From an uncultured virus (IMG/VR IMGVR_UViG_3300001592_001590) (Duplodnaviria > Heunggongvirae > Uroviricota > Caudoviricetes): DNA of 64,000 nucleotides. Positions 1-64,000 of this stretch are shown piece after piece. The position numbers were made by a program, and so were the translations under genes. The first letter of the stretch is position 1; the number at the start of each line of letters is the position of its first letter. The stretch lies in IMG/VR virus record IMGVR_UViG_3300001592_001590, one strand, 5' to 3'. The notes beneath the pieces are model-generated. The model did not search any database. It was not told the DNA's origin and was given only the letters and a program-made list of their open reading frames with translations.

Positions 1-494
1 TCAATGCCGGTGGCGGTCAGGCCGAAAGGCTTGCAGAAAGGTCAGGCCCGAGTAGCCTGCACAAAAATCGTCGTAGGCAATCAGGATGCCCAGACTTTGC
101 CAGGTCTCCAGCGTTTCCTTCAACGCCATCCAGTCTTGGACGGCCTCGCTTTCCGAGATTTCGACCACCAGGCGGTGCAGGGGAACCCACACGCCAGTGC
201 GCTTTGAATGAACTCCGCGGCCAGGGGGCCTTGGTACCCTTCAAACGCTCGAAGGCAGCACATTGACCGTCAAAGCTGCCGCTTTGGCCGCTTCGGGCAA
301 ACTCTTGAACGGCTGCCCACTGGCAGGCCCGGTCGAACTGACGCTTGGCCGCTTCCGGCACTTGGCCGAACACCGCTCCTGCGCTCTCTCCTACCCGCGC
401 CTCGCACCAGTGCTTCGTAAGCGACGGGTTCGCCCAGAGTCACGTCAACGATGGCTTGCATGGCCATGCGATACTCAATTTCATGGGGGGTCAT
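1..494 (-). CDS. EAL-domain (c-di-GMP phosphodiesterase-like) protein, runs off window start, frameshifted
   Basis: Pieces in three frames: MQAIVDV..YEALVRG, FDRACQWAAV, LVVEISESE..IAYDDFCAGYSGL..RPD. AAGGA RBS before ATG 494. Confidence 0.75.
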
Positions 495-573
495 AAGATG
501 TCCTTTTCTAAAACCACGTGTAGCGAGCCACGCTGGTGCATACACAGAGAAGGCACTTCAGAAAAGGACTTTC

Positions 574-798
574 ATGACCTCATCCTCCCCCGCCGCCCCC
601 ACGGAAGAGCTGTCGGCTCTGGCTTTCGACATTCTCGTGAGCGCGGTCAACCTGGCGCGAAACAAGCAGATTCGCACCGTGGCCGTCTTGCGCCAACAGT
701 TGAGCCAGCACTTTCCCAAGGCAAGCACGGAAGACGTGGACCAAGCGCTGCGGTTTTGGGCCCGGCGCAATCGAGAAACCGGCGCTGACGCGCACTGA
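574..798 (+). CDS. hypothetical protein
   Basis: AAGGA RBS, 74-aa ORF, followed by hairpin and T-run at 813-840. Confidence 0.6.
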   Translation: MTSSSPAAPTEELSALAFDILVSAVNLARNKQIRTVAVLRQQLSQHFPKASTEDVDQALRFWARRNRETGADAH

Positions 799-1024
799 CC
801 CCCTTCATTTTTCGGGCTCCTCTCGCAGGAGCCCGTTTTTCGTAGCGCTCAAAGCACAACGCCACCTTGAAGGTGGCGTTGGCTCTGGTACGACAGGGGC
901 TTTACCAGTTTGGGCGCAAGCGCCTAGGGGCACCCCGCGCGATAGCCGGGTCTGGGAGCGGCGGGTCCTGCCGTGTACATAAAGGTGTAGGCACCAGCCA
1001 TCCCGGCCGCGCAACCCTGCGCCC

Positions 1025-1222
1025 TCAGGCGGCCGGCACCAGTGCGGCCAGCTCAGCGTAGGAGGGGAAAGGTTCGCCTTGTTGATAGGCGTCCAGCCAG
1101 CTTCGCAAACGCTCCAGCCCAGGCAGCTGCTCCAGAGCACGCAGTTGCCCGTAGTTGGGGAAAGAGCCGCCTTGGCGGTACGCCGACAGCAAGTTTGAGA
1201 GCAGGTTCATGAGAGGGCCCAT
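1025..1222 (-). CDS. small hypothetical protein with internal duplication
   Basis: LSAYRQGGSFPNYGQLRAL / LDAYQQGEPFPSYAELAAL. CCTACAC motif upstream. Confidence 0.55.
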   Translation of the reverse strand: MGPLMNLLSNLLSAYRQGGSFPNYGQLRALEQLPGLERLRSWLDAYQQGEPFPSYAELAALVPAA

Positions 1223-1301
1223 CAGTTGATGCCCGGTGTAGGCGAACCGTTTAGCCGTCGGTGGTCGCTACAGAGAGCAACTTCTTCACAAAAGGGCTGA
1301 C

Positions 1302-1832
1302 ATGCGACTCTGGACCACCCTTATCCCCCTAACTGCGGCGCTTTTGGTAGCGGGCTGCGCTACCGGAGGTATTTTCAAGAACTACCCCGGTGCGCGGAAT
1401 AACGGAGAGGCTATTACCATTTCCAACTTTGAACTGGAAGACGACCACAACCACTTCTGTGTCTACAAAATCGACATCCAGGTGGACGACATGCCTCAGG
1501 CCGCGCCTCCCTTGTCGAGCACCAAGCCCTATTGCACGCATGCCGTTACGAACAAAGGTGTTTTCGTCAACACTGGAGGTAAGGCAAGCTTTTTCCCCCT
1601 GTTGGACTACGACAAAGTTACTGTTCGCGTCGTTCGAACGCTTGACGGACCAGAAGAGGTTTATGTTCTGCGCCTGAAAGGCGGAATGCTCAATCCACCT
1701 CCCGTAGAAGGAGCCAAAATAAACAGCTTGCGAATAGTTGTTACAGCATCAGGGGTTAGAGCTTATCGATGGGACAGTGGCCCCAAGCACTTCAGCAACC
1801 GGCTTATTGCAGAAACCAATGAGAAGCAATGA
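1302..1832 (+). CDS. putative lipoprotein
   Basis: Signal peptide with lipobox LVAGC. Lower GC than flanks. Confidence 0.7.
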   Translation: MRLWTTLIPLTAALLVAGCATGGIFKNYPGARNNGEAITISNFELEDDHNHFCVYKIDIQVDDMPQAAPPLSSTKPYCTHAVTNKGVFVNTGGKASFFPLLDYDKVTVRVVRTLDGPEEVYVLRLKGGMLNPPPVEGAKINSLRIVVTASGVRAYRWDSGPKHFSNRLIAETNEKQ

Positions 1833-2346
1833 GTGTCGGCTTCTACGCGTTTAAGGGGTAACGGCCCCTTGCTCGAATGAGCCTATCGGCGGGTGCCAGC
1901 ATTACGACCTGGCTGCGTTAGACACTGTAATACGCTTCCTTCAACTTTTACTATTAACGAGGTATTTTTGAAGTCGTTCGTCTCGTCATACGCAGCTCAT
2001 GCCGGTATCCGGTATCGTCGCAAACAGACTTTTTAAGGTCAACAACCACGTGAGGGACGGGATACTCCACCCATTCTTGGCTAATGAGATAAATTTTCAT
2101 TTTTTCTTTTTCTGCCGGGGAAGAATAGGTTTCATACCCGTGGTGTNGAGTCTATATAGCGGATTACGCTGTAGTACAGGTAGGCGCCAAGCCAACTGCA
2201 TCCAGCAATAATTCCAACGAGAATTGCCGTCAATAGCTTTTTCATATGTTGTGCGGAGATAAGGGGGAGGCATTTAGCTTCAGCACGCCTTCTAGGTGCA
2301 CAAAAGCTTGGAAGCACGCCATGCGGTAAACTGTTCTGAACGAGTA

Positions 2347-2790
2347 TTAGAAAGATGGATAACGAGGCGGAAAAACAAACTGGGCCAAGTGGCTCAACGC
2401 ACCAAGCAAACCAACAGCGAGCAATGTGTCGCCGCCTATTTGCCAGCGACTCCACCCGAGCCACCGTCGCTCCCAAAGCTGGTCAGCAAAGGCGGGAATA
2501 ATCAGGTCCAATTCTTTGCAGTACCACGAGAGAAATCCGCCCAGGATGCCTATCAGAAGCAGACTGCTTGAAAGCATGCTGGATGAGCTCTCACTGTGCC
2601 TTCGTAATCCCACTAAAAGCAACAGTACAGCGGTAAGGAACGGACCCAGGAAAAGACCCACACCAGGAGGATGAAAGCTCAGAAAAGGCTCGGGAGTTCT
2701 ACAGATAGGGTTTTGGTAGCCTACGACGGCCCACAGAAGCAAGAAGCTAAGACAAAGCGTAGAGCTAACGTATCGACGAGCCGTTGACAT
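2347..2790 (-). CDS. integral membrane protein (about 4 TM)
   Basis: Four hydrophobic stretches. Start uncertain (2790 or 2823). Confidence 0.5.
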   Translation of the reverse strand: MSTARRYVSSTLCLSFLLLWAVVGYQNPICRTPEPFLSFHPPGVGLFLGPFLTAVLLLLVGLRRHSESSSSMLSSSLLLIGILGGFLSWYCKELDLIIPAFADQLWERRWLGWSRWQIGGDTLLAVGLLGALSHLAQFVFPPRYPSF

Positions 2791-2862
2791 GATTAGTACC
2801 GGAGTTTTCTTGGGTGTAGGCATCTACCAAAAGGCACTCGGGCCACTTCGGCTACCCCAAGA

Positions 2863-2892
2863 AAAAACCCCTTTGCAACAGCAAAGGGGTTT
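2863..2892. terminator. intrinsic terminator
   Basis: AAACCCCTTTGC-AACA-GCAAAGGGGTTT hairpin downstream of the minus-strand operon. Confidence 0.75.
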
Positions 2893-2911
2893 CAGTGAAT
2901 GAGCGTTCTGC

Positions 2912-3808
2912 TTAGGTGGCAGATGCGATGGCCTTAACACCCGACACCAGCCCTTGGTCCGAGCTCATCAAACTCGGCGCCCAACCCGGGCCGCCGATGA
3001 ATGCGAGCCACTGCTCGTAGCTGGTGCCCTCGTCCACACCATAGGGATGCTCTGCCATCCAGCGTGCCAGCTCTTGCGGGCTGGCGAACACGGGGGAGAT
3101 GGGACTGCCTTCGCTGACCGTTTCCCAAATCTGGTAGCCCGGGCCTTCCGGAGGAGGCTCAGGGGTCCAGGCCTCGTACGTCGCCTTGTTCTCCGGTGAG
3201 TCCCACTGGCGGCCTTCGCCTTCACAAGTGCGGCACACGGGGTCGATGCCCAAGCGAGCGCATTCAGCCTTGATGACCACCCAGGCGTTGATGCTGTCGT
3301 GGCCCATGCCCGCCAAGCTCCAGACGTTGACATCGGCCGCCGTGGGCACCACGGCGGGAACCCTCGGCTGCCAGCCTGTCTCGCGCGACCAGGTGTGCGT
3401 GAAGTCCATCAAGCGGCCACCCTCCACCAGCGCGTTCACGTCGTCTTGGTTCAGATGGTGGCACCAACGGGTGTTGAACAAGTCGCACAACCGGCGGGCT
3501 TCCCGCTCAATCGCACGGCTGTCGCTCCCATAGAACGCAGGCGCACGGGACACGTTACGCGTTGCGAACGCCACAATGGCTTCATGGGTGGGCTCAAACG
3601 GCACGCTGCCCCGATTTTCAGGGCGAAAGCCGCTGTCTTTGCCGTACCACCGGTCTTGCATGGCCGCTGCTTGCGGCGAAGAGCCACTGCCTTTGCAGTC
3701 ACTGCAGGTGTGGCAATGGGGCTCGTAGTGCGGGTTGATAAACCCGCGCCAAACCTTGTTGTGAGGCCAAGAGAAATCCAGAGCCACTCGTTTCAGTTCG
3801 CGTCCCAT
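2912..3808 (-). CDS. phage-type hypothetical protein with split CxxCxGxG (DnaJ-like zinc finger) motifs
   Basis: CSDCKGSG and CRTCEGEG; C-terminal GYQIWETVSEGSPISPVF. Confidence 0.7.
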   Translation of the reverse strand: MGRELKRVALDFSWPHNKVWRGFINPHYEPHCHTCSDCKGSGSSPQAAAMQDRWYGKDSGFRPENRGSVPFEPTHEAIVAFATRNVSRAPAFYGSDSRAIEREARRLCDLFNTRWCHHLNQDDVNALVEGGRLMDFTHTWSRETGWQPRVPAVVPTAADVNVWSLAGMGHDSINAWVVIKAECARLGIDPVCRTCEGEGRQWDSPENKATYEAWTPEPPPEGPGYQIWETVSEGSPISPVFASPQELARWMAEHPYGVDEGTSYEQWLAFIGGPGWAPSLMSSDQGLVSGVKAIASAT

Positions 3809-3816
3809 CGTCGTCC

Positions 3817-4044
3817 TTATTCGTAATCGGCCACTTGTTCGTGGCACATGTTAATGTTTTCTGCTCCCACCAGGGCAGTGACCGCGTCCACAAAGCCTTG
3901 GGCCTTGTCGCGGCCCTTGTCGTGGTAGGCGTCGCCATACTCGACCAACTTCACTGCGTCCAGGTAAACCTCCACGCTGGTGTAGTCGCCCAAGAATTGG
4001 GGGTCAGTTCGAAAATAGTGCGTGACAATCTTGAGCTGCTTCAT
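3817..4044 (-). CDS. hypothetical protein
   Basis: 75-aa ORF with AAGGA RBS, co-oriented in operon. Confidence 0.6.
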   Translation of the reverse strand: MKQLKIVTHYFRTDPQFLGDYTSVEVYLDAVKLVEYGDAYHDKGRDKAQGFVDAVTALVGAENINMCHEQVADYE

Positions 4045-4213
4045 TCCGTCCTTTTTAGATTGAGTTGCCTTGTCCTTGTCTAGCGACCGGGCTCAGTTGC
4101 GCTGGCACGCCACACGGGGTGCGCCTCAGACAAAAACACGGCCCGTCGCAAAGGACAGGCCGTGAGGTAAATCAACGCGCGGACACAGAGGCGCCCAGTC
4201 AACTCGAGAGGCG

Positions 4214-4828
4214 TTAGAGCCCCAGCTCTGCAATCAACTGCTCTCGCCCATGCGCGAGCTCTTCCAGCGGCTGCGGGCCTTGAGCAGTCACCATCAACCT
4301 GACTTGTTCATTGCCCACATAACCCCCCACGATGAAGCCAACGCCAGGATGGCGTTGAGCCAATTCGTGAAGCGAGGTCTGCAGACGAGCGGCGGTTGCG
4401 CCAGTGCTCAGCTGCAGGTCGCCCTTGAGCAAAAACTCTGACTCTTCCGGCTCCCACTCCACGTAAGCGGCAAAGCCCACGTGGCGCACCAGAAACTCTT
4501 CCTGATTGGTCAGCCCCTCCAACTCTGCAGCGCGACTCATCGCTTGCGCTCGGGCTTCAACGCCTTGCAATCGTTGGCGCATGAACTGCAGCGCCTGTTC
4601 GTTTTCTTGTTCGGCAGGCCAGTTTTGGTCCGCGAAAAAAGGAAGCTCGCTGGCTTTCTTTTCGTTTCGCTGCAGGGCCAAAAACAACTCTGCCATGGGG
4701 TCTTTTTTGGGCGCCAAGGGTGCCTTGGGCGAGGGGGCCAGTATCAAGAAAGGGTTTCCCCCCGCTTGGGCCAGCCGCTCGGCAAACACGCTCAGGCCGG
4801 AGGCGATTCCAATGGCTTCAAAAAGCAT
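4214..4828 (-). CDS. hypothetical protein
   Basis: 204-aa ORF whose start overlaps the stop of the upstream gene. Confidence 0.6.
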   Translation of the reverse strand: MLFEAIGIASGLSVFAERLAQAGGNPFLILAPSPKAPLAPKKDPMAELFLALQRNEKKASELPFFADQNWPAEQENEQALQFMRQRLQGVEARAQAMSRAAELEGLTNQEEFLVRHVGFAAYVEWEPEESEFLLKGDLQLSTGATAARLQTSLHELAQRHPGVGFIVGGYVGNEQVRLMVTAQGPQPLEELAHGREQLIAELGL

Positions 4829-5487
4829 CAGTCGTCCTCCCCGCCGTATTCGTCATCATCAGCATCGTCGTCTCGCTCGAGCTCTCGGGTGTCGGTCTTG
4901 ACCCCGGCATTCCACGTTGCCTCATAGAAGAACATGTGGCTTTCTTCGTCGAAGGTGGCGACAAACTCCAGCTCAGGAAACTGCTCGGACATGGCCTGGA
5001 GCACAGGCTCGGCCGGGGACCATGCGGTGTCAAACCGAACGCGCCACTCGCCATCGCTGGCGTCCAGCTCTTCGGTGTGGCACGCGTCCCATTTCGTGCC
5101 CCAGTTCTCGATAGACCAGTCGTACCAGTTCTTGACACCGTAGGTGCTGAGGTTGTGGGCATACGTGTCCCCGAGCTTGCGCACGTTGGGGCGGGTAGCG
5201 TCCAGGTACAGCATCAGGGCGTCTCGGTCTGTCACACCCGCTGAGCGGACATCGGGCCAACTGAGGTAGCGGCTGATGTCGCCACCATGGTACACCGCAT
5301 AGCCCAAATCGGCATCAGAGGACGCCTCCACCATCAGGGAGGGAGGCATCGGGATGAAGGCACCGAAGGTGACCGGGGTCTTGCGCCCGGTATCGCTGTC
5401 GAGCACGCTGCTTGCTTTTTCTTTGAACGCGGTCAGCTGGTCAGCTGGACCTGTGACCGTGAGGTGGGTGGTAACCCAATTCGGCAT
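4828..5487 (-). CDS. DUF1281/YubB ferredoxin-like family protein
   Basis: MPNWVTTHL start, NWYDWSIENWGTKWDA, FDTAWSP motifs. AAGGAG RBS. Confidence 0.8.
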   Translation of the reverse strand: MPNWVTTHLTVTGPADQLTAFKEKASSVLDSDTGRKTPVTFGAFIPMPPSLMVEASSDADLGYAVYHGGDISRYLSWPDVRSAGVTDRDALMLYLDATRPNVRKLGDTYAHNLSTYGVKNWYDWSIENWGTKWDACHTEELDASDGEWRVRFDTAWSPAEPVLQAMSEQFPELEFVATFDEESHMFFYEATWNAGVKTDTRELERDDDADDDEYGGEDD

Positions 5488-5571
5488 ATGTTCTCCTTTG
5501 TAGTGGCCTATCCCTGTGTAGGAACGGCACGGACACCCGCAGGAGAAAGCGTTTTCAGGCCTGTTCGTAAA

Positions 5572-5778
5572 TCAAGGGGAGCGCGTTGGCGCGGCGTGCA
5601 CGCAGTAAGCCAACAACCCCGCCAAACAGAGGCTAAAGAAGATGCGCAGAGCCATTAGATTGGTCGTGATAAACGCGCCAAGCCACACGGGCTCTGTGGT
5701 GACACTCGCAATTCGCCATGCCAAGGGGCAAAACACCGATAACGACAGCAACGCCACCCAGAACACAACCGTTTTCAT
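5572..5778 (-). CDS. small membrane protein
   Basis: Two hydrophobic segments, 3 nt after the upstream stop. Confidence 0.45.
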   Translation of the reverse strand: MKTVVFWVALLSLSVFCPLAWRIASVTTEPVWLGAFITTNLMALRIFFSLCLAGLLAYCVHAAPTRSP

Positions 5779-5781
5779 ACG

Positions 5782-6744
5782 TCAGGCCGGGTCGCTGTCG
5801 TACTTGGCGGTTCGGAACAGTTTGCGGAAGGCGCGCGCGGGCAGTTGCGCGTAGTCGGGCTTGACCCTCACTGCGTCACTCAGGGCTTGAGCCAGTGCGG
5901 CTTGAACCGGTTCGTCGTCTTCCAGCTTGCGCAGCTCCCAGCGCACGTCGGCCACGGAGTGCTCTCCAATGCTGTCAAAGAGCAATTCAATGCCAGGGCG
6001 GTCCATCTCGTCAAAGATGTCCGAACCGCTCACGGTTTCGGCCGTTCCCGCGCGAATCTCTTCCACCCGCTCTTGCAGGTCGTCTCGCACTTCCTCTTGA
6101 GCGGCGGGGGCGCCGTGGAACGACAGCTCCCAAAGCACACCGTGCAGCACCTGGCCCAGGTTGACNNCCTCCACGTGGAAAGACTCCAGCTCTTGGCCAT
6201 AGGCACGGGCATCAAAGTCGTCCTCGAATACCCGTACTTCAGGGCGCAGACGAAGGGGCAGGGCCAACAAGTCGCGCACGTCCGTGAGCGAGATACCCCA
6301 CTGGGTGCGCGTGCCCGCTTTTTCGACATAGCCCCCCATGTCACGGTCTTCTTTGAGCTCGTAGCCAATGCCGTGGAAAGACAGCTGGTGGGTGGGCTGA
6401 TAGGTGCGGGTCCCCGAATTGAAGTGCCAGATTTGGTACAGCTCCAGGTACTCAATGCCCTGGGGGTCGTAGCCCGCGACAAACGTGGGGCTCACACCCT
6501 TGCGGGCGTGCTCCAGAAGTTCCTGGCTGAAATCCTGGCGCAGCACCTTGGTCAGAACCGGGTCCGCCTCCAGCAAGCCAAAAATGTCCGCCAGCGTCAC
6601 ACCCTCGGCCAGCGTCACGGTCTCGAAGAGGAATTCATGCGCTCGCTGCGTGACGTCCACCGTCGTGGGAACGCGGCGGCCCTCGTGTTCCGCGGAGAGG
6701 ACAACCGTCAGACGAGGGCCGGGGTTCAAGGTGAGGTCGTGCAT
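5782..6744 (-). CDS. hypothetical protein
   Basis: About 320-aa acidic ORF with typical codon usage. Start uncertain. Confidence 0.65.
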   Translation of the reverse strand: MHDLTLNPGPRLTVVLSAEHEGRRVPTTVDVTQRAHEFLFETVTLAEGVTLADIFGLLEADPVLTKVLRQDFSQELLEHARKGVSPTFVAGYDPQGIEYLELYQIWHFNSGTRTYQPTHQLSFHGIGYELKEDRDMGGYVEKAGTRTQWGISLTDVRDLLALPLRLRPEVRVFEDDFDARAYGQELESFHVEXVNLGQVLHGVLWELSFHGAPAAQEEVRDDLQERVEEIRAGTAETVSGSDIFDEMDRPGIELLFDSIGEHSVADVRWELRKLEDDEPVQAALAQALSDAVRVKPDYAQLPARAFRKLFRTAKYDSDPA

Positions 6745-6892
6745 TTCGGAAAAGGTCTTTCGAGACAGGGCGGACAAAGAGATTCTGTATGTATTGTTTA
6801 AATTTTAGCTCGTTTCAGGCTTTCTGTCAAACAACGGCTTTCTATAATTTTTATTTTGCTCTATAATTTAGACATTAAACGACGAGGATGAC

Positions 6893-8537
6893 ATGCGACA
6901 AGAATTTACGATGGACCCGAACCTTTTGGTTTCCGTCATCAAGTCCCAGGCGGGCAGTCTGAGCAAAGCCATTTTAGAAGGGGTGATGAACAGCATCGAC
7001 GCGCGGGCCTCCCGTGTCGACGTGACCCTGGACGCGCAGGACTTTGTCATCAGTGACAACGGGCAGGGGTTTGCCAACCGAAAGCAAATCGACGACTGGT
7101 TTGGCCGCTTCGGGACACCACACCGAGAAGGCGACGCGATTTACGGTCGCTTTCGCATGGGACGCGGGCAATTGATGGCCTTTGCTTCCACGCGCTGGCG
7201 CAGCGGCCGGTTTCAGATGTCCGTGGACATCGAAGGCCAGGGCATCGGGGTTTGATTTGCTGCAGGACCTGCCCGCGGTCCGGGGCTGCCGCATCGAGGG
7301 GCATCTGTACCACGCCCTCAGCGGCCCTCAGCTGGCGGACGTGCTCACCGAGTTGAGGCAACTGGTGGCGTACGCGCTCAAGCCGGTCTATGTCAACGGC
7401 GAACTGTTTGGCGCGCCTGCGCAGCGACTCAAAAGCTGGACTTTTGAAGATGAACTGGCCTATTACCGGCTGAGCCAAGACCAAGACGAACTTCAGGTTT
7501 ACAACCAAGGAGTTTTTGTGGAGACCATGGGCTCCTGGAAAGTGGGAATGGGCGGGGTGGTCGTGTCCAAGCAAGCGTTGCAGGTCAACTTCGCCCGCAA
7601 TTCCATCCTAGAAAATCGGTGTGGAATTTGGCGGAGCATTGCGCAACGTCTTGAAAGCCTGGTGGTCGGTAAATTGCACGGGGCGCGAAAGCTCAGCGAT
7701 TCTGAACGCAAGTTCTTGGCCCGCCGGCTGGAGCTGCTTCCGGGTATCACGCCCGACTACTTGAGTGCCAAGATACTCACAGACCCTTCGGGGCGGCACA
7801 TCCCTCTCGGGGAGCTCAAGCGTTTCCGGCAATTTGTTTTGGTCGAAGACAACGAAGCGCTTGCGTGCGCCGTGCACGGCGCTCAAGGCACCTTTGTGGC
7901 CACGCCTTCATTGTTGGAGCGCTTTGGGGTGTACACCCTCAGCGACTGGCTTCGTAGGCTACAAGCTGTCCCGGGCCTGCTGCCTTCGACGTACGATGTC
8001 GTGGAGCAGCATCGCCTGTCGGAATGGAGCCTGGGCACGGCGCAGACCCTGTCTGAGCAGGCGCTGCGCCCAAGGCAACACGCTGCGTTTGTCGCCTTGG
8101 GGCAGCTCAATGAAGCGCTGGGGCGGCTGCTCATGGCCCAGGGTGTGAGTGCCCAAGTGCGGGAGCTGCGCCTGGGCCATCACCGCAGCGGAAAATTCGT
8201 GGCGTGGACCGACGGCAAATCGTTCATTTCTGCCAACAAGGCTCATTTGAAGCTTTTTGCCAAAGGCATGGACGGGGTTCACGAATGGCTTTTGACCCTG
8301 GTGCACGAATACATGCACGACACCGACGACAGTGAGTCCCACTCTCATTCGGACGTGTTCTATCGGAAATTTCACGACGTGTCATTTTCAGTGTATTCCG
8401 GTTCGGTGTTTCAATTGATTCACGCGGCGTTGCAGCGGTATGTCGAGGAGCTGCATTTGCGGGGCCTTGGGCGACCTCGTCATTTGGTGCAACAGCTCAA
8501 AGGGGTGTGGGCACCACAGGCGAAGGCGGTTGCCTGA
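6893..8537 (+). CDS. GHKL (HSP90/MORC-like) ATPase with C-terminal HExxH motif, one frameshift near 7250
   Basis: EGVMNSIDA, DNGQG, GRFRMGRG (GHKL motifs I-III) in 6893-7255. Continuation frame ends LVHEYMH..HSH..FY..FH. GAGGA RBS and TATAAT upstream. Confidence 0.8.
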
Positions 8538-8575
8538 GGGCCGATTTGAAGGGGATTATTCAACCCCTCATTTGA

Positions 8576-8896
8576 TTGGAGGATGATTTGTTCCAAAGCG
8601 AAAGCAAACCGTGTCGGATTTGGTGCGCCGGCCGATGCGGGCGAAAGCAGATACTGCCTTCCTTGTTTGTGGACCACCGGTATTCCACCTTTGTTTGCAG
8701 CGAAGAGTGCTCCGCCCGGGTGAGCCCTCCTCGGACCGGGCAACGCAGACAGCTGAAGAAAAACGCGTGTGGCCAATTTTTTGGCCTGGCGTTTGAGTGG
8801 CCCTCCTACGAGGATTTTCAGTTCGACGTCTGGACGCAGAACTTTTTAGGGGCAGCCGCGCTGTACCTGGTGCTTGAAAACGCACGCAATCCTTAA
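8576..8896 (+). CDS. hypothetical Cys-rich protein
   Basis: CAGRC and CSEEC motifs. Start uncertain. Confidence 0.4.
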   Translation: MEDDLFQSESKPCRIWCAGRCGRKQILPSLFVDHRYSTFVCSEECSARVSPPRTGQRRQLKKNACGQFFGLAFEWPSYEDFQFDVWTQNFLGAAALYLVLENARNP

Positions 8897-9018
8897 AGGA
8901 CAAAAGAGGGCTTGCGCCCTCTGATTCTCGCAGGTCTGATACGGCCCGATTTTAAGCCCCGAGACCCGGTGAAAAGTTCAACCGAAGCCCGGGTGCCACG
9001 CCGGGCCAGGACTGGGGG

Positions 9019-9906
9019 TCAGTCCTCGTCGGAGTCCGAGCGGCCGGAGCTGTCTTCGCTCCCCCAGTAGTTGGCGTGTTTGGCTGCGCCGGCTTGGCGC
9101 AGCCCCAGCATATCCAGGTCAAAGATGGCGCGATGTGCCTCGGTGGACGGGTAGCTGCCGCCATAGGACTTCATCTGCGCCCACAACCGCTTCATGTCTT
9201 GCTCCGAAGGCGAAAACACAAAAGCCACGTGGCGAGAGCAGCCCCGGCTCACGTTGTAATAGGGTACGGCCGAGACGGTCAGCGTGGCAGGAGAAGCTGC
9301 GCCTTGCCGACCCCGCGCCGCACGCTCATCCCAGGCCCGCACCCGCGGGTCCTGAGCCAAGACCTCGAGCACACGCTCCAGGTGGTACGCGCCATCGCGA
9401 AGGTTGCCGTTCATGTAGTCAAAGAAGATTGCCGTGGGCAACACCTCACCCTGGCGGTCGAACAGCATGTGCGAGGCATGGTCCAGGGCGAGCAGGTCCT
9501 CAACGTGGGCTTGCCCTGAGCTGAACTTCTCGAAAAGCCCTGCTTCGTGCATCTCGGAGCCGAAGCGTTCGCATGCAGCCACGTAGCCCTCTTGCTGCGC
9601 CAGTTCCCGAAAGCCTTGCGGCGCCAGGGTCAGCTTGCTGAGGGTTTTCAACGTGGTCGTTTTGCCTTGCAGGTATTGCTTGAGCTCCGAAGGCGGGGCC
9701 AGCCCCTCTTGAACGTGTCCTTCATAGCGCGCGGACAAGGAGGGGGGGCAGTTGGGGTCCGGGAACCGAACGCAGTGAGCCAGCCGAAAGACGCACAGGC
9801 GCGGCTCCAGGACCAGCTGCTGGACTTCGCGCTCGACCACGGCCTGCTGCGTCACGCAATCGCGGTGCACCTGGGGAGCGGCTCGTTTTTGGGTGTCGAT
9901 TTTCAA
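9019..9906 (-). CDS. hypothetical protein
   Basis: 295-aa ORF, TTG start with GGAG RBS. Confidence 0.65.
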   Translation of the reverse strand: MKIDTQKRAAPQVHRDCVTQQAVVEREVQQLVLEPRLCVFRLAHCVRFPDPNCPPSLSARYEGHVQEGLAPPSELKQYLQGKTTTLKTLSKLTLAPQGFRELAQQEGYVAACERFGSEMHEAGLFEKFSSGQAHVEDLLALDHASHMLFDRQGEVLPTAIFFDYMNGNLRDGAYHLERVLEVLAQDPRVRAWDERAARGRQGAASPATLTVSAVPYYNVSRGCSRHVAFVFSPSEQDMKRLWAQMKSYGGSYPSTEAHRAIFDLDMLGLRQAGAAKHANYWGSEDSSGRSDSDED

Positions 9907-9984
9907 GGGGACTCCAGAACTGTTTTTTCAATTGAGAAGCTGGTGGCTATAAAAGGCTTTCACCAGCAAATCACACACACGTCA

Positions 9985-10209
9985 ATGGCTACTCCGTCTC
10001 CGTACCCTTTGTCTCTGACACAGGCGCTGAGCCTCGCTTCCCAGAAGGTCGCAGCCCGGTTCGAGCTCCTGATGGCGCTTGAGCCTGAAACGGCCACCCC
10101 GTATCGGCTGGACGTCCGGGTTCGCAACACGCCTCAAAAGCAATCCGTCTGGTTCACCAGTTCTGGGGAAGCCGAAGCCTTCTTGAAAAACCTGGCCACG
10201 CCAGGCTGA
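9985..10209 (+). CDS. hypothetical protein
   Basis: 74-aa ORF MATPSPYPLSL.., divergent from the upstream gene. Confidence 0.5.
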   Translation: MATPSPYPLSLTQALSLASQKVAARFELLMALEPETATPYRLDVRVRNTPQKQSVWFTSSGEAEAFLKNLATPG

Positions 10210-10312
10210 GCGCCTTGCAGCAAGAGGGTAGATTTGAGCCATTCTACCCTAAATTTAAAGTCTAAAGCAAGCGCACCAACGCACCAGGCGCCGACTTCGA
10301 CAATTCTGCCTG

Positions 10313-10342
10313 TTGCGAACAATGAAGCATTGGTGGTACAAT
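10313..10342 (+). promoter_or_regulatory. candidate sigma70 promoter of rep gene
   Basis: TTGCGA-18 nt-TACAAT with TG extension. Confidence 0.5.
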
Positions 10343-10385
10343 CGTCCCATTTCGAGTATGGGCGCTTTGCTGCGTCAAAATTTGC

Positions 10386-11477
10386 ATGCAGAACGACTTT
10401 TCCCCTCCTGCGGGCGCCGCGCCCGCTCCTGCTGTGCGCCTGCCCGGTGTGGCCCTGGCTGACGCGGACACCTTCTCCGGCACCGACGTCCGCTCGGAAG
10501 TGTTGGGGCAAAAGAAAGACTTACGGGCTCAGCGAGAGGACGCCTCCAACGAGGCACGTGCCTTGGCCCAGGGGGCACCAGAGCGCCAAGCCTTGTACCG
10601 CAGGGTGCAGTCCTTGCTGAGCCAGGAAGAAGCCCTGGAGGGGCTGCTCAAGTCGCAGTTCATCCCTCTGCATGGCGCACGCCAGCTGCTCAGCCCTCGC
10701 TCGCTGTTCGTCTCTCCGCTGTTTAGGGTTCGTCAGCAAAGCGATACCCCGACGAGCGGTACCTGGAGTTCTCCATCACCGCTGCCACCGGACNCGGGGG
10801 GCCAGTCCGCTACGCGGGCCCCGAACTTCGGCAATCGGATGGCCTGGTCTTCTTGGCGCTCATCAACATGGCGCGCGATGTGCGGGTGGGCAAGTCGGTG
10901 AGCTTCAGCGCCGAGGAGCTTTGTCGAGCTCTGCAAGGGCAATACAACGGCCCCGCTCGGCAACGGCTTCGCGACAGCATCCAGCGCCTGCAGCAAGCGC
11001 TCCTGAAGTTCGAGACATTCAGCGTGCAGCTGTGCCAGCGGTTTGACTACCCCTCGCAAGGGCGCTGGACAGTGGCACTGGACCCCCAAATCGTGGAGTT
11101 GTTCTCCCGAGTTCCCCCCGTGTGGCTGGACCTGGGGCGGCGCCTGAGCCTGCCGGAGGGGCTGTCCACCTGGCTGTACGCCTTCGTGGAAAGCCAGACC
11201 TCCCTCATTCCGATGAAGACCGAAGCGCTGCGGGTGCTGTGTGGCTCCGAGTCGAGTTCTCGTGCTTTCGAGAACAAGCTGCGGGACGCCCTCAAGCACC
11301 TCAATGAACACGGCGTCATCGATGAAGGCTGGAGCATTCGAGAAGGGCGTGCTGCGTTGGCGCAAGGCCCAAGCTTCATCGGCGTACGCCACCCCGGCGC
11401 TCTCCCTCGAGGCGCTCGAAACGGTGCCCCCAACCCCCGAATCCGCACCCTCTGCACCCTCCATGGGCGCCATGTAA
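10386..11477 (+). CDS. trfA: TrfA-family plasmid replication initiator (frameshifted near 10750-10800 and about 11345)
   Basis: PRSLFVSPLF, VRYAGPELRQSDGLVFLALI, L..SIQRLQ, WTVALDP.IVELF, R..L...LSTWLYAF.ES...IPMK.E.L..LCGS....RAF...L..AL..L match the TrfA pattern. Confidence 0.8.
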
Positions 11478-11521
11478 GCCCCCCAGGCTCCCTGAAAAGC
11501 GCAATTCAGTCCGCGCCTTGA

Positions 11522-11675
11522 TGTGCTTTGAGGTGCAAGCCTCTGGGGCACCCACAGTCCATGTTCTTTGAGGTGGCGGTCATGTTCTTTGAGGTGTTGG
11601 CCGGCAATTTTCAGCGCAATTTCAAGCTCTTGCATGTTCTTTGAGGTGCAGTCTGTGTTCTTTGAGGTGCAGTCT
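11522..11675 (+). repeat. five iteron-like direct repeats TGT(T/G)CTTTGAGGTG, candidate oriV
   Basis: Copies at about 11522, 11562, 11583, 11635 and 11656. Two pairs have 21-bp spacing. Immediately downstream of the rep gene. Confidence 0.75.
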
Positions 11676-11967
11676 ATGATTGTTGCGGTGCGCAACTAAG
11701 GTGTAAGTGCTTGTCAGCATTGACGTTTTCGACCTCCGTCTACTTACTATCCCTTATTGGGCGCCTGCGCTTGACCAGCGCGTCGTCCGAACGCCCGGCC
11801 TCTCCTGCCGCGTGCCTGCTGTTTAAAGCGGGTCGGCCTCCAAAGCGCGGTTGTCCATTTTCATTGTGAAAATAGGAGCGCGTGCCCCGGGCGAGCCGTT
11901 CAACGTGTGGCTACCCTCGCAGCTGCTATACCTTAAAGGAATCAACCCAACAGAAAGGACATCCCCC

Positions 11968-12468
11968 ATGGGCTATTGCATGAGCCAACGAGAATCCCGC
12001 TTTCGCATTGACGCGGCAAAGATGGCTGACGCTTTTTCGGCACTCAACACCCTGGCAATGAAAGCGCCCGCGCAAGGCCGTGGGCACTTCAGCTGGGTCA
12101 ATACCGCTACGCTGCATCAGGCCCAGTCGCTCCAAGACCACCTTGATGAGTGGCGCTGGGAGCCCAGCTTTGACCCTCAAGGCAACCTCATCGAGGTGTC
12201 GTTCACGGGCGAGAAGCTGGGCGATGACAAGGCCCTGTTTGATGCGCTGGCGCCCTTTGTGACGTCCGGCAGCTTCATCGTGATGCAAGGCGAGGACGGC
12301 GAGATGTGGCGCTGGGTTTTCGATGGCACTCGCTGCGTGGAGCAATCTGCTAGCGTCAGCTTCGGCGACCTGCCCTCGGACGTCATCGATGCGCAAGCTC
12401 GAGACATCACCCCTGAGTCCCGTCCCGGTCGGCTGCTGAGCATCCTGCCTCGACTGCCCGGCCGATAA
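11968..12468 (+). CDS. phage-type hypothetical protein
   Basis: MGYCM..., GEKLGDD..LF.ALAPFV..GSFI.MQGEDGEMWRW. AAGGA RBS. Confidence 0.75.
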   Translation: MGYCMSQRESRFRIDAAKMADAFSALNTLAMKAPAQGRGHFSWVNTATLHQAQSLQDHLDEWRWEPSFDPQGNLIEVSFTGEKLGDDKALFDALAPFVTSGSFIVMQGEDGEMWRWVFDGTRCVEQSASVSFGDLPSDVIDAQARDITPESRPGRLLSILPRLPGR

Positions 12469-12479
12469 TCTCCTCATTC

Positions 12480-12505
12480 CAAAAGCGCCCATCGGGCGCT
12501 TTTTC
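12480..12505. terminator. bidirectional intrinsic terminator
   Basis: AAAAGCGCCC-ATC-GGGCGCTTTT. Confidence 0.75.
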
Positions 12506-12589
12506 TTTGCGCGTTTGTTTAGATTCAGGCGCTCGCATAAAATTTAGAATCTTTAGGGTATACTCCCAGAATCTACTGAAAATCTCATC

Positions 12590-13864
12590 ATGTCCCACGA
12601 ATTCATTGACGACCTCATTTGGCGAGGCCTCGTGCACCAATGTACCGACCTGGAGCGCCTGCGCGTGCGCATGGAGCAGGGGCCGGTGACCGTGTACTGC
12701 GGCTTTGACCCCACCGCAGCCAGCCTGCACGTGGGAAGCCTGATTCCGCTGCTGGCGCTGGCGCGTTTTCAGCAAGCGGGGCATCGGGTGCTGGCTCTCG
12801 TGGGCGGAGCCACGGGTCTGATTGGGGACCCCAGCGGCAAGTCTGCCGAGCGGGTGCTGCAGACCGAGCAAGCCGTGGCCACGCGCGCCCAGGACCTGGC
12901 GGGGCAAATCTCTCGCTTTGTCGACTTGAGCGACGCCCGCCGTGGCGCTCTCGTGAACAACCTGGAGTGGACCACGGGGCAGGGGGTGCTGGAATTTTTG
13001 CGCGACGTGGGCAAGCATTTTTCCGTCAACGCCATGGTCGCCCGTGATTCCGTGCGGTCCCGGCTGGAGCGCGAAGGGGAGGGCATATCCTTCACCGAGT
13101 TCAGCTACATGCTGCTGCAAGCCCAGGACTTCTTAAGGCTGCACGAACGCCAGGGCTGTCAACTTCAGATTGGCGGCTCGGACCAGTGGGGCAACATGTG
13201 CTCGGGGGTCGACCTCATTCGACGCGTGCGCGCCCAGGACGCGTTTGCAATGACGTTTCCTTTGCTCACGACACGTGACGGCCAGAAGTTTGGCAAGACC
13301 GTCAAAGGTGCGGTGTGGCTTGATGCGCAGCTGACGTGCGCCTGGGATTTCTTCCAGTTTTGGCTCAACGCGGAAGACGCCGACGTGGTTCGCTTCTTGA
13401 AGCTCTTCACCTTTGTGCCGCGCGCCGAGATTGAGCAACTGGAAGCCGTCACGCGGGAGGCCCCGCACGAGCGCCGTGCCCAGCGGCGCCTGGCCGTTGA
13501 GCTGACCACTTGGGTGCACGGCCCACAGGCGGCGGCCGATATGGAGGCTGTGGCCGCGGCGCTGTTTGGCAAGTCGTGCGTGTCACAGCTCTCTGCCACA
13601 GCAATGGACAGCCTGGCCCGCTCCTTGCCCTGCGCAGACTCGACACAGGTCAACGCGGACACCCGTGTTGCGGCGGCCCTGGTCGCCTTGGGCATTGAGC
13701 CGTCCATGAGCCGAGCCAATGAAGCGTTGCGAGCTGGTGCGGTGCAGCTCAACGGCACCCGCCTGGCAGGGCCTGCGGCTCTGCTCAAAGACGTGCCCGC
13801 CCTTCACGGACGGTTTTGGCTGCTTCGCAAGGGCAAAAAGACCTTTGGCATGGTCCGCTGCTGA
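12590..13864 (+). CDS. tyrS: tyrosyl-tRNA synthetase
   Basis: YCGFDPTAASLHVGS (HIGH), IGDPSGK, FSYMLLQAQDF, QIGGSDQWGN, KFGKT (KMSKS), C-terminal S4-like LLRKGKK. Confidence 0.97.
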   Translation: MSHEFIDDLIWRGLVHQCTDLERLRVRMEQGPVTVYCGFDPTAASLHVGSLIPLLALARFQQAGHRVLALVGGATGLIGDPSGKSAERVLQTEQAVATRAQDLAGQISRFVDLSDARRGALVNNLEWTTGQGVLEFLRDVGKHFSVNAMVARDSVRSRLEREGEGISFTEFSYMLLQAQDFLRLHERQGCQLQIGGSDQWGNMCSGVDLIRRVRAQDAFAMTFPLLTTRDGQKFGKTVKGAVWLDAQLTCAWDFFQFWLNAEDADVVRFLKLFTFVPRAEIEQLEAVTREAPHERRAQRRLAVELTTWVHGPQAAADMEAVAAALFGKSCVSQLSATAMDSLARSLPCADSTQVNADTRVAAALVALGIEPSMSRANEALRAGAVQLNGTRLAGPAALLKDVPALHGRFWLLRKGKKTFGMVRC

Positions 13865-14002
13865 TACCGCACCCGCCCTAAACCCCGTTTTGGCCGCCCT
13901 CGAGGCGGCCTTGTTCTTTTCCCCTAGGCAGAGGAGCCCTCTGGGCTTAAGCCGCCCGAGCGCGGTTCGCTAGACCCTGAAGGTACAAAACTGGAGGCTC
14001 CT

Positions 14003-14389
14003 GTGAAAACCACCTGGATTCGAATTGACGTTTCATTGGCGTTGTTGGTCGCAACTTGCGCGACTGGCTTCAACAGCTTTTGGGCCTCGTTGCCCGCCGG
14101 CATCTTGGTCAGCTTGCTGACCATCGTGCGATGGTCCGCGTATCACGCGAAACCTCGCACAGGCAAGCAGTTTCTTCGAGAGCTGGGCTTTGTCCTGGTC
14201 TTATGGACCTGCGCAGCCCTTGCAAGCTCTTGTTGGGCTGTGGGGCTCGCCAGCGAAGACACTACTCGCCTGGGCATCGCCCGTGGTTCTGGGGGTCGGC
14301 CTAGTCTGGGTTGCTTCGGGTCCCTTGGTTTCGTCCCGACTTGTCAACCGCCAAGCCTCTGGCTTGGCATAAAGGAAATATACCCATGA
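14003..14389 (+). CDS. membrane protein
   Basis: GTG start with GGAGG RBS, hydrophobic segments. Confidence 0.55.
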   Translation: MKTTWIRIDVSLALLVATCATGFNSFWASLPAGILVSLLTIVRWSAYHAKPRTGKQFLRELGFVLVLWTCAALASSCWAVGLASEDTTRLGIARGSGGRPSLGCFGSLGFVPTCQPPSLWLGIKEIYP

Positions 14390-14782
14390 CTCTCTGTTCC
14401 ACGCTCAGTCAATTCGTGTGCACCGCCGATGCTTCCACCCTGGTGGCCTACTTGGAGGGGGATGCACCGGACGAAGCCCAAGGTTGCGCCGTCATGCGCT
14501 CGTTGCTGGCGCACCGCCCTCAGGTCGCGCATGACGTGCTGTGTCGCTTCTACGACGTGGCTTACTACAAAGTGGGCGACTCGTGTTTCCGCGACGAAGC
14601 CCCTGCCTCCGAACACGAGATGTGGTTTGTGGCCACGACCCCCAGCGCCTTCGACTCGGTGGAGACTGTTCCGCTGGCGCGCTCTGAAGACGGAAGCCCG
14701 CGCATTTGCCGTCCAGCATCTGAAGCTGGATGCCCTGTTCTTGGGCGAACAAACGGCGGCCTGCGCCACCCTTGTCAGCTGA
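14386..14782 (+). CDS. hypothetical protein (probable frameshift near 14690)
   Basis: ATGA overlap with upstream stop, AAGGA RBS, terminator at 14787-14816. Confidence 0.5.
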
Positions 14783-14904
14783 TTGCTCCGCCCCTCCACC
14801 AGAGGGGCGGTTTTTTGTTCCGCTCAAAGAAAAACTGCCTGGACGCGGGGCGCACAGGCAGTTTTGAATCACGGGTTTTTCAGAAATCGATGGCAAAGTC
14901 GACG

Positions 14905-16548
14905 TCAATGTCGAACGCGCCGGGAAACCCCTTTGCGCTCTTCCTTGACCCAACCCGTTCGGGCGCCTTCTCGGGCCAGGTACTCTGCGAGCTGCTTCAC
15001 GTTGTCGGCGTGTACCGCGGCGTTTTTGAGCCCTCGGTGCTGCTGCACTACGAACGTCTTGCTCTTGGGCATCATGCGCAGCTCCACGGTGGACCAGCGC
15101 TTGCGGTCTGTGCCTTTGCGAACGCTGAGGATGCGTGAGCGGCCCGTTTTGAGCGCTTGGCTGTAGCCGCCTACGCAGTGGTCCATCTGAGCGCCCTCGA
15201 CTCGCAGCGCGCGCACTGTCAACAGCTCTTGCACGGTCCACCCATCGGTCTCCCTCGTCTCAAAGAGGGGCTGGGACAGAAGGGTTTGAGTTTCCTCGAT
15301 TTCGATGCGCTCAAAGAACGCATCGCGGTGCGACTGGTTCCACATGTCTGCCGGAAAAGCCGATGTTTCCACCAGGCCGAAGACGTGCTCACCGTCTCGC
15401 TTGGCTCGGCGCTTGAGGTCCAAGACACAGCGGTATTGCTCGTCCAGGTTCAGCCCCACCAAGGCNGAGCACAGCCCTGGGTGTTTCGCCAACGTTCGGC
15501 GAACGACTTCAAAGTGCGTCTTCGACCGTTGCCCTTCCAGGTACTTCCAGCCCAAAAACCACAAGGACAGTTGCACCGCATCCACCATGCCGTTGTCCGG
15601 GCTCACGGTTTCTTCGCTGTCGTCCAGTCCGCACAAGACGCGGGCTTCCTTCACAGCGGCCGGGGCCTCTGCGGGGGTGGCCAACGCCGTTCCGTAGAGC
15701 ATGGCAGGCACCAAGCGAACGAGCCCCTCGGCCTCACAGTAGTCCGACTGCGTGGAGGACAACAAGTCCTCCATGCCTTGCGGGTACTGCCAGTCCTCGG
15801 TCAGCTGCATCTTCACAGGCGACTCTTTCAGTGAAAATACGCCTTGGTACCCTGCAGCGTACTGCCGGGCCAATTGGGCGTATTTGCTGCTGAGCAGGGT
15901 CTTGGGTTCCTGGCCATTGCTGGTCCATTCCATCCAGCCGGCCAGCATGTTGGCAACGAACTCGTCTTTGCCAAACGCCTTGAGCTCATCGCGCTTCTTC
16001 AGGTACCGAAGCAGGGTGCGCACGGGTGTGCTCACCGAGGTAATTTGCAGCTCTCGCGTTTGCAGGAAGTATTCAAAGCCTTGCGACCAATACAGACGCT
16101 TGGTCTTGAGGTCAATGGCCACTTCCACGCAGTTCAGGTCAAAGCTGTACACGATTTTTGCGGGGCTTAGCGTCAGCTCGTCCGAGCACTTGCACCAGAC
16201 GTAGTTCAAGACCCCATCTTCGGTGGAGCCGAGGATGTGAAGGTCAGAGCCTTCGGTCATCCCCAGTGCCCGGTACTCGTCCAGGCTGGCGAGCGGGATA
16301 CCCAGTCGCAGGGACTCTCGCTCGAGGTGCCCCTGCGAGTTCATCTCGGCTTCTCGCTGCGCATCGGCAGGCATGAAGATGTCGATGTCGTTGTATACGC
16401 CAGGGCCTTTGCCCAGTTCGTCCATAAGCGCGCTGGCGACCGACTGCCCAGCCACCACGCCTTGTTCGGGCAGGGGAGCCAAGGCGGCCAGGCGCGCCAA
16501 TACGCCGGGGACCAGATGATGGCCCAGCTCTATGGTTGGTTTGACCAT
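14905..16548 (-). CDS. nucleotidyltransferase-like N-terminus fused to PcfJ-like C-terminal domain
   Basis: VVAGQSV..YNDIDIF and FDLNCVEVAID (Pol beta/CCA-type NTase-like). C-terminal ELLT..AL..EG..MDHCVGGY...RILSVR...STVEL..QQHRGLKN (PcfJ-like). Confidence 0.7.
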   Translation of the reverse strand: MVKPTIELGHHLVPGVLARLAALAPLPEQGVVAGQSVASALMDELGKGPGVYNDIDIFMPADAQREAEMNSQGHLERESLRLGIPLASLDEYRALGMTEGSDLHILGSTEDGVLNYVWCKCSDELTLSPAKIVYSFDLNCVEVAIDLKTKRLYWSQGFEYFLQTRELQITSVSTPVRTLLRYLKKRDELKAFGKDEFVANMLAGWMEWTSNGQEPKTLLSSKYAQLARQYAAGYQGVFSLKESPVKMQLTEDWQYPQGMEDLLSSTQSDYCEAEGLVRLVPAMLYGTALATPAEAPAAVKEARVLCGLDDSEETVSPDNGMVDAVQLSLWFLGWKYLEGQRSKTHFEVVRRTLAKHPGLCXALVGLNLDEQYRCVLDLKRRAKRDGEHVFGLVETSAFPADMWNQSHRDAFFERIEIEETQTLLSQPLFETRETDGWTVQELLTVRALRVEGAQMDHCVGGYSQALKTGRSRILSVRKGTDRKRWSTVELRMMPKSKTFVVQQHRGLKNAAVHADNVKQLAEYLAREGARTGWVKEERKGVSRRVRH

Positions 16549-16792
16549 GGGGTCTCCAAGTTGTTGTCCTCCGGTGTGTAGAGAACGCCGCCTTTAAAGA
16601 CCGTTGGCTATAGGCAGAAGGGCTGCTCGGCCCTGCATCGCGCGCCACTTTCGTGGTACGGCAAATCCGAGTGTTCTACCCAGGACAAATGTTCTCGCCA
16701 CTTCAATCAGTGTTTGATTGGCTTTGCGGGCAATGCGCGAAACCTGTATTCATCCTCAGAAGGAAGCCAGTCAGAAATGATTGGAACTATCA

Positions 16793-17932
16793 ATGAAGAC
16801 CTCTTCGAACGCTGCTGTTCAAAGTTTGAAAGACCAAGCGGGTCGCTTGTCGACCTACCTCAGTGCCCAGGGGTTCTCCCTGTCGAGAACACAATCTCTG
16901 GAGGCCATGTCTCGCGCCGTTCATGCCAAGCCCTGGAACACGGTTAGAGCAGAGCTCAAGTCCAAAGAAGTCGCCCCGGCGGCCAAGCCCGGGCACAAGC
17001 GCTATGTGCAGTTCAGCTGTGCCGCCCACAACGGCGCACGCCAGCCCCTGTCCGTGACGGCCAACCTCACCTTTGGCTCTCTGGTCATGAGCGTGAACCT
17101 CAACACGGTGCTGGATGAGATGCCCGATGACCTGGTTCTGGCTCTCATCGAGGGCGAGGCGGGGCGCTGGCCTGAAATCTACCGACGCATTGAAAGCCAG
17201 TCCGATGGACTTTTCAAAGGCCAAACCGCCGAGGCCACCCAGTTGGCGTTTGCGACCACCTTTGGAGATGGCATGGGGCTGTGGGTCAAGGCGTTTCGGC
17301 CTCACCTGCTGTGGGCTTACATGGCAAGCAAAGAGTTTGAGTCTTTGGCTCAAGCACGCAGCCTGCACCAGTGTTATGTCGACGAGGACCCGGACCAGCC
17401 CGGTCTTTGGGTTTACGTGATGAACGGGGAGGGGTGTGACTACTCCTTTGACTCCCGGCTGCAGGCAGAGCTTGCGCTTTGTGACAAGCTGAGTCAGCGG
17501 TGCCACGAGCTCAAGCACGCGCAGGATTGGGAGCACCTCCTGACCGTGCGTGCCGGCTCGGGGCGTTGCGAGGACTTGCCTACGGCGGGTTCCCCTCTCC
17601 GCGTGGCCGGCCGACTGGATGAGGACACGGGCGAGCTCCTGTACCTCGAAAAAGGGCCTTTGAGCGCTCGCGAGCTTCAGCGCATCACCGACTTTGGTCG
17701 GTATTGCCTGGACATTGCGGTTCCCGTGGATGTGTGGGAGCTGGCCTCCCAGGACCTGGAGTGGCTCAACGACCAGGTCAGCGAGCACATCACGGGCAGC
17801 ATCTGCGATTTGGAAGACCTGGCCTACCGCCGCGCGGACACCTGCGTCCAGACGGAGGCCTCACCGCCGCAACAGGTCTGGATTCGGGTCTCTGCCCAAT
17901 GGACCCCGGTTGACGCCGATTTTCAGGACTGA
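16793..17932 (+). CDS. protein with N-terminal Glyoxalase_8-like (glyoxalase superfamily-associated) helical domain
   Basis: LKDQAGRLSTYLSAQGFSLSRTQSLEAMSR....KPWN, similar to the N-terminus of 55580-56857. Confidence 0.65.
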   Translation: MKTSSNAAVQSLKDQAGRLSTYLSAQGFSLSRTQSLEAMSRAVHAKPWNTVRAELKSKEVAPAAKPGHKRYVQFSCAAHNGARQPLSVTANLTFGSLVMSVNLNTVLDEMPDDLVLALIEGEAGRWPEIYRRIESQSDGLFKGQTAEATQLAFATTFGDGMGLWVKAFRPHLLWAYMASKEFESLAQARSLHQCYVDEDPDQPGLWVYVMNGEGCDYSFDSRLQAELALCDKLSQRCHELKHAQDWEHLLTVRAGSGRCEDLPTAGSPLRVAGRLDEDTGELLYLEKGPLSARELQRITDFGRYCLDIAVPVDVWELASQDLEWLNDQVSEHITGSICDLEDLAYRRADTCVQTEASPPQQVWIRVSAQWTPVDADFQD

Positions 17933-18087
17933 CCGGTTTGATTGACGGGCGCCCCTTTTGGGGCGCTCTTTTTTGTCCGCGCCTTCCTTCCAAAGAGAGA
18001 GCAGCCGTACCCCGCTTGCAACCCGGCATACAAAAAAGCCGTCGTCTTGCGACAACGGCTTTGGGGGAAGCAAGAAAGTGGGGGTTC

Positions 18088-18702
18088 TCAGTTGGCTTGG
18101 GCAGGCGAGCACAAGCCCTGCTCAAAACGAAGTTCCTGCTCATAAATCCAGGCCGAGACAGCCAGGACCTGCGGGGGGCTGGCCATCAGCTCGGCGATGT
18201 GACCCAGCTTGGAGATGAACCATCCCAGGTAGCGATGCGGTGTTTGCTCCTGCAGCGCAGCCGTTTGCTCGACCAGGAAGGCTTGTGCCAAGCCCGCAAA
18301 GTCCTCGTAGGTGGCGCGGCCCTCCAGGGCAGCCAACACCAGCTGCATCAACGGGTGCTGAGCGCTTTTTTCGACAAACTCGGCGCGCAGCTGCGGGTCG
18401 TCGTTCTTGAGCGAATGCAAGGCCGTGTCGAAGGGGTACTCGATGTGCCCCTCGGCTTCGGCACGCCGGCGGGCCTCGGTCAGCGCCTCATTCATCCCGA
18501 ACGCGAAGCACATGCCACTTTGGTAGTCCGGGCCTTCGCTGGACGCGCGGGCAATGACGGTCTGGGGGAGCGAGCGCAGCCGGCCTTCACCTGCGTGCAC
18601 GTACAAATCCAGCGGGCCGAATTCGCCCAGGTACTTGCAGCATTCGCAGTCATGTTGGTAGCGCGGAGTGGGGGTATTGGGGGTCTTGGTGGTTTCAGTC
18701 AT
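18088..18702 (-). CDS. hypothetical protein
   Basis: PRYQHDCECCKYLG...DLY phage-type motif. AAGGA RBS. Confidence 0.65.
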   Translation of the reverse strand: MTETTKTPNTPTPRYQHDCECCKYLGEFGPLDLYVHAGEGRLRSLPQTVIARASSEGPDYQSGMCFAFGMNEALTEARRRAEAEGHIEYPFDTALHSLKNDDPQLRAEFVEKSAQHPLMQLVLAALEGRATYEDFAGLAQAFLVEQTAALQEQTPHRYLGWFISKLGHIAELMASPPQVLAVSAWIYEQELRFEQGLCSPAQAN

Positions 18703-18766
18703 CGATGTCCTTGGTGAAATCAGTGTAGAAAGCGGGGTCACTACACCTCCCAAAGGAGGTCACATC

Positions 18767-19513
18767 TTGAAAATTCACGTTCTATCTGACTTGCACCTGG
18801 AGTTCGCAGACTTCGCTCCCCCGCCCACTGACGCCGATGTCGTCGTGCTGGCGGGCGACATCCATGTCAAGGCACGCGGCGTTGCCTGGGCACTCAAGCA
18901 CTTCAAGCAACCCGTCCTCTATGTGCCGGGCAACCACGAGTACTACGGGGGCAGCCTGGGGCACACCTTTGGCAAGCTCAAGGCCTTGAGCGAAGGCACG
19001 TCCCTGTACGTGCTCAATGACGAGGAACTGGTACTCGATGGCGTGCGCTTTTTGGGCGCAACGCTGTGGACCGACTACCGGCTGACGGGCAACGAACCCT
19101 TGGCTCAGTGGGATGCGCAGCAAACCATGTCGGACTTCAAAAAGGTCCGAGACGAGCACTTTCGCAAAGTTCGTCCGCATCAGCTCAGCGCCCGCCACTT
19201 CAAGTCCAAGCAGTTTCTGCAGAGTGCCTTTGAGCAGCCGTTTGACGGGCCCACGGTTGTGGTCACCCATCACGCGCCCTGTGAGCTCTCTATCCATGAG
19301 CGCTATCGCACGCAGAGCGGTGGGCACCTGAATGCGTCCTATGCCAGCCGGCTGGACGGCATGATGGGTGTTGCCAAGCTCTGGGTGCATGGGCACACCC
19401 ACGACAACTGGGACTACGACGTGTACGGCACGCGGGTGCTGTGCAACCCCCGAGGTTACGCGCCAGACGATGTCAACGAAGGCTTTCAGCCCGGGTTGGT
19501 CGTTGAAATCTGA
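18767..19513 (+). CDS. calcineurin-like metallophosphoesterase
   Basis: SDLH, AGDI, GNHEYY, THHAP, HGHTH motifs. TTG start after AAGGAGGT. Confidence 0.92.
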   Translation: MKIHVLSDLHLEFADFAPPPTDADVVVLAGDIHVKARGVAWALKHFKQPVLYVPGNHEYYGGSLGHTFGKLKALSEGTSLYVLNDEELVLDGVRFLGATLWTDYRLTGNEPLAQWDAQQTMSDFKKVRDEHFRKVRPHQLSARHFKSKQFLQSAFEQPFDGPTVVVTHHAPCELSIHERYRTQSGGHLNASYASRLDGMMGVAKLWVHGHTHDNWDYDVYGTRVLCNPRGYAPDDVNEGFQPGLVVEI

Positions 19514-19516
19514 TTG

Positions 19517-19542
19517 AAGCCACCCTCGGGTGGCTTCTTTTT
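19517..19542 (+). terminator. intrinsic terminator
   Basis: GAAGCCACCC-TC-GGGTGGCTTC followed by T-run. Confidence 0.75.
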
Positions 19543-19645
19543 GTGCTGGCGGGGGCAAGGCCGCACCGATTGGCCCAAGTGTCGGTTTTAACCGGCAAAC
19601 CGCGGGCAAACGCGGGCCGCTGCCCCCTCGCAGCAGCTCCCTGCC

Positions 19646-20246
19646 TCAGCGGTCCCCTTCGTTTTCGTGCTCTTTGGCACGGCACTCCAGCGCCTTGAGC
19701 GCATGTCCGATGGCTTGGGAGGAGAAGCCCCGGGACATCAGGAAACGCCAGGCCTTGGACTTGAGCTCCAGGCTCCAGGGTTTGTCTTCAAACCGGCGGG
19801 CAGCCTCCTGCGCACGCTCGGTTTCATCGCCGGCCTCGCTCAACGCCTGCAAGCGGTCCTCAGGGGAGACCCCCTTGACGGGAGAGTTCCTGGCTGATTC
19901 GGCGGTTGCCGTGGGACGCGGCCCGGGTGCGGACCTTGGAGGCTGCAAATCGGCTGTCTGACTGCAGCCCATGCTGTTGGCAAAATTTCAGGCAGGCCGC
20001 GATGTCCTGGTCTGGGTAGCCTTTGAGGCGCAGGCGCTGCTCCAGCTCCTTGGCGGACCACTCGCGCCGGCCCAACAGCCACAACGCATAGTGCTTGGCC
20101 GGTCGCATCTTGACCGCAGGCTCCTCCGGGGTCGAGGCCTCCCGAGTCCGGGGCGCCGCGTGGTTCCCGTGCTCATCGTCGTCGTCCGAATGACCTCGGG
20201 CAGGCTTGGGGGAATAGCGCCGACCGCGCCCTTGCTTGGACTGCAT
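19646..20246 (-). CDS. recX: RecX regulatory protein (frameshift near 19870)
   Basis: ALWLLGRREWSAKEL..RL..KGY, GLQSD.RFA, HGNRRI.QEL..G and terminal KAWRFLMSRGFS. Confidence 0.85.
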
Positions 20247-20248
20247 GC

Positions 20249-21106
20249 TCAGCTGTCTTTGCGTGCCGCGGCCCAGCCCAGCTTCTCGCGCAAACTGTCA
20301 AAGACGCTGTAGTCCTGCAGGTGAAGCATCTTGACGGGTGTCTGCGCTTGCGAGACCGTGAGGGTGTCGCCCGAGCTGAGCAAGGGACCGAAGGCTTGGC
20401 CGTCGCAGTGCACGCGGCCGGTGACAGGGCCTTGCACCACGATATCGACCTTGCTGCGGCTGGGCAGCGTGATGGGGCGTGCCGTCAGAGAGTGAGGGCA
20501 CAGGGGCACCAGCGCCATGGCGCTGAGCGCGGGGTGCAGGATGGGTCCGTTGGCGGACAGGGAGTAGGCGGTGGAGCCGGTGGGCGTGGCCAGAATCAAG
20601 CCGTCCGCGCGCAGCCGGTACACCGGCGCATCGTCCACGAACACGTCAAAGGTCATCAGCTGGCCATGGTCGCCTTTGCTCAACACGACGTCGTTGAAGG
20701 CCAGCGCACTACCAGCGCCCAACCGGGCTTCGAGCAGGATGCGCTCTTCCACCAGGCTTTTGCCCGCCAGCAAAGCGTTCAAGGCGGGCTCAATGGCGTG
20801 AGCCGCCACATCGGTCAGGAACCCCAGTGTGCCCAGGTTGACACCCAGCAAAGGCTTGTCCCATCCGAACAAGGACCGAGCCACCCCCAGAAGGGTCCCG
20901 TCCCCGCCAATGGCAACAGCGACATCGGCTTGGGTGCGCACCTTTTCGCAAAACGAAAGCGCCCACCCTTGCCCATCCCACGCCTGCTCGTCGAAAAGCA
21001 CCTGAACCTCGTGCCGACGCGCCCAGAAAACGATTTCTTGTAGCGCGCCCCAAGCTTGGGCACTGTTGGGCTTGCTAAAAAGGGCGAGGGTTCGGGGCGT
21101 ATTCAT
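20249..21106 (-). CDS. nadK: NAD kinase
   Basis: GGDGTLL, GVNLGTLGFL, AFND, ADGLILATPTGSTAYSLSANGP, CPHSL..RP. Confidence 0.95.
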   Translation of the reverse strand: MNTPRTLALFSKPNSAQAWGALQEIVFWARRHEVQVLFDEQAWDGQGWALSFCEKVRTQADVAVAIGGDGTLLGVARSLFGWDKPLLGVNLGTLGFLTDVAAHAIEPALNALLAGKSLVEERILLEARLGAGSALAFNDVVLSKGDHGQLMTFDVFVDDAPVYRLRADGLILATPTGSTAYSLSANGPILHPALSAMALVPLCPHSLTARPITLPSRSKVDIVVQGPVTGRVHCDGQAFGPLLSSGDTLTVSQAQTPVKMLHLQDYSVFDSLREKLGWAAARKDS

Positions 21107-21198
21107 GATGGCGCGTATGCTTGCTTTGTTGTTTAGATTTTAACACAACTAGTCGTTTTTAGCTAAAAAATCCGCCTCTGTTTAGAGGCGGATTGCAA

Positions 21199-21610
21199 TC
21201 AATTGGCGGTGTCTTGGAGGCGGCGCAGTTTTTCCTGGCACTCCTGCACGCTGGCGCAGCGCAGCTTCACGTCCAGCTCCACTCCGCCTGTTTCGGCAGG
21301 GGGCGTTTGGAGCTTGGTACTGATGGCGCTGTTGCGGGTGGATTTGCCAGAGCGGTAGAGCTGGTTGGACTCGGTTCCGGCCAGAACCTGGCCGCTTTCG
21401 TCTTCCAGGATGTAGACGAAGTGGTCCGGGTGGGCGCCATTGTCCAAGCGGTATCCGTGCAGTTTGTGCGGGCTGTTGGGCAAGGCCATGCGGCCCATGT
21501 CCACCACTTGCTGGGTGCGCTGGTCCAGGGGGCTGCCGCACGCTGTCGCAACCTGCAAGCAGGGGCAGGGTGGCCAGGGCCAGCAGGGTGCATCGAGTCA
21601 TGACTTTCAT
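21199..21610 (-). CDS. putative lipoprotein (frameshift after lipobox)
   Basis: MKVMTRCTLLALATLPLLAGC, continuing in the frame of 21199-21558. Confidence 0.6.
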
Positions 21611-21698
21611 GGGGGTTCCGTTTGTGAGTGTTGAGTCCTACGGCGTGTAGCCAAAGACCATTGGCTACACCAGGCAGGACCATCTGAAAGGAAACAAC

Positions 21699-21971
21699 AT
21701 GAGATTTGAGCACGCCACTTTTGCCCTGACGGGGCGCAGCGTTCGCATCGCGGACCCGAGCTGTCCCTTTGAAGTCACGCTGGCCTGGGTGTTTTGTGCC
21801 ATGCACCAGGCCTACGTGGACCACTGGAACCAAACCAACGGGAATCAACGCCACAGCGTCAGCCAGTTCGAGGCGTTCAACCGCTACATGCTGTGCGCCG
21901 TACTGGGGAACTCTCCCACCAACGTTTCCACGGCCCTCAGCCGCATTGGACAGGGCGATGTCGCTGCTTGA
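21699..21971 (+). CDS. hypothetical protein (3' end uncertain, N-rich region)
   Basis: AAGGA RBS and GCTACAC motif upstream. Confidence 0.5.
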   Translation: MRFEHATFALTGRSVRIADPSCPFEVTLAWVFCAMHQAYVDHWNQTNGNQRHSVSQFEAFNRYMLCAVLGNSPTNVSTALSRIGQGDVAA

Positions 21972-22327
21972 GTCNGNCCCGGGACGANTGTAAGCGGGTA
22001 CGGTTGCCCGATTCCACCCNTNGCTCGCACCGGCGAACCACGAGACGTATGTCTGGTTTTCGTCGGCGCAGCGCCTGCGACGTATCTACGCGGTGCCGGG
22101 GGTACCACCGAGCCATGTCGGTTCTGGAAGACATCTACCCTGATGATGAGCCGTCAGGCCACCAGCATGTTTCGCACGGAAGAGATGGTTTCGTTTCTCA
22201 AACGGGTGGAACCCATGCTGCCGCAGCTGACGAGTTTTGGCACCCCAGGGTCGCTTTATGCGAGAACCCTGTTGGAGCATCTGGCTTCCTGGGACCGCAA
22301 CACCGACCGCTGCCTGAGCCTGGTGCC

Positions 22328-22759
22328 ATGACCAGTCTGGCCGAACGGGATGCCTTCACCTTGGTGCAAGCACAGGCGTGGCAGGCCCGGGTTGTGCCAG
22401 AGTTCGAGGCCTTGGGGTTTTCGACCCGTGTGCTCAAGACCGAGCACAGCAGGGGTTCGGGACACGTGGCGCGCTGCAGCTTGAAAATGGCTGACCGCTC
22501 CACCCGGGTGCATGTCGAGTTCACGGTCTACGTCAACGTCATGACCAGGCCTGGCAACAAGTTGGGGCATAAGGTGTATTTGCAGGCGTTGATGCGCACC
22601 TCCACGACGCATTTGAGCAGCGTGAGCGCGTCGGTATTGCTTTCGGGGGACACCCCCCAGGAGTGGGAAGCTCAGCTGTCCCGGGCTTTTTTTGAGCCCG
22701 ACCAAGTGATGACTCCAGCGAGCCTTGCCGACCTTCTGGACCGGTACCTGACCTTGTGA
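22328..22759 (+). CDS. hypothetical protein
   Basis: MTSLAERDAF.., ATGA overlap with upstream ORF. Confidence 0.5.
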   Translation: MTSLAERDAFTLVQAQAWQARVVPEFEALGFSTRVLKTEHSRGSGHVARCSLKMADRSTRVHVEFTVYVNVMTRPGNKLGHKVYLQALMRTSTTHLSSVSASVLLSGDTPQEWEAQLSRAFFEPDQVMTPASLADLLDRYLTL

Positions 22760-22819
22760 CTGCCCCTGAGACCAACCTTTTGATTGACGAGCCCCCGCTA
22801 CTGCGGGGGCTTTGTTCGT

Positions 22820-23299
22820 TCAGTGGGCGGATTTTCCCAAGGCACGGCGCAAGGTGGTCATCACCGAGCCCCAGTCTTCATGGGGCGATGTTCCGAAGTG
22901 CACGAAAGTGCCGGGAAAGAACTTCGCGTCCGCTTTGTGGGCGCGGTCGTCGACCAAAAAGTCGCGTGCAGTGCCGATACAGGCCTTGTTGGGCGTGACG
23001 ATGATGCGCTCTTCCAGCTCCGGGAAGTGCTCGTGCAGCCACTGGATTTTCTCGGTCGCAGCCAAGGGGTTGTGGTCCGGAATCTTGGTGGCCACAAACA
23101 CGTGCACGTCGTGCCACGCGTGCATCTCCCGCACCGCCTCGCGTGCGCCAGGGGTCAAAGGCAGGGAGCGGTAAAAGCCTGGCAACATCTTGGCTTGCAG
23201 CGGGTCCAGCCCCTGGGAGTGCGCCGCCAGCGCGAAGTCGGCCAGCGGACCGTCCTGGTCCAGAAAGATGAAGCGGGGGCGATGGTATTTTTTGGTCAT
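22820..23299 (-). CDS. HAD-family 5'(3')-deoxyribonucleotidase-like protein
   Basis: FLDQDGPLADF, GFY.SL...PGA, EKIQWL.EHF, K....DFLVDDR. Confidence 0.85.
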   Translation of the reverse strand: MTKKYHRPRFIFLDQDGPLADFALAAHSQGLDPLQAKMLPGFYRSLPLTPGAREAVREMHAWHDVHVFVATKIPDHNPLAATEKIQWLHEHFPELEERIIVTPNKACIGTARDFLVDDRAHKADAKFFPGTFVHFGTSPHEDWGSVMTTLRRALGKSAH

Positions 23300-23367
23300 A
23301 TCGGGGTCCTAGAAAAAGCCGCGCTCACCAGAGCACGGCTTTTCAATCAACAGTTGGGCCTCACGGT

Positions 23368-25231
23368 TCAGGCCAGCTGAGCGTGCAGCTCGGTTTTGGC
23401 CCGGTCTTCTTCCATGCGGGCAAGACGAACTTGCAGCAGGGAGCCCGATTCCAAGACCGAGCCGTCCAGCTTCCAGCATTCCTTGTCATCGTCGTAGCGA
23501 TACCCCGCGTCCATCAGCTCTTCANNCGACAGCAGCAGCGAGCACTGCCAGGCAGCGACCACCGCACGAAGTCCGCGACGGGACTGCGACACCACGTGGG
23601 CACACAGCACCGTTCTCGGGAGAAACTTCGCGGGCCATCACGCGCTTCTTGAGCTTGTCCCACACCCAGCGCTCGGACATGCGCGCATCGCGCGAGCGCT
23701 GCGAGCAGTGTTCGCTCAGAGCGGCCAACGCCGTTTCAGGTTGGGTGTTTTCACCCAGCAACAGGCGGTGTGCCAGCAAATCAGGGTAACGCCGGATGGG
23801 GCTGGTGAAGTGCGTGTAGGACTCATAGCCCAGGGAGAAGTGCGAGGTCAGACTTTCGTCGTAAATCGCGGGCTGCATCCCGTTGCGCACCTGCAGTTCG
23901 GCCTTGAGCACGTCGTCGCCCTGAGTGGACTCAATGAGCTGCGACAGCGCCTTCATGGAGGGTTGTTCGGGCAGGGTGATACCCCGTCCTTGCGCCCACA
24001 CCTGCAGGCGGCTCCAGTCTTCGACGTCCGGTGCGGGTTGGTGGCGGAAAAATGCCGAGCCAGCCACCGAGCGCAGGCGTTGGGCCGCGCACTGGTTGGC
24101 CAGCAGCATCATCTCCTCCACCAGCTTGTGCGCATCGTTGCGTTGGCTCCAGCCCAGCTTGAACGTGCCGTCCGCGTTGAGGTCCAGCTTGGGCTCGCGG
24201 TCGTCAAATTCCAGCTGGCCACGTTCGCGACGCAGCCGGGCCATCACCTCGTAGACCTGCCACAGCGCTTGCAACGATTGCTCGATGCGGGGCGCGACCT
24301 CGAACTGCCCGTGTTTCCAGGCAAAGGTCTCCGTGTAGGTCATGCGCTGGGCCGAGCGGATGACCGCGCGGCGGAAGTGGGTCTTGCGGACTTTTCCGTC
24401 CACGTCCAGTTCAATGTCCAGCACCACGGCCAAGCGGTTTTCCCCCGGCACGAGCGAGCACACGCCGTTGGACAGCGCCTCGGGAAGCATAGGCACCGTT
24501 TTGCCGGGCAGGTAGACGGACGTGGAGCGGCGAGCCGCCACCTTGTCCAGCACCGAGCCTTCACGGACGTAGTGAGAAACGTCCGCGATAGCGACACTGA
24601 CCAGCCAGCCGTCGGCCAGGTTCTTGGCCCACAGCGCGTCATCGAAGTCCCGCGTCATCTCGCCGTCAATGGTGACGTACGGGACAGCGGTGAGGTCTTC
24701 GCGGCCCTGCATCGGGACCGTGAGGTCCTTGCACTGCGCCAGCGCACTGGCGTGGAAGTAGGGCTCAAAGTCGTAACGAGCCAGAGCGTAGTCCCCGTCA
24801 AAGCCGCTGCGACCGCGTTCGCCGAGCACACGCTCCAGCGTTGCTTGCACCTTACCACCTCGTGTACCGGCGGAGGTAAACCCCCGCACGCGCACCGAAA
24901 CCACCGTGCCTTCGGCCGCGAACTGCAGGTCACGCACTTCGATGCGCACAAAGCACGCCTCGTCGTTGTCCAGCACCCAGGTGCCTTGGTCTTGGCGCAG
25001 CACGCCCTGCCACACGCTGTCTTTGCGGCGGACAACCAAGGGACCTGCGACTTGCAGGGCCCCGGGCTTCTTGCCTTCTTCCAGGGTGAAGCTGATGCGG
25101 TCACCTGGCAGCAACTCACGCATCAGAGGCGGAGAAATGAAATGTTCGGAGGCGTCGTCACAGGTGACAAAGCCAAAGCCTTTAGGATGAGCGCTGACCA
25201 CGCCCTCGAGTTTTGTTGAAGTGTCCTTCAT
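23368..25231 (-). CDS. RNase R/RNase II family exoribonuclease (frameshift near 23610)
   Basis: N-terminal cold-shock domain HPKGFGFV; RNB motifs TIDG..TRDFDDA, IADVSHYV, VEEMMLLAN, HFSLG..YTHFTSPIRRYPDL. Confidence 0.93.
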
Positions 25232-25422
25232 GTATTTTTCTTTCTGTGTTTTTGGATTCTGCTCTAGGTATATAACCTGACAGTTCATTTTAGCTTGCTT
25301 TGGCCAAAACCTTAATATTATTTAGAGCCTTTAGATGCAAAAGCGGCCCGCTGGGGCCGCTGCAGGGGGTCGTGGGCTTGCCGCTCAGCAGGGCGTTCCG
25401 CGAAACAAGGCACGGATGTGGC

Positions 25423-25600
25423 GGGAGCCCGCTTCGAATTGACATCCTCCCCTCCCTAAAGGAAGGGGATTCCAGTCCTCACAGACTGGCCTTCCTGCTT
25501 CACCGAGGACCGCCGCCGAAGGCCTCAAGGCCCTCTTTGGTCTTACGCCCTCTCCACAGGCTTAACGTCCCGCGAGTCCCGCGGTACCGAATTGTGTCGC
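25423..25600 (-). ncRNA. putative TnpB omega/reRNA scaffold plus flank-derived guide
   Basis: Hairpin-rich sequence spanning the tnpB 3' end to the TCAA right end. The guide would be the adjacent flank TTCGAAGCGGGCTCCC. Boundaries inferred. Confidence 0.6.
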
Positions 25601-26775
25601 CGCCAGGCCTGCCAGAAGCAGGTTGCGCGCGGCGTTCGTGTCTCTGTCGTGCTCCACGCCACACACGCAGCGCCAGCGGCGCTGCGAGAGCGTGAGCTCG
25701 GCGTTCTTTGCCCCACACGCGTGGCACAGCTTGCTCGAAGCGAAGTTCTTCGGTGCCTGCCAGAAGGTGCGCCCGTACCAGCTCGCTTTGTAGGCGAGCT
25801 GGCGCAGCAGCTCACCCCAGGCCGCGTCCGAGATGGACCGCGCCAGCCGGGTGCGGATGAGTCCCTTGATGTTCAGCTGCTCCGCAAACACGGCTTGGTT
25901 TTCGCGAATGAGGCTCGCGGAGAGCTGATGGGTGAAGTTCTGGCGGGCGTCGCCGACCCGGGCGTGCAAGCGTGCCAGGCGCCGGCGCGCCTTGGCTCGG
26001 TTCTTCGAGCCCTTGACCTTGCGGCTGAGCGCCTGAGCCGCTCGTTTGACGCGGTCCAGGAGCTTGACCAAGAACTTAGGCGGCGAGAGCTTCTCGCCGT
26101 GCTGGTCGACGATGTAGCTCTGCAGCCCCAGGTCGATGGCTTTGACCGCCTCGACCTGCGGCAAGGGCGCCACGGCCTCCTCGCACAGAAAGCTCACGAA
26201 GTAGCGGCCGGCGCTGTCGCGGCTGACCACGGCCTGGCTCGGGGCACTGGGCAGAGCGCGCGACCAGCGCACCTGCACGGGCCCGTCGAAGCGTGCGAGA
26301 AAGAGCTGACCGTCCTTCACGCGAAAGCCGTGTCGCATGAGCGTCACAGCCTGGCGCTCGTGCTTGGACTTGAAAGAGGGGTAGCGCCCCCGCCCCGAAA
26401 AGAAGTTCTGGAACGCCTGGCTCAGGTGCTTGAGCGATTGCTGCAGCACGATGTTGGAGACGTCGCCGAGCCAGGTCTTGTCGGGCTCTTGCTTCAAAGC
26501 GGTGAGGGCCTTGCAGTCTTTGGCGTAGGTGGAGCCTTGCTGGTGCTCCTTCCACGCCGCGCTGCGCGCGGCCAGGAAGTGGTTATAGACAAAGCGCGCA
26601 CAGCCGAAGGCCTGCCCAGGGAAAGCTTTTGGGCTTCGCTGGGGTAAAAGCGGAACTTGTACGCGCGATGAATCATGAGAGGGCTTTAAGTATAGACCTT
26701 AAAGCGCTTTAAAGGCAAGGCCTTGCGCCGCTGACCCCGCCCTGAAGAGACGGGGCTTGCGCGGCGCGGCAGGGC
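25439..26775 (-). mobile_element. IS200/IS605-family (IS1341-like, tnpB-only) insertion sequence
   Basis: Right end ...CCCTTCCTTTAGGGAGGGGAGGATGTCAA ending at 25439. Left-end hairpin AAGCCCCGTCTCTTCAGGGCGGGG at 26735-26758. No tnpA. Left boundary approximate. Confidence 0.85.
25562..26676 (-). CDS. tnpB: TnpB RNA-guided endonuclease (frameshift near 26625)
   Basis: RAYKFRFYP, FGCARFVYN, RuvC-I AIDLG, RuvC-II AEQLNIKG, CHACG/CVCG zinc ribbon, RuvC-III HDRDTNAARN. Confidence 0.93.
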
Positions 26776-26907
26776 CAATCCGTGCAGGCGAAAGCGCCCC
26801 GCCTCGGCGACGCCTTTGAGCACTTCTTCGTAGCCTTGCAGGAACACGGGCATGTTCACAGGCAAGTGGGTGACGCGAGCAAGATGTTCGGCGAATTCGT
26901 TTTTCAT
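26776..26907 (-). pseudogene. 5' part of a possible HU/IHF-like protein interrupted by the IS
   Basis: ATGA-coupled to the GT2 stop. MKNEFAEHLARVTHLP...GRFRLHGL resembles the HU N-terminal half. Confidence 0.35.
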
Positions 26908-27980
26908 GGCGTGGGGACTTTTTCTGTGGAACACGGGGAGGGCGCGGAGGATTGCGCGACTTCGGCGTCGGCCAGCTCGAGCAGCTGTGTCAAGAAGGCG
27001 GCCAGCTTTTGTGGGGAATAGGCGGGAATGCGGGAGTTGCTCTCGATGAGCTTGTCAAAGAGCGCTCGAAGCTCCCGGCGTACGTAAGGCCAGGTCTGCA
27101 CGAGGCGCGGCTGTTGGTGCAGGTACGCGAACCAGGGCATGTGGCAGTGCAAAGCGTTCACCGGTAGGCTTGCGTTCCAGCGGGAACGAAAGCTCAGGTA
27201 GCCCACCAGGTCCAACAACTGGGTCTCACGGTCACTGGGGTGAACACCCATCTTGAGCAGGCTCAGGGCCCGCGCGGTCTTGCGCAGCCCAAATACGAGT
27301 CCATCCTCAAACGCGCGGGTGGTCAGGTTGTGCACATGCCGGCGGTAGTAAAGCGTCACCTCACGGCAATGCCGCTTACGCAGCGGGTGCGTCGCAAAGA
27401 ACAGCCAGTCCTCGGACGTGGGCGTCTCGGGGAATCGGACATCAGGCCGAGCAAACACGCGACCGCGGAACAGCGCGTTGGAGATGTAGAAGTGGCACTC
27501 GAACACGTTGGCGATGGCCTGAATTTCGGGGTCCGGACTGAAGGTGTCCACCACGTGGCGCGGGTGGTCGTTGTCATAAAACAGCTCCAACTGGCCACCC
27601 ACACACTCCAGCTCTGGCTCGGCGGCGAACAGCGCCAGCTTGGTTTTGAGGTGGTCTTTGGTGAGCAAGTCGTCGCCGTCCACGAAAGCGACAAAGCTGT
27701 CCGGGGCACCCGCCTGGCTGTTGAACCAGTCCAGTAAAAAATTGCGGTTGCGTCCGATGCCCCGGTTGGTCAGGTTCAGGTGTACCGACACGTTGGAGAA
27801 CTTGTTTTCCATTGTGCGCAGCACCTGCGCCGTGTGGTCGGTGGAGGCGTCGTCCACCACCAGAACACGGGCCTGAGACAGAAATTCTTCCAGCGTCAGG
27901 TACTGGGCGCGCAGCGAACCGAGCATGTCTTCGATGTAAGCCGCGTGGTTGAAAGTGGTGACAAGGTAACAGTGGCGCAT
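26904..27980 (-). CDS. glycosyltransferase family 2
   Basis: TTFNHAAYI, VLVVDDASTD.T, NRGIGRNRN, FVDGDD, SEDW motifs. Confidence 0.9.
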   Translation of the reverse strand: MRHCYLVTTFNHAAYIEDMLGSLRAQYLTLEEFLSQARVLVVDDASTDHTAQVLRTMENKFSNVSVHLNLTNRGIGRNRNFLLDWFNSQAGAPDSFVAFVDGDDLLTKDHLKTKLALFAAEPELECVGGQLELFYDNDHPRHVVDTFSPDPEIQAIANVFECHFYISNALFRGRVFARPDVRFPETPTSEDWLFFATHPLRKRHCREVTLYYRRHVHNLTTRAFEDGLVFGLRKTARALSLLKMGVHPSDRETQLLDLVGYLSFRSRWNASLPVNALHCHMPWFAYLHQQPRLVQTWPYVRRELRALFDKLIESNSRIPAYSPQKLAAFLTQLLELADAEVAQSSAPSPCSTEKVPTP

Positions 27981-28088
27981 AGGGCAGTAGGCTAGTTTTT
28001 GGCGTATAGCGCCCCGCCCCCTCAAACCTAAACAGTGACACGATGCTTGTCTAAATTTTAGCGCACTTTTGTATTTGCTACATTGACC

Positions 28089-28117
28089 TTGACAACCAGT
28101 ATCTGTAATGCTACAGT
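28089..28117 (+). promoter_or_regulatory. near-consensus sigma70 promoter
   Basis: TTGACA-17 nt-TACAGT with TG extension. Confidence 0.75.
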
Positions 28118-28174
28118 TCTGTCATCAAACACCGTTTCGGCCTTCGGGCTTTTTCACACACTCACAGGACATCT

Positions 28175-28627
28175 ATGAAAATCAACTCTGGCTACGGCAA
28201 ACGCGTCACCCTCGTGCGCTTGGACACTGAACTGGGCAAGCAGGCGTTTGCCCGAGCTGCGCTCTCGGATGGCGCTTCGGCGAAAAACATCAGTCGCATC
28301 GAAATCGAAGAGGTCACCCCTCGCCCCATGACCCTGGCCAAGATTGCCTCCTTCGGGGGCGTCAGCCTGGAGTGGCTGGCCAAGGGCAAGATGGCGCTCA
28401 AGGCCAATGACATCGTTCGCACCGGTGGCGTCGGCGCACGCATTGCGGAAGTTCGTCGCAAGCGCGGCCTGACCCGCAACGCTCTGGCCCGCATGGCCAA
28501 CCTGGGCAACACCACGAAGAACATTTCCCGCCTGGAGACCCGCGAACACCAACCGCGCGCTCGCACGCTGGCCAAGATTGCCTCCGTGCTCAAGGTCACC
28601 CCCGAGTACCTGGCTTACGGTCGCTGA
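28175..28627 (+). CDS. tandem XRE-family helix-turn-helix regulator
   Basis: Two homologous halves: KNISRIE...PR..TLAKIAS..GVS.EWLA.G and KNISRLE...PR..TLAKIAS..KVT.EYLA.G. Confidence 0.85.
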   Translation: MKINSGYGKRVTLVRLDTELGKQAFARAALSDGASAKNISRIEIEEVTPRPMTLAKIASFGGVSLEWLAKGKMALKANDIVRTGGVGARIAEVRRKRGLTRNALARMANLGNTTKNISRLETREHQPRARTLAKIASVLKVTPEYLAYGR

Positions 28628-28664
28628 TGCGCGGCGGTTGCGCCTGCCACTATTGAATCTTCTG

Positions 28665-28695
28665 AAAGCCCCTCTTTTGCCGGAGGGGCTTTTTC
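28665..28695 (+). terminator. intrinsic terminator
   Basis: AAAGCCCCTC...GAGGGGCTTTTT. Confidence 0.7.
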
Positions 28696-28775
28696 TAATG
28701 GGAGCTCAGGGCGGGGAGCAGTTCGGGCCCGTTGGCTATACGTGGCAGGATTAACTACTACCCCGAGGAACTTCT

Positions 28776-29234
28776 ATGTCTGCAACCGCTTACTGGAACC
28801 TGAGCCACCTGGACACCCGCAGCCAATTCGCCAAGCCCGGCCTGAAAAAGCTCATCAAGAGCACTTTCTCCCGTGCTCAGCGCCGTGGCGCCAAGCGTGA
28901 CGTGGCCCGGGAGACGACGTTGGCCTTGGCCACCGACCTGTCCAGCATGACGCCCGACGAGCTGGAGCTCTACGCGGATGCACTCCTTCAGGCCTCCCAC
29001 CTGGATGACGTGCAACCCGATTGCGACAGCCAATGGCCTGAAGAGGCACAGTCGTTCATCGCTGAAGAACCGAGCATTCCTTGCAACTTGCAAGGCGCAC
29101 TGCCGGATTGGATGCTGGCGCAAATGGAAGCGGCCAAGGGCAACGCTTTCGAGCTGCTGTCCCTGTTTGAATCGAAAGGCAACCCTTCCCCCAAGGCCGC
29201 CATTTCGATGGAAGACGAGGCCCTGTACGCCTGA
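28776..29234 (+). CDS. hypothetical protein
   Basis: GAGGA RBS. Basic N-terminus, acidic C-terminus. Confidence 0.65.
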   Translation: MSATAYWNLSHLDTRSQFAKPGLKKLIKSTFSRAQRRGAKRDVARETTLALATDLSSMTPDELELYADALLQASHLDDVQPDCDSQWPEEAQSFIAEEPSIPCNLQGALPDWMLAQMEAAKGNAFELLSLFESKGNPSPKAAISMEDEALYA

Positions 29235-29376
29235 TGAGGCCGTTTGCTGTTGAGGTTCGCCCTCGCAGCTGACATCCGCTCATTCCAAACCGCATCGTCA
29301 AGATGCGGTTTTTTTTGCGGCTAAAAGCTTGCAAAGCTGTTTGCTACACAGCACAAAACCCTTACTGTGTCCTGCA

Positions 29377-32041
29377 ATGACTTCTCAATTTAAAAAGCGC
29401 CTGGCCGCACTGCTCAGTTTCACACTGGCGGTTGCCCCCGCCCTTGCCAATCCGTATGAATACCGTAAAGCAGTGCCCCGCTTTACGGTAGAACCGTCGG
29501 TCACTGCGCCCCCACCTCCTGCCCAGACCGCCAATTTGGTGGTCTCGACCGCCTCGCTGGATTTCAGCGGAAAGGTGGTCGGACTGAGCAGCCAGCAGAC
29601 TTTCACGGTGACCAACGCAGGAACCCAGTCGGCCGCTTGGTCGAACGCACCGGCCCTCTCAGGCAACGCCGCCTTCAGCATCGCAAGCACCACCTGCTCC
29701 GGCACCCTGACGGCGGGAGCCAGCTGCGCGGTGACCGTGCAGTTTGCGCCCACCCAAGTGGCGTCTGTCACGGGTCAAATTGGCCTCACGGCAGGGGGCG
29801 TCTCCAAGACCGTGTCGTTGGTGGGCTCCGGCGATGGCGCCCGTGCCCTGGACATTGAAGGCCCGGCTCCGGAGCTGAGCGTGCGCCAAGGTGAAAGCGT
29901 ATCCGGCTCGTTCACCATCGCCAACAACAACTCGTCCGCGATGGTGTTGGGCACCGTGGCGGTCACGGGAGGCTCTGCCCAGTATTTTTCCGTGAACGCC
30001 TCCAACTGCAGCGGCAAAACCCTGCAGCCCGGCACCGCCTGCACTGCCACCATTGTCCTGAGTGGCGGCAGCGCCGGCAGCGGCCCCATGCCCGCCGGCA
30101 GCGTCAGCGCCACGGTGTCGGTGCCCGTCTCCGGAGTGACCCAAACCCTGACGGTTCCCGGCACGGTCGTGGCCCGCGATTACATCTTGCTCTCGGGAGG
30201 CTCCCAATCCAACACTGTTTGGGACTACGGACTCTTCTGCTACAACCGGCACAGCGGCGTCTACGGCGGCACGGTCAGCCAGTACGCCTGCACGGGCGGG
30301 GGCGGCTACACATACGCCGATAACCGTATCTCCTGCACCACTTGCGTGAAGTACCAGGACGGCGTGACGTTGTCCGCAGTCTCCGTGCCGTTCAACAGCA
30401 TGACGGTGGGCGTGCCCAAGTCGTTGCAGGTGGCTGTACAAAACAACTCGGCCTCTAGCGTGGACCTGGCGGTCACGGCTCTGTCGATGACCTATGGCGC
30501 GGCCTCGGACGTGAATCTAACGACCAGCTGCAACACCACGCTGGCTTCGGGCGAGCCCTGCCTGTTGCAGATTGACCTGACACCCTCTTCGGCGACCAGC
30601 TACCTGGGTCGCATCACACTGCAGTCCAACGCCGAAGGCTCGCCGTACTACGTGACCTTCACAGGCACCTCTGCGTACCTGAACGCCACGGTCGGGCCCT
30701 TCTCTGTCGCGGCCGTGGACTACGGAGCGGCCCCCTTCACGCTGACAGCGCCAACTTCCAACAGCCCCGGTGCTTGGACCTACACCTCCAGCAACCCCGC
30801 AGTGGCCAGCGTTTCGGGCAACACGGTCACTGTCGTTGCCGGCGGCTCCACCACCATCACCGCCAGGCAAGCGGCAGCGGGCAGCTATGGCCCGTCAACG
30901 GTCATCGCCACCCTGACCGTCAACCCCATCAACCCGACCGTGGGCTCGTGGGCGGGCATGACCAAGGCGGTGGGTGACACTGCAACCCTGACCCCGCCGA
31001 GCTCCACCAGCTCCGGCACCTGGACCTACGCCATTTCGGACGCGACCGCAGCCACTATCGTAGGCTCGACCATCACGTTCTCCAAGGCGGGCAACTTCAC
31101 GCTGACGGCCACGCAAGCTGCCACCGGCAACTACAAGACCGCCAGCGCCACGGCCACTGTGACCGTGACCCAGGGCGCGCCGGTAATCGGTGCATGGAGC
31201 TCTATCAACGTGGCGTCTGGCTCTTCGGCATTTTCGCTGACCTACCCCACTTCCACCAGTAACGGCGCGTGGAGCGCGACCTCGTCCGACCCCACCGTTG
31301 CCACTATTAGCAATGGGGTGGTCACGGTGGTCGGCTTGGGCACTACCACGCTGACTGCGACGCAAGCCGCTACTGCAAACTACGCAGCGGGCAGCGCCGT
31401 CACCACGCTGACGGTCACGATTCCCTCGGGCAGCACCAAGCTGATGTGGCAGTTCAACGGGACTGCTGCCACTACTGCGACGGCAGCTAATCTTGTGAGC
31501 GACACGGGGCATACTGCCACCAACGTGGGGGGTGTTACCTACACCGCAGGAGGGGTGGAGGGCAACTACGCTCGCTTCTCGGGCGGCTCCATCGACATCT
31601 ACAGCGCCGACCTGCAGCTCTCCAACAAGCCCTTTACGCTGGAATGGTGGCAGCGCGGCGCCANCACCATGCCGCAGTTCACGTTTGGCACCCCGCCGCA
31701 GTACTCCACCGCGGTCAGCAACGGCACGGGCCTCTACTTCTCCACCAGCGGCTCGAATTGGGGCTACGTACTGTACCCCGCTGCCATCTCTGCCTCGGGC
31801 TGGACGCACATGGCACTGGTTCGCAACAGCACGCACCTCGTGCTCTACCAAAACGGCGTGGCCAGGACATACTACCCCCATTGGCAGCAACGTCGCGCTC
31901 ATGAACTCGCCAGGCAACCGGCTTGCGTTCGGAACCTACTCCGGGGGTTCGACCATGGACATCGACCAGGTTCGCCTGACTGTGGGGGTGGCTCGCTACA
32001 ACGGCAACTTCACCCCGTCAACAGCCTTGACCGTGAACTGA
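29377..32041 (+). CDS. secreted Ig-like repeat adhesin (ASPM-SPD2-Hydin/choice-of-anchor D-like, Big_2-like repeats, C-terminal LamG-like domain), frameshift near 31875
   Basis: Signal peptide, Thr/Ser/Gly-rich. C.GTL.AG.SC...V.F.P repeats, three YTSSNPAVA.VSG-like repeats, FTLEWW..WTHMALVR..LYQNG and IDQVRLT.GVARY..NFTP. Confidence 0.8.
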
Positions 32042-32083
32042 CCGTTGACCTCCAGGGGCTCGGCCCCTCAGGTTGAATAGACA

Positions 32084-32113
32084 GCCCCTCCTGCTCCTGC
32101 AGGAGGGGCTTTC
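32084..32113. terminator. intrinsic terminator between convergent genes
   Basis: AGCCCCTCCTGC-TCCT-GCAGGAGGGGCT. Confidence 0.75.
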
Positions 32114-32140
32114 TCTTCTATAGAAGAGGCGTTCCCTAGG

Positions 32141-32785
32141 TCACCGCTGCCAGACCGCAATGAAGTCACGGCTGCCATTGACGGCCCTTGAATACAGCCA
32201 AGGGGGAAAAATCTTCTCATGCGGCAAGGCCCATATGGACTTGTGGGTGTGGACTTGTTCATTACCGATGAAGATGTACGTCTCGCATTGGCGAATGATG
32301 TCTTCTTCACACACCCCATCCTGGTTGCCGCCCGCCTCGTGCCGGCGGGGGTCGTAGCGGTGGGTCACCCAGCTGGCCACTACCACTTGAGGTCGAAACT
32401 GGGCCACCGCCTGCGCGGCGTCCAACTCCAGGACATCTTCGCCGTACCGGATGGTCGGCTGCCGAAGCATTTCATAGTGCGCACGAATTTCAGGCCAGCT
32501 TTGCTGGTGGTTGTCCGTGGCCACAATGCCCAGGGCCCGTGCCAGGCCTCCGTGCCCCGCGCCAATCTCCAGGGCCGAGCGACCGGCAATCAAGCTTTGG
32601 ACGTGCTCCACCAGCTCGGTGGTCAGCAAGCCGTAATACGCGTGGCGAACCCCAAAGAGGGCGCGCTCTTCTCGGGTGGTTTGTGCTAGCACCGAGGCGT
32701 CCACGACCTTCAATCGCCCTTGCTCATCCAGCAAGAGTGGCGCTATGTCTCGAATTTTGTTGGGGTCAATCGTGGCATGGTGCAT
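32141..32785 (-). CDS. SAM-dependent methyltransferase-like protein
   Basis: ALEIGAGHGGLARALG..ATD motif I. Confidence 0.65.
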   Translation of the reverse strand: MHHATIDPNKIRDIAPLLLDEQGRLKVVDASVLAQTTREERALFGVRHAYYGLLTTELVEHVQSLIAGRSALEIGAGHGGLARALGIVATDNHQQSWPEIRAHYEMLRQPTIRYGEDVLELDAAQAVAQFRPQVVVASWVTHRYDPRRHEAGGNQDGVCEEDIIRQCETYIFIGNEQVHTHKSIWALPHEKIFPPWLYSRAVNGSRDFIAVWQR

Positions 32786-32869
32786 GCCGAGATGATACGA
32801 GGAGCAGGGAGAATGGGGTGAAGGGCTCACCCCCGAGCCACAGTAATCGCACCAACGGAGCGCGGCCCC

Positions 32870-33283
32870 TCAATCGGTCAGGCCGCGCAGCACCGCGTCA
32901 TGCAAAGGGAAGGCCAGCGTGTCCTGACCTGTCACGGTCACCAGCTCCGACACCTCCCGGTTAGGCTCAAACCCATACAGGTCCTCTTGTGTCAGCTGAA
33001 CGCTGGACTGCATGAATATGAGCAGCTTGTTTTCGGCCGTGACCCGGGTGGCAATGGGCGTCCAATGCTCGGGGCCTATGCTCAAGCCCGTCTCCTCCAG
33101 CAGCTCTCGGCTCGCGGCCATCTCGGCCGACTCGCGCTCATCCACATAGCCGCCAGGGAACGTGATGCCCCCCTGACGCGGAGGCGTGGCTCGGCGCACC
33201 GCCAAAAAACGTTTTTCTTGAGGGTGCCGCACTTGTACGACGGCCACGGCCACAGGCGTTGGGTTGTTGTATTCGGAGGTCAT
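32870..33283 (-). CDS. Nudix hydrolase
   Basis: YNNPTPVAV and Nudix box GGYVDERESAEMAASRELLEETGL. Confidence 0.9.
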   Translation of the reverse strand: MTSEYNNPTPVAVAVVQVRHPQEKRFLAVRRATPPRQGGITFPGGYVDERESAEMAASRELLEETGLSIGPEHWTPIATRVTAENKLLIFMQSSVQLTQEDLYGFEPNREVSELVTVTGQDTLAFPLHDAVLRGLTD

Positions 33284-33384
33284 GCGTGTTGATGGTTCGG
33301 TATGAACCGTGTAGCGCACGACCTCCGTGGTTGGGGCTCTAACCTGACACATCCAGGCGTTTGCGGTGCTCTGCGCGCTGGCGC

Positions 33385-33756
33385 TCAGCCCAGGGCGAAG
33401 CCGCCCGCAATGCACGCGAAGCAGGTGGGGCGCTGCACGGGCTCCCACCGGTCCGTCTGCTCGTTCCAGTGGAACCAGGTTTCGTTGGCGCCCGGATTTT
33501 CCAGGTCGCCCAAAGGGTGGATGCCTTCGTCCAAGGTTTCCACCACACACCAGGTGTACAGGCACTCATGCAAGTCCCCGGCATTGCGCAAGACGGCTTG
33601 CACAGCCTGCTCTCGGTCGAGGAAATACCCGAAGGTGCGGTGCGCCGCGCTCAGGTACTGAACGTTGCGCTTTTCGTCCAGGTGCTCCGGTTTCGGAGAC
33701 TGAAAGCGCCGGGCATTCTCCAGGTAGTTCTCGTCAAAGCAGGTGATGAAATGCAT
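33385..33756 (-). CDS. phage-type hypothetical protein
   Basis: RTFGYF...A..AV..N.GDLHE..Y...VVE...EGI. GGAG RBS. Confidence 0.65.
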   Translation of the reverse strand: MHFITCFDENYLENARRFQSPKPEHLDEKRNVQYLSAAHRTFGYFLDREQAVQAVLRNAGDLHECLYTWCVVETLDEGIHPLGDLENPGANETWFHWNEQTDRWEPVQRPTCFACIAGGFALG

Positions 33757-33810
33757 GTGGCTCCAATAGGTGAGGGGATTCGGCTCAGTTCTGCCGCTCA
33801 GTCCTGAGGC

Positions 33811-35467
33811 TCAGGCTGCCCAGTGGACTTGCGCCGTCTGGCTGGGCAGGTTCTGCTCCCAGAGCTGCCACACCCGAGACACGTGGGCCTTGGTCAGGCG
33901 CGCCTGGTTGAACGTGTTGGTGCCCGCAGGGCGAGGCGTGTCAGCAGGGCGTGCGGGCACCTTCTTGCCTGCCAGGCGGTAGGCGGTGACCACCATGGCC
34001 CAAGTGTCGTGCGAGCAGTAGCGCAGCAGGCGTTGACGGGTGAGGTTGAACATGGCCTTGTCAAAGCCACCGCCCACCGCAGCGAGGTAGCCCAGCTGAG
34101 CGTCCACCCCGTTCTTGACCCCTTCGAGCTGGTCGTAGCTGAAATCCGGGGCCAGGCACGGGAGCACCTTCTTGATGGAGTACGACCCCTTCATGTCGGG
34201 GTGGTAGTAGAAATCGCGCACCCACAGCTCCAGGTCCACCAGTCGAGCGGCAACGCTCAACAAAGCCTTGGACATCTCGGGATAGCGCTCGGCCATCTCC
34301 TTGAGTCGAGAGCCCTCGTAGGAGGCGTGGTACACCAGCACCGGGCCTTTTTTGCCCAGGGCCCGAATCAACGAGGTCGCACAGGCCTTGGCAGGGTCGT
34401 TGCCACTGAGCTCAATGAAGGCTTTGTGGGTGAACACGCCGGGCGCAGTCTCGATGTGCAAAGACCACTGGAACGGCACCTGCTCATACGGACGACGGTC
34501 CTTCCAGGCAGGCAGCGCCAGGCTGATGGCCTCAAAGTCAAAGTAGTAGCGAGGAAAGGGCAGCTCTTTGAGGGCCTTGGCCGCTTTTTTGCTCTTCCAC
34601 GGCGTGCCGCTCAACAAGCTGTGCAGCACCGGCTGCAGGGCCTCGGGCGCGGCGTCCAGCTCATGGTCGGGCACTTTGGTGAGGTCGTAGTAGCCCATGG
34701 AGGCCCAGCGGTCTTGCACCATCCAGAACTTGCCCGGGATGTCGTAAATGGTCAGGGCAGGGCGGCCTTTTTGGCTCTTGCAGTGTTCCGAGAAGGGGCA
34801 GGGGAAGGGTTTCTTGCAGTGGCGCGTCACCTTGACCTTGGGCTCGCGGTTGCTTTGCAGCACCTCGCGCAGGGCCTGAACTTCCGCAGGGATTTCCTTG
34901 CGACCTGCTTTGACTGCTTCCGTCATGTCCACGCGGGTGAGCAGTCCCTGGTAGGTGGGGTCTTTGCCGTCCCAGGCAACGTCCCGGTCCAGCCCGTGGA
35001 CCGCGAACTGCATGGCCTTGAAGCGGTGGCGTGCCAGCCCCCAAGCCATGACGGACAGGCGGTGGCTCAAGCGCTGGTGTTTGTCTTTGTCCAGTGCGCC
35101 ATCGCGCAAGGTGGACGCGGTGATTTCCGAGGCAATCAGGCCCCGGCTCTTGGTCTCAAGCACGTCGGGGCGAAAGTGCACCCCCTGCGTCACGAACGAC
35201 GCGTCAAAGAAGCTTGCTTGGGGGTGGCGAGCCATCAGCTCGCGGGTCATGTCCAGCGCCTCCGTCCGGGGAGCCGTGTACGGTGAAGGCCCCGTGAAAT
35301 TGGCGGCGCGCGGCGCGGTTGACGGCCTCGGCCTGCAGCTGCCAGTAGGCAGCATCTTCGGGGGCTTGTGCCAGTTCGGGGCGGTGCTCTTCCAGCCAAG
35401 CGCGGCGAGCACATTGTTGAAAGCTTTCCAGCCGCTGAGCGGGCAGGATGGGGATGACCTTTTTCAT
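33811..35467 (-). CDS. DUF2779-domain predicted nuclease (N-terminal frameshifts)
   Basis: YFDFEA, RPYEQVPFQWSLH, LVDL, YYHP.MKGSYSIKKVLP, YCSHDT. C...CPF..HC cluster and QC..R.WL start. Confidence 0.85.
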
Positions 35468-35586
35468 GACGACAGTTCCTAAGAGCCACGTGGGCGCTGC
35501 GTCTAGGAAATCGGTTTAGCCTGGGTTCTTAGCCCTGGGCAGGGCTAGCTATACCTCATTGAATTCCATATCACGAGGTACATAAA

Positions 35587-35973
35587 ATGAAGACATCCAA
35601 GCTGGTTCTGGTTTCCCTGTCCGTGGCATTGCTCGGCCCTTTGGCCGGTTGCGGTGGTCGCAGTGAAGATGAGATTGCTCGCCTACAGCGAGAGCCTTTG
35701 GTTCAACCGCTGGGGGTCATCGATGGCTGTGACGTCAAGTATGTGGACCGGGGTTATCAGATTCACAGCTTCTATTTGGCGAAATGTGGGGCCACCACGA
35801 CAACCACGGTGAACTACGAGGAGGCTCAAGGCAAGTCTCGTGTGTTTCGCCGCAGCACGGTCATCGCCCAAGAAATCGAGCAGCTGCAAAAGGAGCAGAC
35901 AGAGTCCCAGCGGATTGAATCCGCACTGAAGGACGTGTCCCCCGCCAAGCGCAAAGCGCTGGGCCTGGACTGA
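35587..35973 (+). CDS. putative lipoprotein
   Basis: Lipobox LAGC, GAGG RBS. Confidence 0.75.
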   Translation: MKTSKLVLVSLSVALLGPLAGCGGRSEDEIARLQREPLVQPLGVIDGCDVKYVDRGYQIHSFYLAKCGATTTTTVNYEEAQGKSRVFRRSTVIAQEIEQLQKEQTESQRIESALKDVSPAKRKALGLD

Positions 35974-36078
35974 TTGACGAAGGTGCCTTCTTTTTGGGTC
36001 CGCCCAGGAGCCGCCCATAAAAATGCCCGACCTCGAAAGGTCGGGCGTTCAATCAAGTGCTCAAGGTTGAGCGGGTGC

Positions 36079-36830
36079 TCAGGCCTCGGCAAGGGCTGCG
36101 GTGGCAGCCACCCAATCGGCACAGCACTCATCAATGGCCGCAAAGCCCAAATCCAGCGGAGCGATGCCAGCCTGGTACTCTTCCAGCAGAAGGGTCATGA
36201 GCCGCTTGCCTTCTTCGTAGTTGGGGCTGGCCTCTTCCAGGCGATGCACTTCTTCTTCGGTCAGCCCGATGAAGTCGGGCAACGGTATGGCTTGCAGTTG
36301 TGCGCAGGACTGCCACATGCGAAACCAGTCGTTGACAGTGACCTGGCTCACGTGCTCCAGCCCCGAGGCGAACAGGTCCATCAGCGCGGTGCGTCGCTCG
36401 AACACAATCGAACGCGGGGTCCACGTCGTCGGAGTCGCACGGCGTCGTAATACGCAGGCCCAAAAATGCTCAGTACTCGCAACAGGCCTTGTATCAGGGG
36501 CCTGGACAGGCCGCTGTCCCCCAGGGACAGGTGGATTTTTCCACCCGGTGCCGTGGCCTCGTCGTCACAATCGCACAAGAAGTTCAGGCTCAAGGAGCGC
36601 GATTCACCTTTGTAGGTGAAAGACACGCGCACCAGCCCGCTGCCCGGCGATGTGATGTGAAACTGGGGTTGCTCAAAATCGCCATCTTTGTCGCCGGCCG
36701 CCTTGGCCATGGCGCGTCGCCGGCTCCAATGCGGGCGCATCAAGAGCTGCAGGTACTTTTCCACCAGTCCCATGACAGGAAAGGGGTTCTTGAACTCGGT
36801 GAGGATGAATCCTTTGGTGCAAACAGACAT
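36079..36830 (-). CDS. hypothetical protein (frameshift near 36430)
   Basis: MSVCTKG.. frame 36381-36830 continuing into 36079-36405. Confidence 0.55.
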
Positions 36831-36840
36831 GGTATTTACC

Positions 36841-37719
36841 TTAAAAGTGACCTACCGGGTATAGCCAATTCGTGCGCCCGACGTGCCCCAAAGGGCGCTC
36901 GGCCCTCCTTCGCCTCATCCGACCCCTGCGGCTCACGCACAAGGCAGGGGNNTAGCCACCAATGCTTGCAGTGAATCGAAGAAGCGGGTCTCGACCCCGG
37001 TGTGCCAGCGCGACGGAATACGACCGTCGTCGCTGAGGTACTGGATGATGGAATGTCCCGGCGTGAGGGTGCTTCGCACAATCTCCGCGCGGCACGCCTC
37101 CGAGCGCTCGCGCCCCCCGACGACGAATGGACGAACATCGAGTACGTCCTNGTCGAAACGCTGGACCTGACGCCAGACGAAACTCCGACGCTTGGTTGTA
37201 CGCTTGCGCCGCCGCGGTTTGCTGAGCGCTGGACTCTGTTAGCCGAGGCACCAGGGCGCCCAGACAATACAGCGTCAGTACTCGACTTTGCATGCGTTGG
37301 CGGTTTTCCCTGGCAATGCGCAGTGCGTCCTGCACCGTGCCCGGGTCCTCTTGGTCGGGGTCCGAGTCGCTGTCGGCCAGAGCCTGCTCGCGACCCCAGC
37401 CCATAACGTCCGGCGCCACGGCAGGGCAGTCAAAACGTTGTGCGAGCTCTTGGTACAAGGCTTCGAATGCTGCCTGCGCGTTTTTTCGGGCCTGCTCACC
37501 GGAGACGGCTGGATTGCTCCAGGCGCTGCTCAAGGTGTCCGCAAAGCGGCTGGCAATCGCGCCTTGAAACGCAGACAAGTCCAGCTTTACCCGGCCATCG
37601 AAGTCTGCCAGGCCATTGCGCACGAAGTGCAGCAGCCGCTCTGTCAGCTGGTAGCGGGCCTGCGCTTCTTGAAGGCACAGCCGGGTTTCACCGAATTCTA
37701 TAACAGTGGAGGTGTTCAT
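36841..37719 (-). CDS. hypothetical protein, 3' half disrupted by Ns and frameshifts (end uncertain)
   Basis: AAGGA RBS. Coherent helical N-terminal 190 aa. Confidence 0.5.
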   Translation of the reverse strand: MNTSTVIEFGETRLCLQEAQARYQLTERLLHFVRNGLADFDGRVKLDLSAFQGAIASRFADTLSSAWSNPAVSGEQARKNAQAAFEALYQELAQRFDCPAVAPDVMGWGREQALADSDSDPDQEDPGTVQDALRIARENRQRMQSRVLTLYCLGALVPRLTESSAQQTAAAQAYNQASEFRLASGPAFRXGRTRCSSIRRRGARALGGVPRGDCAKHPHAGTFHHPVPQRRRSYSVALAHRGRDPLLRFTASIGGXXPALCVSRRGRMRRRRAERPLGHVGRTNWLYPVGHF

Positions 37720-37857
37720 TTGAAAATTTCCTTTGATTTCATGGCCTGAAGCGCACCCCGGAGGGCGCTTGACTCTTCAGGCATTTTAGCCTAAAGTCGA
37801 TAAGACACCAAGAGTTTAGATAGCAACACTCAAGGGTCAGATTCATCAGGAGTTTTA

Positions 37858-38179
37858 ATGCATCAAGTCCTTGTCACCATTGACACTCAGGGCGCGGTTC
37901 AGGTCAAAGCGACATCCGCGCAGGTTCAGGTATTGGTTTTTGCGAGAAGCAGGCCCCGACACAGGCGCAACCCTGCAGGTCGATGGCACCGCGTACGAGG
38001 CCGCAGCGGTGTTGGAAGGCATTGCGCAAGTTGATGAAGTCGAGGTGCAAGCCGCGTTTCAGAGCGTGGCGCCTGAGCTGGAGCGCCTAAGCCGGGCGGC
38101 AGACCAGTCGATGCGGTCGCGGGCGCAGCTCAAAACGCTGGCGCGACAGCTGGCGCGCGCTGAGACCGACCCGGGTTGA
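37858..38179 (+). CDS. hypothetical protein (frameshift in T-run near 37940)
   Basis: AGGAG RBS, MHQVLVTIDTQG.. joining frame 37871-38179. Confidence 0.55.
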
Positions 38180-38238
38180 GTGGACCCGGGCACGTCTGCC
38201 GGTTTCTCCTGGAAGGCTAAAACCAGCCGCTTTACTGG

Positions 38239-38310
38239 TTACGAGGCCTTGGTCAGGGTTCCTTCTAACCTCATCACTTATTTGAACCTACCCGGCCGCT
38301 TTCCTCGTGA
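38239..38310 (+). ncRNA. structured RNA motif, copy 1 (free-standing)
   Basis: TTACGAGG/CCTCGTGA outer stem enclosing GGTCAGGGTTC-CTTCTA...GAACCTACCCGGCC. Core nearly identical to 40559-40621. Confidence 0.6.
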
Positions 38311-38401
38311 CCCGCAATCCGCGACCCAAGCCCTGCTTGAGCCGCGGTTTTTGCTTTTGGGGCGGCCAAAAAGAGGCCGCCTGCGATGCAGGCGGCGTGA
38401 A

Positions 38402-38820
38402 TCAAGCGGTGGCGTTCAGCACAGGTCTGACCAGCTGAGGCTGGCGACAATTGCTGTAAGGCGTTGCAGTGGCCGGGTCGCTGAAGAAGCTCTCAGGCCC
38501 GGACACCGCCAGTTGCTGGCGTTGCGAAGCGAGCCAGGGCTCCAAGTCCTGGGGGTGCGCCGGCGCTTCGATGGACAACGCCTCCACGTCGTACGATGGC
38601 CAGTCGCGCCCTTGACCGGAACGCATTTGGTTCGCAGCACAGCGCGCACAAATTCCCCCGACGATTGAAGGTAGACCACCATGCGTTGCAGCAAAGGGCC
38701 TTGGACAAAGTCCCACTCCTCAAACCGCTGGGCGCAGTCGCTTACCGTGCCTCCCGAGCGAAAGCGAAAGCCTTGCTCTTGTAGCCATGAGGGCCAGGGT
38801 GTCTTTAGACTGGCAGTCAT
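38402..38820 (-). CDS. hypothetical protein (probable frameshift)
   Basis: MTASLKTPW.. with GGAG RBS and GCTACAC motif. Confidence 0.5.
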
Positions 38821-38920
38821 CTCACATCTCCAAAGTTTTCCTGTTGCGTGTAGCGAAAACCCTGGACAGGCGAAATAGATTTGGCTAAAATGACCAAAAC
38901 ATTTAGAGTTTAAAAATACA

Positions 38921-39211
38921 ATGACAGTTTCCCTGCAACAGCGATTTGAGTCGTTCGCCGACCAGTACAAGAAGTTTGAGCACATTCCCGCCCCGCGCCA
39001 TCCGCGGCCCGATGTGTGCGCGTATTTGCTGTTGCACGAGCTGGTACCGGGCGCCCAGAACATGGTCAGCGCCGCGGTCCATGATGAAATTTACCTGAGC
39101 GTGGATTGTGGCGAGCTGCATCAAGCGGCCACCGATGCACACATTGAAGAGCTGGTGCGTTGTGGCGTGCGCTACATTGGCGACTTCGACTGCCTGGGCA
39201 TGTTCGTCTGA
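38921..39211 (+). CDS. phage-type hypothetical protein
   Basis: RPDVCAYLLL..L.PG..NMVSAA.HDEIYL...ELVRCGV. Confidence 0.65.
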   Translation: MTVSLQQRFESFADQYKKFEHIPAPRHPRPDVCAYLLLHELVPGAQNMVSAAVHDEIYLSVDCGELHQAATDAHIEELVRCGVRYIGDFDCLGMFV

Positions 39212-39246
39212 ACCCCTTTCTTTGCAACCCCAACACAATAAGAACC

Positions 39247-39534
39247 ATGCAACTTCTGTCTTTGAACGACATCCGCAGCCTGCACAACCGACTGCCCCCT
39301 TCTCGCTCGCCCGTTGAGTTTGCTCAGGCTGTGGTCAACCTCGTAGGCACCTGGGCCCAGCGGACCCAGCGCCCGTACCGCAGCTTCACCGTGGACGCGT
39401 CCTGGGTGCGCGCGCAGTGGGAGGGGCTCACTCGCGCGCACAGCGGCTACGATGCCGCGGTGCAGCTGGCGCAGACGATGGAAACCCTGGTCCTGTCTCC
39501 CGCTGTGGGCGGCTCGGCGCAAAGCGGCTACTGA
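39247..39534 (+). CDS. hypothetical protein
   Basis: 95-aa ORF followed by hairpin at 39565-39595. Confidence 0.5.
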   Translation: MQLLSLNDIRSLHNRLPPSRSPVEFAQAVVNLVGTWAQRTQRPYRSFTVDASWVRAQWEGLTRAHSGYDAAVQLAQTMETLVLSPAVGGSAQSGY

Positions 39535-39608
39535 GTCTCTGCCCCTTCGATACCCGACAACAACAAGCCCCGCGTTCCGAAAGGAAGCGGGGCTTAATCA
39601 CAAGGGGC

Positions 39609-40376
39609 TCAAAGCTGGTTCACGGCTGCCACAAAACTGTCCAGGTCGCAGCCATACAGGCCCGCGGAATTGGCCGAGTTCAGCTCCAGGACACGAGGCC
39701 CTGCGCTCGTCATGGCCACGTCCAGGGTGTACGCCCGGTTGGGACTCCAGACCTTGCTGCAATGCTGCGCAAACGCCCACACATCCGCGGGCACCGGTCG
39801 GTCGGTGCGCGCCCGGTCTCCCAGCTTGTACAAGGAGGCGGCCACGACCCGGCCGTCGATGACTAAGGTGCGGTATTCCGCTTCAATGGGCACCAGGGAG
39901 GCCACGGCCACCCGGTTGCTCAGGCGCAGCGTCGCATCCGGCTCATCCGCCACCCGGGCAACGCCTTCGCGAAAGGCCTGCAACTCGAGCCCGTTCATCA
40001 CACTGCCCGCGAAGGCCTTGTTGTCCAGCACGGGGCGGATGAAAAACGGGCCGTCCAGCGCTTGTGCGTCCTGCAGCGTTGAGCAGGTGGCGTTGGCGTT
40101 GAGCGCCAACTCGCCGTAGCGCTGCAGCATCAGCTCGTAGTCGAGATTTTCGTCGAAATACCCCGGGTTCCAGCCCTGAGCTTTGGCCACCTGGCCCAGC
40201 CCGGTACTGCCGTACACAAACACAGGCTCGTGCAGGACAGGCGCCGGGCCGTCCAGCACGTTGAACAAAGGGATGAGCTTGACCTGGGTGAATGGCGTGC
40301 GCTGGCGCGCCAAGGCCTCACACAGGTCTTGTAAAGAGCGGGGGTTGAGCAAATTGCTCTGCACTATCCAATGCAT
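39609..40376 (-). CDS. ATP-grasp protein (DUF4343/R2K-like)
   Basis: FFIRP....KAFAG.V, I.AEYR..VIDG.VV..SLY, AYTLDVA......VLELNS.NS.GLY. Confidence 0.8.
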   Translation of the reverse strand: MHWIVQSNLLNPRSLQDLCEALARQRTPFTQVKLIPLFNVLDGPAPVLHEPVFVYGSTGLGQVAKAQGWNPGYFDENLDYELMLQRYGELALNANATCSTLQDAQALDGPFFIRPVLDNKAFAGSVMNGLELQAFREGVARVADEPDATLRLSNRVAVASLVPIEAEYRTLVIDGRVVAASLYKLGDRARTDRPVPADVWAFAQHCSKVWSPNRAYTLDVAMTSAGPRVLELNSANSAGLYGCDLDSFVAAVNQL

Positions 40377-40481
40377 GGTGTCATTTTTTAGAGTTCCAGC
40401 TCAGTTTAGCAACGCCGATACGAATAGTTTTTTGGATAGTTTCAGTCTTTCGAGATAGCTCTAGTCCCAACCAATATTCTG

Positions 40482-40494
40482 TAAGTTGTTGATT
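40482..40494 (-). promoter_or_regulatory. IHF binding site
   Basis: Reverse strand AATCAACAACTTA is an exact match to WATCAANNNNTTR, 18 bp upstream of the sigma54 site. Confidence 0.7.
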
Positions 40495-40512
40495 TTAAAG
40501 CATGTGGGCACC

Positions 40513-40528
40513 TGGCACGCTGATTGCA
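40513..40528 (+). promoter_or_regulatory. sigma54 (-24/-12) promoter
   Basis: TGGCACGCTGATTGCA matches TGGCACG-N4-TTGC(A/T) exactly. Confidence 0.85.
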
Positions 40529-40558
40529 ATAAATTACTTGTCGCTGGCGACAGCGGCA

Positions 40559-40621
40559 GAGGCTTCGGCTCAGGGTTCCTTCTACTTCAACTCTTAATGA
40601 ACCTACCCGGCCACTTCCCTC
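40559..40621 (+). ncRNA. structured RNA motif, copy 2 (between sigma54 promoter and CDS)
   Basis: GAGGCTTCGGCTCAGGGTTCCTTCTA-14 nt-TGAACCTACCCGGCCACTTCCCTC. Confidence 0.65.
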
Positions 40622-40644
40622 AACCTCTACTCGAAGACTGTCCC

Positions 40645-42732
40645 ATGAAAACGCTTGTACTGTTGGCTCACCAATTCGTCGACCTGTCCCTGGACCCCAA
40701 CGCGGGCTCTCAGGTCCGGCGCGCTCGAGGGGTGGACGCGTCCAGTGCGCTGGGAACGGTCTTGGCCAATCTGGCGTACTTTGGCTATGCCCCGTCGCTG
40801 GAAGTCTTGGCGCAGTGGCGCGGCTGGAGCGCTGAGCAGCTGTGCGTCTGGTGGGAGATGCGAGAGCCCCATTTTCGCAGCTTCACGGGAGCGGACCGCC
40901 AGATGGACCGGTTCGTCGTCTATAAGAACTTTCCAAAGGAAGTCCTGGGCATGTCTCAAGCGCAATACTGGACGGCGCAGCTGTTCATGTACCTGGGCGC
41001 GCCCAACGAGTGGTTCACCCAAGAGGAGCAGACCCGCCCGGCGCTGGACGAGCGCCTGCGCCTGAAGACCTTGGCCCTGGCGCAAGCGGACACGCTTCAA
41101 CGCCTTTACGACTCGATGGTGGGCTCCAAGGCTCGCTGGACAGAGCCGCAGGCCGCTTATGCCCTCTTTTTGGCCAAGGACCTGGGCGTGCGAGCCCTGG
41201 ACCTGGCGGATTTTGGTTTCAAAGAAAACGGGGTCACCTTGATGGCCCGCCTGCTTGACGCTCAACTTGCGCTGCGGGTGCACGACGCCACCGACGTGGC
41301 GCGCCTGGCGGCCGCCTTGTCCGGACAGGACGTCTCGCTGCGAACTGCCGTGCGCTTTCGCCACTTTGCCCGCCCTCAACGGCGCCAGCTGTTGGCCCTG
41401 CTTGAGCAGTGCAAGAACCTGGAAGCCGACTTTGCGATGCGTGAGTCACTGTGGAAGCAGCTCCTGCGTGGGCTGCGCCCCGGGGACTACGCCTTCAAGC
41501 GGGTTCAATCCGCTTACGACTTGCTGTACCGCGGCTGCCTGGAGACATTTTCGGCCAGCATCGAGTCGGGCCTCTTTCACAAGGACGCTCGGGTAGTCGA
41601 GCGGGCCGCATCGCGCCCGGGCGACTTTGTGCGCCGGCTGCACAAGCTCTACGCCCTGTTCCCCGCTCAGACCGTGGCCGCTTTGGACAAGGTGGTCGAT
41701 AAGCTGCAGGTGATGCAGCTGCTCAAGCTGCGCAACTACCTGGTGAGCGTGCGGGGACGCGCCTACTTCTTGCATGCGCCCAAGGGCAACTGGTCCAAGG
41801 CACGCCTGGCCGCCAACACCAAGGCCACCCTGGAGCCCGCCGACTTGTCGGCCATGCTGGCCAGCATCGACCGGGTCTTGGAGGCTCGCCTGCGCGCTCA
41901 GCTGCCTCAAGGGGTGGATTTGGACCTGGCCACCGATGAAGTGAAGCTTCAGGCGAACGACCAGGAGTTGGCACCGTATGGCCGAGGTACTGCCTTCCCG
42001 TTGCCGGCGTCCGCCCGGTTTGTCCGCACTGCAAGCTACTGGGCCACGCAGCGCACTGGCAACGTCTGGTTCGACAACTCGTTCAACTTCTTTGACGAGC
42101 AGTGGCACTCCGTTGGAACCTGTTGCTGGAACGTGACCAATGACTTCGGGGCAGGCGCGGTGTTCTCAGGCGACCCCACCAACTCCAAGGACATGCAGGG
42201 CCGGGCTTGCCAGCTGATTGACCTCAACCTGGATGAGCTGGCACGCCGGGGCGTGCGCTACGCGGTGTGGAGCGTTCTGGGCTTCAGCCACATGTGCTTC
42301 TCCGACGCGGATGACGTGTTGGCCACGCTGCAGTGGGGAGAAGACCCCTGCGCGGGCAAGCTCTATGAGCCCGCCCGGGCCCAGATGGTGTTTCCGCTCA
42401 AAGGCAAGAGCCTCACCAAGTACGTGGCCTATGTGGATGTCGTGGAAAAGCGCCTGGTGTACCTGGACGCCAACCTGCGTGGTGCGGTCAACTCGGCTGC
42501 GTCCAACGGGGCGCACCTGTCCACGGTCATGCCCGCCTTCGATGGAGTACCTCAAGGCGCTGCCCTCTGTGGCGGACCTGATGGTGCACGCGCCCCGAAG
42601 GCAGCGTGCCCGTGCGCTACGACGCGACGCGAGACGGCCGCCGTGGACGAAGGCCAGCTCGCCTACGTGTTCCGTCCGGTGAACCCGGCCAGCCAGTTCA
42701 AACCGCTGTCGCTGGAGCGGTTGTTGGGCTGA
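40645..42732 (+). CDS. large alpha-helical protein with C-terminal TerD-like domain (resembles MXAN_6230/SCO0854-type proteins), minor frameshifts near 42545-42600
   Basis: YKNFP..V, RPGDFVRRL, VRTASYW..WFDNS, AVFSGDPTNS, ACQLIDLNL..L...GVRYAV..V..FS. Confidence 0.7.
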   Translation: MKTLVLLAHQFVDLSLDPNAGSQVRRARGVDASSALGTVLANLAYFGYAPSLEVLAQWRGWSAEQLCVWWEMREPHFRSFTGADRQMDRFVVYKNFPKEVLGMSQAQYWTAQLFMYLGAPNEWFTQEEQTRPALDERLRLKTLALAQADTLQRLYDSMVGSKARWTEPQAAYALFLAKDLGVRALDLADFGFKENGVTLMARLLDAQLALRVHDATDVARLAAALSGQDVSLRTAVRFRHFARPQRRQLLALLEQCKNLEADFAMRESLWKQLLRGLRPGDYAFKRVQSAYDLLYRGCLETFSASIESGLFHKDARVVERAASRPGDFVRRLHKLYALFPAQTVAALDKVVDKLQVMQLLKLRNYLVSVRGRAYFLHAPKGNWSKARLAANTKATLEPADLSAMLASIDRVLEARLRAQLPQGVDLDLATDEVKLQANDQELAPYGRGTAFPLPASARFVRTASYWATQRTGNVWFDNSFNFFDEQWHSVGTCCWNVTNDFGAGAVFSGDPTNSKDMQGRACQLIDLNLDELARRGVRYAVWSVLGFSHMCFSDADDVLATLQWGEDPCAGKLYEPARAQMVFPLKGKSLTKYVAYVDVVEKRLVYLDANLRGAVNSAASNGAHLSTVMPAFDGVPQGAALCGGPDGARAPKAACPCATTRRETAAVDEGQLAYVFRPVNPASQFKPLSLERLLG

Positions 42733-42829
42733 ACCGCTTGAGCCGCTTGGGTCCGGTTTGGGCCACAAAACAGGGCGCTGCGTCCCTGTTTTGTGGCTTT
42801 CTTTATGGCGGCGGACAGCTCAACGAGCC

Positions 42830-43600
42830 TCAAGGGGCCGAAGCTTCGGCTCTGAAAGCCACGTAGGTGCAGACAGCGCGTAGCGTTTGGGACACTGTGC
42901 ACTCTTTGAGCTCAATTGCGAGCCCCGCCGGGGCATGCGGCTGCAGACAGCGTTTCAACCTCGCACCCAGCGCCTGCAGCTCAGTAGCTTGCGCGGGGGC
43001 GGGAGCTGGAACCGAGACCAGCAGGTCCACCCAAGGTTTGGCGTCTTGCGCAAAGCCCGGGGGGTACTCCAGGCTGTACGCCAGGGGCTCGCCTGAGCCG
43101 CCCCGCTCCAGCTCAGCCCGCAACCCGCTGAGCAGGGGTTGCAGCTCTGTGTTGTCGCTCGCCATCCAGTTGCCGTCTCGATAGCGCAGCCGAAACGAAA
43201 AGCGGGCTTCGTTGAGCTCTTCCTGAAACGACGCCTCGGCCCCTGGGCGCAGGGCCCAGGGCAGGGGGTCGCTCTCGGCCAAGTCCTGCCACCCCAGGGT
43301 CTTGGCAAAAGCACGAAAGCCTCGGCTGGGCTCGAGCATCACGTAATCGGGCCCCTGCATGCCCAGCTCTGCACGGCCAAAGGGCTCCCCTTCGTAGCCG
43401 ATTTTGTGCAGCTGCGCCATGACCTGCGCGAGAAAAATTTCGTCGTCGGGAAGTGCCGTCTGGTAGGGAAGGTGGAGTTGCACCCGCACATCGGGGATGT
43501 AGCCTTTGGCCTCAATGCTCAGGCTTTGGACCAGCCAGGGTGTCCCGTGCTTGTCCGTGGCCTCGAAGGCCCCTGTAAGGCCGATGGTTTTTTCAGGCAT
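42830..43600 (-). CDS. hypothetical protein
   Basis: 256-aa ORF overlapping the upstream stop. Confidence 0.6.
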   Translation of the reverse strand: MPEKTIGLTGAFEATDKHGTPWLVQSLSIEAKGYIPDVRVQLHLPYQTALPDDEIFLAQVMAQLHKIGYEGEPFGRAELGMQGPDYVMLEPSRGFRAFAKTLGWQDLAESDPLPWALRPGAEASFQEELNEARFSFRLRYRDGNWMASDNTELQPLLSGLRAELERGGSGEPLAYSLEYPPGFAQDAKPWVDLLVSVPAPAPAQATELQALGARLKRCLQPHAPAGLAIELKECTVSQTLRAVCTYVAFRAEASAP

Positions 43601-44054
43601 CGATGGTTCTCAGTGCGTTGTTAATTTTGGTTGCTTGGTGCCCGAAGAGGCCCAGGAACGCGGCAGAGCTGCGGGCGTTGGCGCCCGTCCACCGCAGGGG
43701 CGACCACTGAACGCCCAGCACCCGAGCCTGCTCCCAGTGCGGGTGCACGTGGTCGAAGCAGCCTTCGCTGTCTTGCTGGACGATGTTGAGCTGAAACCCC
43801 GTGCCCAGGGCGGGATGCCGCTCGAGCAGCGCCCCCAGAACCCGGACCATGGCGTTGGTGGCCGAGGCCCCCGTGTTGCGCGCTTGCTCATCACTCACAA
43901 GCAGCAGCGCGGGCAGTCCTTGCATCGCGGGAGCCCCCACACACAAGATGCCGCTCTGGCCCCATTGCGGCTCGGCGTTGGGCGAGGGCATGCGAAGGCG
44001 TTCCATCCAGCAAGGATTGTTGTCGGAGTTCAAGGGAAGGCGGGTGTCAGGCAT
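43593..44054 (-). CDS. hypothetical protein
   Basis: NTGASATNA..DSEG.FD.V motif. Confidence 0.55.
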   Translation of the reverse strand: MPDTRLPLNSDNNPCWMERLRMPSPNAEPQWGQSGILCVGAPAMQGLPALLLVSDEQARNTGASATNAMVRVLGALLERHPALGTGFQLNIVQQDSEGCFDHVHPHWEQARVLGVQWSPLRWTGANARSSAAFLGLFGHQATKINNALRTIDA

Positions 44055-44120
44055 ACCCCATTTTAACCTAAACACCGCAAAAAGCAAAACCGCCGCACCA
44101 TTAAGGTGAGGCGGTTTAAA

Positions 44121-44729
44121 TCAGTTGAAGGTGGAGTTTAGCGCAATGCGCAAGTGGTGCTTGTCCAGCCAATCGTAGACCTGAGTTTTTACGTCGTCGG
44201 TCACTGCCGGGGGCACCGAAACCACCAGATGCACGGTGTCTTCGCGCTCCCAGTTGGGCCAGACAAAAACGCCTTCGCGACGCTTGCTCAGCGCACGGCA
44301 GCGAACCGGATTGGTCAGGTCTCGCAGCGGCATGCCTCGAAGTTCTGCGTTGGCCAAGGGCGTCAGCAGCTGGTCAACCTGCAGGCGAAACTCCGCCGCA
44401 GCTTGTTGGCCTTGCGCCTGGTGTCGGGCACCTCGCAAAAACTCGAACTGCGTCTGCAAGAACTCCTCGTAGTCGGCCGACTTGCGCATCCACGGATTGC
44501 CCTTGAGGGTGTAGCCCAGGGCGTTTGCCGCCGTATGCACCTCTTGCAGCGTGAAGCGGGCCGCGTAGGCCGTGAGGCCTGCAGCCTGCCACACAGCGTC
44601 ATTCGACTCTTCGCCGTGGTAATGGTAGACACCCGTTGCCAGCCGGTAGAAATACAGCAAGCCCCTGCCTTTTTCAAACGACAGCCCCGAGGGGGTGTGG
44701 TAGGTCAGTGCGCTGAAGTTCAATGACAT
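44121..44729 (-). CDS. hypothetical protein
   Basis: 202-aa ORF, AGGAG RBS. Confidence 0.65.
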   Translation of the reverse strand: MSLNFSALTYHTPSGLSFEKGRGLLYFYRLATGVYHYHGEESNDAVWQAAGLTAYAARFTLQEVHTAANALGYTLKGNPWMRKSADYEEFLQTQFEFLRGARHQAQGQQAAAEFRLQVDQLLTPLANAELRGMPLRDLTNPVRCRALSKRREGVFVWPNWEREDTVHLVVSVPPAVTDDVKTQVYDWLDKHHLRIALNSTFN

Positions 44730-45076
44730 GCCTGCTCCTGGAACAGGCCGTGGTCGCCTCGGTAGCGCTTGCAGTCGAGGGTGCTCAGCGACAGCCAGAC
44801 TTGCTGGTTCACGATGGGGTTGTAGCGGATTTCGAACACGAAATCCGCACTGCCTAGGCGCAAGGAGCGCAGCCGGGCCCCCAGGTACTGGCGCAGTTGT
44901 TGCGCCAGCAGCGTTGCGGCCTCTTCCTCAGATTGAGCGAGCACGGCCATGATGTTGCCGTCCCAGGAAGCCGCGGTGCACGCGCGCAGGGCGGTATCGA
45001 AGTCGTGTTGCGGCAGGCTCATCTCATCGCGGCTCATGCCACGCAGATGAACTCGCGCTACTTTTGCTAGCAGCAT
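44720..45076 (-). CDS. hypothetical protein
   Basis: AAGGA RBS, GCTACAC motif upstream. Confidence 0.6.
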   Translation of the reverse strand: MLLAKVARVHLRGMSRDEMSLPQHDFDTALRACTAASWDGNIMAVLAQSEEEAATLLAQQLRQYLGARLRSLRLGSADFVFEIRYNPIVNQQVWLSLSTLDCKRYRGDHGLFQEQACH

Positions 45077-45183
45077 TGGTATCCTTTTCAAAGTGATTGT
45101 CCTTCTAAGGTGTAGCACCTTTAAAAGCTAAACCCGTCCCGCTATACGGGGGCTCTTCTCACCTTTCCGATACCGGGTATTCC

Positions 45184-46020
45184 TTGAAAAACACTTTCAA
45201 ACTGAGCCAACTGGCGCAACTGTCTCTTGTGGCCCTTCTGGCAGGACTGGGCGTTGGCGCACACGCCCAAACCAAGAACACCATGCATGCGCGCGAAGGC
45301 CTTTCGGTGAGTGCGGGCGTGGAGCAATGGAAATGGGTGGAGTACAACGAGGACGGCTCCGAGTTCTTGAACGAGCAAGGCGGCCCGGTGGCCAACCTGG
45401 GGGCCTCGTACACCTTCTCCACCCACCAAGACCGCGTCTTTCACACCGTCTCCGTCAAGTCTTCGCTGGGTGACATCACCTACAACGGCTCGTATATGGG
45501 AGGTGGCGCGGTCACCTCGACCACCAAGTACAACGTCTTTCGCCTAGGCTACGACGTGGCCGCTCCGCTGTTTGACAGCAAGTCCGTCGAGTGGACCGCA
45601 GGCCTGGCGTATGAGCAGCGCAACCGCCAAATCTGGAACCCCTCACTCAAGGCCAGCCAGGTCGAGGACTACGCCAGTGGCATCGCCCGCGTGGGCGTGC
45701 AGGTTCCTCGCCCCGTGCAGACCGGGTGGTTCGGGGCTGCCGGGCTGACCGCCACGCTCTTCACCAACATGGACCCCCACGCCACCGCGCTGGGGTTCAA
45801 GGCCAGCCCCGTTTTGCGCCCCAAAGCCGACACCGGCTTTTATGCCAAGGCGGGCTACGCTTTCACGCCTAACCTGTCCATCGAGCTGAGCCACGAAGTG
45901 ACCCGCTTGAAGATTTCGCAAAAAGCTGGGGTGGAAACCACCGGCGGCGCCGTGGGCCAAATCTGGCAGCCGGCGTCGAGCCTGGGGCGCACCTCGCTGC
46001 AAGCTGTCTACAAGTTCTGA
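45184..46020 (+). CDS. outer-membrane beta-barrel protein
   Basis: Signal peptide (AHA cleavage), alternating beta-strand pattern, terminal LQAVYKF. Confidence 0.8.
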   Translation: MKNTFKLSQLAQLSLVALLAGLGVGAHAQTKNTMHAREGLSVSAGVEQWKWVEYNEDGSEFLNEQGGPVANLGASYTFSTHQDRVFHTVSVKSSLGDITYNGSYMGGGAVTSTTKYNVFRLGYDVAAPLFDSKSVEWTAGLAYEQRNRQIWNPSLKASQVEDYASGIARVGVQVPRPVQTGWFGAAGLTATLFTNMDPHATALGFKASPVLRPKADTGFYAKAGYAFTPNLSIELSHEVTRLKISQKAGVETTGGAVGQIWQPASSLGRTSLQAVYKF

Positions 46021-46039
46021 GCGAACGCCACTCCCAAGA

Positions 46040-46075
46040 AAAAAGCGCCATGAGCATTCGCTCTGGCGCTTTTTT
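46040..46075. terminator. bidirectional intrinsic terminator
   Basis: AAAAAAGCGCCA...TGGCGCTTTTTT. Confidence 0.7.
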
Positions 46076-46094
46076 CAATCAAGGTAGAAGAAGG

Positions 46095-46421
46095 CTATCG
46101 TTTGCGATTGCTCATCTTCACGCTCTCGTAGAAGTCCGTTGGTTTCTTCTTGACCCAGGCCACGAACTTTTGAACCTCCGGATGCTCCAGCAACGCCGCT
46201 GCGGTGTTGTAGCGCTGTGCCAGCTCAGCCTCTGTGAAGAGGGCATGAATCTGGCGGTGGCAGATGCGGTGCAGGGTCTGGGTCTCCTTGCCTCCTTTAA
46301 GCTTGGGCACCAAGTGGTGCTCATCGCGCTGTGACTGAGGAATCTCTCGTTCGCACAAGGGACAGACCGTCGGCGGCTCGGGTTGGTACCAAGCCACCTC
46401 AGGAACACGTTTTCGCGCCAC
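46095..46421 (-). CDS. small HNH endonuclease-like protein
   Basis: CPLCER...HHLVPK.KGG....LHRICHRQIH..F...EL. GTG start 4 nt after the ligase stop. Confidence 0.8.
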   Translation of the reverse strand: MARKRVPEVAWYQPEPPTVCPLCEREIPQSQRDEHHLVPKLKGGKETQTLHRICHRQIHALFTEAELAQRYNTAAALLEHPEVQKFVAWVKKKPTDFYESVKMSNRKR

Positions 46422-46425
46422 CGCC

Positions 46426-47560
46426 TCAGCCCTCCATGGCCTCGGCGAGCGCACCATCGGCCAGCACGCGCAGGCTGAACTCCTGGCGCAGACGGTTCTT
46501 GATGAACCAGTCCTTGACGGTCCACTTCCTGCCCCAGGTAGTGTGCCATCATCAGACCGAACAGCGGGTGGCTCTTGTGCTCCATCGCGAACGATTTTCG
46601 GTCCAGGTGCCGAGATTTCGCCACGGTCGCTTCGATTTCTTCGGTGAGCTCCACCATGCGTCGTTTGACGCGGCTTTCGACCTCCAGCACCGGTTGCATG
46701 TCCACGCCGGACTCGGCCAAGGCACCTACNNGNTNTACGNNCAGCACTTCGGTCAGCGCGGCCACCGCGATGTCGCGTTCGCGCAGAAACGTGATGCTGC
46801 GGTGCAAGCGCAGGTACCAGGGGCACTTGAGCTTGACCATGTCGCCGTTGGCGAACTGCAGCACGTAGCCTTCTTGCTCAGCCATGGCATCCAGCGAGGC
46901 CAGAACTTGCGGCAGGCTCATGCCGGTAAACCGCGGCGCCAGAGTCACCCCGATGCTGACGCAGCATCGCGTGGATGCGATGCTGTTCGTCCAGCAGCAC
47001 ATACTGGCCCGTTGCGTTGTCGCGCACGTGCAGCAGGCGCAGCTGAGGCTTGTCTTGGGCCACGACGATGCGTGCCTGCGGGTGCGTCAGCTCAAAAATG
47101 GCCGTCATGCCTTGCGAGGCGACCTCAGTGGCAAACGCCACCAGGTGCTCCTGCCCCGGCTGGCGCAGAAAGTCTTGCGTGAGCTTGACCACATCCGACT
47201 GGAAGGACTTCTTGGAGCGCCAATGCAGCGCGCCGTCCACCCAGGCCGTGGCCATCATGGAGCCGTCGAGTTTTTCGAACACCGCGACCAGGTCATCTCG
47301 CTGCAGCAGACGGTCTGCCGTGAGCCAGGCCTTTTCGCCGAGGTTGAAAAACTTGTGCAACGGCCGAGAGCAGATGCGGCCCTCTTGGTCGAACGCGATA
47401 CCGCGGCACTCCAGCGCTTCGGGGCTGTCAAAGGTGGCGCTGTCCATGAACAAGTAGCAGCCGACCGTGACGCCGTTGGCTTGGGGCTGAAAACGTAATT
47501 TCTTTTTNGTGGNCGACCGCAGGCTGAACGTCTGCGAGTCGATGGATTGCTTTAAACGAC
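46426..47560 (-). CDS. T4 Rnl1-like RNA ligase (several frameshifts/Ns, start uncertain)
   Basis: ECRGIAFD, SRPLHKFFNLGE, motif I EKLDGS, FEL..P..RIV, EGYV, VKLKC.WY..LH. Confidence 0.88.
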
Positions 47561-47614
47561 GGGACCCGCCTTCTAGGAATGCTTGTGCTTCCTATAGGCA
47601 GACTTGTTTAGCGC

Positions 47615-48013
47615 TTAGGTGAGGAGGTGGCTACAGAACAAATGCCCCATTCCATTTCTCAGCGTTGGCAGCCGACGCGCGCAAAGCTCCACGACCACCC
47701 CTGAAGAGTCCACCATTTCTAGCAGGGTTTTGGCCGCCCAGCTCTTGCCCGCCAGGGATTCCAAATTGCGCCGATTGGAGTGCGTGGACAGGAAGGAGCC
47801 CAAGCGCTGCACACAGGTTGAGTACATGGCCTTATCCATCAGCAGGTCCCCCGCGTCCACACAATCCAAGTACTCGCACAGGCTCCAAACGCTTGATAGC
47901 GTATCTTGTTCTATTCCCAGCACTGCGCGGGCTTTTTGAGCCAGCTCCATGAAGTAAGCCGCGCTCGGTTCGGTCGACGGCAGAGAGGGAACCACCTGAA
48001 AACTAATTGTCAC
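47615..48013 (-). CDS. hypothetical protein
   Basis: GTG start with GGAG RBS, lower GC. Confidence 0.45.
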   Translation of the reverse strand: MTISFQVVPSLPSTEPSAAYFMELAQKARAVLGIEQDTLSSVWSLCEYLDCVDAGDLLMDKAMYSTCVQRLGSFLSTHSNRRNLESLAGKSWAAKTLLEMVDSSGVVVELCARRLPTLRNGMGHLFCSHLLT

Positions 48014-48203
48014 TGTTTTTCTCCACTAGGGTGTTCAACAAGTGGTAACTGTATCCTGCGGGTTTACCCCGAGCATCCCTCGATTAGCTAAAGCTGTGAC
48101 GGCACGCACAACTTTTGAAATGGCGTAAGTGATGTAATCGTTCTCAGCGGCTCTACTTGCCGAAAGGCAGGTTTGCGGGCTAAGTGGCGTGGCTATTTGT
48201 GGC

Positions 48204-48833
48204 ATGGTCGCAACAAACTACATCCCCCTGTGCGTGCCCCGCTGGGACGAGAGCGAAGTTCTGGGCTTGGGCGCGCAGTACAACGACGCTCGAGGCTTTC
48301 ATGTCGCCCCTGACGCGTACCTCGACCCGTTCTGGAACTGGCTTCCACTGAAATGGAAGTTCCCTGAAAAACCGGCATTATTGCCAGAAATGCTACCGAC
48401 TACGACTTGGGAAGAAAACCTGCGGGCCAAGCTACCGTCCGACCGCTGGGACGCCCTGCGTCGGCACGCTTACAGTGCGGCGGGCTACCGCTGCGAGGTG
48501 TGCGGGGACTTCGGCAAGGCGCCCCTAGAGGCCCATGAGCGATGGTCCTGGGACGACCTGTGGTGTGTCCAAAAGCTCGAGGGCATCGTGGCATTGTGCC
48601 CCTGGTGTCACAAGGCACACCACCTGGGGCTGGCGCGTCGGCTCGGACTGTACGACGACGTTTTGGCAAAAATTGAAGCGGTCAATGGCTGGAGCCACTT
48701 GCAAACGCTGCGGGCCATTCGGGACGCCGCGGACTTGGCTCAAGAGCGCAGTCGCTTTGGGTGGACCGTGGATTTGAGCTGGCTGGAGACAGGGCCCTAC
48801 CACTTGGTGTATCGGCTGGGGGGCTCGCGCTAG
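48204..48833 (+). CDS. HNH-like endonuclease with DUF5710-like N-terminus
   Basis: L.VP..D...V..LGA.Y...F..WLP; NLR..L...WD.LR..AY..AGYRCEVCG, EAHE.W, LCPWCH..HH. Confidence 0.75.
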   Translation: MVATNYIPLCVPRWDESEVLGLGAQYNDARGFHVAPDAYLDPFWNWLPLKWKFPEKPALLPEMLPTTTWEENLRAKLPSDRWDALRRHAYSAAGYRCEVCGDFGKAPLEAHERWSWDDLWCVQKLEGIVALCPWCHKAHHLGLARRLGLYDDVLAKIEAVNGWSHLQTLRAIRDAADLAQERSRFGWTVDLSWLETGPYHLVYRLGGSR

Positions 48834-48896
48834 CGCTGCAGGCGGGCGCCCCCTTACCGCGTATCGGGGCCTGGCGCTGCGGTATCCTTAAGGGCA

Positions 48897-49939
48897 ATGC
48901 TTCAAGCCCCCTATCCCCTGCAATACGGGTTGACCCGTTCATACGCTCGCGCTTCCTTGGCGGAGCTGGAAAACCGCCCGCGCTCCCAACTCAAGCCCGC
49001 TTCGGCTCAAGACGTGGCCTGCGGGCACTTGCTGCCCTGGATGCGCGAGCGAGGGTGGCCCCTTTCCGCCGTGAGTGCCTTTTCTCAAGAGGCCCAAGGG
49101 GTGTTGGCTTGGCTGGATTGGGCTCTCAACGGCAAGAAGCTGGTCACGGTGTTGCCCGCCTTGACCCAGGCGTTTGAGCGGTCGGACTGCGGCGACATGC
49201 GGATTTCAGACGTTCTGGACAGCGCCAGTTTCACGCTTTACCTGCATTTCGAAGGTCCCCTGGCACAGCGCATCAGCTAGTTTTCCCCAGTCAACCTTTG
49301 AGGGCGCCTTCATCGTCTCTCGGCCCGACACCGCGCTGCGGGTGGTTTTGTGCTCAAAAGCGCCACCCGACACCCCTTTGACCGAGCGCTGGAAAGAGCG
49401 ATATGACCTGCGCATCGCGCGCGAGCACTTCGACCTCCCGGCGGACACCGCGATTGACCTGGCCCTGGCCGATGACCTACGCGATTTGCAGATGGCGCAT
49501 GACACATTGCAGGCCCGGGGCTCCACAGCCGAGGCCCAGCAAGCCGCTGCCTTGTGCACGCGCATGAGGGAAGGCCACCCCGCCTATTGCCAAGCCTTGC
49601 GATTGGTCTTGAACGCCTTGGCGTTCCTCAAGGCGTACCCGCAGCTGCAGGCCCCAGCGTGGACCGAGGGAGCGCCCCCTCGGCTGGTGAACCAGGCCCT
49701 GACAGGCAGCGACACCGAACGCCGGCGCGCGACTTCCAAGCTTTGGGCGCTCGGGCATATCCCCGTGCAGCGCATCGGGCAAGAGTTTGCCAAGCCCGCT
49801 GCAGAAAGCACCGCGCATCTGAACGCGCACTGGCGCCGGGGGGCACTGGCGCCACCAGCCCCACGGGCCGGCCTTCAGCTTGCGCAAGCTCATCTGGATT
49901 CAGCCCATGCTGGTGGGCGCCGACACCTTGAGCGCCTAA
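48897..49939 (+). CDS. hypothetical protein with C-terminal H-W-R-R-G-H-W-R motif (frameshifts near 49275 and 49840)
   Basis: Joined frames end AHWRRGHWRHQPHGP..SLRKLIWIQPMLVG. Confidence 0.6.
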
Positions 49940-49990
49940 AGGAAAAAGCCCGACAGCATTGCTGTCGGGCTTTGTCAATCATGCAAGGCT

Positions 49991-50477
49991 TCAGATGCCC
50001 CACATTTCGACCGTGCCTTCGTCGAAATCGATGCTCACTTTGCGCCCGGATTTGAACCGTTCGCAGGCACCTGCCACACGAATCACGGGAACACTCTCTT
50101 CTCGGCTGACCACCACCAGGTGAGCCAGCTTGGAGCCGGTCTCCACGATGACTGCCTTGGCTTGCATCGCAGCCGGGGCAAATTCAGGGGCGGCTTTGGC
50201 CAACACCAGAATCTTGTCCTTGCTGGCCTCTGCGGGGTCGTGGGTCACTTCCCCCCAGACAACGCTTGCTTTGCCGCGCGCCAGGATGTCGAACGAGCAG
50301 CTCAGCAACTTCCTTTGCAGGTTGTAGAGCTCCTCCATGAACAGTACGTTGCTCCGGAATTTCGTCGTCGTAGGCGTCTTCGGGCTGAAGGCCCGCGCCA
50401 ATCCACGCATCCGAATGCCAGCGGTCGTCGTTGTACATCTTCAGCCCGGAGGGGCATCGCACATCGTAGTCCGGCAT
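49991..50477 (-). CDS. stand-alone PEP-utilising mobile (phosphohistidine swivel) domain protein (frameshift near 50340)
   Basis: AVIVETGSKLAHLVVVSREESVPVI.V.GA...F..G..V.ID. Confidence 0.7.
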
Positions 50478-51482
50478 CAGGTGGTAAGGCCTTGGCTCGG
50501 CCCAGCGCCGCGCAGATGAAGGCGCGGTGAGGCACCTTTAAGCTCCACATTGCGGCCTTCCTTGGCGTCAAACGCCTTGAGCTGCAGCCAGCCATACTCG
50601 GTGTCATGGTCGGCTTGGTGCGCAATCTGGGCGTGCAACACCTCGATGCGCAGGGCGGCGGACCCGGTCTTCTGCTTCGGCTTCGCGTTCGTCTTGCTCG
50701 AGTTGGGCCTGGATGTCTGCGGCACTGCGCTCGGGCGTGAGGGTCACCGGTTCGGCCGGCGTCTGGGGCTCGTCGTCCTGCTCTTCCTCAGAGGGGAAAA
50801 ACTCTTCGGACAGGTCGACCAGCGCTTGCGCGGCATACGCGGCTCGCGCCACATCTGCGGCGCTGGTGGGCAGCTGGTACCACAAGGGCACGTCCTGTCG
50901 CACCTCCTCGAACATCACAGACTGGTGCAGCGCCGGTGTCAGGCGAACGTTGACACACAGGTCGCGGTCGCGCCGGCGGGCGTAGTAGGCCGGCCGGTAC
51001 TTAAGCTCGTTTTCGTAGTTGCTCCAGGGGTTGAAGCCCGGCACGCCACTGCTTTCGCTCAGGCGGTCCATGGCTTTATGCCACAGGGCGTTGTCCAGCA
51101 TGTCTTCATCTTCGTGCGCGACGATACGTCGGGCCAGATGCCAGTCTTCGCGGCGCAGGCTGCTCACAAACCCATAGGGGCGGAACACGCGGCCCTCGAA
51201 AGCGAAGCAGTAGCGGAACTGCCAGTCCAGCCAACCCTTGACTTCCGCTTCGCGGTTGTCGTCTTCGAGTTGGAGGTCGTTGACCCCGGTGAGCTGCTTC
51301 TTACCCTGCACGATGTCCATCGCGATTTGCGCGTCCATGCCGTGCAGGTTTTCCATCAGGAAGTTGAAGGCTTTGCGCCAGTTGCCTTCCTGCACGAAAT
51401 TGCGTGCCAGTCCCGTCAGGAACTCGCCTTCGATTTGAAAGTGCATGACGTGAGTGGTTTCAGTTTGTTCTGCGGTTTCCAT
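50477..51482 (-). CDS. hypothetical protein (frameshift near 50650)
   Basis: 292-aa acidic ORF continuing into frame 50477-50725, translationally coupled to the next gene. Confidence 0.6.
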
Positions 51483-51582
51483 GGTGTATTTCTTTTTAAT
51501 GACCTACTGCGTTTAGCTACTGGCGCGCGCCGCTAAAACCGACTGTTGGCTATACGCACAAACCTTTTGGAGGACACTGCCC

Positions 51583-51723
51583 ATGGCCCATGACAACGAC
51601 CGCACGGTTCGTCTTTGGAAAGACGGCCGTCTCAAGGAACTCTCCCGCTCCACGTTTCCCGACGCCGATGCCTTCCAGGAAGCCCTGGACTTTTGGGCGG
51701 GCGAGGGCTGGGACGAACGCTGA
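51583..51723 (+). CDS. 46-aa small protein (not in ORF track)
   Basis: GCTATAC motif, GGAGG RBS, MAHDNDRTVRLWKDGRLKELSRSTFPDADAFQEALDFWAGEGWDER*. Confidence 0.6.
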   Translation: MAHDNDRTVRLWKDGRLKELSRSTFPDADAFQEALDFWAGEGWDER

Positions 51724-51890
51724 CCGCCTTAACCACGCATTTGCGCGCTTTTCAACGCCTTCCCGTTCGCAAGACCGGAAGGCGTTTTTCGCGCCAATAA
51801 AAGACGTCCCCAAGCCAGGCTTGAGGACGTCAGAAGGGGTATGCTCCCAGAGGGAAGGGGGAGCGAAGTGGCCTCAAGGAGCGCAGTCGG

Positions 51891-52694
51891 TCAGACCGAG
51901 CCCACCTTCATCAGTGCTTCCAGGGCCGCGCGTTTTTGAGCAGGCTCTTGCCGGGTAGTCAGCATTTCTTCGTATTGCGCTTGAGCGGCCGCGCGCATTT
52001 TTTTGTAGGCGCTTTGTCGTTGGGCTTCCGCCGTATCCAGCTTTGTGCGCAGTGACTCAACAGCAGCTTCTGCCTGGGCCAGTTCTTCCTGCAAGTCCCG
52101 GTAGGTCGAGCTTTCGGCGAACAAAGTCTCTTCGGCTTCTACCTGCAGGGCTTGCTCGTGCAGCCGTTCTTCCCGGCGTGCGTTCACGATGGCGTCTCGC
52201 GTGGCTTTGAGCCCAGGCAGCTTGTCAAACTCCAGCGTGACGCTGTAATTCATGGCCGACTTGGCCTTGGGCCCCGCATCCGCGGGCAAAGACACGCCGT
52301 TGCCCGAACCCATGCGAACCCCGGGCAGCATTTCCAGCGCGCGAGGCCCGTCTGTGCCGAAACGGCTGTCTTGCCGAATCACCAGCACGTGAAGCTGCAT
52401 GGAGGTGGAGGCCAACCCCACGGTGGAGCAGCCTTGTAGCCGGTATTCCACGCTGCCGATGTCGGGCTGGGCTTGAACGCCCAGTGCCGTGATTTCATTG
52501 GCCAAAGCCAGGAGCTCAGGAACACTGGCGGCATGCGCCGCTTTGGCCACCAGCGCAGCTTGGGCCGCGCGGGCTTCCACCCGCCGCTGCTCAGCCTGGG
52601 CCTTGAGCTTCAGGGACCGGCGGTGGGCCTTGTACTTTTCCTCGTCCTCGAACAGCTGACCCGTGGTCTCGCATTTGTAAACAGTGACTTTCAT
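51891..52694 (-). CDS. coiled-coil hypothetical protein
   Basis: YKCETTGQLFED start, long Ala/Glu-rich helices, AAGGA RBS. Confidence 0.65.
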   Translation of the reverse strand: MKVTVYKCETTGQLFEDEEKYKAHRRSLKLKAQAEQRRVEARAAQAALVAKAAHAASVPELLALANEITALGVQAQPDIGSVEYRLQGCSTVGLASTSMQLHVLVIRQDSRFGTDGPRALEMLPGVRMGSGNGVSLPADAGPKAKSAMNYSVTLEFDKLPGLKATRDAIVNARREERLHEQALQVEAEETLFAESSTYRDLQEELAQAEAAVESLRTKLDTAEAQRQSAYKKMRAAAQAQYEEMLTTRQEPAQKRAALEALMKVGSV

Positions 52695-52833
52695 GAGATG
52701 TCCTTTCGAATATCAAGTTTAGAAACCAAGTCCGCCAATACCGATTGACCGCTTACAACAGATTCTAGTAGAATTAGTAAAATCTACTTACAGGCTATCT
52801 ACACAGCCTGTCTTTTAACTTATTCGCTTTTTC

Positions 52834-54897
52834 ATGCACAACAGCCTCATCGCATTGGCTTTGGCCTCGCTTGCGGTACTGCCCGCGGCACATGCCCAAA
52901 CCACCGCACAAGCGGACCCCACCACCCATCGCCTGGTGGTCACGCTCAAGCCCCAAGCCAAAGCCAGCGCCAGCACCCTCAAGCTCACCGCAGCGGTGTC
53001 GGGTCCGACGACCAAAGTGTTGACGCCCCTGCATTCCCTGGCCAGCGGCGCCGTGGTGTACGACATGGGGGCATCGGTGAGTCTTCAGCAAGCCCAAGAC
53101 ATTGCGCGGCGCATCCAGTCGGACCCCGCCGTGCAAAGCGCCGAGCCGGACGTGCGCGTGCGCCGCCTGTTCACCCCCCAAGACCCGTACTTCTATTCCC
53201 AGTGGGGACTGTTCACGTCCAGCACGGAACCCGGCCCTCAAGGCGCGATGAACGCCATTGCGTTGTGGCGGCGCACGCTGGGGTCTAACACCAAGGTGGC
53301 AGTGCTTGATACGGGCCTGGTGCAGCACCCCGAATTGGTGGGACGCATCATCCCTGGCTATGACTTCATCAGCGATGCCAAGACGGCGGGGGATGGCAAT
53401 GGGCGCGACAGCGACCCCACCGACACCGGGGACTTCTGCACAGACGACAAGGGCAACGTGACCGAGACCAGTTCTTGGCACGGCACCATGGTCGCGGGCA
53501 TCATCGGCGCAGCCTCAGACACGCAAAGCATCACGGGCGTGGCCCCCCAATCCAAGCTGCTCAACGTACGGGTGCTCGGTCGCTGTGGCGGCTGGCTCTC
53601 AGACGTGGCCGATGCCGTTCGTTGGACCGCAGGGCTGGAGGTACCGGGCGTGCCTACCTCCACCCACGGTCCTTTGGTGATGAACCTGAGCCTGGCCACC
53701 GACCCGGGCCTGGGCTGTCCTTCCTACATGCAGTCCGCTATCACCGCCGCGGTTGAAGCCGGCTCCATCGTGGTGGCTGCCGCAGGAAATGATGGCAAGA
53801 ATGGCCTGGGTGCTCCCGCCAGTTGCGAAAACGTCGTGGCCGTGGCCGCGCACACGGGCAACGCAGACCTGGCGGCGTACTCCAACTACGCCCCGGGCGT
53901 CGTGGTCTCGGGCCCCGCCGGAGGGACCTGCCGCAAGGACGTGGCCAAGTGCTTCAGCTACCCTGCGGCCACCATCGGGGTGACGGGTCGCACCGAGTTT
54001 GAGAGCTACTCTGGCGCCGTCTACATGGCGGGCACCAGTGCGGCCTCTCCATTTGTTGCAGCCGTCCTGGGGATGCTGCGCGAGCTGCGCCCAACGCTGA
54101 CCTCCGACCAAGCCATTTCCCTGCTGCGCAACGCAAGCCGTCCTTTCCCGGGCTCCAGCTTCTGCTTTGAGAACGCCCAGTGCGGGTTCGGCATGCTCGA
54201 CGCGGAAATGCTGCTGGGTGCGATGGAGGCCGAATACATCCCCACGGTGGCGCTTGCCTCTAACCGTGTCAAGGCACTCAAAGGTGAGTCCGTGCGGCTG
54301 ACCGCCACCGCCAGCTCCAAGGTGCAAGGCACCAGCTTCACCTACGCCTGGGCTCAAAAGTCCGGTCCTTCTGTAACCCTGAGCGGCTCGGGTTCCTCCG
54401 TCTCGTTCGTCTCTCCCGACGCCAAAGGCTCGGTGGTGGTGGAAGTGCAGGTCACGGACGGCACCGGTCGCACGGCCAGGGCACAGACCAGTGTGGCTGT
54501 GACCAATGGCCAAGCCCCCAAAGTCCAGCGTGTGACCGCACAAGCTGCCGCAGCAGGCGAGCCCTGGAGCCTCACCCCCTCGGTTACCGACGCAGACAAC
54601 GACTTTGACCGCCTGGTTCTCGTGCAGGGCCCCCCTGAGATGGTGGTCTCGAGCACCAAACTTGAATGGCCCGCTGCGGTCAAGGGCAGCTACGACGTCC
54701 GCTTCGTCGCCGTGGACAAGGAGGGGCTGGAAAGCCCCGAGCAGGCGTTCACCTTGACGGTTGCGGCCAGTGCCGACGGCACCGACCCCAACAACGGCGA
54801 TGACGGCGGCGGCGCCATGGGTGGCCTGGGCTTGCTGATGCTGGCCGCTGCGTTTGCCCTCAAGCGCTGGGCCCGCCAGGCGGCTCCCCAGGCGTAA
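52834..54897 (+). CDS. S8 subtilisin-like serine protease with PKD/Ig-like domains and GlyGly-CTERM anchor
   Basis: Signal peptide; catalytic VAVLDTG, HGTMVAG, GTSAASP; C-terminal GGGAMGGLGLLMLAAAFALKRWAR. Confidence 0.92.
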   Translation: MHNSLIALALASLAVLPAAHAQTTAQADPTTHRLVVTLKPQAKASASTLKLTAAVSGPTTKVLTPLHSLASGAVVYDMGASVSLQQAQDIARRIQSDPAVQSAEPDVRVRRLFTPQDPYFYSQWGLFTSSTEPGPQGAMNAIALWRRTLGSNTKVAVLDTGLVQHPELVGRIIPGYDFISDAKTAGDGNGRDSDPTDTGDFCTDDKGNVTETSSWHGTMVAGIIGAASDTQSITGVAPQSKLLNVRVLGRCGGWLSDVADAVRWTAGLEVPGVPTSTHGPLVMNLSLATDPGLGCPSYMQSAITAAVEAGSIVVAAAGNDGKNGLGAPASCENVVAVAAHTGNADLAAYSNYAPGVVVSGPAGGTCRKDVAKCFSYPAATIGVTGRTEFESYSGAVYMAGTSAASPFVAAVLGMLRELRPTLTSDQAISLLRNASRPFPGSSFCFENAQCGFGMLDAEMLLGAMEAEYIPTVALASNRVKALKGESVRLTATASSKVQGTSFTYAWAQKSGPSVTLSGSGSSVSFVSPDAKGSVVVEVQVTDGTGRTARAQTSVAVTNGQAPKVQRVTAQAAAAGEPWSLTPSVTDADNDFDRLVLVQGPPEMVVSSTKLEWPAAVKGSYDVRFVAVDKEGLESPEQAFTLTVAASADGTDPNNGDDGGGAMGGLGLLMLAAAFALKRWARQAAPQA

Positions 54898-54903
54898 GCG
54901 GGC

Positions 54904-55524
54904 ATGCAAGGCACCTGCGTCAACATTGCCTCGCGTCTGATTCTGGCAGGGGGTCCTTGGGGGCTCCTGTTGGTTCATCTGGTGGGGCTGGGTTCAACTG
55001 AATCCGCCGTGTTGTGGCTGGACGCCCACGTTTGGCACGAGGGCCAAGTGTGGCGGCTGTGGTCCCACGTTTTTGTTCACCGCGACCTCTGGCATCTGGG
55101 CGTGAACGGGCTGGGGTTGGCTGCCTTGTTGGGCCTGTGGCCCCAGCTGCGCCACCGCTGGGGCGTCTGGCTCGCGCTGTGGCTGGCGTACGGCCTGCTC
55201 ACTTCATTTCACCGCGGGGGGGTGGTTTTTGGGCTGTCCGGTGTGTTGCATGCGGCCTTTGCCTACGCCGCCTGGTCCTGGCCCTTTTCCCCAATTCACC
55301 CGGGCCGGCAACGCACGTTGTTGTTGGCGGGGCTGGGCTTGAAGCTCACGGCTGAGGCGCTGGGTTGGCTGGACATGGGCGGCATCGCCTGGCGGTTGCA
55401 CATCATCGGTGCAATGGCCGGCAGCGGGCTTGCCTTGGTGCATCTCGGCGTCCGTGACCTTGCTCTGCCCAGAGCAAGGCCTGAGGGCCGCTCAATACTG
55501 TCCTCCGGTAAGGCCTCTCGGTAG
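54904..55524 (+). CDS. rhombosortase (rhomboid-family intramembrane protease)
   Basis: GQVWRLWSHVFVH...HL..N, GLSGVLH (catalytic Ser), H..GA.AG. Directly follows a GlyGly-CTERM gene. Confidence 0.85.
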   Translation: MQGTCVNIASRLILAGGPWGLLLVHLVGLGSTESAVLWLDAHVWHEGQVWRLWSHVFVHRDLWHLGVNGLGLAALLGLWPQLRHRWGVWLALWLAYGLLTSFHRGGVVFGLSGVLHAAFAYAAWSWPFSPIHPGRQRTLLLAGLGLKLTAEALGWLDMGGIAWRLHIIGAMAGSGLALVHLGVRDLALPRARPEGRSILSSGKASR

Positions 55525-55543
55525 CGGGCCCCTTCTAGAAGAC

Positions 55544-55570
55544 AAAAAAAAGCGCCCTAAGGGCGCTTTT
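55544..55570. terminator. bidirectional intrinsic terminator
   Basis: AAAAGCGCCC-TAA-GGGCGCTTTT. Confidence 0.75.
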
Positions 55571-55579
55571 GAAGAAGGG

Positions 55580-56857
55580 TCAGAGGCGCAGCTCGAACAC
55601 GCTGTCACCGTTGCTGTCCTCGATGTGGACCTGTTCCGTGGCCGATTCGTCCAACATGAACTTCGCCACTCGCCAGGCTTTGGCGAAGGAGTCCATGGTG
55701 TCGTACTCGCCTCCATCGACAAACACGGTAAAGGGTCCGTCTTCATCGTCGTCCAGCGGCTCGGCTTCCACTTGCGCAGAGCACGAGGCCGCGTTCAGTC
55801 GCTCATCCCACAAGGCTTCCCGCACCAGGTTGCAGGCTTGGGCTTCGGTGGGAGCGACACAAACTTGCTCGCCCAACGGAGAACAGGAGCCGTCTTCCGC
55901 GCGGATGTTCACGGTGACTCGGAAGCGGCGGGGGGCCTTGAGCGCCTTGCCGTCATCCTCATCCTTTGCTTGCCGGACTGCTTGCGCTTCCTGGGGAATG
56001 ACCGGTGAGGGCTGGGCCACAGGATTGCGTGCAGGAGCGTCTGCCCCGAATTCGGTTTCAACGAAAAACCGCCAGCTTGTCTCCTGCGCGCCCACAAAGC
56101 ACTTGTGCTCCGGGCTCCACTGCAAGGCGTTGAGCTCTTCGACAGTCACCGTTTCTTCCCAGACCAGCCCGTCTTCTTCATAATGAAGTTGCAGGGCCAC
56201 CTCGTCCGCCCATTCATCGTAGTCCGAGGCTTGCGTCCGGCCCACATAGGCCAGGGCAGCTTCTTCGCGCCACTCGATGCGGTAGCACCGTCCGTCGAGA
56301 ACCACGGCGTGGGCCTTGAAAAAGTCCAAGTCCGTGATGAGAGGCAAAGGAGCCGGTGGCACCTTGGCTTGCGTCGGCGCGGGCACTGCCCTTGTCTTTC
56401 CGCGACGCACCTGGGCAGGTTGGCCCCTCACCAGCGCGCCGATGATGGCGCCCATCACAAGCTGGGGGTCTTCTTGCCACTCTTCATGCGTCCAGTAGGC
56501 CAACTCGCGACCCAAGGGGTCGCAGACTCGCACATAGGTCAAGAGCTCGTCGTCGGTGTCGTAGCGCAACTCAAAGCCGGTGTGCGCAATGAGCGCGGCC
56601 TCGTTGTCGTACTGCGTTCCCGCGCTGTCCCGGGCATGGGCCCTTTCGCCACTGTTCAGCTGTTGGTCCCAACCCGATTCCTCGAGTTGGCACTTCCAGC
56701 TGTTCCAGTCCGCAAACCCTTGCATCCGGGCCAGTGTGTCGAGAGCTTGGCCGTGGCACAGCGTGAGACTTTGAGTCGTCAGCGCTTTTTCAAGGCTGCG
56801 GGCCAGCTTGGTTGCTTGGCGGGTATTGAATGCAAAAAACATAGCTGATTCCTTCAT
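55580..56857 (-). CDS. protein with N-terminal Glyoxalase_8-like helical domain
   Basis: ATKLARSLEKAL....LTLCHGQALDTLARMQGFADWN; YVRVCDPLGRELAYW..EEW.EDP..VMGAI. Start 56857 or 56842. Confidence 0.7.
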   Translation of the reverse strand: MKESAMFFAFNTRQATKLARSLEKALTTQSLTLCHGQALDTLARMQGFADWNSWKCQLEESGWDQQLNSGERAHARDSAGTQYDNEAALIAHTGFELRYDTDDELLTYVRVCDPLGRELAYWTHEEWQEDPQLVMGAIIGALVRGQPAQVRRGKTRAVPAPTQAKVPPAPLPLITDLDFFKAHAVVLDGRCYRIEWREEAALAYVGRTQASDYDEWADEVALQLHYEEDGLVWEETVTVEELNALQWSPEHKCFVGAQETSWRFFVETEFGADAPARNPVAQPSPVIPQEAQAVRQAKDEDDGKALKAPRRFRVTVNIRAEDGSCSPLGEQVCVAPTEAQACNLVREALWDERLNAASCSAQVEAEPLDDDEDGPFTVFVDGGEYDTMDSFAKAWRVAKFMLDESATEQVHIEDSNGDSVFELRL

Positions 56858-57257
56858 GGTGTTCGCACGGGGCGAAACACGTTCAGTTCGTGTGAGTTGC
56901 CTGCGTTACTCGGTTCGCCTCGTGCAAAGACAAGGGTTTCAGCCGAGAGGGTTTCCTAAATTGCTGCTTAATTCACCATCGTGCAAAGCACGGCAGGCGG
57001 CAGGCGGCAGCGCAGCGCCTTGGCAATAGGTGTAGCGAACGCGCCCGGGCGCGGCGCAGCGGGGGAGCACAGGCGATGCGATGCTGGAAATAAAAAACCG
57101 CTGCCTAAAAAGACAGCGGTAATCAAAGGGTGGGCGTTATTCGGCGCTCAGCGCGCACGTCACTTGCAAAAGCACGTCGCCGGCAAGCTCACAGTCGAAA
57201 TCAGCGATACAGGCGCCCACGGGGCGGAACTCACAATGTTGCAGCGCCACCTCGAAG

Positions 57258-57515
57258 TCAAACGCCGTGGCCTGGATGTGGCCAACGATGGCGGATTGAC
57301 CGCGGGTGACCGTCGTCCAGGGGAACCCGGACCGTGAAGGTCACCGGTCCGTCGTCGCTGTTCAGGTACGGGGCGCAGTATTCCTTCGTCAGCTTGCGAG
57401 GAATGCAGTAGGGGATGTGCTCGCGGCCTTCGTAGCGGCAGATGTAGCGGCGGTCGCCTTTGAGCGACTGCAGGGTAAAGAAGCCGATGTCGTTGGGCGG
57501 CAGGTAGGGTGTCAT
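57258..57515 (-). CDS. hypothetical protein
   Basis: MTPYLPPNDIGF.., CCTACAC motif upstream. 3' end uncertain. Confidence 0.5.
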   Translation of the reverse strand: MTPYLPPNDIGFFTLQSLKGDRRYICRYEGREHIPYCIPRKLTKEYCAPYLNSDDGPVTFTVRVPLDDGHPRSIRHRWPHPGHGV

Positions 57516-57673
57516 CTTGTGGCCTTGTGGAAAAAATGGTTCTCTCCTGTGTAGGCACACTCGCTCGTTGCCCCGGGATGGAGCGCAGCCCTTTGGCATG
57601 CCTGTCGTGCAGACAGTCCAAAAGAAAAGGTCGCTCACAAGAGCGACCTTTGAATGAGATGTGAGAATCTCTT

Positions 57674-57979
57674 TTAGCGACGGCCCAAGGAAGGGATGCC
57701 ACCAGAAAAAACGCGAACAGTGCGTGCGAAACGCGCTGCGTGCTCCTTCAGGTCTTTCACGTCCTCCCGGGCGAGGATGCGATTGACCAGACGCTCTTTT
57801 TCTTCGAAAGGAACCGAGTCAAAGCGGGAACGTTGACGGGCATGCTGTCGACGAACAGCGGCTTTCTCGATGCGCGCGATAGCTGCCTGAGCGTTGCGCT
57901 GGAGTTGAGCTTGACGCTCGCTCTCCAGGTAAGCTTCGTATTCGGCAGGGTTGCGAAAAACACGGATGAAGTCGCTCAT
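57674..57979 (-). CDS. basic hypothetical protein
   Basis: Ends VRVFSGGIPSLGRR. CCTACAC motif upstream. Confidence 0.6.
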   Translation of the reverse strand: MSDFIRVFRNPAEYEAYLESERQAQLQRNAQAAIARIEKAAVRRQHARQRSRFDSVPFEEKERLVNRILAREDVKDLKEHAARFARTVRVFSGGIPSLGRR

Positions 57980-58111
57980 GATGACCTATCTAAAGAAGTT
58001 AAACCTTCTCCGTGTAGGCACCAAGATATAAAAGAGGGCCTGTCCGTCCGGCTATCGCGACCCCGTAACAGAAAAAAAACCGCAAGTTTTGAGACTTGCG
58101 GAGGGGTTCAA

Positions 58112-58555
58112 TCACAGTAGGTGGATGAGCCTTTTGTAGTGAGCCCATTGCAGCCCGTCCTCAAAGTGCGTGAGCACCAGGTGAGGCTGCTGAGGCGCCA
58201 AATAGTCGTCGTGGTCGTCCACGATGGCGTACTTCTCGACGTTGCCATGGCGCTCCAGCCAGGCAAGCACTTCGTGACCGCGGCTGTGGTCAGCCAGCGT
58301 GGGGGTGACGTCCAGGATGTCCAGCTCGAGCATCTCCTGAAGCTCTTGCCGGGTATGGCGTTCCCGCCAGCTGCTGCAAATCACCACCCGGGCCCCGGTC
58401 TCGAAACACAGCTTGCGCACCAGCCCGAGGGCAACAGCGTCAAGCTTGCTTGGGTCCGTGGGGTGTTGGGGGTCGACCGGGCCACCCTGGGCCACACAAC
58501 TGCGGGTGCTCAGGAGCACCCCGTCGATGTCCAGAAACAGAACTTTGATGCCCAT
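58112..58555 (-). CDS. HAD phosphatase, Swiss-Army-Knife RNA-repair-like (HAD_SAK_2)
   Basis: VLFLDIDGVL, VVICSSWR, RG.EV..WL, YAIVDD, L.T...GL. Confidence 0.85.
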   Translation of the reverse strand: MGIKVLFLDIDGVLLSTRSCVAQGGPVDPQHPTDPSKLDAVALGLVRKLCFETGARVVICSSWRERHTRQELQEMLELDILDVTPTLADHSRGHEVLAWLERHGNVEKYAIVDDHDDYLAPQQPHLVLTHFEDGLQWAHYKRLIHLL

Positions 58556-58563
58556 GCTGGGGC

Positions 58564-58932
58564 TCAGCTCTCGTACGGCTCGTCGGTTCGCAGCGCGTCA
58601 AGGTAGTCGTCCTGCGCGCGTTGGCCTTCGTTGCACGCAACAACGTAGCGGCTGCGCGCCTCATCGAGAATCGCTTTGCGCTTCTCATCGAGCAGATTGA
58701 AGGGAAACACCTGGGCGGGCTCCAGCCACTGCGTGCCGGCCACGGTCAAGAGATAGCCTCGCGCATCGGCCTGGGCGGCCTGGAGGTTGGAGTGCACTTC
58801 AGACATCGACTCGTAGAAGTTGATGTTGTAGTACCAGAAGGGGTTCGGGCTGCGCACGTCCACGCAGTCAATGCCTCGTTCAGAGGCCTCAACAGTGAAG
58901 CCGGCTTGTCGCAGTTGTTCGATGGTTCTCAT
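58564..58932 (-). CDS. hypothetical protein
   Basis: AAGGA RBS, CCTAGAC motif. Confidence 0.6.
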   Translation of the reverse strand: MRTIEQLRQAGFTVEASERGIDCVDVRSPNPFWYYNINFYESMSEVHSNLQAAQADARGYLLTVAGTQWLEPAQVFPFNLLDEKRKAILDEARSRYVVACNEGQRAQDDYLDALRTDEPYES

Positions 58933-58986
58933 GGGTTCCTTGATGGTTGATGTGCCTGTCAACGTCTAGGAACCGGCGCCCGCGCG

Positions 58987-59730
58987 CTATTTGAGCAAAA
59001 GCACGGTGCCGGAGAGGCTCACCGCGACTTCCGTCTCCCCCGCCTCGGTGGGTAAAGGGGGCGCTCCCGCGACCATGGCCATGGACTTGACTGCCATAGG
59101 CAGACCCACCCGCGGACTCGCGTTCTCCTGCAGCTGCACGGACTGAACTTCTGCGCGGGAGTAGCCTAGGGCACGCGCCATCGCGTTGGCTTTGGTGCGG
59201 AAGTCGCTGCCCAGCCGGGTGCGCAGCGACTCTTGCACTTCGCGTCGCTTCTGTGGGGACAAAATGAACTCAAGGGACACCAGCTCAAAGCGGTTGGCCA
59301 GTTGCCCGGAGGTGGTCGACACCTTCTCGAACGAGGCCCCCTGAAGCACAATCTCTGCACGCACTTTCCAGCCCTGGGGGCGGCCCTTCTCGTCGTAGAC
59401 CACATTGGTGCTCAAAGCCCCCGCGGAGGGCTCCAGTCCTGCTCCGGCCGCCTTGGCGGCCTGAAGCCCCTCTTGCGTGAGGGTCAGGGTTTGTCGGTTC
59501 AGCGCCCCCAGGTCTTTGCCCGAGCGCTCCACCGCCATGACCACCCGCATCGTGTCCGGGCGGACCGCTTCACGCACTTGTGCGTCCAGGGTCAGGGTCG
59601 GCGCGGGTGCATCGGATGCCGCAGCGGGGGCGCTGGCTTGCACCGCTTGAGCGCTCAGCGAGCAGCTCAGCGCCAGCGTGGCCACGAGCAGGGAGAGGGA
59701 AGAGGGCAGGGATTTCAGAGTGGCAGGCAT
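58987..59730 (-). CDS. SIMPL (DUF541) domain periplasmic protein
   Basis: Signal peptide, V.PD.M, F..KA..MA.ALG, P.EAGE.EV.VSLSG.V. Confidence 0.8.
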   Translation of the reverse strand: MPATLKSLPSSLSLLVATLALSCSLSAQAVQASAPAAASDAPAPTLTLDAQVREAVRPDTMRVVMAVERSGKDLGALNRQTLTLTQEGLQAAKAAGAGLEPSAGALSTNVVYDEKGRPQGWKVRAEIVLQGASFEKVSTTSGQLANRFELVSLEFILSPQKRREVQESLRTRLGSDFRTKANAMARALGYSRAEVQSVQLQENASPRVGLPMAVKSMAMVAGAPPLPTEAGETEVAVSLSGTVLLLK

Positions 59731-59803
59731 AACGGGAAAAGGAGGGAGGTCTGGAGTGCGGGGAATGGCAGGGAACGGCAGGGAAACGGGTTCGTGAAGA
59801 ACG

Positions 59804-60421
59804 TCAGGCCGGCGCATTGCCCGAGAGCCACCATTGCGCAAAGTCGCGCAGGTCGGTATGGATGGAGTCCGCCAACACCATTTCGGGGCCTTGGTTGGGC
59901 GAGCCCTCGGATTCACGCGTCACCAAGGCCACGTGCGTTCCCGCGCGAGGCACGCCTCGCAGGTAGGGCAAGAAGTCATCAACGAAGGCCACGGGGTTGA
60001 GCAGACTCAGGGCGTGCGCCTTGGGGCTGGGACCGGCATGCCCGCTGGCGCCGGGGGTGGCAATCACTTGTTCGACCGGAAAGCCGTGGCCAAGCAAATT
60101 GGCCCATCTGTCTTGCTCATGCTCCTGCGGCAAGGCGCTCACGACCACCAGGCGAAAGCCTGCCGCATGCAGTTGCATGCAAGCGTCCACCGCGCCGTCG
60201 ATGGCAGGAATGGACGACCAAAATTCGCTGTCAAACTGGGCGCGGAACTGCGCCAACGCTTCACCGTCCAGCCAGGGCACACCCCAGCGGTCTTTGGCCC
60301 AATAAGCGTTGGGGTTAACCAGGTCCGGGTGCTCCCCAAACGCTCGCTGCCAAGCGCGGGCGTAGGCAAGGTTGTAGTCCAGCAACACGCCATCGGCGTC
60401 GAGAGCAATGGTTTTCTTCAT
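59804..60421 (-). CDS. HAD-family hydrolase
   Basis: IALDADGVLLD, VVVS, SPK, AFVDD. Confidence 0.85.
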   Translation of the reverse strand: MKKTIALDADGVLLDYNLAYARAWQRAFGEHPDLVNPNAYWAKDRWGVPWLDGEALAQFRAQFDSEFWSSIPAIDGAVDACMQLHAAGFRLVVVSALPQEHEQDRWANLLGHGFPVEQVIATPGASGHAGPSPKAHALSLLNPVAFVDDFLPYLRGVPRAGTHVALVTRESEGSPNQGPEMVLADSIHTDLRDFAQWWLSGNAPA

Positions 60422-60442
60422 GCCAAGGTGTAGCGCTTGTGG

Positions 60443-61096
60443 TTATCGCGCACGAAGCCGACCGTCGGCGTCGTACTTGGGGGTGAACTTAAACCCGTAG
60501 TCCTTGACCGAACGTGGGTAGGGCGTCCCCGTGGGACCCTGGCCTCGGTACGTGCCGATGCGAGGAGCCTTTTCCAGGCAGGCCTCGTAGCGGGGGTCCG
60601 CCTTGGCGCAGAGCACGCGCACGACGATGTTGCCTTCCCCCGTTTGGGAAAAATTTTCCATGGTGCGCCAAGTGCCGGTTTGCCGCACTTCAATCACGTC
60701 CCCGCTTTTGAGCGCAGGCAGGTGGTCGGGAATGAGCGCCCCGGTTTGGAACAGGTACGAGCCCTCTTTCCAGACCCAGTTGCCCTGGCTGTGGTGCAGG
60801 TTCACCCGGGCCACCCGGTACAGGTACTCTGGGGTGCCCTCCACAATGCCGTTGACGTAGAGAACATTTCGGCTCACCCTGTTGTAGCGGCCTGCGAAGT
60901 CCTCATCGAAGGCAATCATGGCGGCCAGGTGTCGCTCGCGCATGTCCGCCGGCAGGTCCTGCCCCATGTTGGCCACCGCATTGCCCACGTGGAGCATGGG
61001 AGACGCTCCGCACCCCGCCAGCGCGCCCGCCGCGCAGACGCCAGCCCACAGCGCCAGCTGGCGCAGGCCTCCCGATATGCCTCTAAAATTACGCAT
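60443..61096 (-). CDS. putative lipoprotein
   Basis: Lipobox LAGC, AAGGA RBS. Confidence 0.7.
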   Translation of the reverse strand: MRNFRGISGGLRQLALWAGVCAAGALAGCGASPMLHVGNAVANMGQDLPADMRERHLAAMIAFDEDFAGRYNRVSRNVLYVNGIVEGTPEYLYRVARVNLHHSQGNWVWKEGSYLFQTGALIPDHLPALKSGDVIEVRQTGTWRTMENFSQTGEGNIVVRVLCAKADPRYEACLEKAPRIGTYRGQGPTGTPYPRSVKDYGFKFTPKYDADGRLRAR

Positions 61097-61190
61097 CTTA
61101 TTTCCTTTTAACTAGAACATTTTAGCATAGTGCAGGCCCGACGTCGAGAGGCTATACGCTTTAGGGCAACTTTTGGTAAGGGAAATTTAG

Positions 61191-61817
61191 ATGAAAGACT
61201 TAGGCTCCGCGAAGAATCGGCGCATCGTCGAGGTGTGTCGGGCTCGCCTGGCGCGCCTTCCCGTGGCAGGGCACAGCGCCTTGCGCTTTGACCCCTGGGT
61301 AGAGGGCTATCGCAACTACGTGTTTGGGGCTCGAGCCGGGCCCACGGTGTCGGTGACCTCGCTGTTTCACGAGCTGGCGCACGCCGCTCAGTTCGGGGCA
61401 GAAAAATTCCGCTACCGGGCGACAGACCACGGGTTTCAGTTCAAGGTGCCGCGAAGGTTCATCTTCGACCGGTATTGCGATGAACCCCGCACGGGCCAAG
61501 CCACGCACCGTGAGCTTCAAACCTTTGCCTACCAGCTGCACTTGCTGCGCTTGGCTGGGCACAAGGTCGCCGATGAGCACTACATCCCGTATTGCGCCCG
61601 CCTGATGCGGTTCATGCACGACTGGTGCTTCATTCCCGGAAAAAGCGATGAAGCACGCGCGCGGTACTGCGCGCAAGTCATCGAGCGGGAATTCCACAGA
61701 GTGAGCGCCATGGAAGTCAGTGACCGGCTCGAAGGCTGGCTGGACGCCACCACCCGGCGCATGCGTCGAACCAAGACACCTCTGCAATCCCTGGGCGGCT
61801 ACCTCGTTCAGGCCTGA
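61191..61817 (+). CDS. hypothetical protein with HExxH motif
   Basis: LFHELAHA and downstream REL; GCTATAC motif upstream. Confidence 0.65.
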   Translation: MKDLGSAKNRRIVEVCRARLARLPVAGHSALRFDPWVEGYRNYVFGARAGPTVSVTSLFHELAHAAQFGAEKFRYRATDHGFQFKVPRRFIFDRYCDEPRTGQATHRELQTFAYQLHLLRLAGHKVADEHYIPYCARLMRFMHDWCFIPGKSDEARARYCAQVIEREFHRVSAMEVSDRLEGWLDATTRRMRRTKTPLQSLGGYLVQA

Positions 61818-61911
61818 TTTTGCAACCCGCGCTCATTCGAGCGCGGTTTTTTGTTCCCTGCGTTTTCGCTACACGGGGCATTGCAACGTTTGCCTTTAAG
61901 GACATCTCCCT

Positions 61912-62253
61912 ATGAACAAAAAAGAACTTCTTCAACGCATTTTCCCTCAGGCCAGCGCAACCGTTCACGGGCGCGACGCCAGCGAAGTCAACGGGCTGCC
62001 CAAGGACACCGTGCCGCAGAACTGTGACATCCTGGTCCGCGCGATTAACCGATGGGACGCTCAGCGCAAGCAAGAGCACTATCTGGTGCGTATCGACGGC
62101 GTGATGCTGTACCTTCGCGTGTGCACCGCCATGGCCGGCTCGGGCTACGACGAATACGCCGCCATTTTGCGGGTGTGCGGTCCCGAGGACAATCAGGCCG
62201 AGTTCGAGTCGCGCGTGCGTAGCTCCATCGAGTCTATTTGCCGCGAGCGCTGA
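61912..62253 (+). CDS. hypothetical protein
   Basis: AAGGA RBS, GCTACAC motif upstream. Confidence 0.6.
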   Translation: MNKKELLQRIFPQASATVHGRDASEVNGLPKDTVPQNCDILVRAINRWDAQRKQEHYLVRIDGVMLYLRVCTAMAGSGYDEYAAILRVCGPEDNQAEFESRVRSSIESICRER

Positions 62254-62395
62254 GCCAGGCCCCAGACCCTCTTTCTTCATTCACCGGGACCGCTCATGCG
62301 GTCCCTTTCATTTGCATGCAGGTGGCGTCAAAAAGCCCCTCGTGGCGGGCCAGGAGGGGCTAGGAGAGGCCGGGAGGCCAGGGAGGTGGCCCGCT

Positions 62396-64000
62396 TCAGT
62401 TGGGGCTGCTCGGAGGCTTGGGGGTCGCGTCGCGAATCAAGGAACCTGCATTGTCCCGCACGAATTCCACCCGGTTTTGCTCGGTGTACTGGTCCACCCG
62501 AGGAATCATGCCGTTGGCGCTGGTACACGATGCGAGCTTGGACTCTGGGCCGCAGTCCCCCATCACCGTTTCGCTGAAGCTGCTGAGCACCTTGTCGTTG
62601 CCCGGTGAGGCGGTGTGGAAGTCTCCCAAGGTGCGGGGGCTTTACCTGGGTCGTTTCAGCTTCTTGTTGTACTTGTCCAGGTCCTCCGGCTTGTAGATGC
62701 CCTTGTTGACCCGAACGTGACCCAACAGCACGGCAGGGCTGGCCGTAATCACCGAGCCCAGGTTGGCGCCGCCAATGACTGCCATGCTCAACCCCACATA
62801 GGCCGCTTCCACGGCCAAGGCGGACGTCAGCGAGGAGAACCCAGTCACCAGCCCCTGGTTGACCAAGAAAGTTCCGAAGGTACCCATCGTGGCACCCGTT
62901 GATGCCCCTGCGGTTGCACCCGTGCCCAGGCTCAGGCCCGAGATACCCGCTGCGGACAAGATGCCCGCCAAGGCGAAGCTGCCCAGCACACCCAGGATGA
63001 GCGCCCCCAGGAAGCTCAACCCGCTCTTCTTTTGGTAGTCGATTTCCCACTTGTCTTCGTGGTCGCTCAACGTGCCACCGTCAAACTCCTCAAAAGCTAC
63101 CCCTGAGACAGCCGTCTCAAACCGTTGGCAATCGTCCCTGTCCGGGTCCGGCGCGCAAATGGCGGTGTACGTGTTCGAGGTCGAGCGCGACAGCACGTCC
63201 AAGGGCTGTGCGATGAACCACTTGGATTTGGCATGGGCATACACCCAAGTCTCGATTTTCTTCTTGAACAAGCTGCTGGACTTCTTGGTGCGTTGCGACA
63301 AGCGGGTGTCCGCAACCGACACCAGACCCAGAGGTGCCCCCGCCAAGCGCATGGCGTGCCCGATGGCCACCTGAGCGGCAGGCATGCTGATGTTCTTGAA
63401 GATGTCCGTTCCCGGCTCCAAGAAGCTCTGAAACGGGTTCACGCCGGCGGTCATGCCCGTTTTGTAGGAGTCTGGGTGGATATAGCTGCGGTTGGCCTTC
63501 CAGTGGTCCCCATGCGCGGGAGAGAACACCGCATGGTACAGCCCGGTTGTGCTTCCTTGGGCCGTGCGGCCCTTTTCCAGTTTGAACACGTCAATGCGCA
63601 AGGTGGCGTCCACGGGGTTGTAGCGGGCAAACACGTACGGCACGTTGGCGGGGAACAGGGTGTTTGCATTGGCCACGTCAGAGGCGCTCATGCCCAGGGC
63701 CAAGGCCGTGCGGTTGGCCAGCGAGACGGCCTCGCTGCCGCCTTGGATGGCCGATGTGCCGGGGGTGGCCACTGTGGGCATGTCGGCTACCCGCTGCCAC
63801 TGCAGCTTTGGATAGACCACCGGCACGCCACCGATTCGCACAGCGGCGCATCGGGCGTCAGTGCCTGAGTCCGCTGCGGCCGCGCTGCACGGGAAAGACT
63901 GGGCGTGGGCCAGGGAGGGCAGGGTGCTTGTGAGCACCAGGCTGACACTTACGACGGCGCTCAGCGCCCGCTTGACAGCGGCAGAAAACGAAATTGCGAA
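62396..64000 (-). CDS. exported protein with Gly/Ala-rich hydrophobic C-terminal region (start outside window, frameshift near 62645)
   Basis: Signal peptide ending AHAQ, hydrophobic LGALILGVLGSFALAGILSAAG segment. Confidence 0.6.

Follow-up and report, generated by a model that had tools for sequence, protein, structure and literature searches.

Among the described systems that resemble the locus reported here is that of Ro60 (Rsr) and its Y RNAs (YrlA/YrlB), in which small structured RNAs, sometimes several and also in phages, are encoded beside the gene of the partner protein and on the same strand; two papers (PMC4201824, PMC9879122) place the Ro60/Y RNA pair in a setting of RNA repair under RtcR/sigma-54 control in Salmonella. 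The likeness extends to a predicted sigma-54 promoter in front of one of the two hairpin RNAs that we describe (copy B), to a Variovorax relative that lies beside rtcR, and to phage copies found among tRNA, Thg1-like and RNA ligase genes. For the associated protein, however, the fold searches, in which residues 1-300 are barely covered, gave TerD and generic helical repeats and no Ro60 with its TROVE/vWA ring, and the hairpin, unlike a Y RNA, has neither an Rfam Y RNA match nor a tRNA-like domain, with copies also found inside mRNA leaders.

CsrA/RsmA and the decoy RNAs CsrB/RsmZ offer a second comparison, as one short module is present in mRNA leaders and repeated in free, titrating RNAs; here, by contrast, the module is a 65-nt, three-helix UCCUUCU hairpin without GGA, and its presumed binder a 700-aa TerD-domain protein. 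Type III toxin–antitoxin systems (ToxIN, CptIN, TenpIN), carried by plasmids and phages, share the order of promoter, RNA units, terminator and protein gene, but our units are alike in structure and not in sequence, with no processed direct repeats, the protein is no small ToxN-type endoribonuclease, and arrays are also found downstream of the gene. The autoregulatory leaders of ribosomal proteins likewise carry a leader copy of an RNA site present elsewhere, with feedback a possibility for copy B, although neither a ribosomal protein nor an rRNA site is involved here. We recognise no described system with such a combination of RNA, protein and layout.

Two copies of a hairpin RNA in the window

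The window (the whole stretch of viral DNA that was analysed, 64,000 nucleotides in length) holds the hairpin twice on its plus strand, once behind a small gene (copy A) and once in front of the gene for a 695-aa protein (copy B). The features needed to follow the argument are listed below, scores being those of covariance model R3, which was built from 108 rows (106 from outside the window, with both window copies included).

37769..37797, plus strand: sigma-70-like promoter of the small gene, TTGACT-17-TAAAGT (promoter scan)
37858..38179, plus strand: small conserved gene, ~104 aa, matching the homologue at 1260-1574 of the syntenic locus L007 in two frames
38241..38308, plus strand: copy A of the hairpin RNA motif, a ~65-nt hairpin (46.2 bits, E 4e-9)
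38319..38358, plus strand: intrinsic terminator after copy A, CCGCG...CGCGG then UUUUUGCUUUU (-21.8 kcal/mol, z = -2.59)
40483..40496, plus strand: AAGTTGTTGATTTT box preceding the promoter, resembling an IHF site when read on the opposite strand (consensus match)
40513..40528, plus strand: putative sigma-54 type promoter TGGCACgctgaTTGCA (TGGCAC-N5-TTGCA; consensus match)
40557..40623, plus strand: copy B of the hairpin, within the 5' leader of the 695-aa gene (38.2 bits, E 4e-7)
40645..42732, plus strand: gene encoding the 695-aa protein (PHROG 33734), which is helical in its N-terminal part and has a TerD fold from about residue 452 to 633

Reading copy A from its 5' side, we see GAGG at 38243-38246 and the start of the terminal loop, UUCCUUCUA, at 38259-38267, with the 3' end (...ACCCGGCCGCUUUCCUC) reached at 38306. 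The closing stem P1 is formed by ACGAGG/CCUCGU and can be extended to 38237-38312; P2 pairs GGUC with GGCC and P3 pairs GGGU with ACCC, the 3' side of the internal loop reading GCUUU. A 106-nt region spanning the copy folds at -34.6 kcal/mol (z = -3.99), a value matched by 0 of 200 shuffles. Copy B folds to the same shape, more weakly (z = -1.54).

The sequence of 38221-38310 was reread and is identical to that given in the initial annotation, which had also claimed a second copy of the motif; we find it at 40557-40623 (+) by the covariance model and, in the sequence as read, at 40559-40621. With up to 3 mismatches, the 17-mer GGTCAGGGTTCCTTCTA is present 2 times in the window, where 0.14 would be expected, a count attained by 0 of 100 shuffles; the 3' arm 17-mer, at the same tolerance, is also present 2 times against 0.27 expected (2 of 100 shuffles); a scan of the 64 kb with R3 (both strands, filters off, E<=1) returned exactly these two sites. 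The 8-bp closing stem that had been described is present, although it contains one G.U pair and extends to 10 bp (GGUUACGAGG/CCUCGUGACC), and the AACCAG/CTGGTT hairpin placed before copy A has GGTT in common with this extension, so that the hairpin and the full 10-bp stem are mutually exclusive and cannot both form completely. The statement that the loops of the two copies differ completely does not hold, both opening with UUCCUUCUA and closing with UGAACCUA.

Copy A starts 63 nt past the stop codon of the small plus-strand gene and lies 2.3 kb upstream of the 695-aa gene on the same (+) strand; the next gene beyond it is on the minus strand, with its own terminator at 38376-38396. Its position between convergent genes had thus been described correctly, yet the stop of the small gene lies only those 63 nt before it and the plus-strand terminator follows at 38319-38358, and the word 'orphan' goes too far, since copy A may represent the small gene's 3' UTR. 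That copy A has no downstream gene for cis control in the window agrees with a general trait of the family, Variovorax copies having their own promoter and terminator and others lying between tRNA genes.

The promoter scan gave no convincing promoter for copy A itself, only weak -10-like boxes being visible by eye, and a degenerate GGCACG box lacks the GC at -12. The promoter at 37769-37797 is a possible source of a transcript carrying copy A; we infer transcription through copy A up to the terminator at 38358, starting either there or at a weak promoter belonging to copy A itself. Among assembled contigs from four of 24 sequencing runs, the form to which the expression data are confined, one from a metatranscriptome (X2) covers the entire copy A region and may represent DNA; those of X9 leave the motif uncovered, which at a depth of 2-5 carries no weight.

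A syntenic metagenome locus, L007, keeps a copy A-like free motif, the terminator and the small gene with its promoter (TTGACG-17-TAAAGT, at the same relative place), and is the only one among the loci compared that shares the small genes of the window. In L007 the terminator retains its U-tract and outer stem, and its inner stem is compensated, being changed on both sides; the terminator at 38319-38358 is missing from a simple terminator scan because its stem has an internal loop. With motif and terminator retained in L007 whilst the spacer behind the motif and the middle of the loop differ, the view that copy A is a structured RNA under selection, and not a decaying duplicate, is borne out. 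A AAGGCTAAA box common to the copy A region and L007 was set aside, as it may be due to chance or to the L007 stop codon.

The small gene is split in the window by an extra base at 37937, a 1-nt difference seen in two public runs, X1 and X2. Compared with contigs from these runs, the window has one base too many at each of 37937, 38595, 38605, 38912 and 40418; the first three account for the broken reading frames of two genes, the small one and that at 38402-38800 on the minus strand, whose homologue is intact in L007 (137 aa); the window also holds 24 N. The extra bases are probably assembly errors rather than marks of pseudogenes.

Turning to copy B, its end is separated by 23 nt from the AUG of the 695-aa gene, with no switch helix and no terminator seen between the two. 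The TGGCAC-N5-TTGCA box and the AAGTTGTTGATTTT box upstream of it make copy B the leader of a predicted sigma-54-type transcript; we take 40513-40528 to be a sigma-54 promoter, and 40483-40496 is presumably an IHF-like site, both by resemblance to the consensus. Sigma-54-like boxes also immediately precede the leader copies of L003, L004, L005, L006 and L008, and a counterpart of the AAGTTGTTGATTTT box (AAGTCGTTGATTT) in L003, L004, L006 and L008. Upstream of the sigma-54 promoters, at a distance of 60-150 nt, we also see GATAG/CTATC words in the window (40360-40500, with GGATAG at -79 and AGATAG at -60), in L003, L004, L006 and L008, and in the Variovorax locus L014 (5300-5445), where there are three and where rtcR is the divergent neighbour; these may be shared activator sites. 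Divergent from the window's sigma-54 promoter is an R2K ATP-grasp gene (39609-40376, minus strand).

Architecture and covariation of the RNA family

Alignments of all copies made with MAFFT misplaced P1 and P2, and models were therefore seeded from length-matched subsets and re-aligned by model. R1, a main-type model from three copies, gives only 18.8 and 5.6 bits on the variant type. R2 was built from 9 copies only (from Burkholderiales genomes, Bacillota, Variovorax and Streptomyces), without any window-type copy, and scores copy A at 34.2 bits; it recovers 12 of 12 window-type copies, its sole other match in 159,336 bases at E<=0.1 being a third Bacillus copy. As the R2 seeds and the window-type copies share no helix sequence, this recovery serves as a cross-check. 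At the scale of whole genomes R3 misses G001 and G002, in each of which R1 finds one copy.

The family is built from three helices, P1 to P3. Working inwards from the closing stem P1, in which the inner two pairs are G-C with few exceptions, there is an asymmetric internal loop (5' CUAU, or CCUU/CUUC in the window lineage; 3' RMUUU), then an 8-9-bp stem formed by P2 and P3 and ending in a U-A pair, and lastly a terminal loop of 20-35 nt that opens with UCCUUCU. The alignments were fitted to the model and their sequences are related, so that the pairing figures lean towards structure: 90.8% of cells are paired among 20 distinct bacterial sequences, against 39.7-50.5% with the partner slid, and 95.0% among 102 distinct viral copies, against 40.7-50.1%. 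In the bacterial and the viral alignment alike 12 of 14 pairs are changed on both sides, with a covariation of 0.713 against 0.157 for shuffled data in the former (0 of 500 reaching it) and of 0.908 against 0.176 in the latter. G.U cells outnumber A.C cells by 69 to 14, as expected if this strand is the one that folds, and one can see by eye that from clade to clade P1, P2 and P3 have been rewritten in full.

Conservation had initially been described as confined to the paired arms; we find that the arms covary and that the most conserved letters are the unpaired ones. Of 108 copies, 106-108 keep each letter of the loop start UCCUUCU (U25-U31) and all 108 keep C143; also near-invariant are the inner P1 pairs (G5 and G6 with C143 and C144), the C-U-A-U of the 5' internal loop, the U-U-U of the 3' internal loop, and the U-A pair that closes the terminal loop.

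Rfam 15 gave 0 matches at gathering score in the whole window and likewise 0 in 7 loci with arrays; around the two copies (E<=10) and the Bacillus array (E<=5) it returned only chance-level snoRNA/miRNA rows, far below the cut-offs. No RNA annotation is present at the copies in the phage and plasmid records examined, and a literature search found no paper on this RNA or protein. This is a widespread structured RNA family, apparently not described before and unnamed in the catalogues and papers searched.

Distribution in bacteria and phages

Members of the family were found in three bacterial phyla (Pseudomonadota, Bacillota and Actinomycetota), where most copies lie in 5' leaders, and at 40 of the 80 loci searched on viral contigs. 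In an Aquabacterium genome and an Agitococcus MAG it is in the leaders of genes for homologues at 48-50% identity. A pattern scan of metagenomes added six loci, five of them with the order sigma-54 box, motif, gene (in L005 with two motifs in tandem), the sixth being the free copy of L007; an extra copy in L003, found with R1, is followed by a terminator of its own, some 130 nt separating this copy from the sigma-54 promoter downstream. In two Burkholderiales genomes the order is motif, terminator and a gene homologue at 26-28% identity, and the terminator follows the motif directly, ahead of the gene, in L012 and L013.

Arrays are seen on plasmid p210 of Bacillus mycoides (L015), where a tandem pair and a degenerate third copy stand behind a TTGAAT-17-TATACT promoter and a terminator separates the RNA array from the gene; the third unit (5627-5711), with the loop UUCUUCU, ends in a U-tract and from its sequence seems to double as the terminator of the array. 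Niallia taxi has a tandem pair immediately past the stop codon of the gene. In Variovorax sp. WDL1 two tandem copies, for which a TATAAT box and a terminator can be seen, are found downstream of a RING-type relative whose own gene has a sigma-54 promoter but a leader without the motif, and in Streptomyces the motif is in the leader of a RING-type relative. The gene-linked motifs of Bacillus mycoides, Niallia, Variovorax and Streptomyces are on plasmids. Units of one array share their loops and have unrelated stems, as seen in L015 (GAUAUUCCU versus GACAAUUCU) and L016 (UAUCCAUCU versus GCCAUACCU).

Of 401 Burkholderiales genomes, the protein was found in 3. A search for the RNA among 151 relatives of one of these, G300, gave G300 itself and G133 only; both have the gene and are two of the three protein carriers. 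Four gene-bearing genomes hold one copy each, adjoining the gene.

In viral contigs the strict main-type pattern has no match, and a looser CUAU-type pattern gave 90 stretches in IMG/VR contigs, many of these contigs being 100-480 kb in length. R2, run on 80 viral loci, returned 134 matches at E<=0.01, and presence of the gene was judged with a protein-family profile over the stop-to-stop ORFs of all loci, +/-4 kb. Bearing in mind that the viral counts are not independent, since the loci were chosen via the motif pattern and some overlap or are near-duplicates, RNA matches are found in 40 of 80 loci, the gene lies within +/-4 kb in 37 of these 40, 0 of 80 have the gene without an RNA match, and 40 of 80 have neither. 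All 127 matches in the 37 gene-bearing loci are on the strand of the gene, 74 upstream and 53 downstream of it (42%), with copies upstream only in 18 loci, on both sides in 12 and downstream only in 7. Arrays of one, two, three and four units number 24, 18, 14 and 8.

The 40 pattern loci without a model match or gene are mostly 73-nt matches of one sample, and were set aside as unrelated. The 73-nt stretch itself (at 4001-4073 in L019, L022, L023, L025 and some 35 viral loci, mostly from that one sample and on 25-45-kb contigs) may be another conserved element of one phage group.

RNA matches without the gene are those of L058, which overlaps the gene-bearing L059, and of L082 and L029; in L082 the hairpin exactly fills the gap between tRNA-Pro and tRNA-Met in an array of 13 tRNAs, and in L029 two hairpins stand at the head of a 10-tRNA array. 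ARAGORN called no tRNA at the motif copies. Dispersed copies are found 1-3.6 kb from the gene in the phage loci L018, L047 and L059, those of L018 being leaders of other small genes. Amongst cultured phages, Xanthomonas phage XacN1 (three copies upstream) and Rhodococcus phage Weasels2 (three downstream) carry the gene together with unannotated copies; Lactobacillus phage LpeD has the gene and two upstream copies, likewise unannotated, with weak scores, and Rhodobacter phage RcXuper has the gene with no RNA match at E<=0.1. A permuted tmRNA (tag ANENFAPMEMRLAA) is called by ARAGORN at 1353-1775 of the RcXuper locus (L110), in a feature-less 1.9-kb gap just upstream of the TerD-type gene.

The associated protein and the proposed role of the hairpin

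Homologues of the 695-aa protein number more than 260 and are all named hypothetical, PHROG 33734 being listed as 'unknown function'. The protein has no Pfam family and a sub-threshold match to NCBIfam NF041916 (RING_SCO0854); some relatives are fused to prokaryotic RING domains, and the protein atlas holds only its own family and the RING relatives. An AlphaFold model (pLDDT 87.9, pTM 0.85) has helices to about residue 430, followed by a beta domain for which Foldseek gives TerD at a probability of 1.0 and VIA-align a Z of 14.0 (2qz7; 155 residues at an rmsd of 2.5). For residues 301-421 the sole matches are to generic helical repeats (Z 6-8). No Ro60 chain is present in the Foldseek or VIA-align rows, in which residues 1-300 are barely covered. 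The TerD fold is discussed in the literature consulted on TerD and TROVE (PMC7824862, PMC7159879), and in titles of PDB entries, as a binder of ligand or Ca2+.

We found no conserved neighbour genes across the loci, and tblastn gave no RtcR homologue in the window or in any of the compared loci but L014. Several neighbours are nevertheless related to RNA. In the window these are an RNB nuclease and an Rnl1-like ligase; the Variovorax relative has rtcR beside it, and the Streptomyces relative an RNB nuclease nearby. Phage loci add genes for a Thg1-like protein and for an RNA ligase, and in cultured phages tRNA genes and nucleotidyltransferases are near the TerD-type gene.

What we observe, then, is an RNA family with a common structure, strictly linked to one gene and biased to its strand. 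The hairpin lies before, after or away from the gene and without exception on its sense strand, the letters that do not vary are unpaired, and some copies would be made as separate small RNAs; a protein-binding module therefore fits better than a riboswitch or a stabiliser, and co-inheritance makes the 695-aa protein the natural candidate binder. A role in binding the product of 40645-42732 would fit the strict gene linkage, although linkage alone would also follow from an RNA that senses a small molecule connected with what the protein does, or from binding of RNA and protein alike by a third factor. Against the reading speak the TerD fold itself, discussed as a ligand or Ca2+ binder, the motif-free leader of the RING-type gene in Variovorax WDL1, and the gene of phage RcXuper without an RNA match. 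On the comparative evidence we give an even chance to the reading in which the hairpin is the binding module of the 695-aa protein, copies within mRNAs being operators and free copies a cofactor or decoy.

By this protein-binding reading, the protein would recognise the hairpin, and mRNA-borne copies would let it control the messages that carry them: copy B would be the operator in the protein's own sigma-54-driven mRNA, and copies before or behind other genes would put those messages under its control. Copies released as small RNAs, whether from a promoter and terminator of their own, from the 3' end of a gene (copy A) or from tRNA arrays, would serve as the protein's cofactor or as a titrating decoy. 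Copy A, which ends at its own terminator and would be made as the 3' end of the small gene's transcript or from a weak promoter, may be such a cofactor or decoy, or may subject the small gene, too, to control by the protein.

An antitoxin-like role, with a harmful protein held inactive by excess hairpins as in type III toxin–antitoxin systems, finds a case in L012, L013 and p210, where a promoter is followed by one to three hairpins, a terminator and the gene, the excess arising because the terminator separates hairpins from gene; arrays of up to four units, carriage on plasmids, phages and islands, and a gene that travels without conserved neighbours agree with it. We nonetheless consider it unlikely: the units are not near-identical direct repeats, their stems differing completely, the protein has no ToxN/AbiQ-like part and no Pfam family but a fold of TerD and helices, it is not known to be toxic, and 53 of 127 matches are downstream of the gene, with others in tRNA arrays. 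Similarly unlikely, in our estimation, is a base-pairing regulator whose pyrimidine loop (UUCCUUCUA or CUUUCC) would pair with AGAAGGAA-like ribosome-binding sites, free copies repressing in trans and leader copies their own start. C/U tracts are typical of seed regions that target Shine-Dalgarno sequences, and here the invariant letters are indeed single-stranded C/U tracts and free copies exist; the start regions of the linked genes, however, show by eye a complementarity of 4-5 nt, no better than for any Shine-Dalgarno site, and neither the exclusive linkage to one protein family nor the conserved internal loop, needless for seed pairing, would be explained.

A riboswitch or ligand-sensing leader for a small molecule related to TerD, controlling read-through or translation and with copy A as a stray or ligand-buffering copy, would account for conserved unpaired nucleotides within covarying helices, for tandem copies, for the order motif, terminator, gene in L012 and L013, and for the prevalence of 5' leaders in bacteria. 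We regard it as improbable to a marked degree, given that the same 53 of 127 viral matches are downstream, copies lie between tRNA genes and in arrays of four, no expression platform is shared (copy B standing 23 nt from the AUG without a switch helix), and the terminal loop is long and variable. Lastly, the hairpin might lack a specific partner and be a passive element of RNA processing or stability or, at the level of DNA, a repeat belonging to a mobile cassette. A 5' stem-loop near the transcript start can protect an mRNA, the hairpin begins a few nt from the predicted sigma-54 start in L003 and L004, and copies lie on both sides of the gene in 12 loci; but a stabiliser needs no loop and internal-loop letters kept invariant across four phyla and phages, the sense-strand placement of 127 of 127 matches and the five to one excess of G.U over A.C speak against a double-stranded or strand-neutral DNA site, and no integron attC-like core is seen by eye, all of which makes a passive element very improbable.

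Returning to the hairpin as a protein-binding module, the find is a rare one, being a strongly covarying RNA family that spans at least three bacterial phyla and many large phages, and that has gone unannotated even in cultured phages. It gives a first functional handle on a large protein family (PHROG 33734) without known function, and the predicted RNA–protein pairing, if true, would be a new partnership. The putative sigma-54 promoter, the rtcR gene near a relative, the tRNA arrays, and the Thg1-like, RNA ligase and RNB nuclease genes point to RNA damage and repair. Tentatively, and with more doubt than belief, we consider the possibility of a new ribonucleoprotein of phage–host RNA conflict, an analogue of Ro60–Y RNA, in which one to four UCCUUCU hairpins would act as cofactors or gates, with feedback through the leader, RtcR-like sigma-54 activation on RNA damage, and phage versions housed in blocks of tRNA and RNA-repair genes. 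As the module is present in cultured hosts and phages, it is experimentally accessible now.

Further observations concern the surroundings of these genes. The island around the finding holds, on the minus strand of the window, an RNB ribonuclease gene (23522-25288), a TnpB/OrfB_IS605 gene (25562-26497) and a NUDIX gene (32870-33565), and the same island (20249-33565, together with the region at 46878-47453) also has genes for an NT5C nucleotidase and an NAD kinase; further minus-strand genes encode a DUF2779 protein (33811-35412) and an Rnl1-type RNA ligase (46878-47453). These genes, and that of the R2K protein, recur in no other locus. In the Agitococcus MAG (L002, 7796-7860), 1.7 kb downstream of the TerD-type gene, a perfect TGGCAC-N5-TTGCA box directly precedes a tRNA-start-like sequence (GCGTAGCTCAATTGGTAGAGC); a sigma-54-driven tRNA would be unusual.

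What the first reader, a model, noticed from the sequence alone, without database searches (positions are those of the whole stretch)
40400..42732. sigma54/IHF-driven structured RNA plus helical-TerD protein: candidate undescribed ribonucleoprotein (Ro60/Y-RNA-analogous) stress or RNA-repair system
Seen: an exact IHF site (40482-40494) and an exact sigma54 promoter (40513-40528). After the predicted start (about 40539) come a short inverted repeat TGTCGC-TG-GCGACA, a ~63-nt motif that folds into a long interrupted hairpin (GGTTC/GAACC inner stem, GGC/GCC and GAGG/CCTC outer stems, pyrimidine-rich loop starting CTTCTA), and then a ~695-aa protein with a helical N-terminus and TerD-like C-terminus. 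The RNA motif recurs at 38239-38310. Established: the rsr(Ro60)-yrl(Y RNA)-rtcBA RNA-repair operon of Salmonella is sigma54-dependent and activated by RtcR, and Y RNAs are long stems with pyrimidine-rich loops bound by a helical ring protein. Inference: this protein may bind these small RNAs as a functional analogue of Ro60/Y RNA, induced by a host or element enhancer-binding protein. None is encoded in this window; repeated (G/A)ATAG words at 40417-40460 could be its UAS.
Basis: partly seen in the sequence, partly recalled or inferred. Interest (0 to 1): 0.9.

Follow-up and report, generated by a model that had tools for sequence, protein, structure and literature searches.

The report
New Y-RNA-like RNA with TerD protein
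A previously undescribed family of small structured RNAs sits, in one to eight copies, beside a large unannotated protein in many bacteria and giant phages, and the pair looks like a second version of the Ro60/Y-RNA particle that handles damaged RNA.

Summary
The ~70-nt motif (window 38240-38310 and 40556-40625) belongs to a structured ncRNA family. It has helix P1, an internal loop (CCAU opposite GCUUU), helix P2 and an invariant UUCCUUCU at the 5' side of the apical loop. It is absent from Rfam 15.

- **Linkage:** a covariance model found it in 77 of 95 further loci that encode a homologue of the 695-aa protein. All 173 hits lie on the gene strand, upstream or downstream, with 1-8 copies per locus.
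- **Covariation:** 88% of cells pair, against 55% in shuffles.
- **Reverse test:** 17 of 17 model-confirmed RNA hits, found by RNA pattern alone, lie on contigs that encode the protein.
- **Y RNA link:** three family members carry, in the loop, a tRNA-like module that matches Rfam YrlA.
- **Promoter:** the sigma54 promoter, IHF site and CTATC/GATAG repeats are conserved in the closest sister loci, with the predicted start at or just upstream of the RNA's 5' end.

Binding and function are inferred, not shown.

The parts
38240..38310 (+). ncRNA copy A (P1, internal loop, P2, UUCCUUCU loop); stands alone, 2.3 kb upstream of the CDS
   Evidence: Covariance model R1 scores it 65.4 bits, E 1.2e-15 and 2.3e-16 with filters off. 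Single-sequence fold z -4.13.
38319..38358 (+). Terminator-like hairpin (CCGCG...CGCGG) with a U-run after copy A
   Evidence: Read from the sequence and from the fold of 38225-38365. The simple terminator scan does not list it because the loop is longer than 8.
40417..40460 (.). Repeated GATAG/CTATC-type words; candidate binding sites (UAS) for an enhancer-binding protein
   Evidence: Comparable CTATC/GATAG repeats, some as inverted pairs, lie at the same place upstream of the sigma54 site in L047, L049, L050 and L066. Their function is inferred.
40482..40494 (-). IHF consensus site
   Evidence: Exact WATCAANNNNTTR match. AAGTYGTTGATTT-like stretch at the same place in L047 and L066, a weaker version in L049; none evident in L050.
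40513..40528 (+). Sigma54 (-24/-12) promoter; predicted start near 40539
   Evidence: It is the only exact match in the window. Sites with at most 1 mismatch lie 26-29 nt before an RNA copy in L047/L048, L049, L050 and L066, and 35 nt before one in L017.
40539..40552 (+). Short inverted repeat at the predicted 5' end of the transcript; specific to the window
   Evidence: It is absent from the sister loci, where the RNA starts 26-29 nt after the promoter.
40556..40625 (+). ncRNA copy B, in the leader of the CDS with no terminator before the ATG
   Evidence: R1 scores it 42.2 bits, E 5.4e-9 and 1e-9.
40645..42732 (+). CDS of 695 aa: helical-repeat N-domain (about residues 1-430) plus TerD-fold C-domain (about residues 453-633)
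   Evidence: It matches phrog_33734 at 1.2e-142.
42541..42635 (+). Stretch carrying 6 single extra bases relative to near-identical contigs of other samples. It garbles about 30 residues but keeps the frame open.
   Evidence: The DNA contig of run X5 and the RNA-library contig of X15 lack one base at each of 42541, 42597, 42621, 42623, 42631 and 42635. Every homologue in alignment A2 reads differently there.
42760..42799 (+). Intrinsic terminator after the CDS (16-bp stem)

Best explanation
The locus encodes a two-part ribonucleoprotein.

**The RNA.** It is a ~70-nt ncRNA with a conserved platform: helix P1, an internal loop (CCAU opposite GCUUU), helix P2 and an invariant single-stranded UUCCUUCU. 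The apical module varies. Usually it is a plain hairpin; in three relatives it is a YrlA-type tRNA-like domain.

**The protein.** It is a ~700-aa protein with an alpha-helical repeat N-domain that resembles the Ro60 ring and a TerD-fold C-domain where Ro60 has a vWA domain.

**Proposed working (inferred).** The protein binds the conserved platform. The variable module then acts as an adaptor or decoy that brings in, or distracts, other RNA-handling factors such as tRNA-recognising enzymes, exoribonucleases or anticodon nucleases. This is the role Y RNA plays for Ro60.

**Regulation in the window's clade.** Copy A is a stand-alone gene with its own terminator. Copy B and the protein are transcribed together from a sigma54 promoter with an IHF site and CTATC/GATAG upstream sites. 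Their induction would therefore need an enhancer-binding protein that was not found in the window. This parallels the RtcR/sigma54-driven rsr-yrlBA-rtcBA operon.

**Shown:** the RNA structure, the specific two-way genomic linkage, the folds, and the conservation of the promoter. **Inferred:** direct binding, the inducing signal, and the role in RNA quality control or phage-host conflict.
For: 1. **Conserved structure.**
   - On 35 instances, 85.0% of cells pair against 65.0% in shuffles (0 of 500 shuffles reach it). 13 of 15 pairs show compensatory change, and slid controls give 47-54%.
   - RNAalifold predicts the same two helices on its own.
   - On 114 distinct sequences from other loci, 88.1% pair against 54.7%, 14 of 15 pairs are compensatory, and slid controls give 46-52%. 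111 of the 114 are not training sequences.
2. **Linkage from the protein side.** 29 of the first 30 loci have the RNA; these are training data. Of 95 further loci, 77 have at least one hit, and all 173 hits are on the gene strand. After collapsing duplicates this is 61 of 78 groups.
3. **An independent gene, not a leader.** Of the 77 loci, 59 have the RNA upstream only, 16 downstream only and 2 on both sides, with 1-8 copies per locus. Opposite-strand cases are L013, L025 and L017. Terminators follow many copies.
4. **Linkage from the RNA side.** A scan of viral contigs with an RNA pattern alone gave 23 loci, of which the model confirmed 17. Fifteen of the 17 encode the protein within 3.5 kb, including relatives of only 23-27% identity. 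The other two lie on contigs that hold the gene.
5. **Whole superfamily.** The RNA also lies beside a true MXAN_6230/SCO0854 RING-branch gene and beside second paralogues.
6. **Y RNA link.** Rfam YrlA positions 23-86 (the tRNA-like module) match inside the loop of the new motif in L017 (44.3 bits, E 9.8e-7), L135 (40.7 bits) and L143 (37.1 bits). Folds show a T arm, a closed acceptor stem and a D arm nested in P1/P2.
7. **Two parallel pairs in one genome.** All 5 genomes checked also hold a TROVE gene flanked by its own YrlA- or Y-RNA-type matches (below Rfam's gathering scores). The new model has 0 hits there.
9. **Sigma54.** 7 of the 32 sites found in 960 kb lie 26-43 nt before an RNA copy on the same strand. 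In four sister loci these sites are preceded by CTATC/GATAG repeats, and in three of them also by an IHF-like site.
Against: - No experiment and no modelled complex shows that the protein binds the RNA.
- TROVE homology is not supported by sequence. Pfam gives 0 families, hhalign against a 5-sequence TROVE alignment gives E 0.17, and Foldseek on the N-domain finds nothing at E<=0.001.
- The C-domain is TerD, not vWA.
- 18 of the 95 loci have no model hit. Ten of these are cut off on one flank, and L113 has weak copies. Six loci with a full 3 kb on each side have none.
- The two window copies lack a tRNA-like module.
- Most loci have no sigma54 site.
- No protein-coding neighbour is conserved that would point to a pathway.
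- Contigs from RNA libraries cover the locus but cannot prove transcription.
Confidence: 0.65

Rival explanations
1. The motif is a cis-acting leader or operator. The protein, or a metabolite, binds its own mRNA leader to control translation, and there is no stable RNP.
For: Copy B ends 20 nt before the ATG with no terminator and no evident Shine-Dalgarno sequence. In 59 of the 77 loci with hits, the copies lie upstream only.
Against: Sixteen loci have the RNA only downstream of the stop codon. L013 and L025 have it on the opposite strand. Arrays reach 8 copies. Terminators separate the RNA from the gene in L001, L005 and L006. Copy A lies 2.3 kb from the CDS with genes in between. One copy (L140) lies about 15 kb from the gene.
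Confidence: 0.1
2. The pair is a type III toxin-antitoxin-like system. The tandem RNAs hold an otherwise harmful protein in check, as ToxI repeats do for ToxN.
For: Tandem RNA arrays lie upstream of a gene with a terminator in between. The system occurs on phages and mobile DNA.
Against: The copies within an array are divergent paralogues with compensatory changes, not near-identical short repeats. Arrays also lie downstream. No nuclease or other toxin fold was found in the protein. The features of type III systems are recalled from memory, not tested here.
Confidence: 0.07
3. The RNAs work with the canonical Ro60 (TROVE) protein encoded elsewhere, or on their own as tRNA mimics. The TerD protein would then be only a co-regulated neighbour.
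For: All 5 genomes tested also encode a TROVE protein, against 2 of 14 control genomes. Three of the RNAs carry a YrlA-type module.
Against: The TROVE genes in those genomes have their own YrlA- or Y-RNA-type matches (below Rfam's gathering scores) next to them, and the new model finds 0 hits there. The new RNA follows the TerD-family gene across phyla, phage contigs, paralogues and the RING branch.
Confidence: 0.07
4. The variable loops are guides, and the protein-RNA complex targets nucleic acids by base pairing, as a guide-RNA system would.
For: Arrays hold a constant scaffold with variable inserts of about 20-35 nt.
Against: Many variable inserts are themselves stable hairpins closed by tetraloops, or are tRNA-like domains, rather than open single strands. 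No nuclease domain was found. No search for targets was made.
Confidence: 0.04

Closest known systems
Ro60 (Rsr, TROVE) with Y RNA / YrlA (Rfam RF02553)
   Same: - A large protein with a helical-repeat domain plus a second globular domain is encoded next to one or more ~70-130-nt ncRNAs.
- Each RNA has a conserved stem and a variable module.
- In three members that module matches YrlA's tRNA-like domain.
- Several different RNAs can accompany one protein.
- The system is found in bacteria and phages.
- Ro60 structures are the only long structural matches to the N-domain.
   Different: - There is no TROVE match by Pfam or hhalign.
- The C-domain is TerD, not vWA.
- The RNA stem is different and carries an invariant UUCCUUCU; Rfam YrlA positions 1-22 and 87-114 are not matched.
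- The window copies have no tRNA-like domain.
- Arrays reach 8 copies.
- Both systems coexist in the same genomes, each with its own RNA.
rsr-yrlBA-rtcBA operon of Salmonella (sigma54, RtcR)
   Same: ncRNA and protein are co-transcribed from a sigma54 promoter that needs an enhancer-binding protein. The operon is described in passages read from PMC7790460. In the window the elements are at 40417-40625.
   Different: No RtcR, RtcB or RtcA lies at the locus, and no enhancer-binding protein was found among the 71 window ORFs scanned. The upstream sites are CTATC/GATAG repeats whose binding protein is unknown. The RNA precedes the protein gene.
TerD family (PF02342; PDB 2qz7, 2kxt, 3ibz)
   Different: The Pfam TerD model does not match. 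The domain is fused to a 430-residue helical domain. The gene is not part of a ter operon.
MXAN_6230/SCO0854 family RING domain-containing protein (NCBIfam NF041916)
   Same: It shares the helical-plus-TerD core: 155.8 bits over residues 299-629, and TM 0.80 over residues 1-440 in the Atlas. The RNA also lies 55 nt upstream of a true member in locus L156.
   Different: The score is far below the family cut-off of 600 bits, and the window protein has no RING domain.
Type III toxin-antitoxin arrays (ToxIN; recalled from memory)
   Same: Tandem small RNAs lie beside a protein gene, often with a terminator in between.
   Different: The copies are divergent and structured, about 70 nt long, and can lie on either side of the gene. 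The protein is about 700 aa and has no nuclease fold.

Membership tests
Ro60 / TROVE protein (PF05731) | Match to the TROVE profile | tested here: not met
   Pfam gives 0 families for P0001 at E<=0.01. hhalign of the family alignments against a 5-sequence TROVE alignment gives E 0.17 and 0.28, probability below 1%.
Ro60 / TROVE protein (PF05731) | Ring of HEAT-like repeats superposable on solved Ro60 structures | tested here: inconclusive
Ro60 / TROVE protein (PF05731) | C-terminal vWA domain | tested here: not met
Y RNA / YrlA (RF00019, RF02553) | Rfam model match at the gathering score | tested here: not met
   The window gives no match at gathering score or at E<=10. The relatives L017, L135 and L143 match only model positions 23-89, at 37-44 bits against a gathering score of 69.
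Y RNA / YrlA (RF00019, RF02553) | tRNA-like domain (T arm, closed acceptor stem, D arm) | tested here: not met
   It is absent from both window copies. It is present in 3 relatives of the RNA family.
Y RNA / YrlA (RF00019, RF02553) | Encoded next to a TROVE gene | tested here: not met
   Model R1 gives 0 hits in the 7 loci around TROVE genes of 5 genomes. The RNA lies beside the TerD-family gene instead.
TerD domain (PF02342) | TerD beta-sandwich fold | tested here: met
TerD domain (PF02342) | Match to the Pfam TerD profile | tested here: not met
   Pfam gives 0 families.
Sigma54-dependent promoter | GG at -24 and GC at -12 with exact spacing, placed in front of a transcript | tested here: met
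   An exact site lies at 40513-40528 and is unique in the window. Sites with at most 1 mismatch lie 26-29 nt before the RNA in L047/L048, L049, L050 and L066, and an exact site lies 35 nt before it in L017.
Sigma54-dependent promoter | Upstream activator sites, a bending site and an enhancer-binding protein | tested here: inconclusive
   An IHF-like site recurs in 3 of the 4 sister loci and CTATC/GATAG repeats in all 4. No Sigma54_activat domain was found among the 71 window ORFs scanned, which is not an exhaustive set.
Sigma54-dependent promoter | rpoN-dependent transcript | not testable with these tools
   The runs laid are contigs, which show neither transcript starts nor strand.
NF041916 MXAN_6230/SCO0854 RING family | Score above the curated cut-off and presence of a RING domain | tested here: not met
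   The score is 155.8 bits against a cut-off of 600. Only profile positions 386-727 are matched, and there is no RING hit.
Type III toxin-antitoxin | Near-identical short tandem RNA repeats upstream of a small endoribonuclease | tested here: not met
   The copies in an array differ and covary. The protein is 695 aa with TerD and helical folds. The definition of the family is recalled from memory.

The most novel reading that the evidence does not exclude
This would be a second Y-RNA-type ribonucleoprotein superfamily that has so far gone unrecognised. A Ro60-like helical domain is fused to TerD (and, in one branch, to a RING domain). It is partnered by arrays of UUCCUUCU-loop RNAs whose swappable apical modules include tRNA mimics. 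The system runs in parallel with canonical Ro60/YrlA in the same cells. Giant phages carry it next to their tRNA arrays, where it could serve as adaptors or decoys in conflicts over tRNA damage.
Probability: 0.5. Interest if true: 0.9.

Novelty: new variant of a known kind. Interest (0 to 1): 0.85.

Why it matters
Ro60/Y RNA is the only known particle of its kind in bacteria, and its working is still unclear (passages of PMC7790460). A second, sequence-unrelated or very distant version offers three things:

- **An independent test case.** It has a different RNA platform, a TerD domain in place of vWA, and up to eight RNA partners per protein. It can show what such particles need in order to work.
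- **Annotation.** It gives a function-bearing label to a protein family of 1608 clusters at 50% identity. That family is labelled only 'hypothetical' in phage records and in the source names seen for its homologues.
- **A new RNA family.** The family is absent from Rfam 15.

It also offers a defined RNA partner for a TerD-fold domain, and it links sigma54 control to an RNA-protein pair outside the rtc operon.

Tried and rejected
- **Own genome:** none is held for the window, so genome-wide copy number could not be counted.
- **PDB by sequence:** no match for the protein.
- **Foldseek on the N-domain alone:** nothing at E<=0.001.
- **hhalign against TROVE:** not significant. The single local stretch it aligned falls on a His-Pro-containing helix in both families. 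I treat that as a hint only.
- **Protein Atlas:** it returned only relatives of the same superfamily and no TROVE cluster.
- **Gene neighbourhood:** 148 flanking ORFs from 40 loci show no conserved neighbour. RNA-repair-type genes appear only here and there: HAD_SAK_2, T4 RNA ligase 1, the PNKP HAD domain, cREC_REC, EF-Tu and MYG1.
- **Expression:** the stretch occurs in 20 runs from 11 studies. The four runs laid are all contigs. RNA-library contigs cover both RNA copies and the CDS but cannot show transcription, ends or strand. One apparent opposite-strand joint carries adapter letters and is an artefact.
- **Literature:**
  - No paper holds both YrlA and TerD.
  - No paper mentions SCO0854 or MXAN_6230.
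  - TROVE plus TerD gave only unrelated papers and two comparative-genomics papers by title. In one of them (PMC7824862, passages read) the two are treated separately; the other was seen only in the listing.
  - Of 148 papers containing UUCCUUCU, the 15 listed had no bacterial RNA by their titles.
  - A search for TerD with 'RNA motif', 'noncoding RNA' and 'covariation' (at least 3 of the 4 terms) listed 15 papers, none of which contained TerD.
  - YrlA plus phage plus tandem gave only the 2014 YrlA paper and a Gifsy-1 paper.
  - Subscription-only papers and supplements were not searched.
- **Earlier findings of this scan:** nothing by sequence, by words or by place.
- **Pattern hits:** 6 of the 23 pattern-only hits in viral contigs were not confirmed by the model, and none of the 6 has the protein nearby. 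I count them as chance matches.
Full report
**What is in the window.**
- The region reads as the first stage described it.
- An exact sigma54 -24/-12 site lies at 40513-40528. It is the only exact match in the 64 kb, and the pattern loosened to 2 mismatches is not enriched (36 found, 51.8 expected).
- An exact IHF consensus lies at 40482-40494, and a short inverted repeat at 40539-40552.
- A ~70-nt motif follows at 40556-40625, and a 695-aa ORF at 40645-42732. A 16-bp-stem terminator lies at 42760-42799.
- The motif recurs at 38240-38310 and is followed there by a hairpin with a U-run.
- No tRNA and no Rfam family is found in the window at gathering scores. No Rfam family matches 38150-40700 even at E<=10.
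- The window is 61% G+C and looks like a giant phage or a phage-plasmid. It carries a phage-type TyrRS, an RNB exoribonuclease, a TnpB, a split T4-type RNA ligase 1, an RNA-repair HAD domain, a TrfA-like protein, HNH nucleases and an R2K ATP-grasp gene divergent from the CDS.
- No whole genome is held for it.

**The protein.**
- P0001 has no Pfam family and no PDB relative by sequence.
- It matches phrog_33734 (function unknown) at 1.2e-142.
- It partly matches NCBIfam NF041916 (MXAN_6230/SCO0854 RING family) at 155.8 bits, against a cut-off of 600.
- Full-length homologues of about 700 aa are common: 261 at E<=1e-3 among the candidates scored. In the library of 50%-identity representatives there are 1608 clusters at E<=1e-3, 1140 at 1e-10 and 271 at 1e-30.
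- The genome loci come from Alpha-, Beta-, Gamma- and 'Delta'-proteobacteria/Myxococcota, Cyanobacteria, Actinomycetota and Chloroflexota. Homologues also occur in the giant Xanthomonas phages XacN1 (46% identity) and Xoo-sp13, where they are annotated as hypothetical.
- AlphaFold2 with 40 homologues gives pLDDT 86.7 and pTM 0.84.
- My reading is therefore 'Ro60-like N-domain possible, not shown; TerD C-domain shown'.

**The RNA is a real, conserved, structured family.**
- A word search for the loop sequence in the first loci found it next to the homologue in several phyla.
- An alignment of 35 instances supports two helices separated by an internal loop. 85.0% of cells pair against 65.0 +/- 1.3% in shuffles (0 of 500 reach it). 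13 of 15 pairs show compensatory change, and slid controls give 47-54%.
- RNAalifold predicts the same helices on its own (13 pairs, 11 with compensatory change).
- A covariance model built from this alignment finds only the two known copies in the window, also with filters off.
- On 95 further loci (two phage records, 13 IMG/VR loci, 80 metagenome loci) it gives 173 hits at E<=0.1. Every hit is on the gene strand and lies directly upstream or downstream of the gene.
- 77 of the 95 loci have at least one hit. After collapsing duplicates this is 61 of 78 groups, two of which duplicate training loci.
- Of the 18 loci without a hit, 10 lack one flank, L113 has three weak copies, L116 duplicates L118 (which has hits) and is itself cut off just inside the gene, and six with full 3-kb flanks have none.
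- The 150 best hits comprise 114 distinct sequences, of which 111 are not training sequences; median similarity to the nearest training sequence is 0.72. On these, 88.1% of cells pair against 54.7% in shuffles, 14 of 15 pairs are compensatory, and slid controls give 46-52%. This alignment was fitted to the model, which favours the structure somewhat.
- 113 of the 114 carry the exact octamer. The model itself favours the octamer, so this count is partly circular.

**It is an independent gene, not mainly a leader.**
- Of the 77 loci, 59 have copies upstream only, 16 downstream only and 2 on both sides.
- Copies per locus are: 1 (25 loci), 2 (28), 3 (13), 4 (6), 5 (3), 6 (1) and 8 (1).
- In the first set, L013 and L025 have the RNA downstream on the opposite strand, and L017 has it upstream and divergent.
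- In L001, L005 and L006 an intrinsic terminator separates the RNA or RNAs from the gene, which has its own ribosome-binding site.
- Many phage copies end in a U-run right after P1; 31 of 114 have a run of four or more T within 12 nt of the 3' end.
- In the window, copy A is separated from the CDS by 2.3 kb and several ORFs.

**The linkage holds in both directions and across the superfamily.**
- A scan of viral contigs with an RNA pattern alone gave 23 loci, and the model confirmed 17 of them.
- Fifteen of the 17 encode a relative of the protein within 3.5 kb, ten of them at only 23-28% identity. The remaining two, L140 and L145, lie on contigs that hold the gene.
- The six unconfirmed pattern hits have no protein nearby.
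- In genomes that carry the gene, the RNA also sits beside a true RING-branch member (L156, 55 nt upstream, 48.5 bits) and beside second paralogues (L158, L159).

**The link to Y RNAs.**
- In L017 (Myxococcota) the loop of one copy contains a circularly permuted tRNA-like module: T arm, acceptor stem closed by a short loop, then D arm. It matches Rfam YrlA positions 23-86 at 44.3 bits, E 9.8e-7, below the gathering score of 69.
- ARAGORN finds no tRNA there, so this is not the tandem-tRNA artefact that the YrlA authors warn about (passages of PMC4201824).
- The same module occurs in two viral contigs, L143 (37.1 bits, inside a model hit) and L135 (40.7 bits), nested in P1/P2.
- In both contigs the gene lies next to arrays of seven (L143) and ten (L135) tRNA genes.
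- All five genomes tested also encode a canonical TROVE protein elsewhere, against 2 of 14 control genomes.
- Each of those TROVE genes has its own YrlA- or Y-RNA-type matches beside it, all below Rfam's gathering scores, and those RNAs have different stems. The new model has no hit there.
- Two protein-RNA pairs therefore coexist, each RNA beside its own protein.

**Regulation.**
- Across 960 kb of held sequence, 32 sites match the sigma54 consensus with at most one mismatch. Seven of them (six distinct loci) lie 26-43 nt upstream of an RNA copy on the same strand: the window, L017, L047/L048, L049, L050 and L066.
- Apart from L017, these are loci whose proteins are about 53-54% identical to the window's.
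- All four sister loci have CTATC/GATAG-type repeats upstream of the sigma54 site. L047, L066 and, more weakly, L049 also have an IHF-like site (AAGTYGTTGATTT); none is evident in L050. The predicted start falls at the RNA's 5' end.
- In L050 and L066 a first RNA copy with its own terminator precedes this block, the same order as in the window.
- No enhancer-binding protein was found among the 71 window ORFs scanned.
- The parallel is the sigma54/RtcR-dependent rsr-yrlBA-rtcBA operon, which is induced by tRNA fragments (passages of PMC7790460).
- Most loci of the family show sigma70-like -10 boxes instead. I read these by eye; they were not tested.

**Other samples.**
- Near-identical sequence occurs in 20 runs from 11 studies, from hydrocarbon, groundwater, soil, wastewater, sludge and lake samples.
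- A DNA contig 99% alike (X5) spans the whole stretch. It lacks single bases at 42541, 42597, 42621, 42623, 42631 and 42635, and at 38595 and 38605.
- This explains why about 30 residues near the C-terminus differ from every homologue, including one that is 94-96% identical. The window most likely carries assembly or sequencing errors there.
- RNA-library contigs cover both RNA copies and the CDS, but contigs cannot prove transcription.

**Verdict.**
- Shown: a new structured ncRNA family, its specific two-way linkage to a TerD-containing protein superfamily, shared modules with YrlA, and a conserved sigma54/IHF control region in the window's clade.
- Inferred: that the protein binds the RNA, that the N-domain is a true Ro60 relative, and that the particle works in RNA quality control, repair or phage-host conflict.
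- I found no description of this RNA or of the pair in Rfam 15 or in the searched literature.

Noticed in passing
window 42541-42635; also 38595, 38605, 38912, 40418: The window carries single extra bases relative to near-identical contigs from other samples. These are probably assembly or sequencing errors. Other split genes in the window may have the same cause.
   Followed up: partly
window 46118-47002(-) and 46878-47453(-): A T4-type RNA ligase 1 (PF09511, phrog_562) is split into two overlapping ORFs that match profile positions 215-352 and 49-201. This is either a frameshift or a sequencing error.
   Followed up: no
window 39609-40376(-): An R2K-clade ATP-grasp gene (PF14243, phrog_7313) lies divergent from the sigma54 region. 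A PEP-utilizers mobile (swivelling) domain lies at 49991-50410(-). Neither is a conserved neighbour of the family.
   Followed up: partly
window 23522-25288(-), 12590-13864(+), 58112-58555(-), 25562-26497(-), 10853-11521(+): The window encodes an RNB-family exoribonuclease, a phage-type tyrosyl-tRNA synthetase, a HAD domain of 'Swiss Army Knife' RNA repair proteins, a TnpB (OrfB_IS605) and a TrfA-like replication protein. Together they give the element an RNA-metabolism flavour.
   Followed up: no
L126-L130 (handles G001-G005): Canonical TROVE genes in the same genomes are preceded by YrlA-like RNAs that score below Rfam's gathering threshold (36-44 bits). In L126 the TROVE gene is flanked on both sides by tRNA or tRNA-like hits and has a Y_RNA match (34.4 bits) upstream.
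   Followed up: partly
L135 126-1294, L142 5904-6938(-), L143 430-1196, L155 2115-3448: Large tRNA gene arrays (7-10 genes) lie directly beside the TerD-family gene and its RNA array in high-GC viral contigs.
   Followed up: no
L014, L019, L020, L022, L024: 30-60 nt upstream of the gene: The Dactylosporangium loci share a conserved AAACGSCTTTGACCG stretch just upstream of the gene. It is probably a promoter -35 element or an operator.
   Followed up: no
L004 7796-7811(+): A second exact sigma54 consensus site lies 1.7 kb downstream of the gene in the Agitococcus locus and is not next to an RNA copy.
   Followed up: no
L156 (handle G005), L158/L159 (G001/G002): The RING-domain branch (NF041916, 888 bits) and the 760-aa second paralogues also have the RNA beside them. 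Some genomes therefore hold two or more such protein-RNA pairs.
   Followed up: partly
L076 2594-2699 and 2708-2809; L044 6191-6279: Some copies carry longer apical inserts of 30-50 nt that are not tRNA-like. Their structure was not worked out.
   Followed up: no
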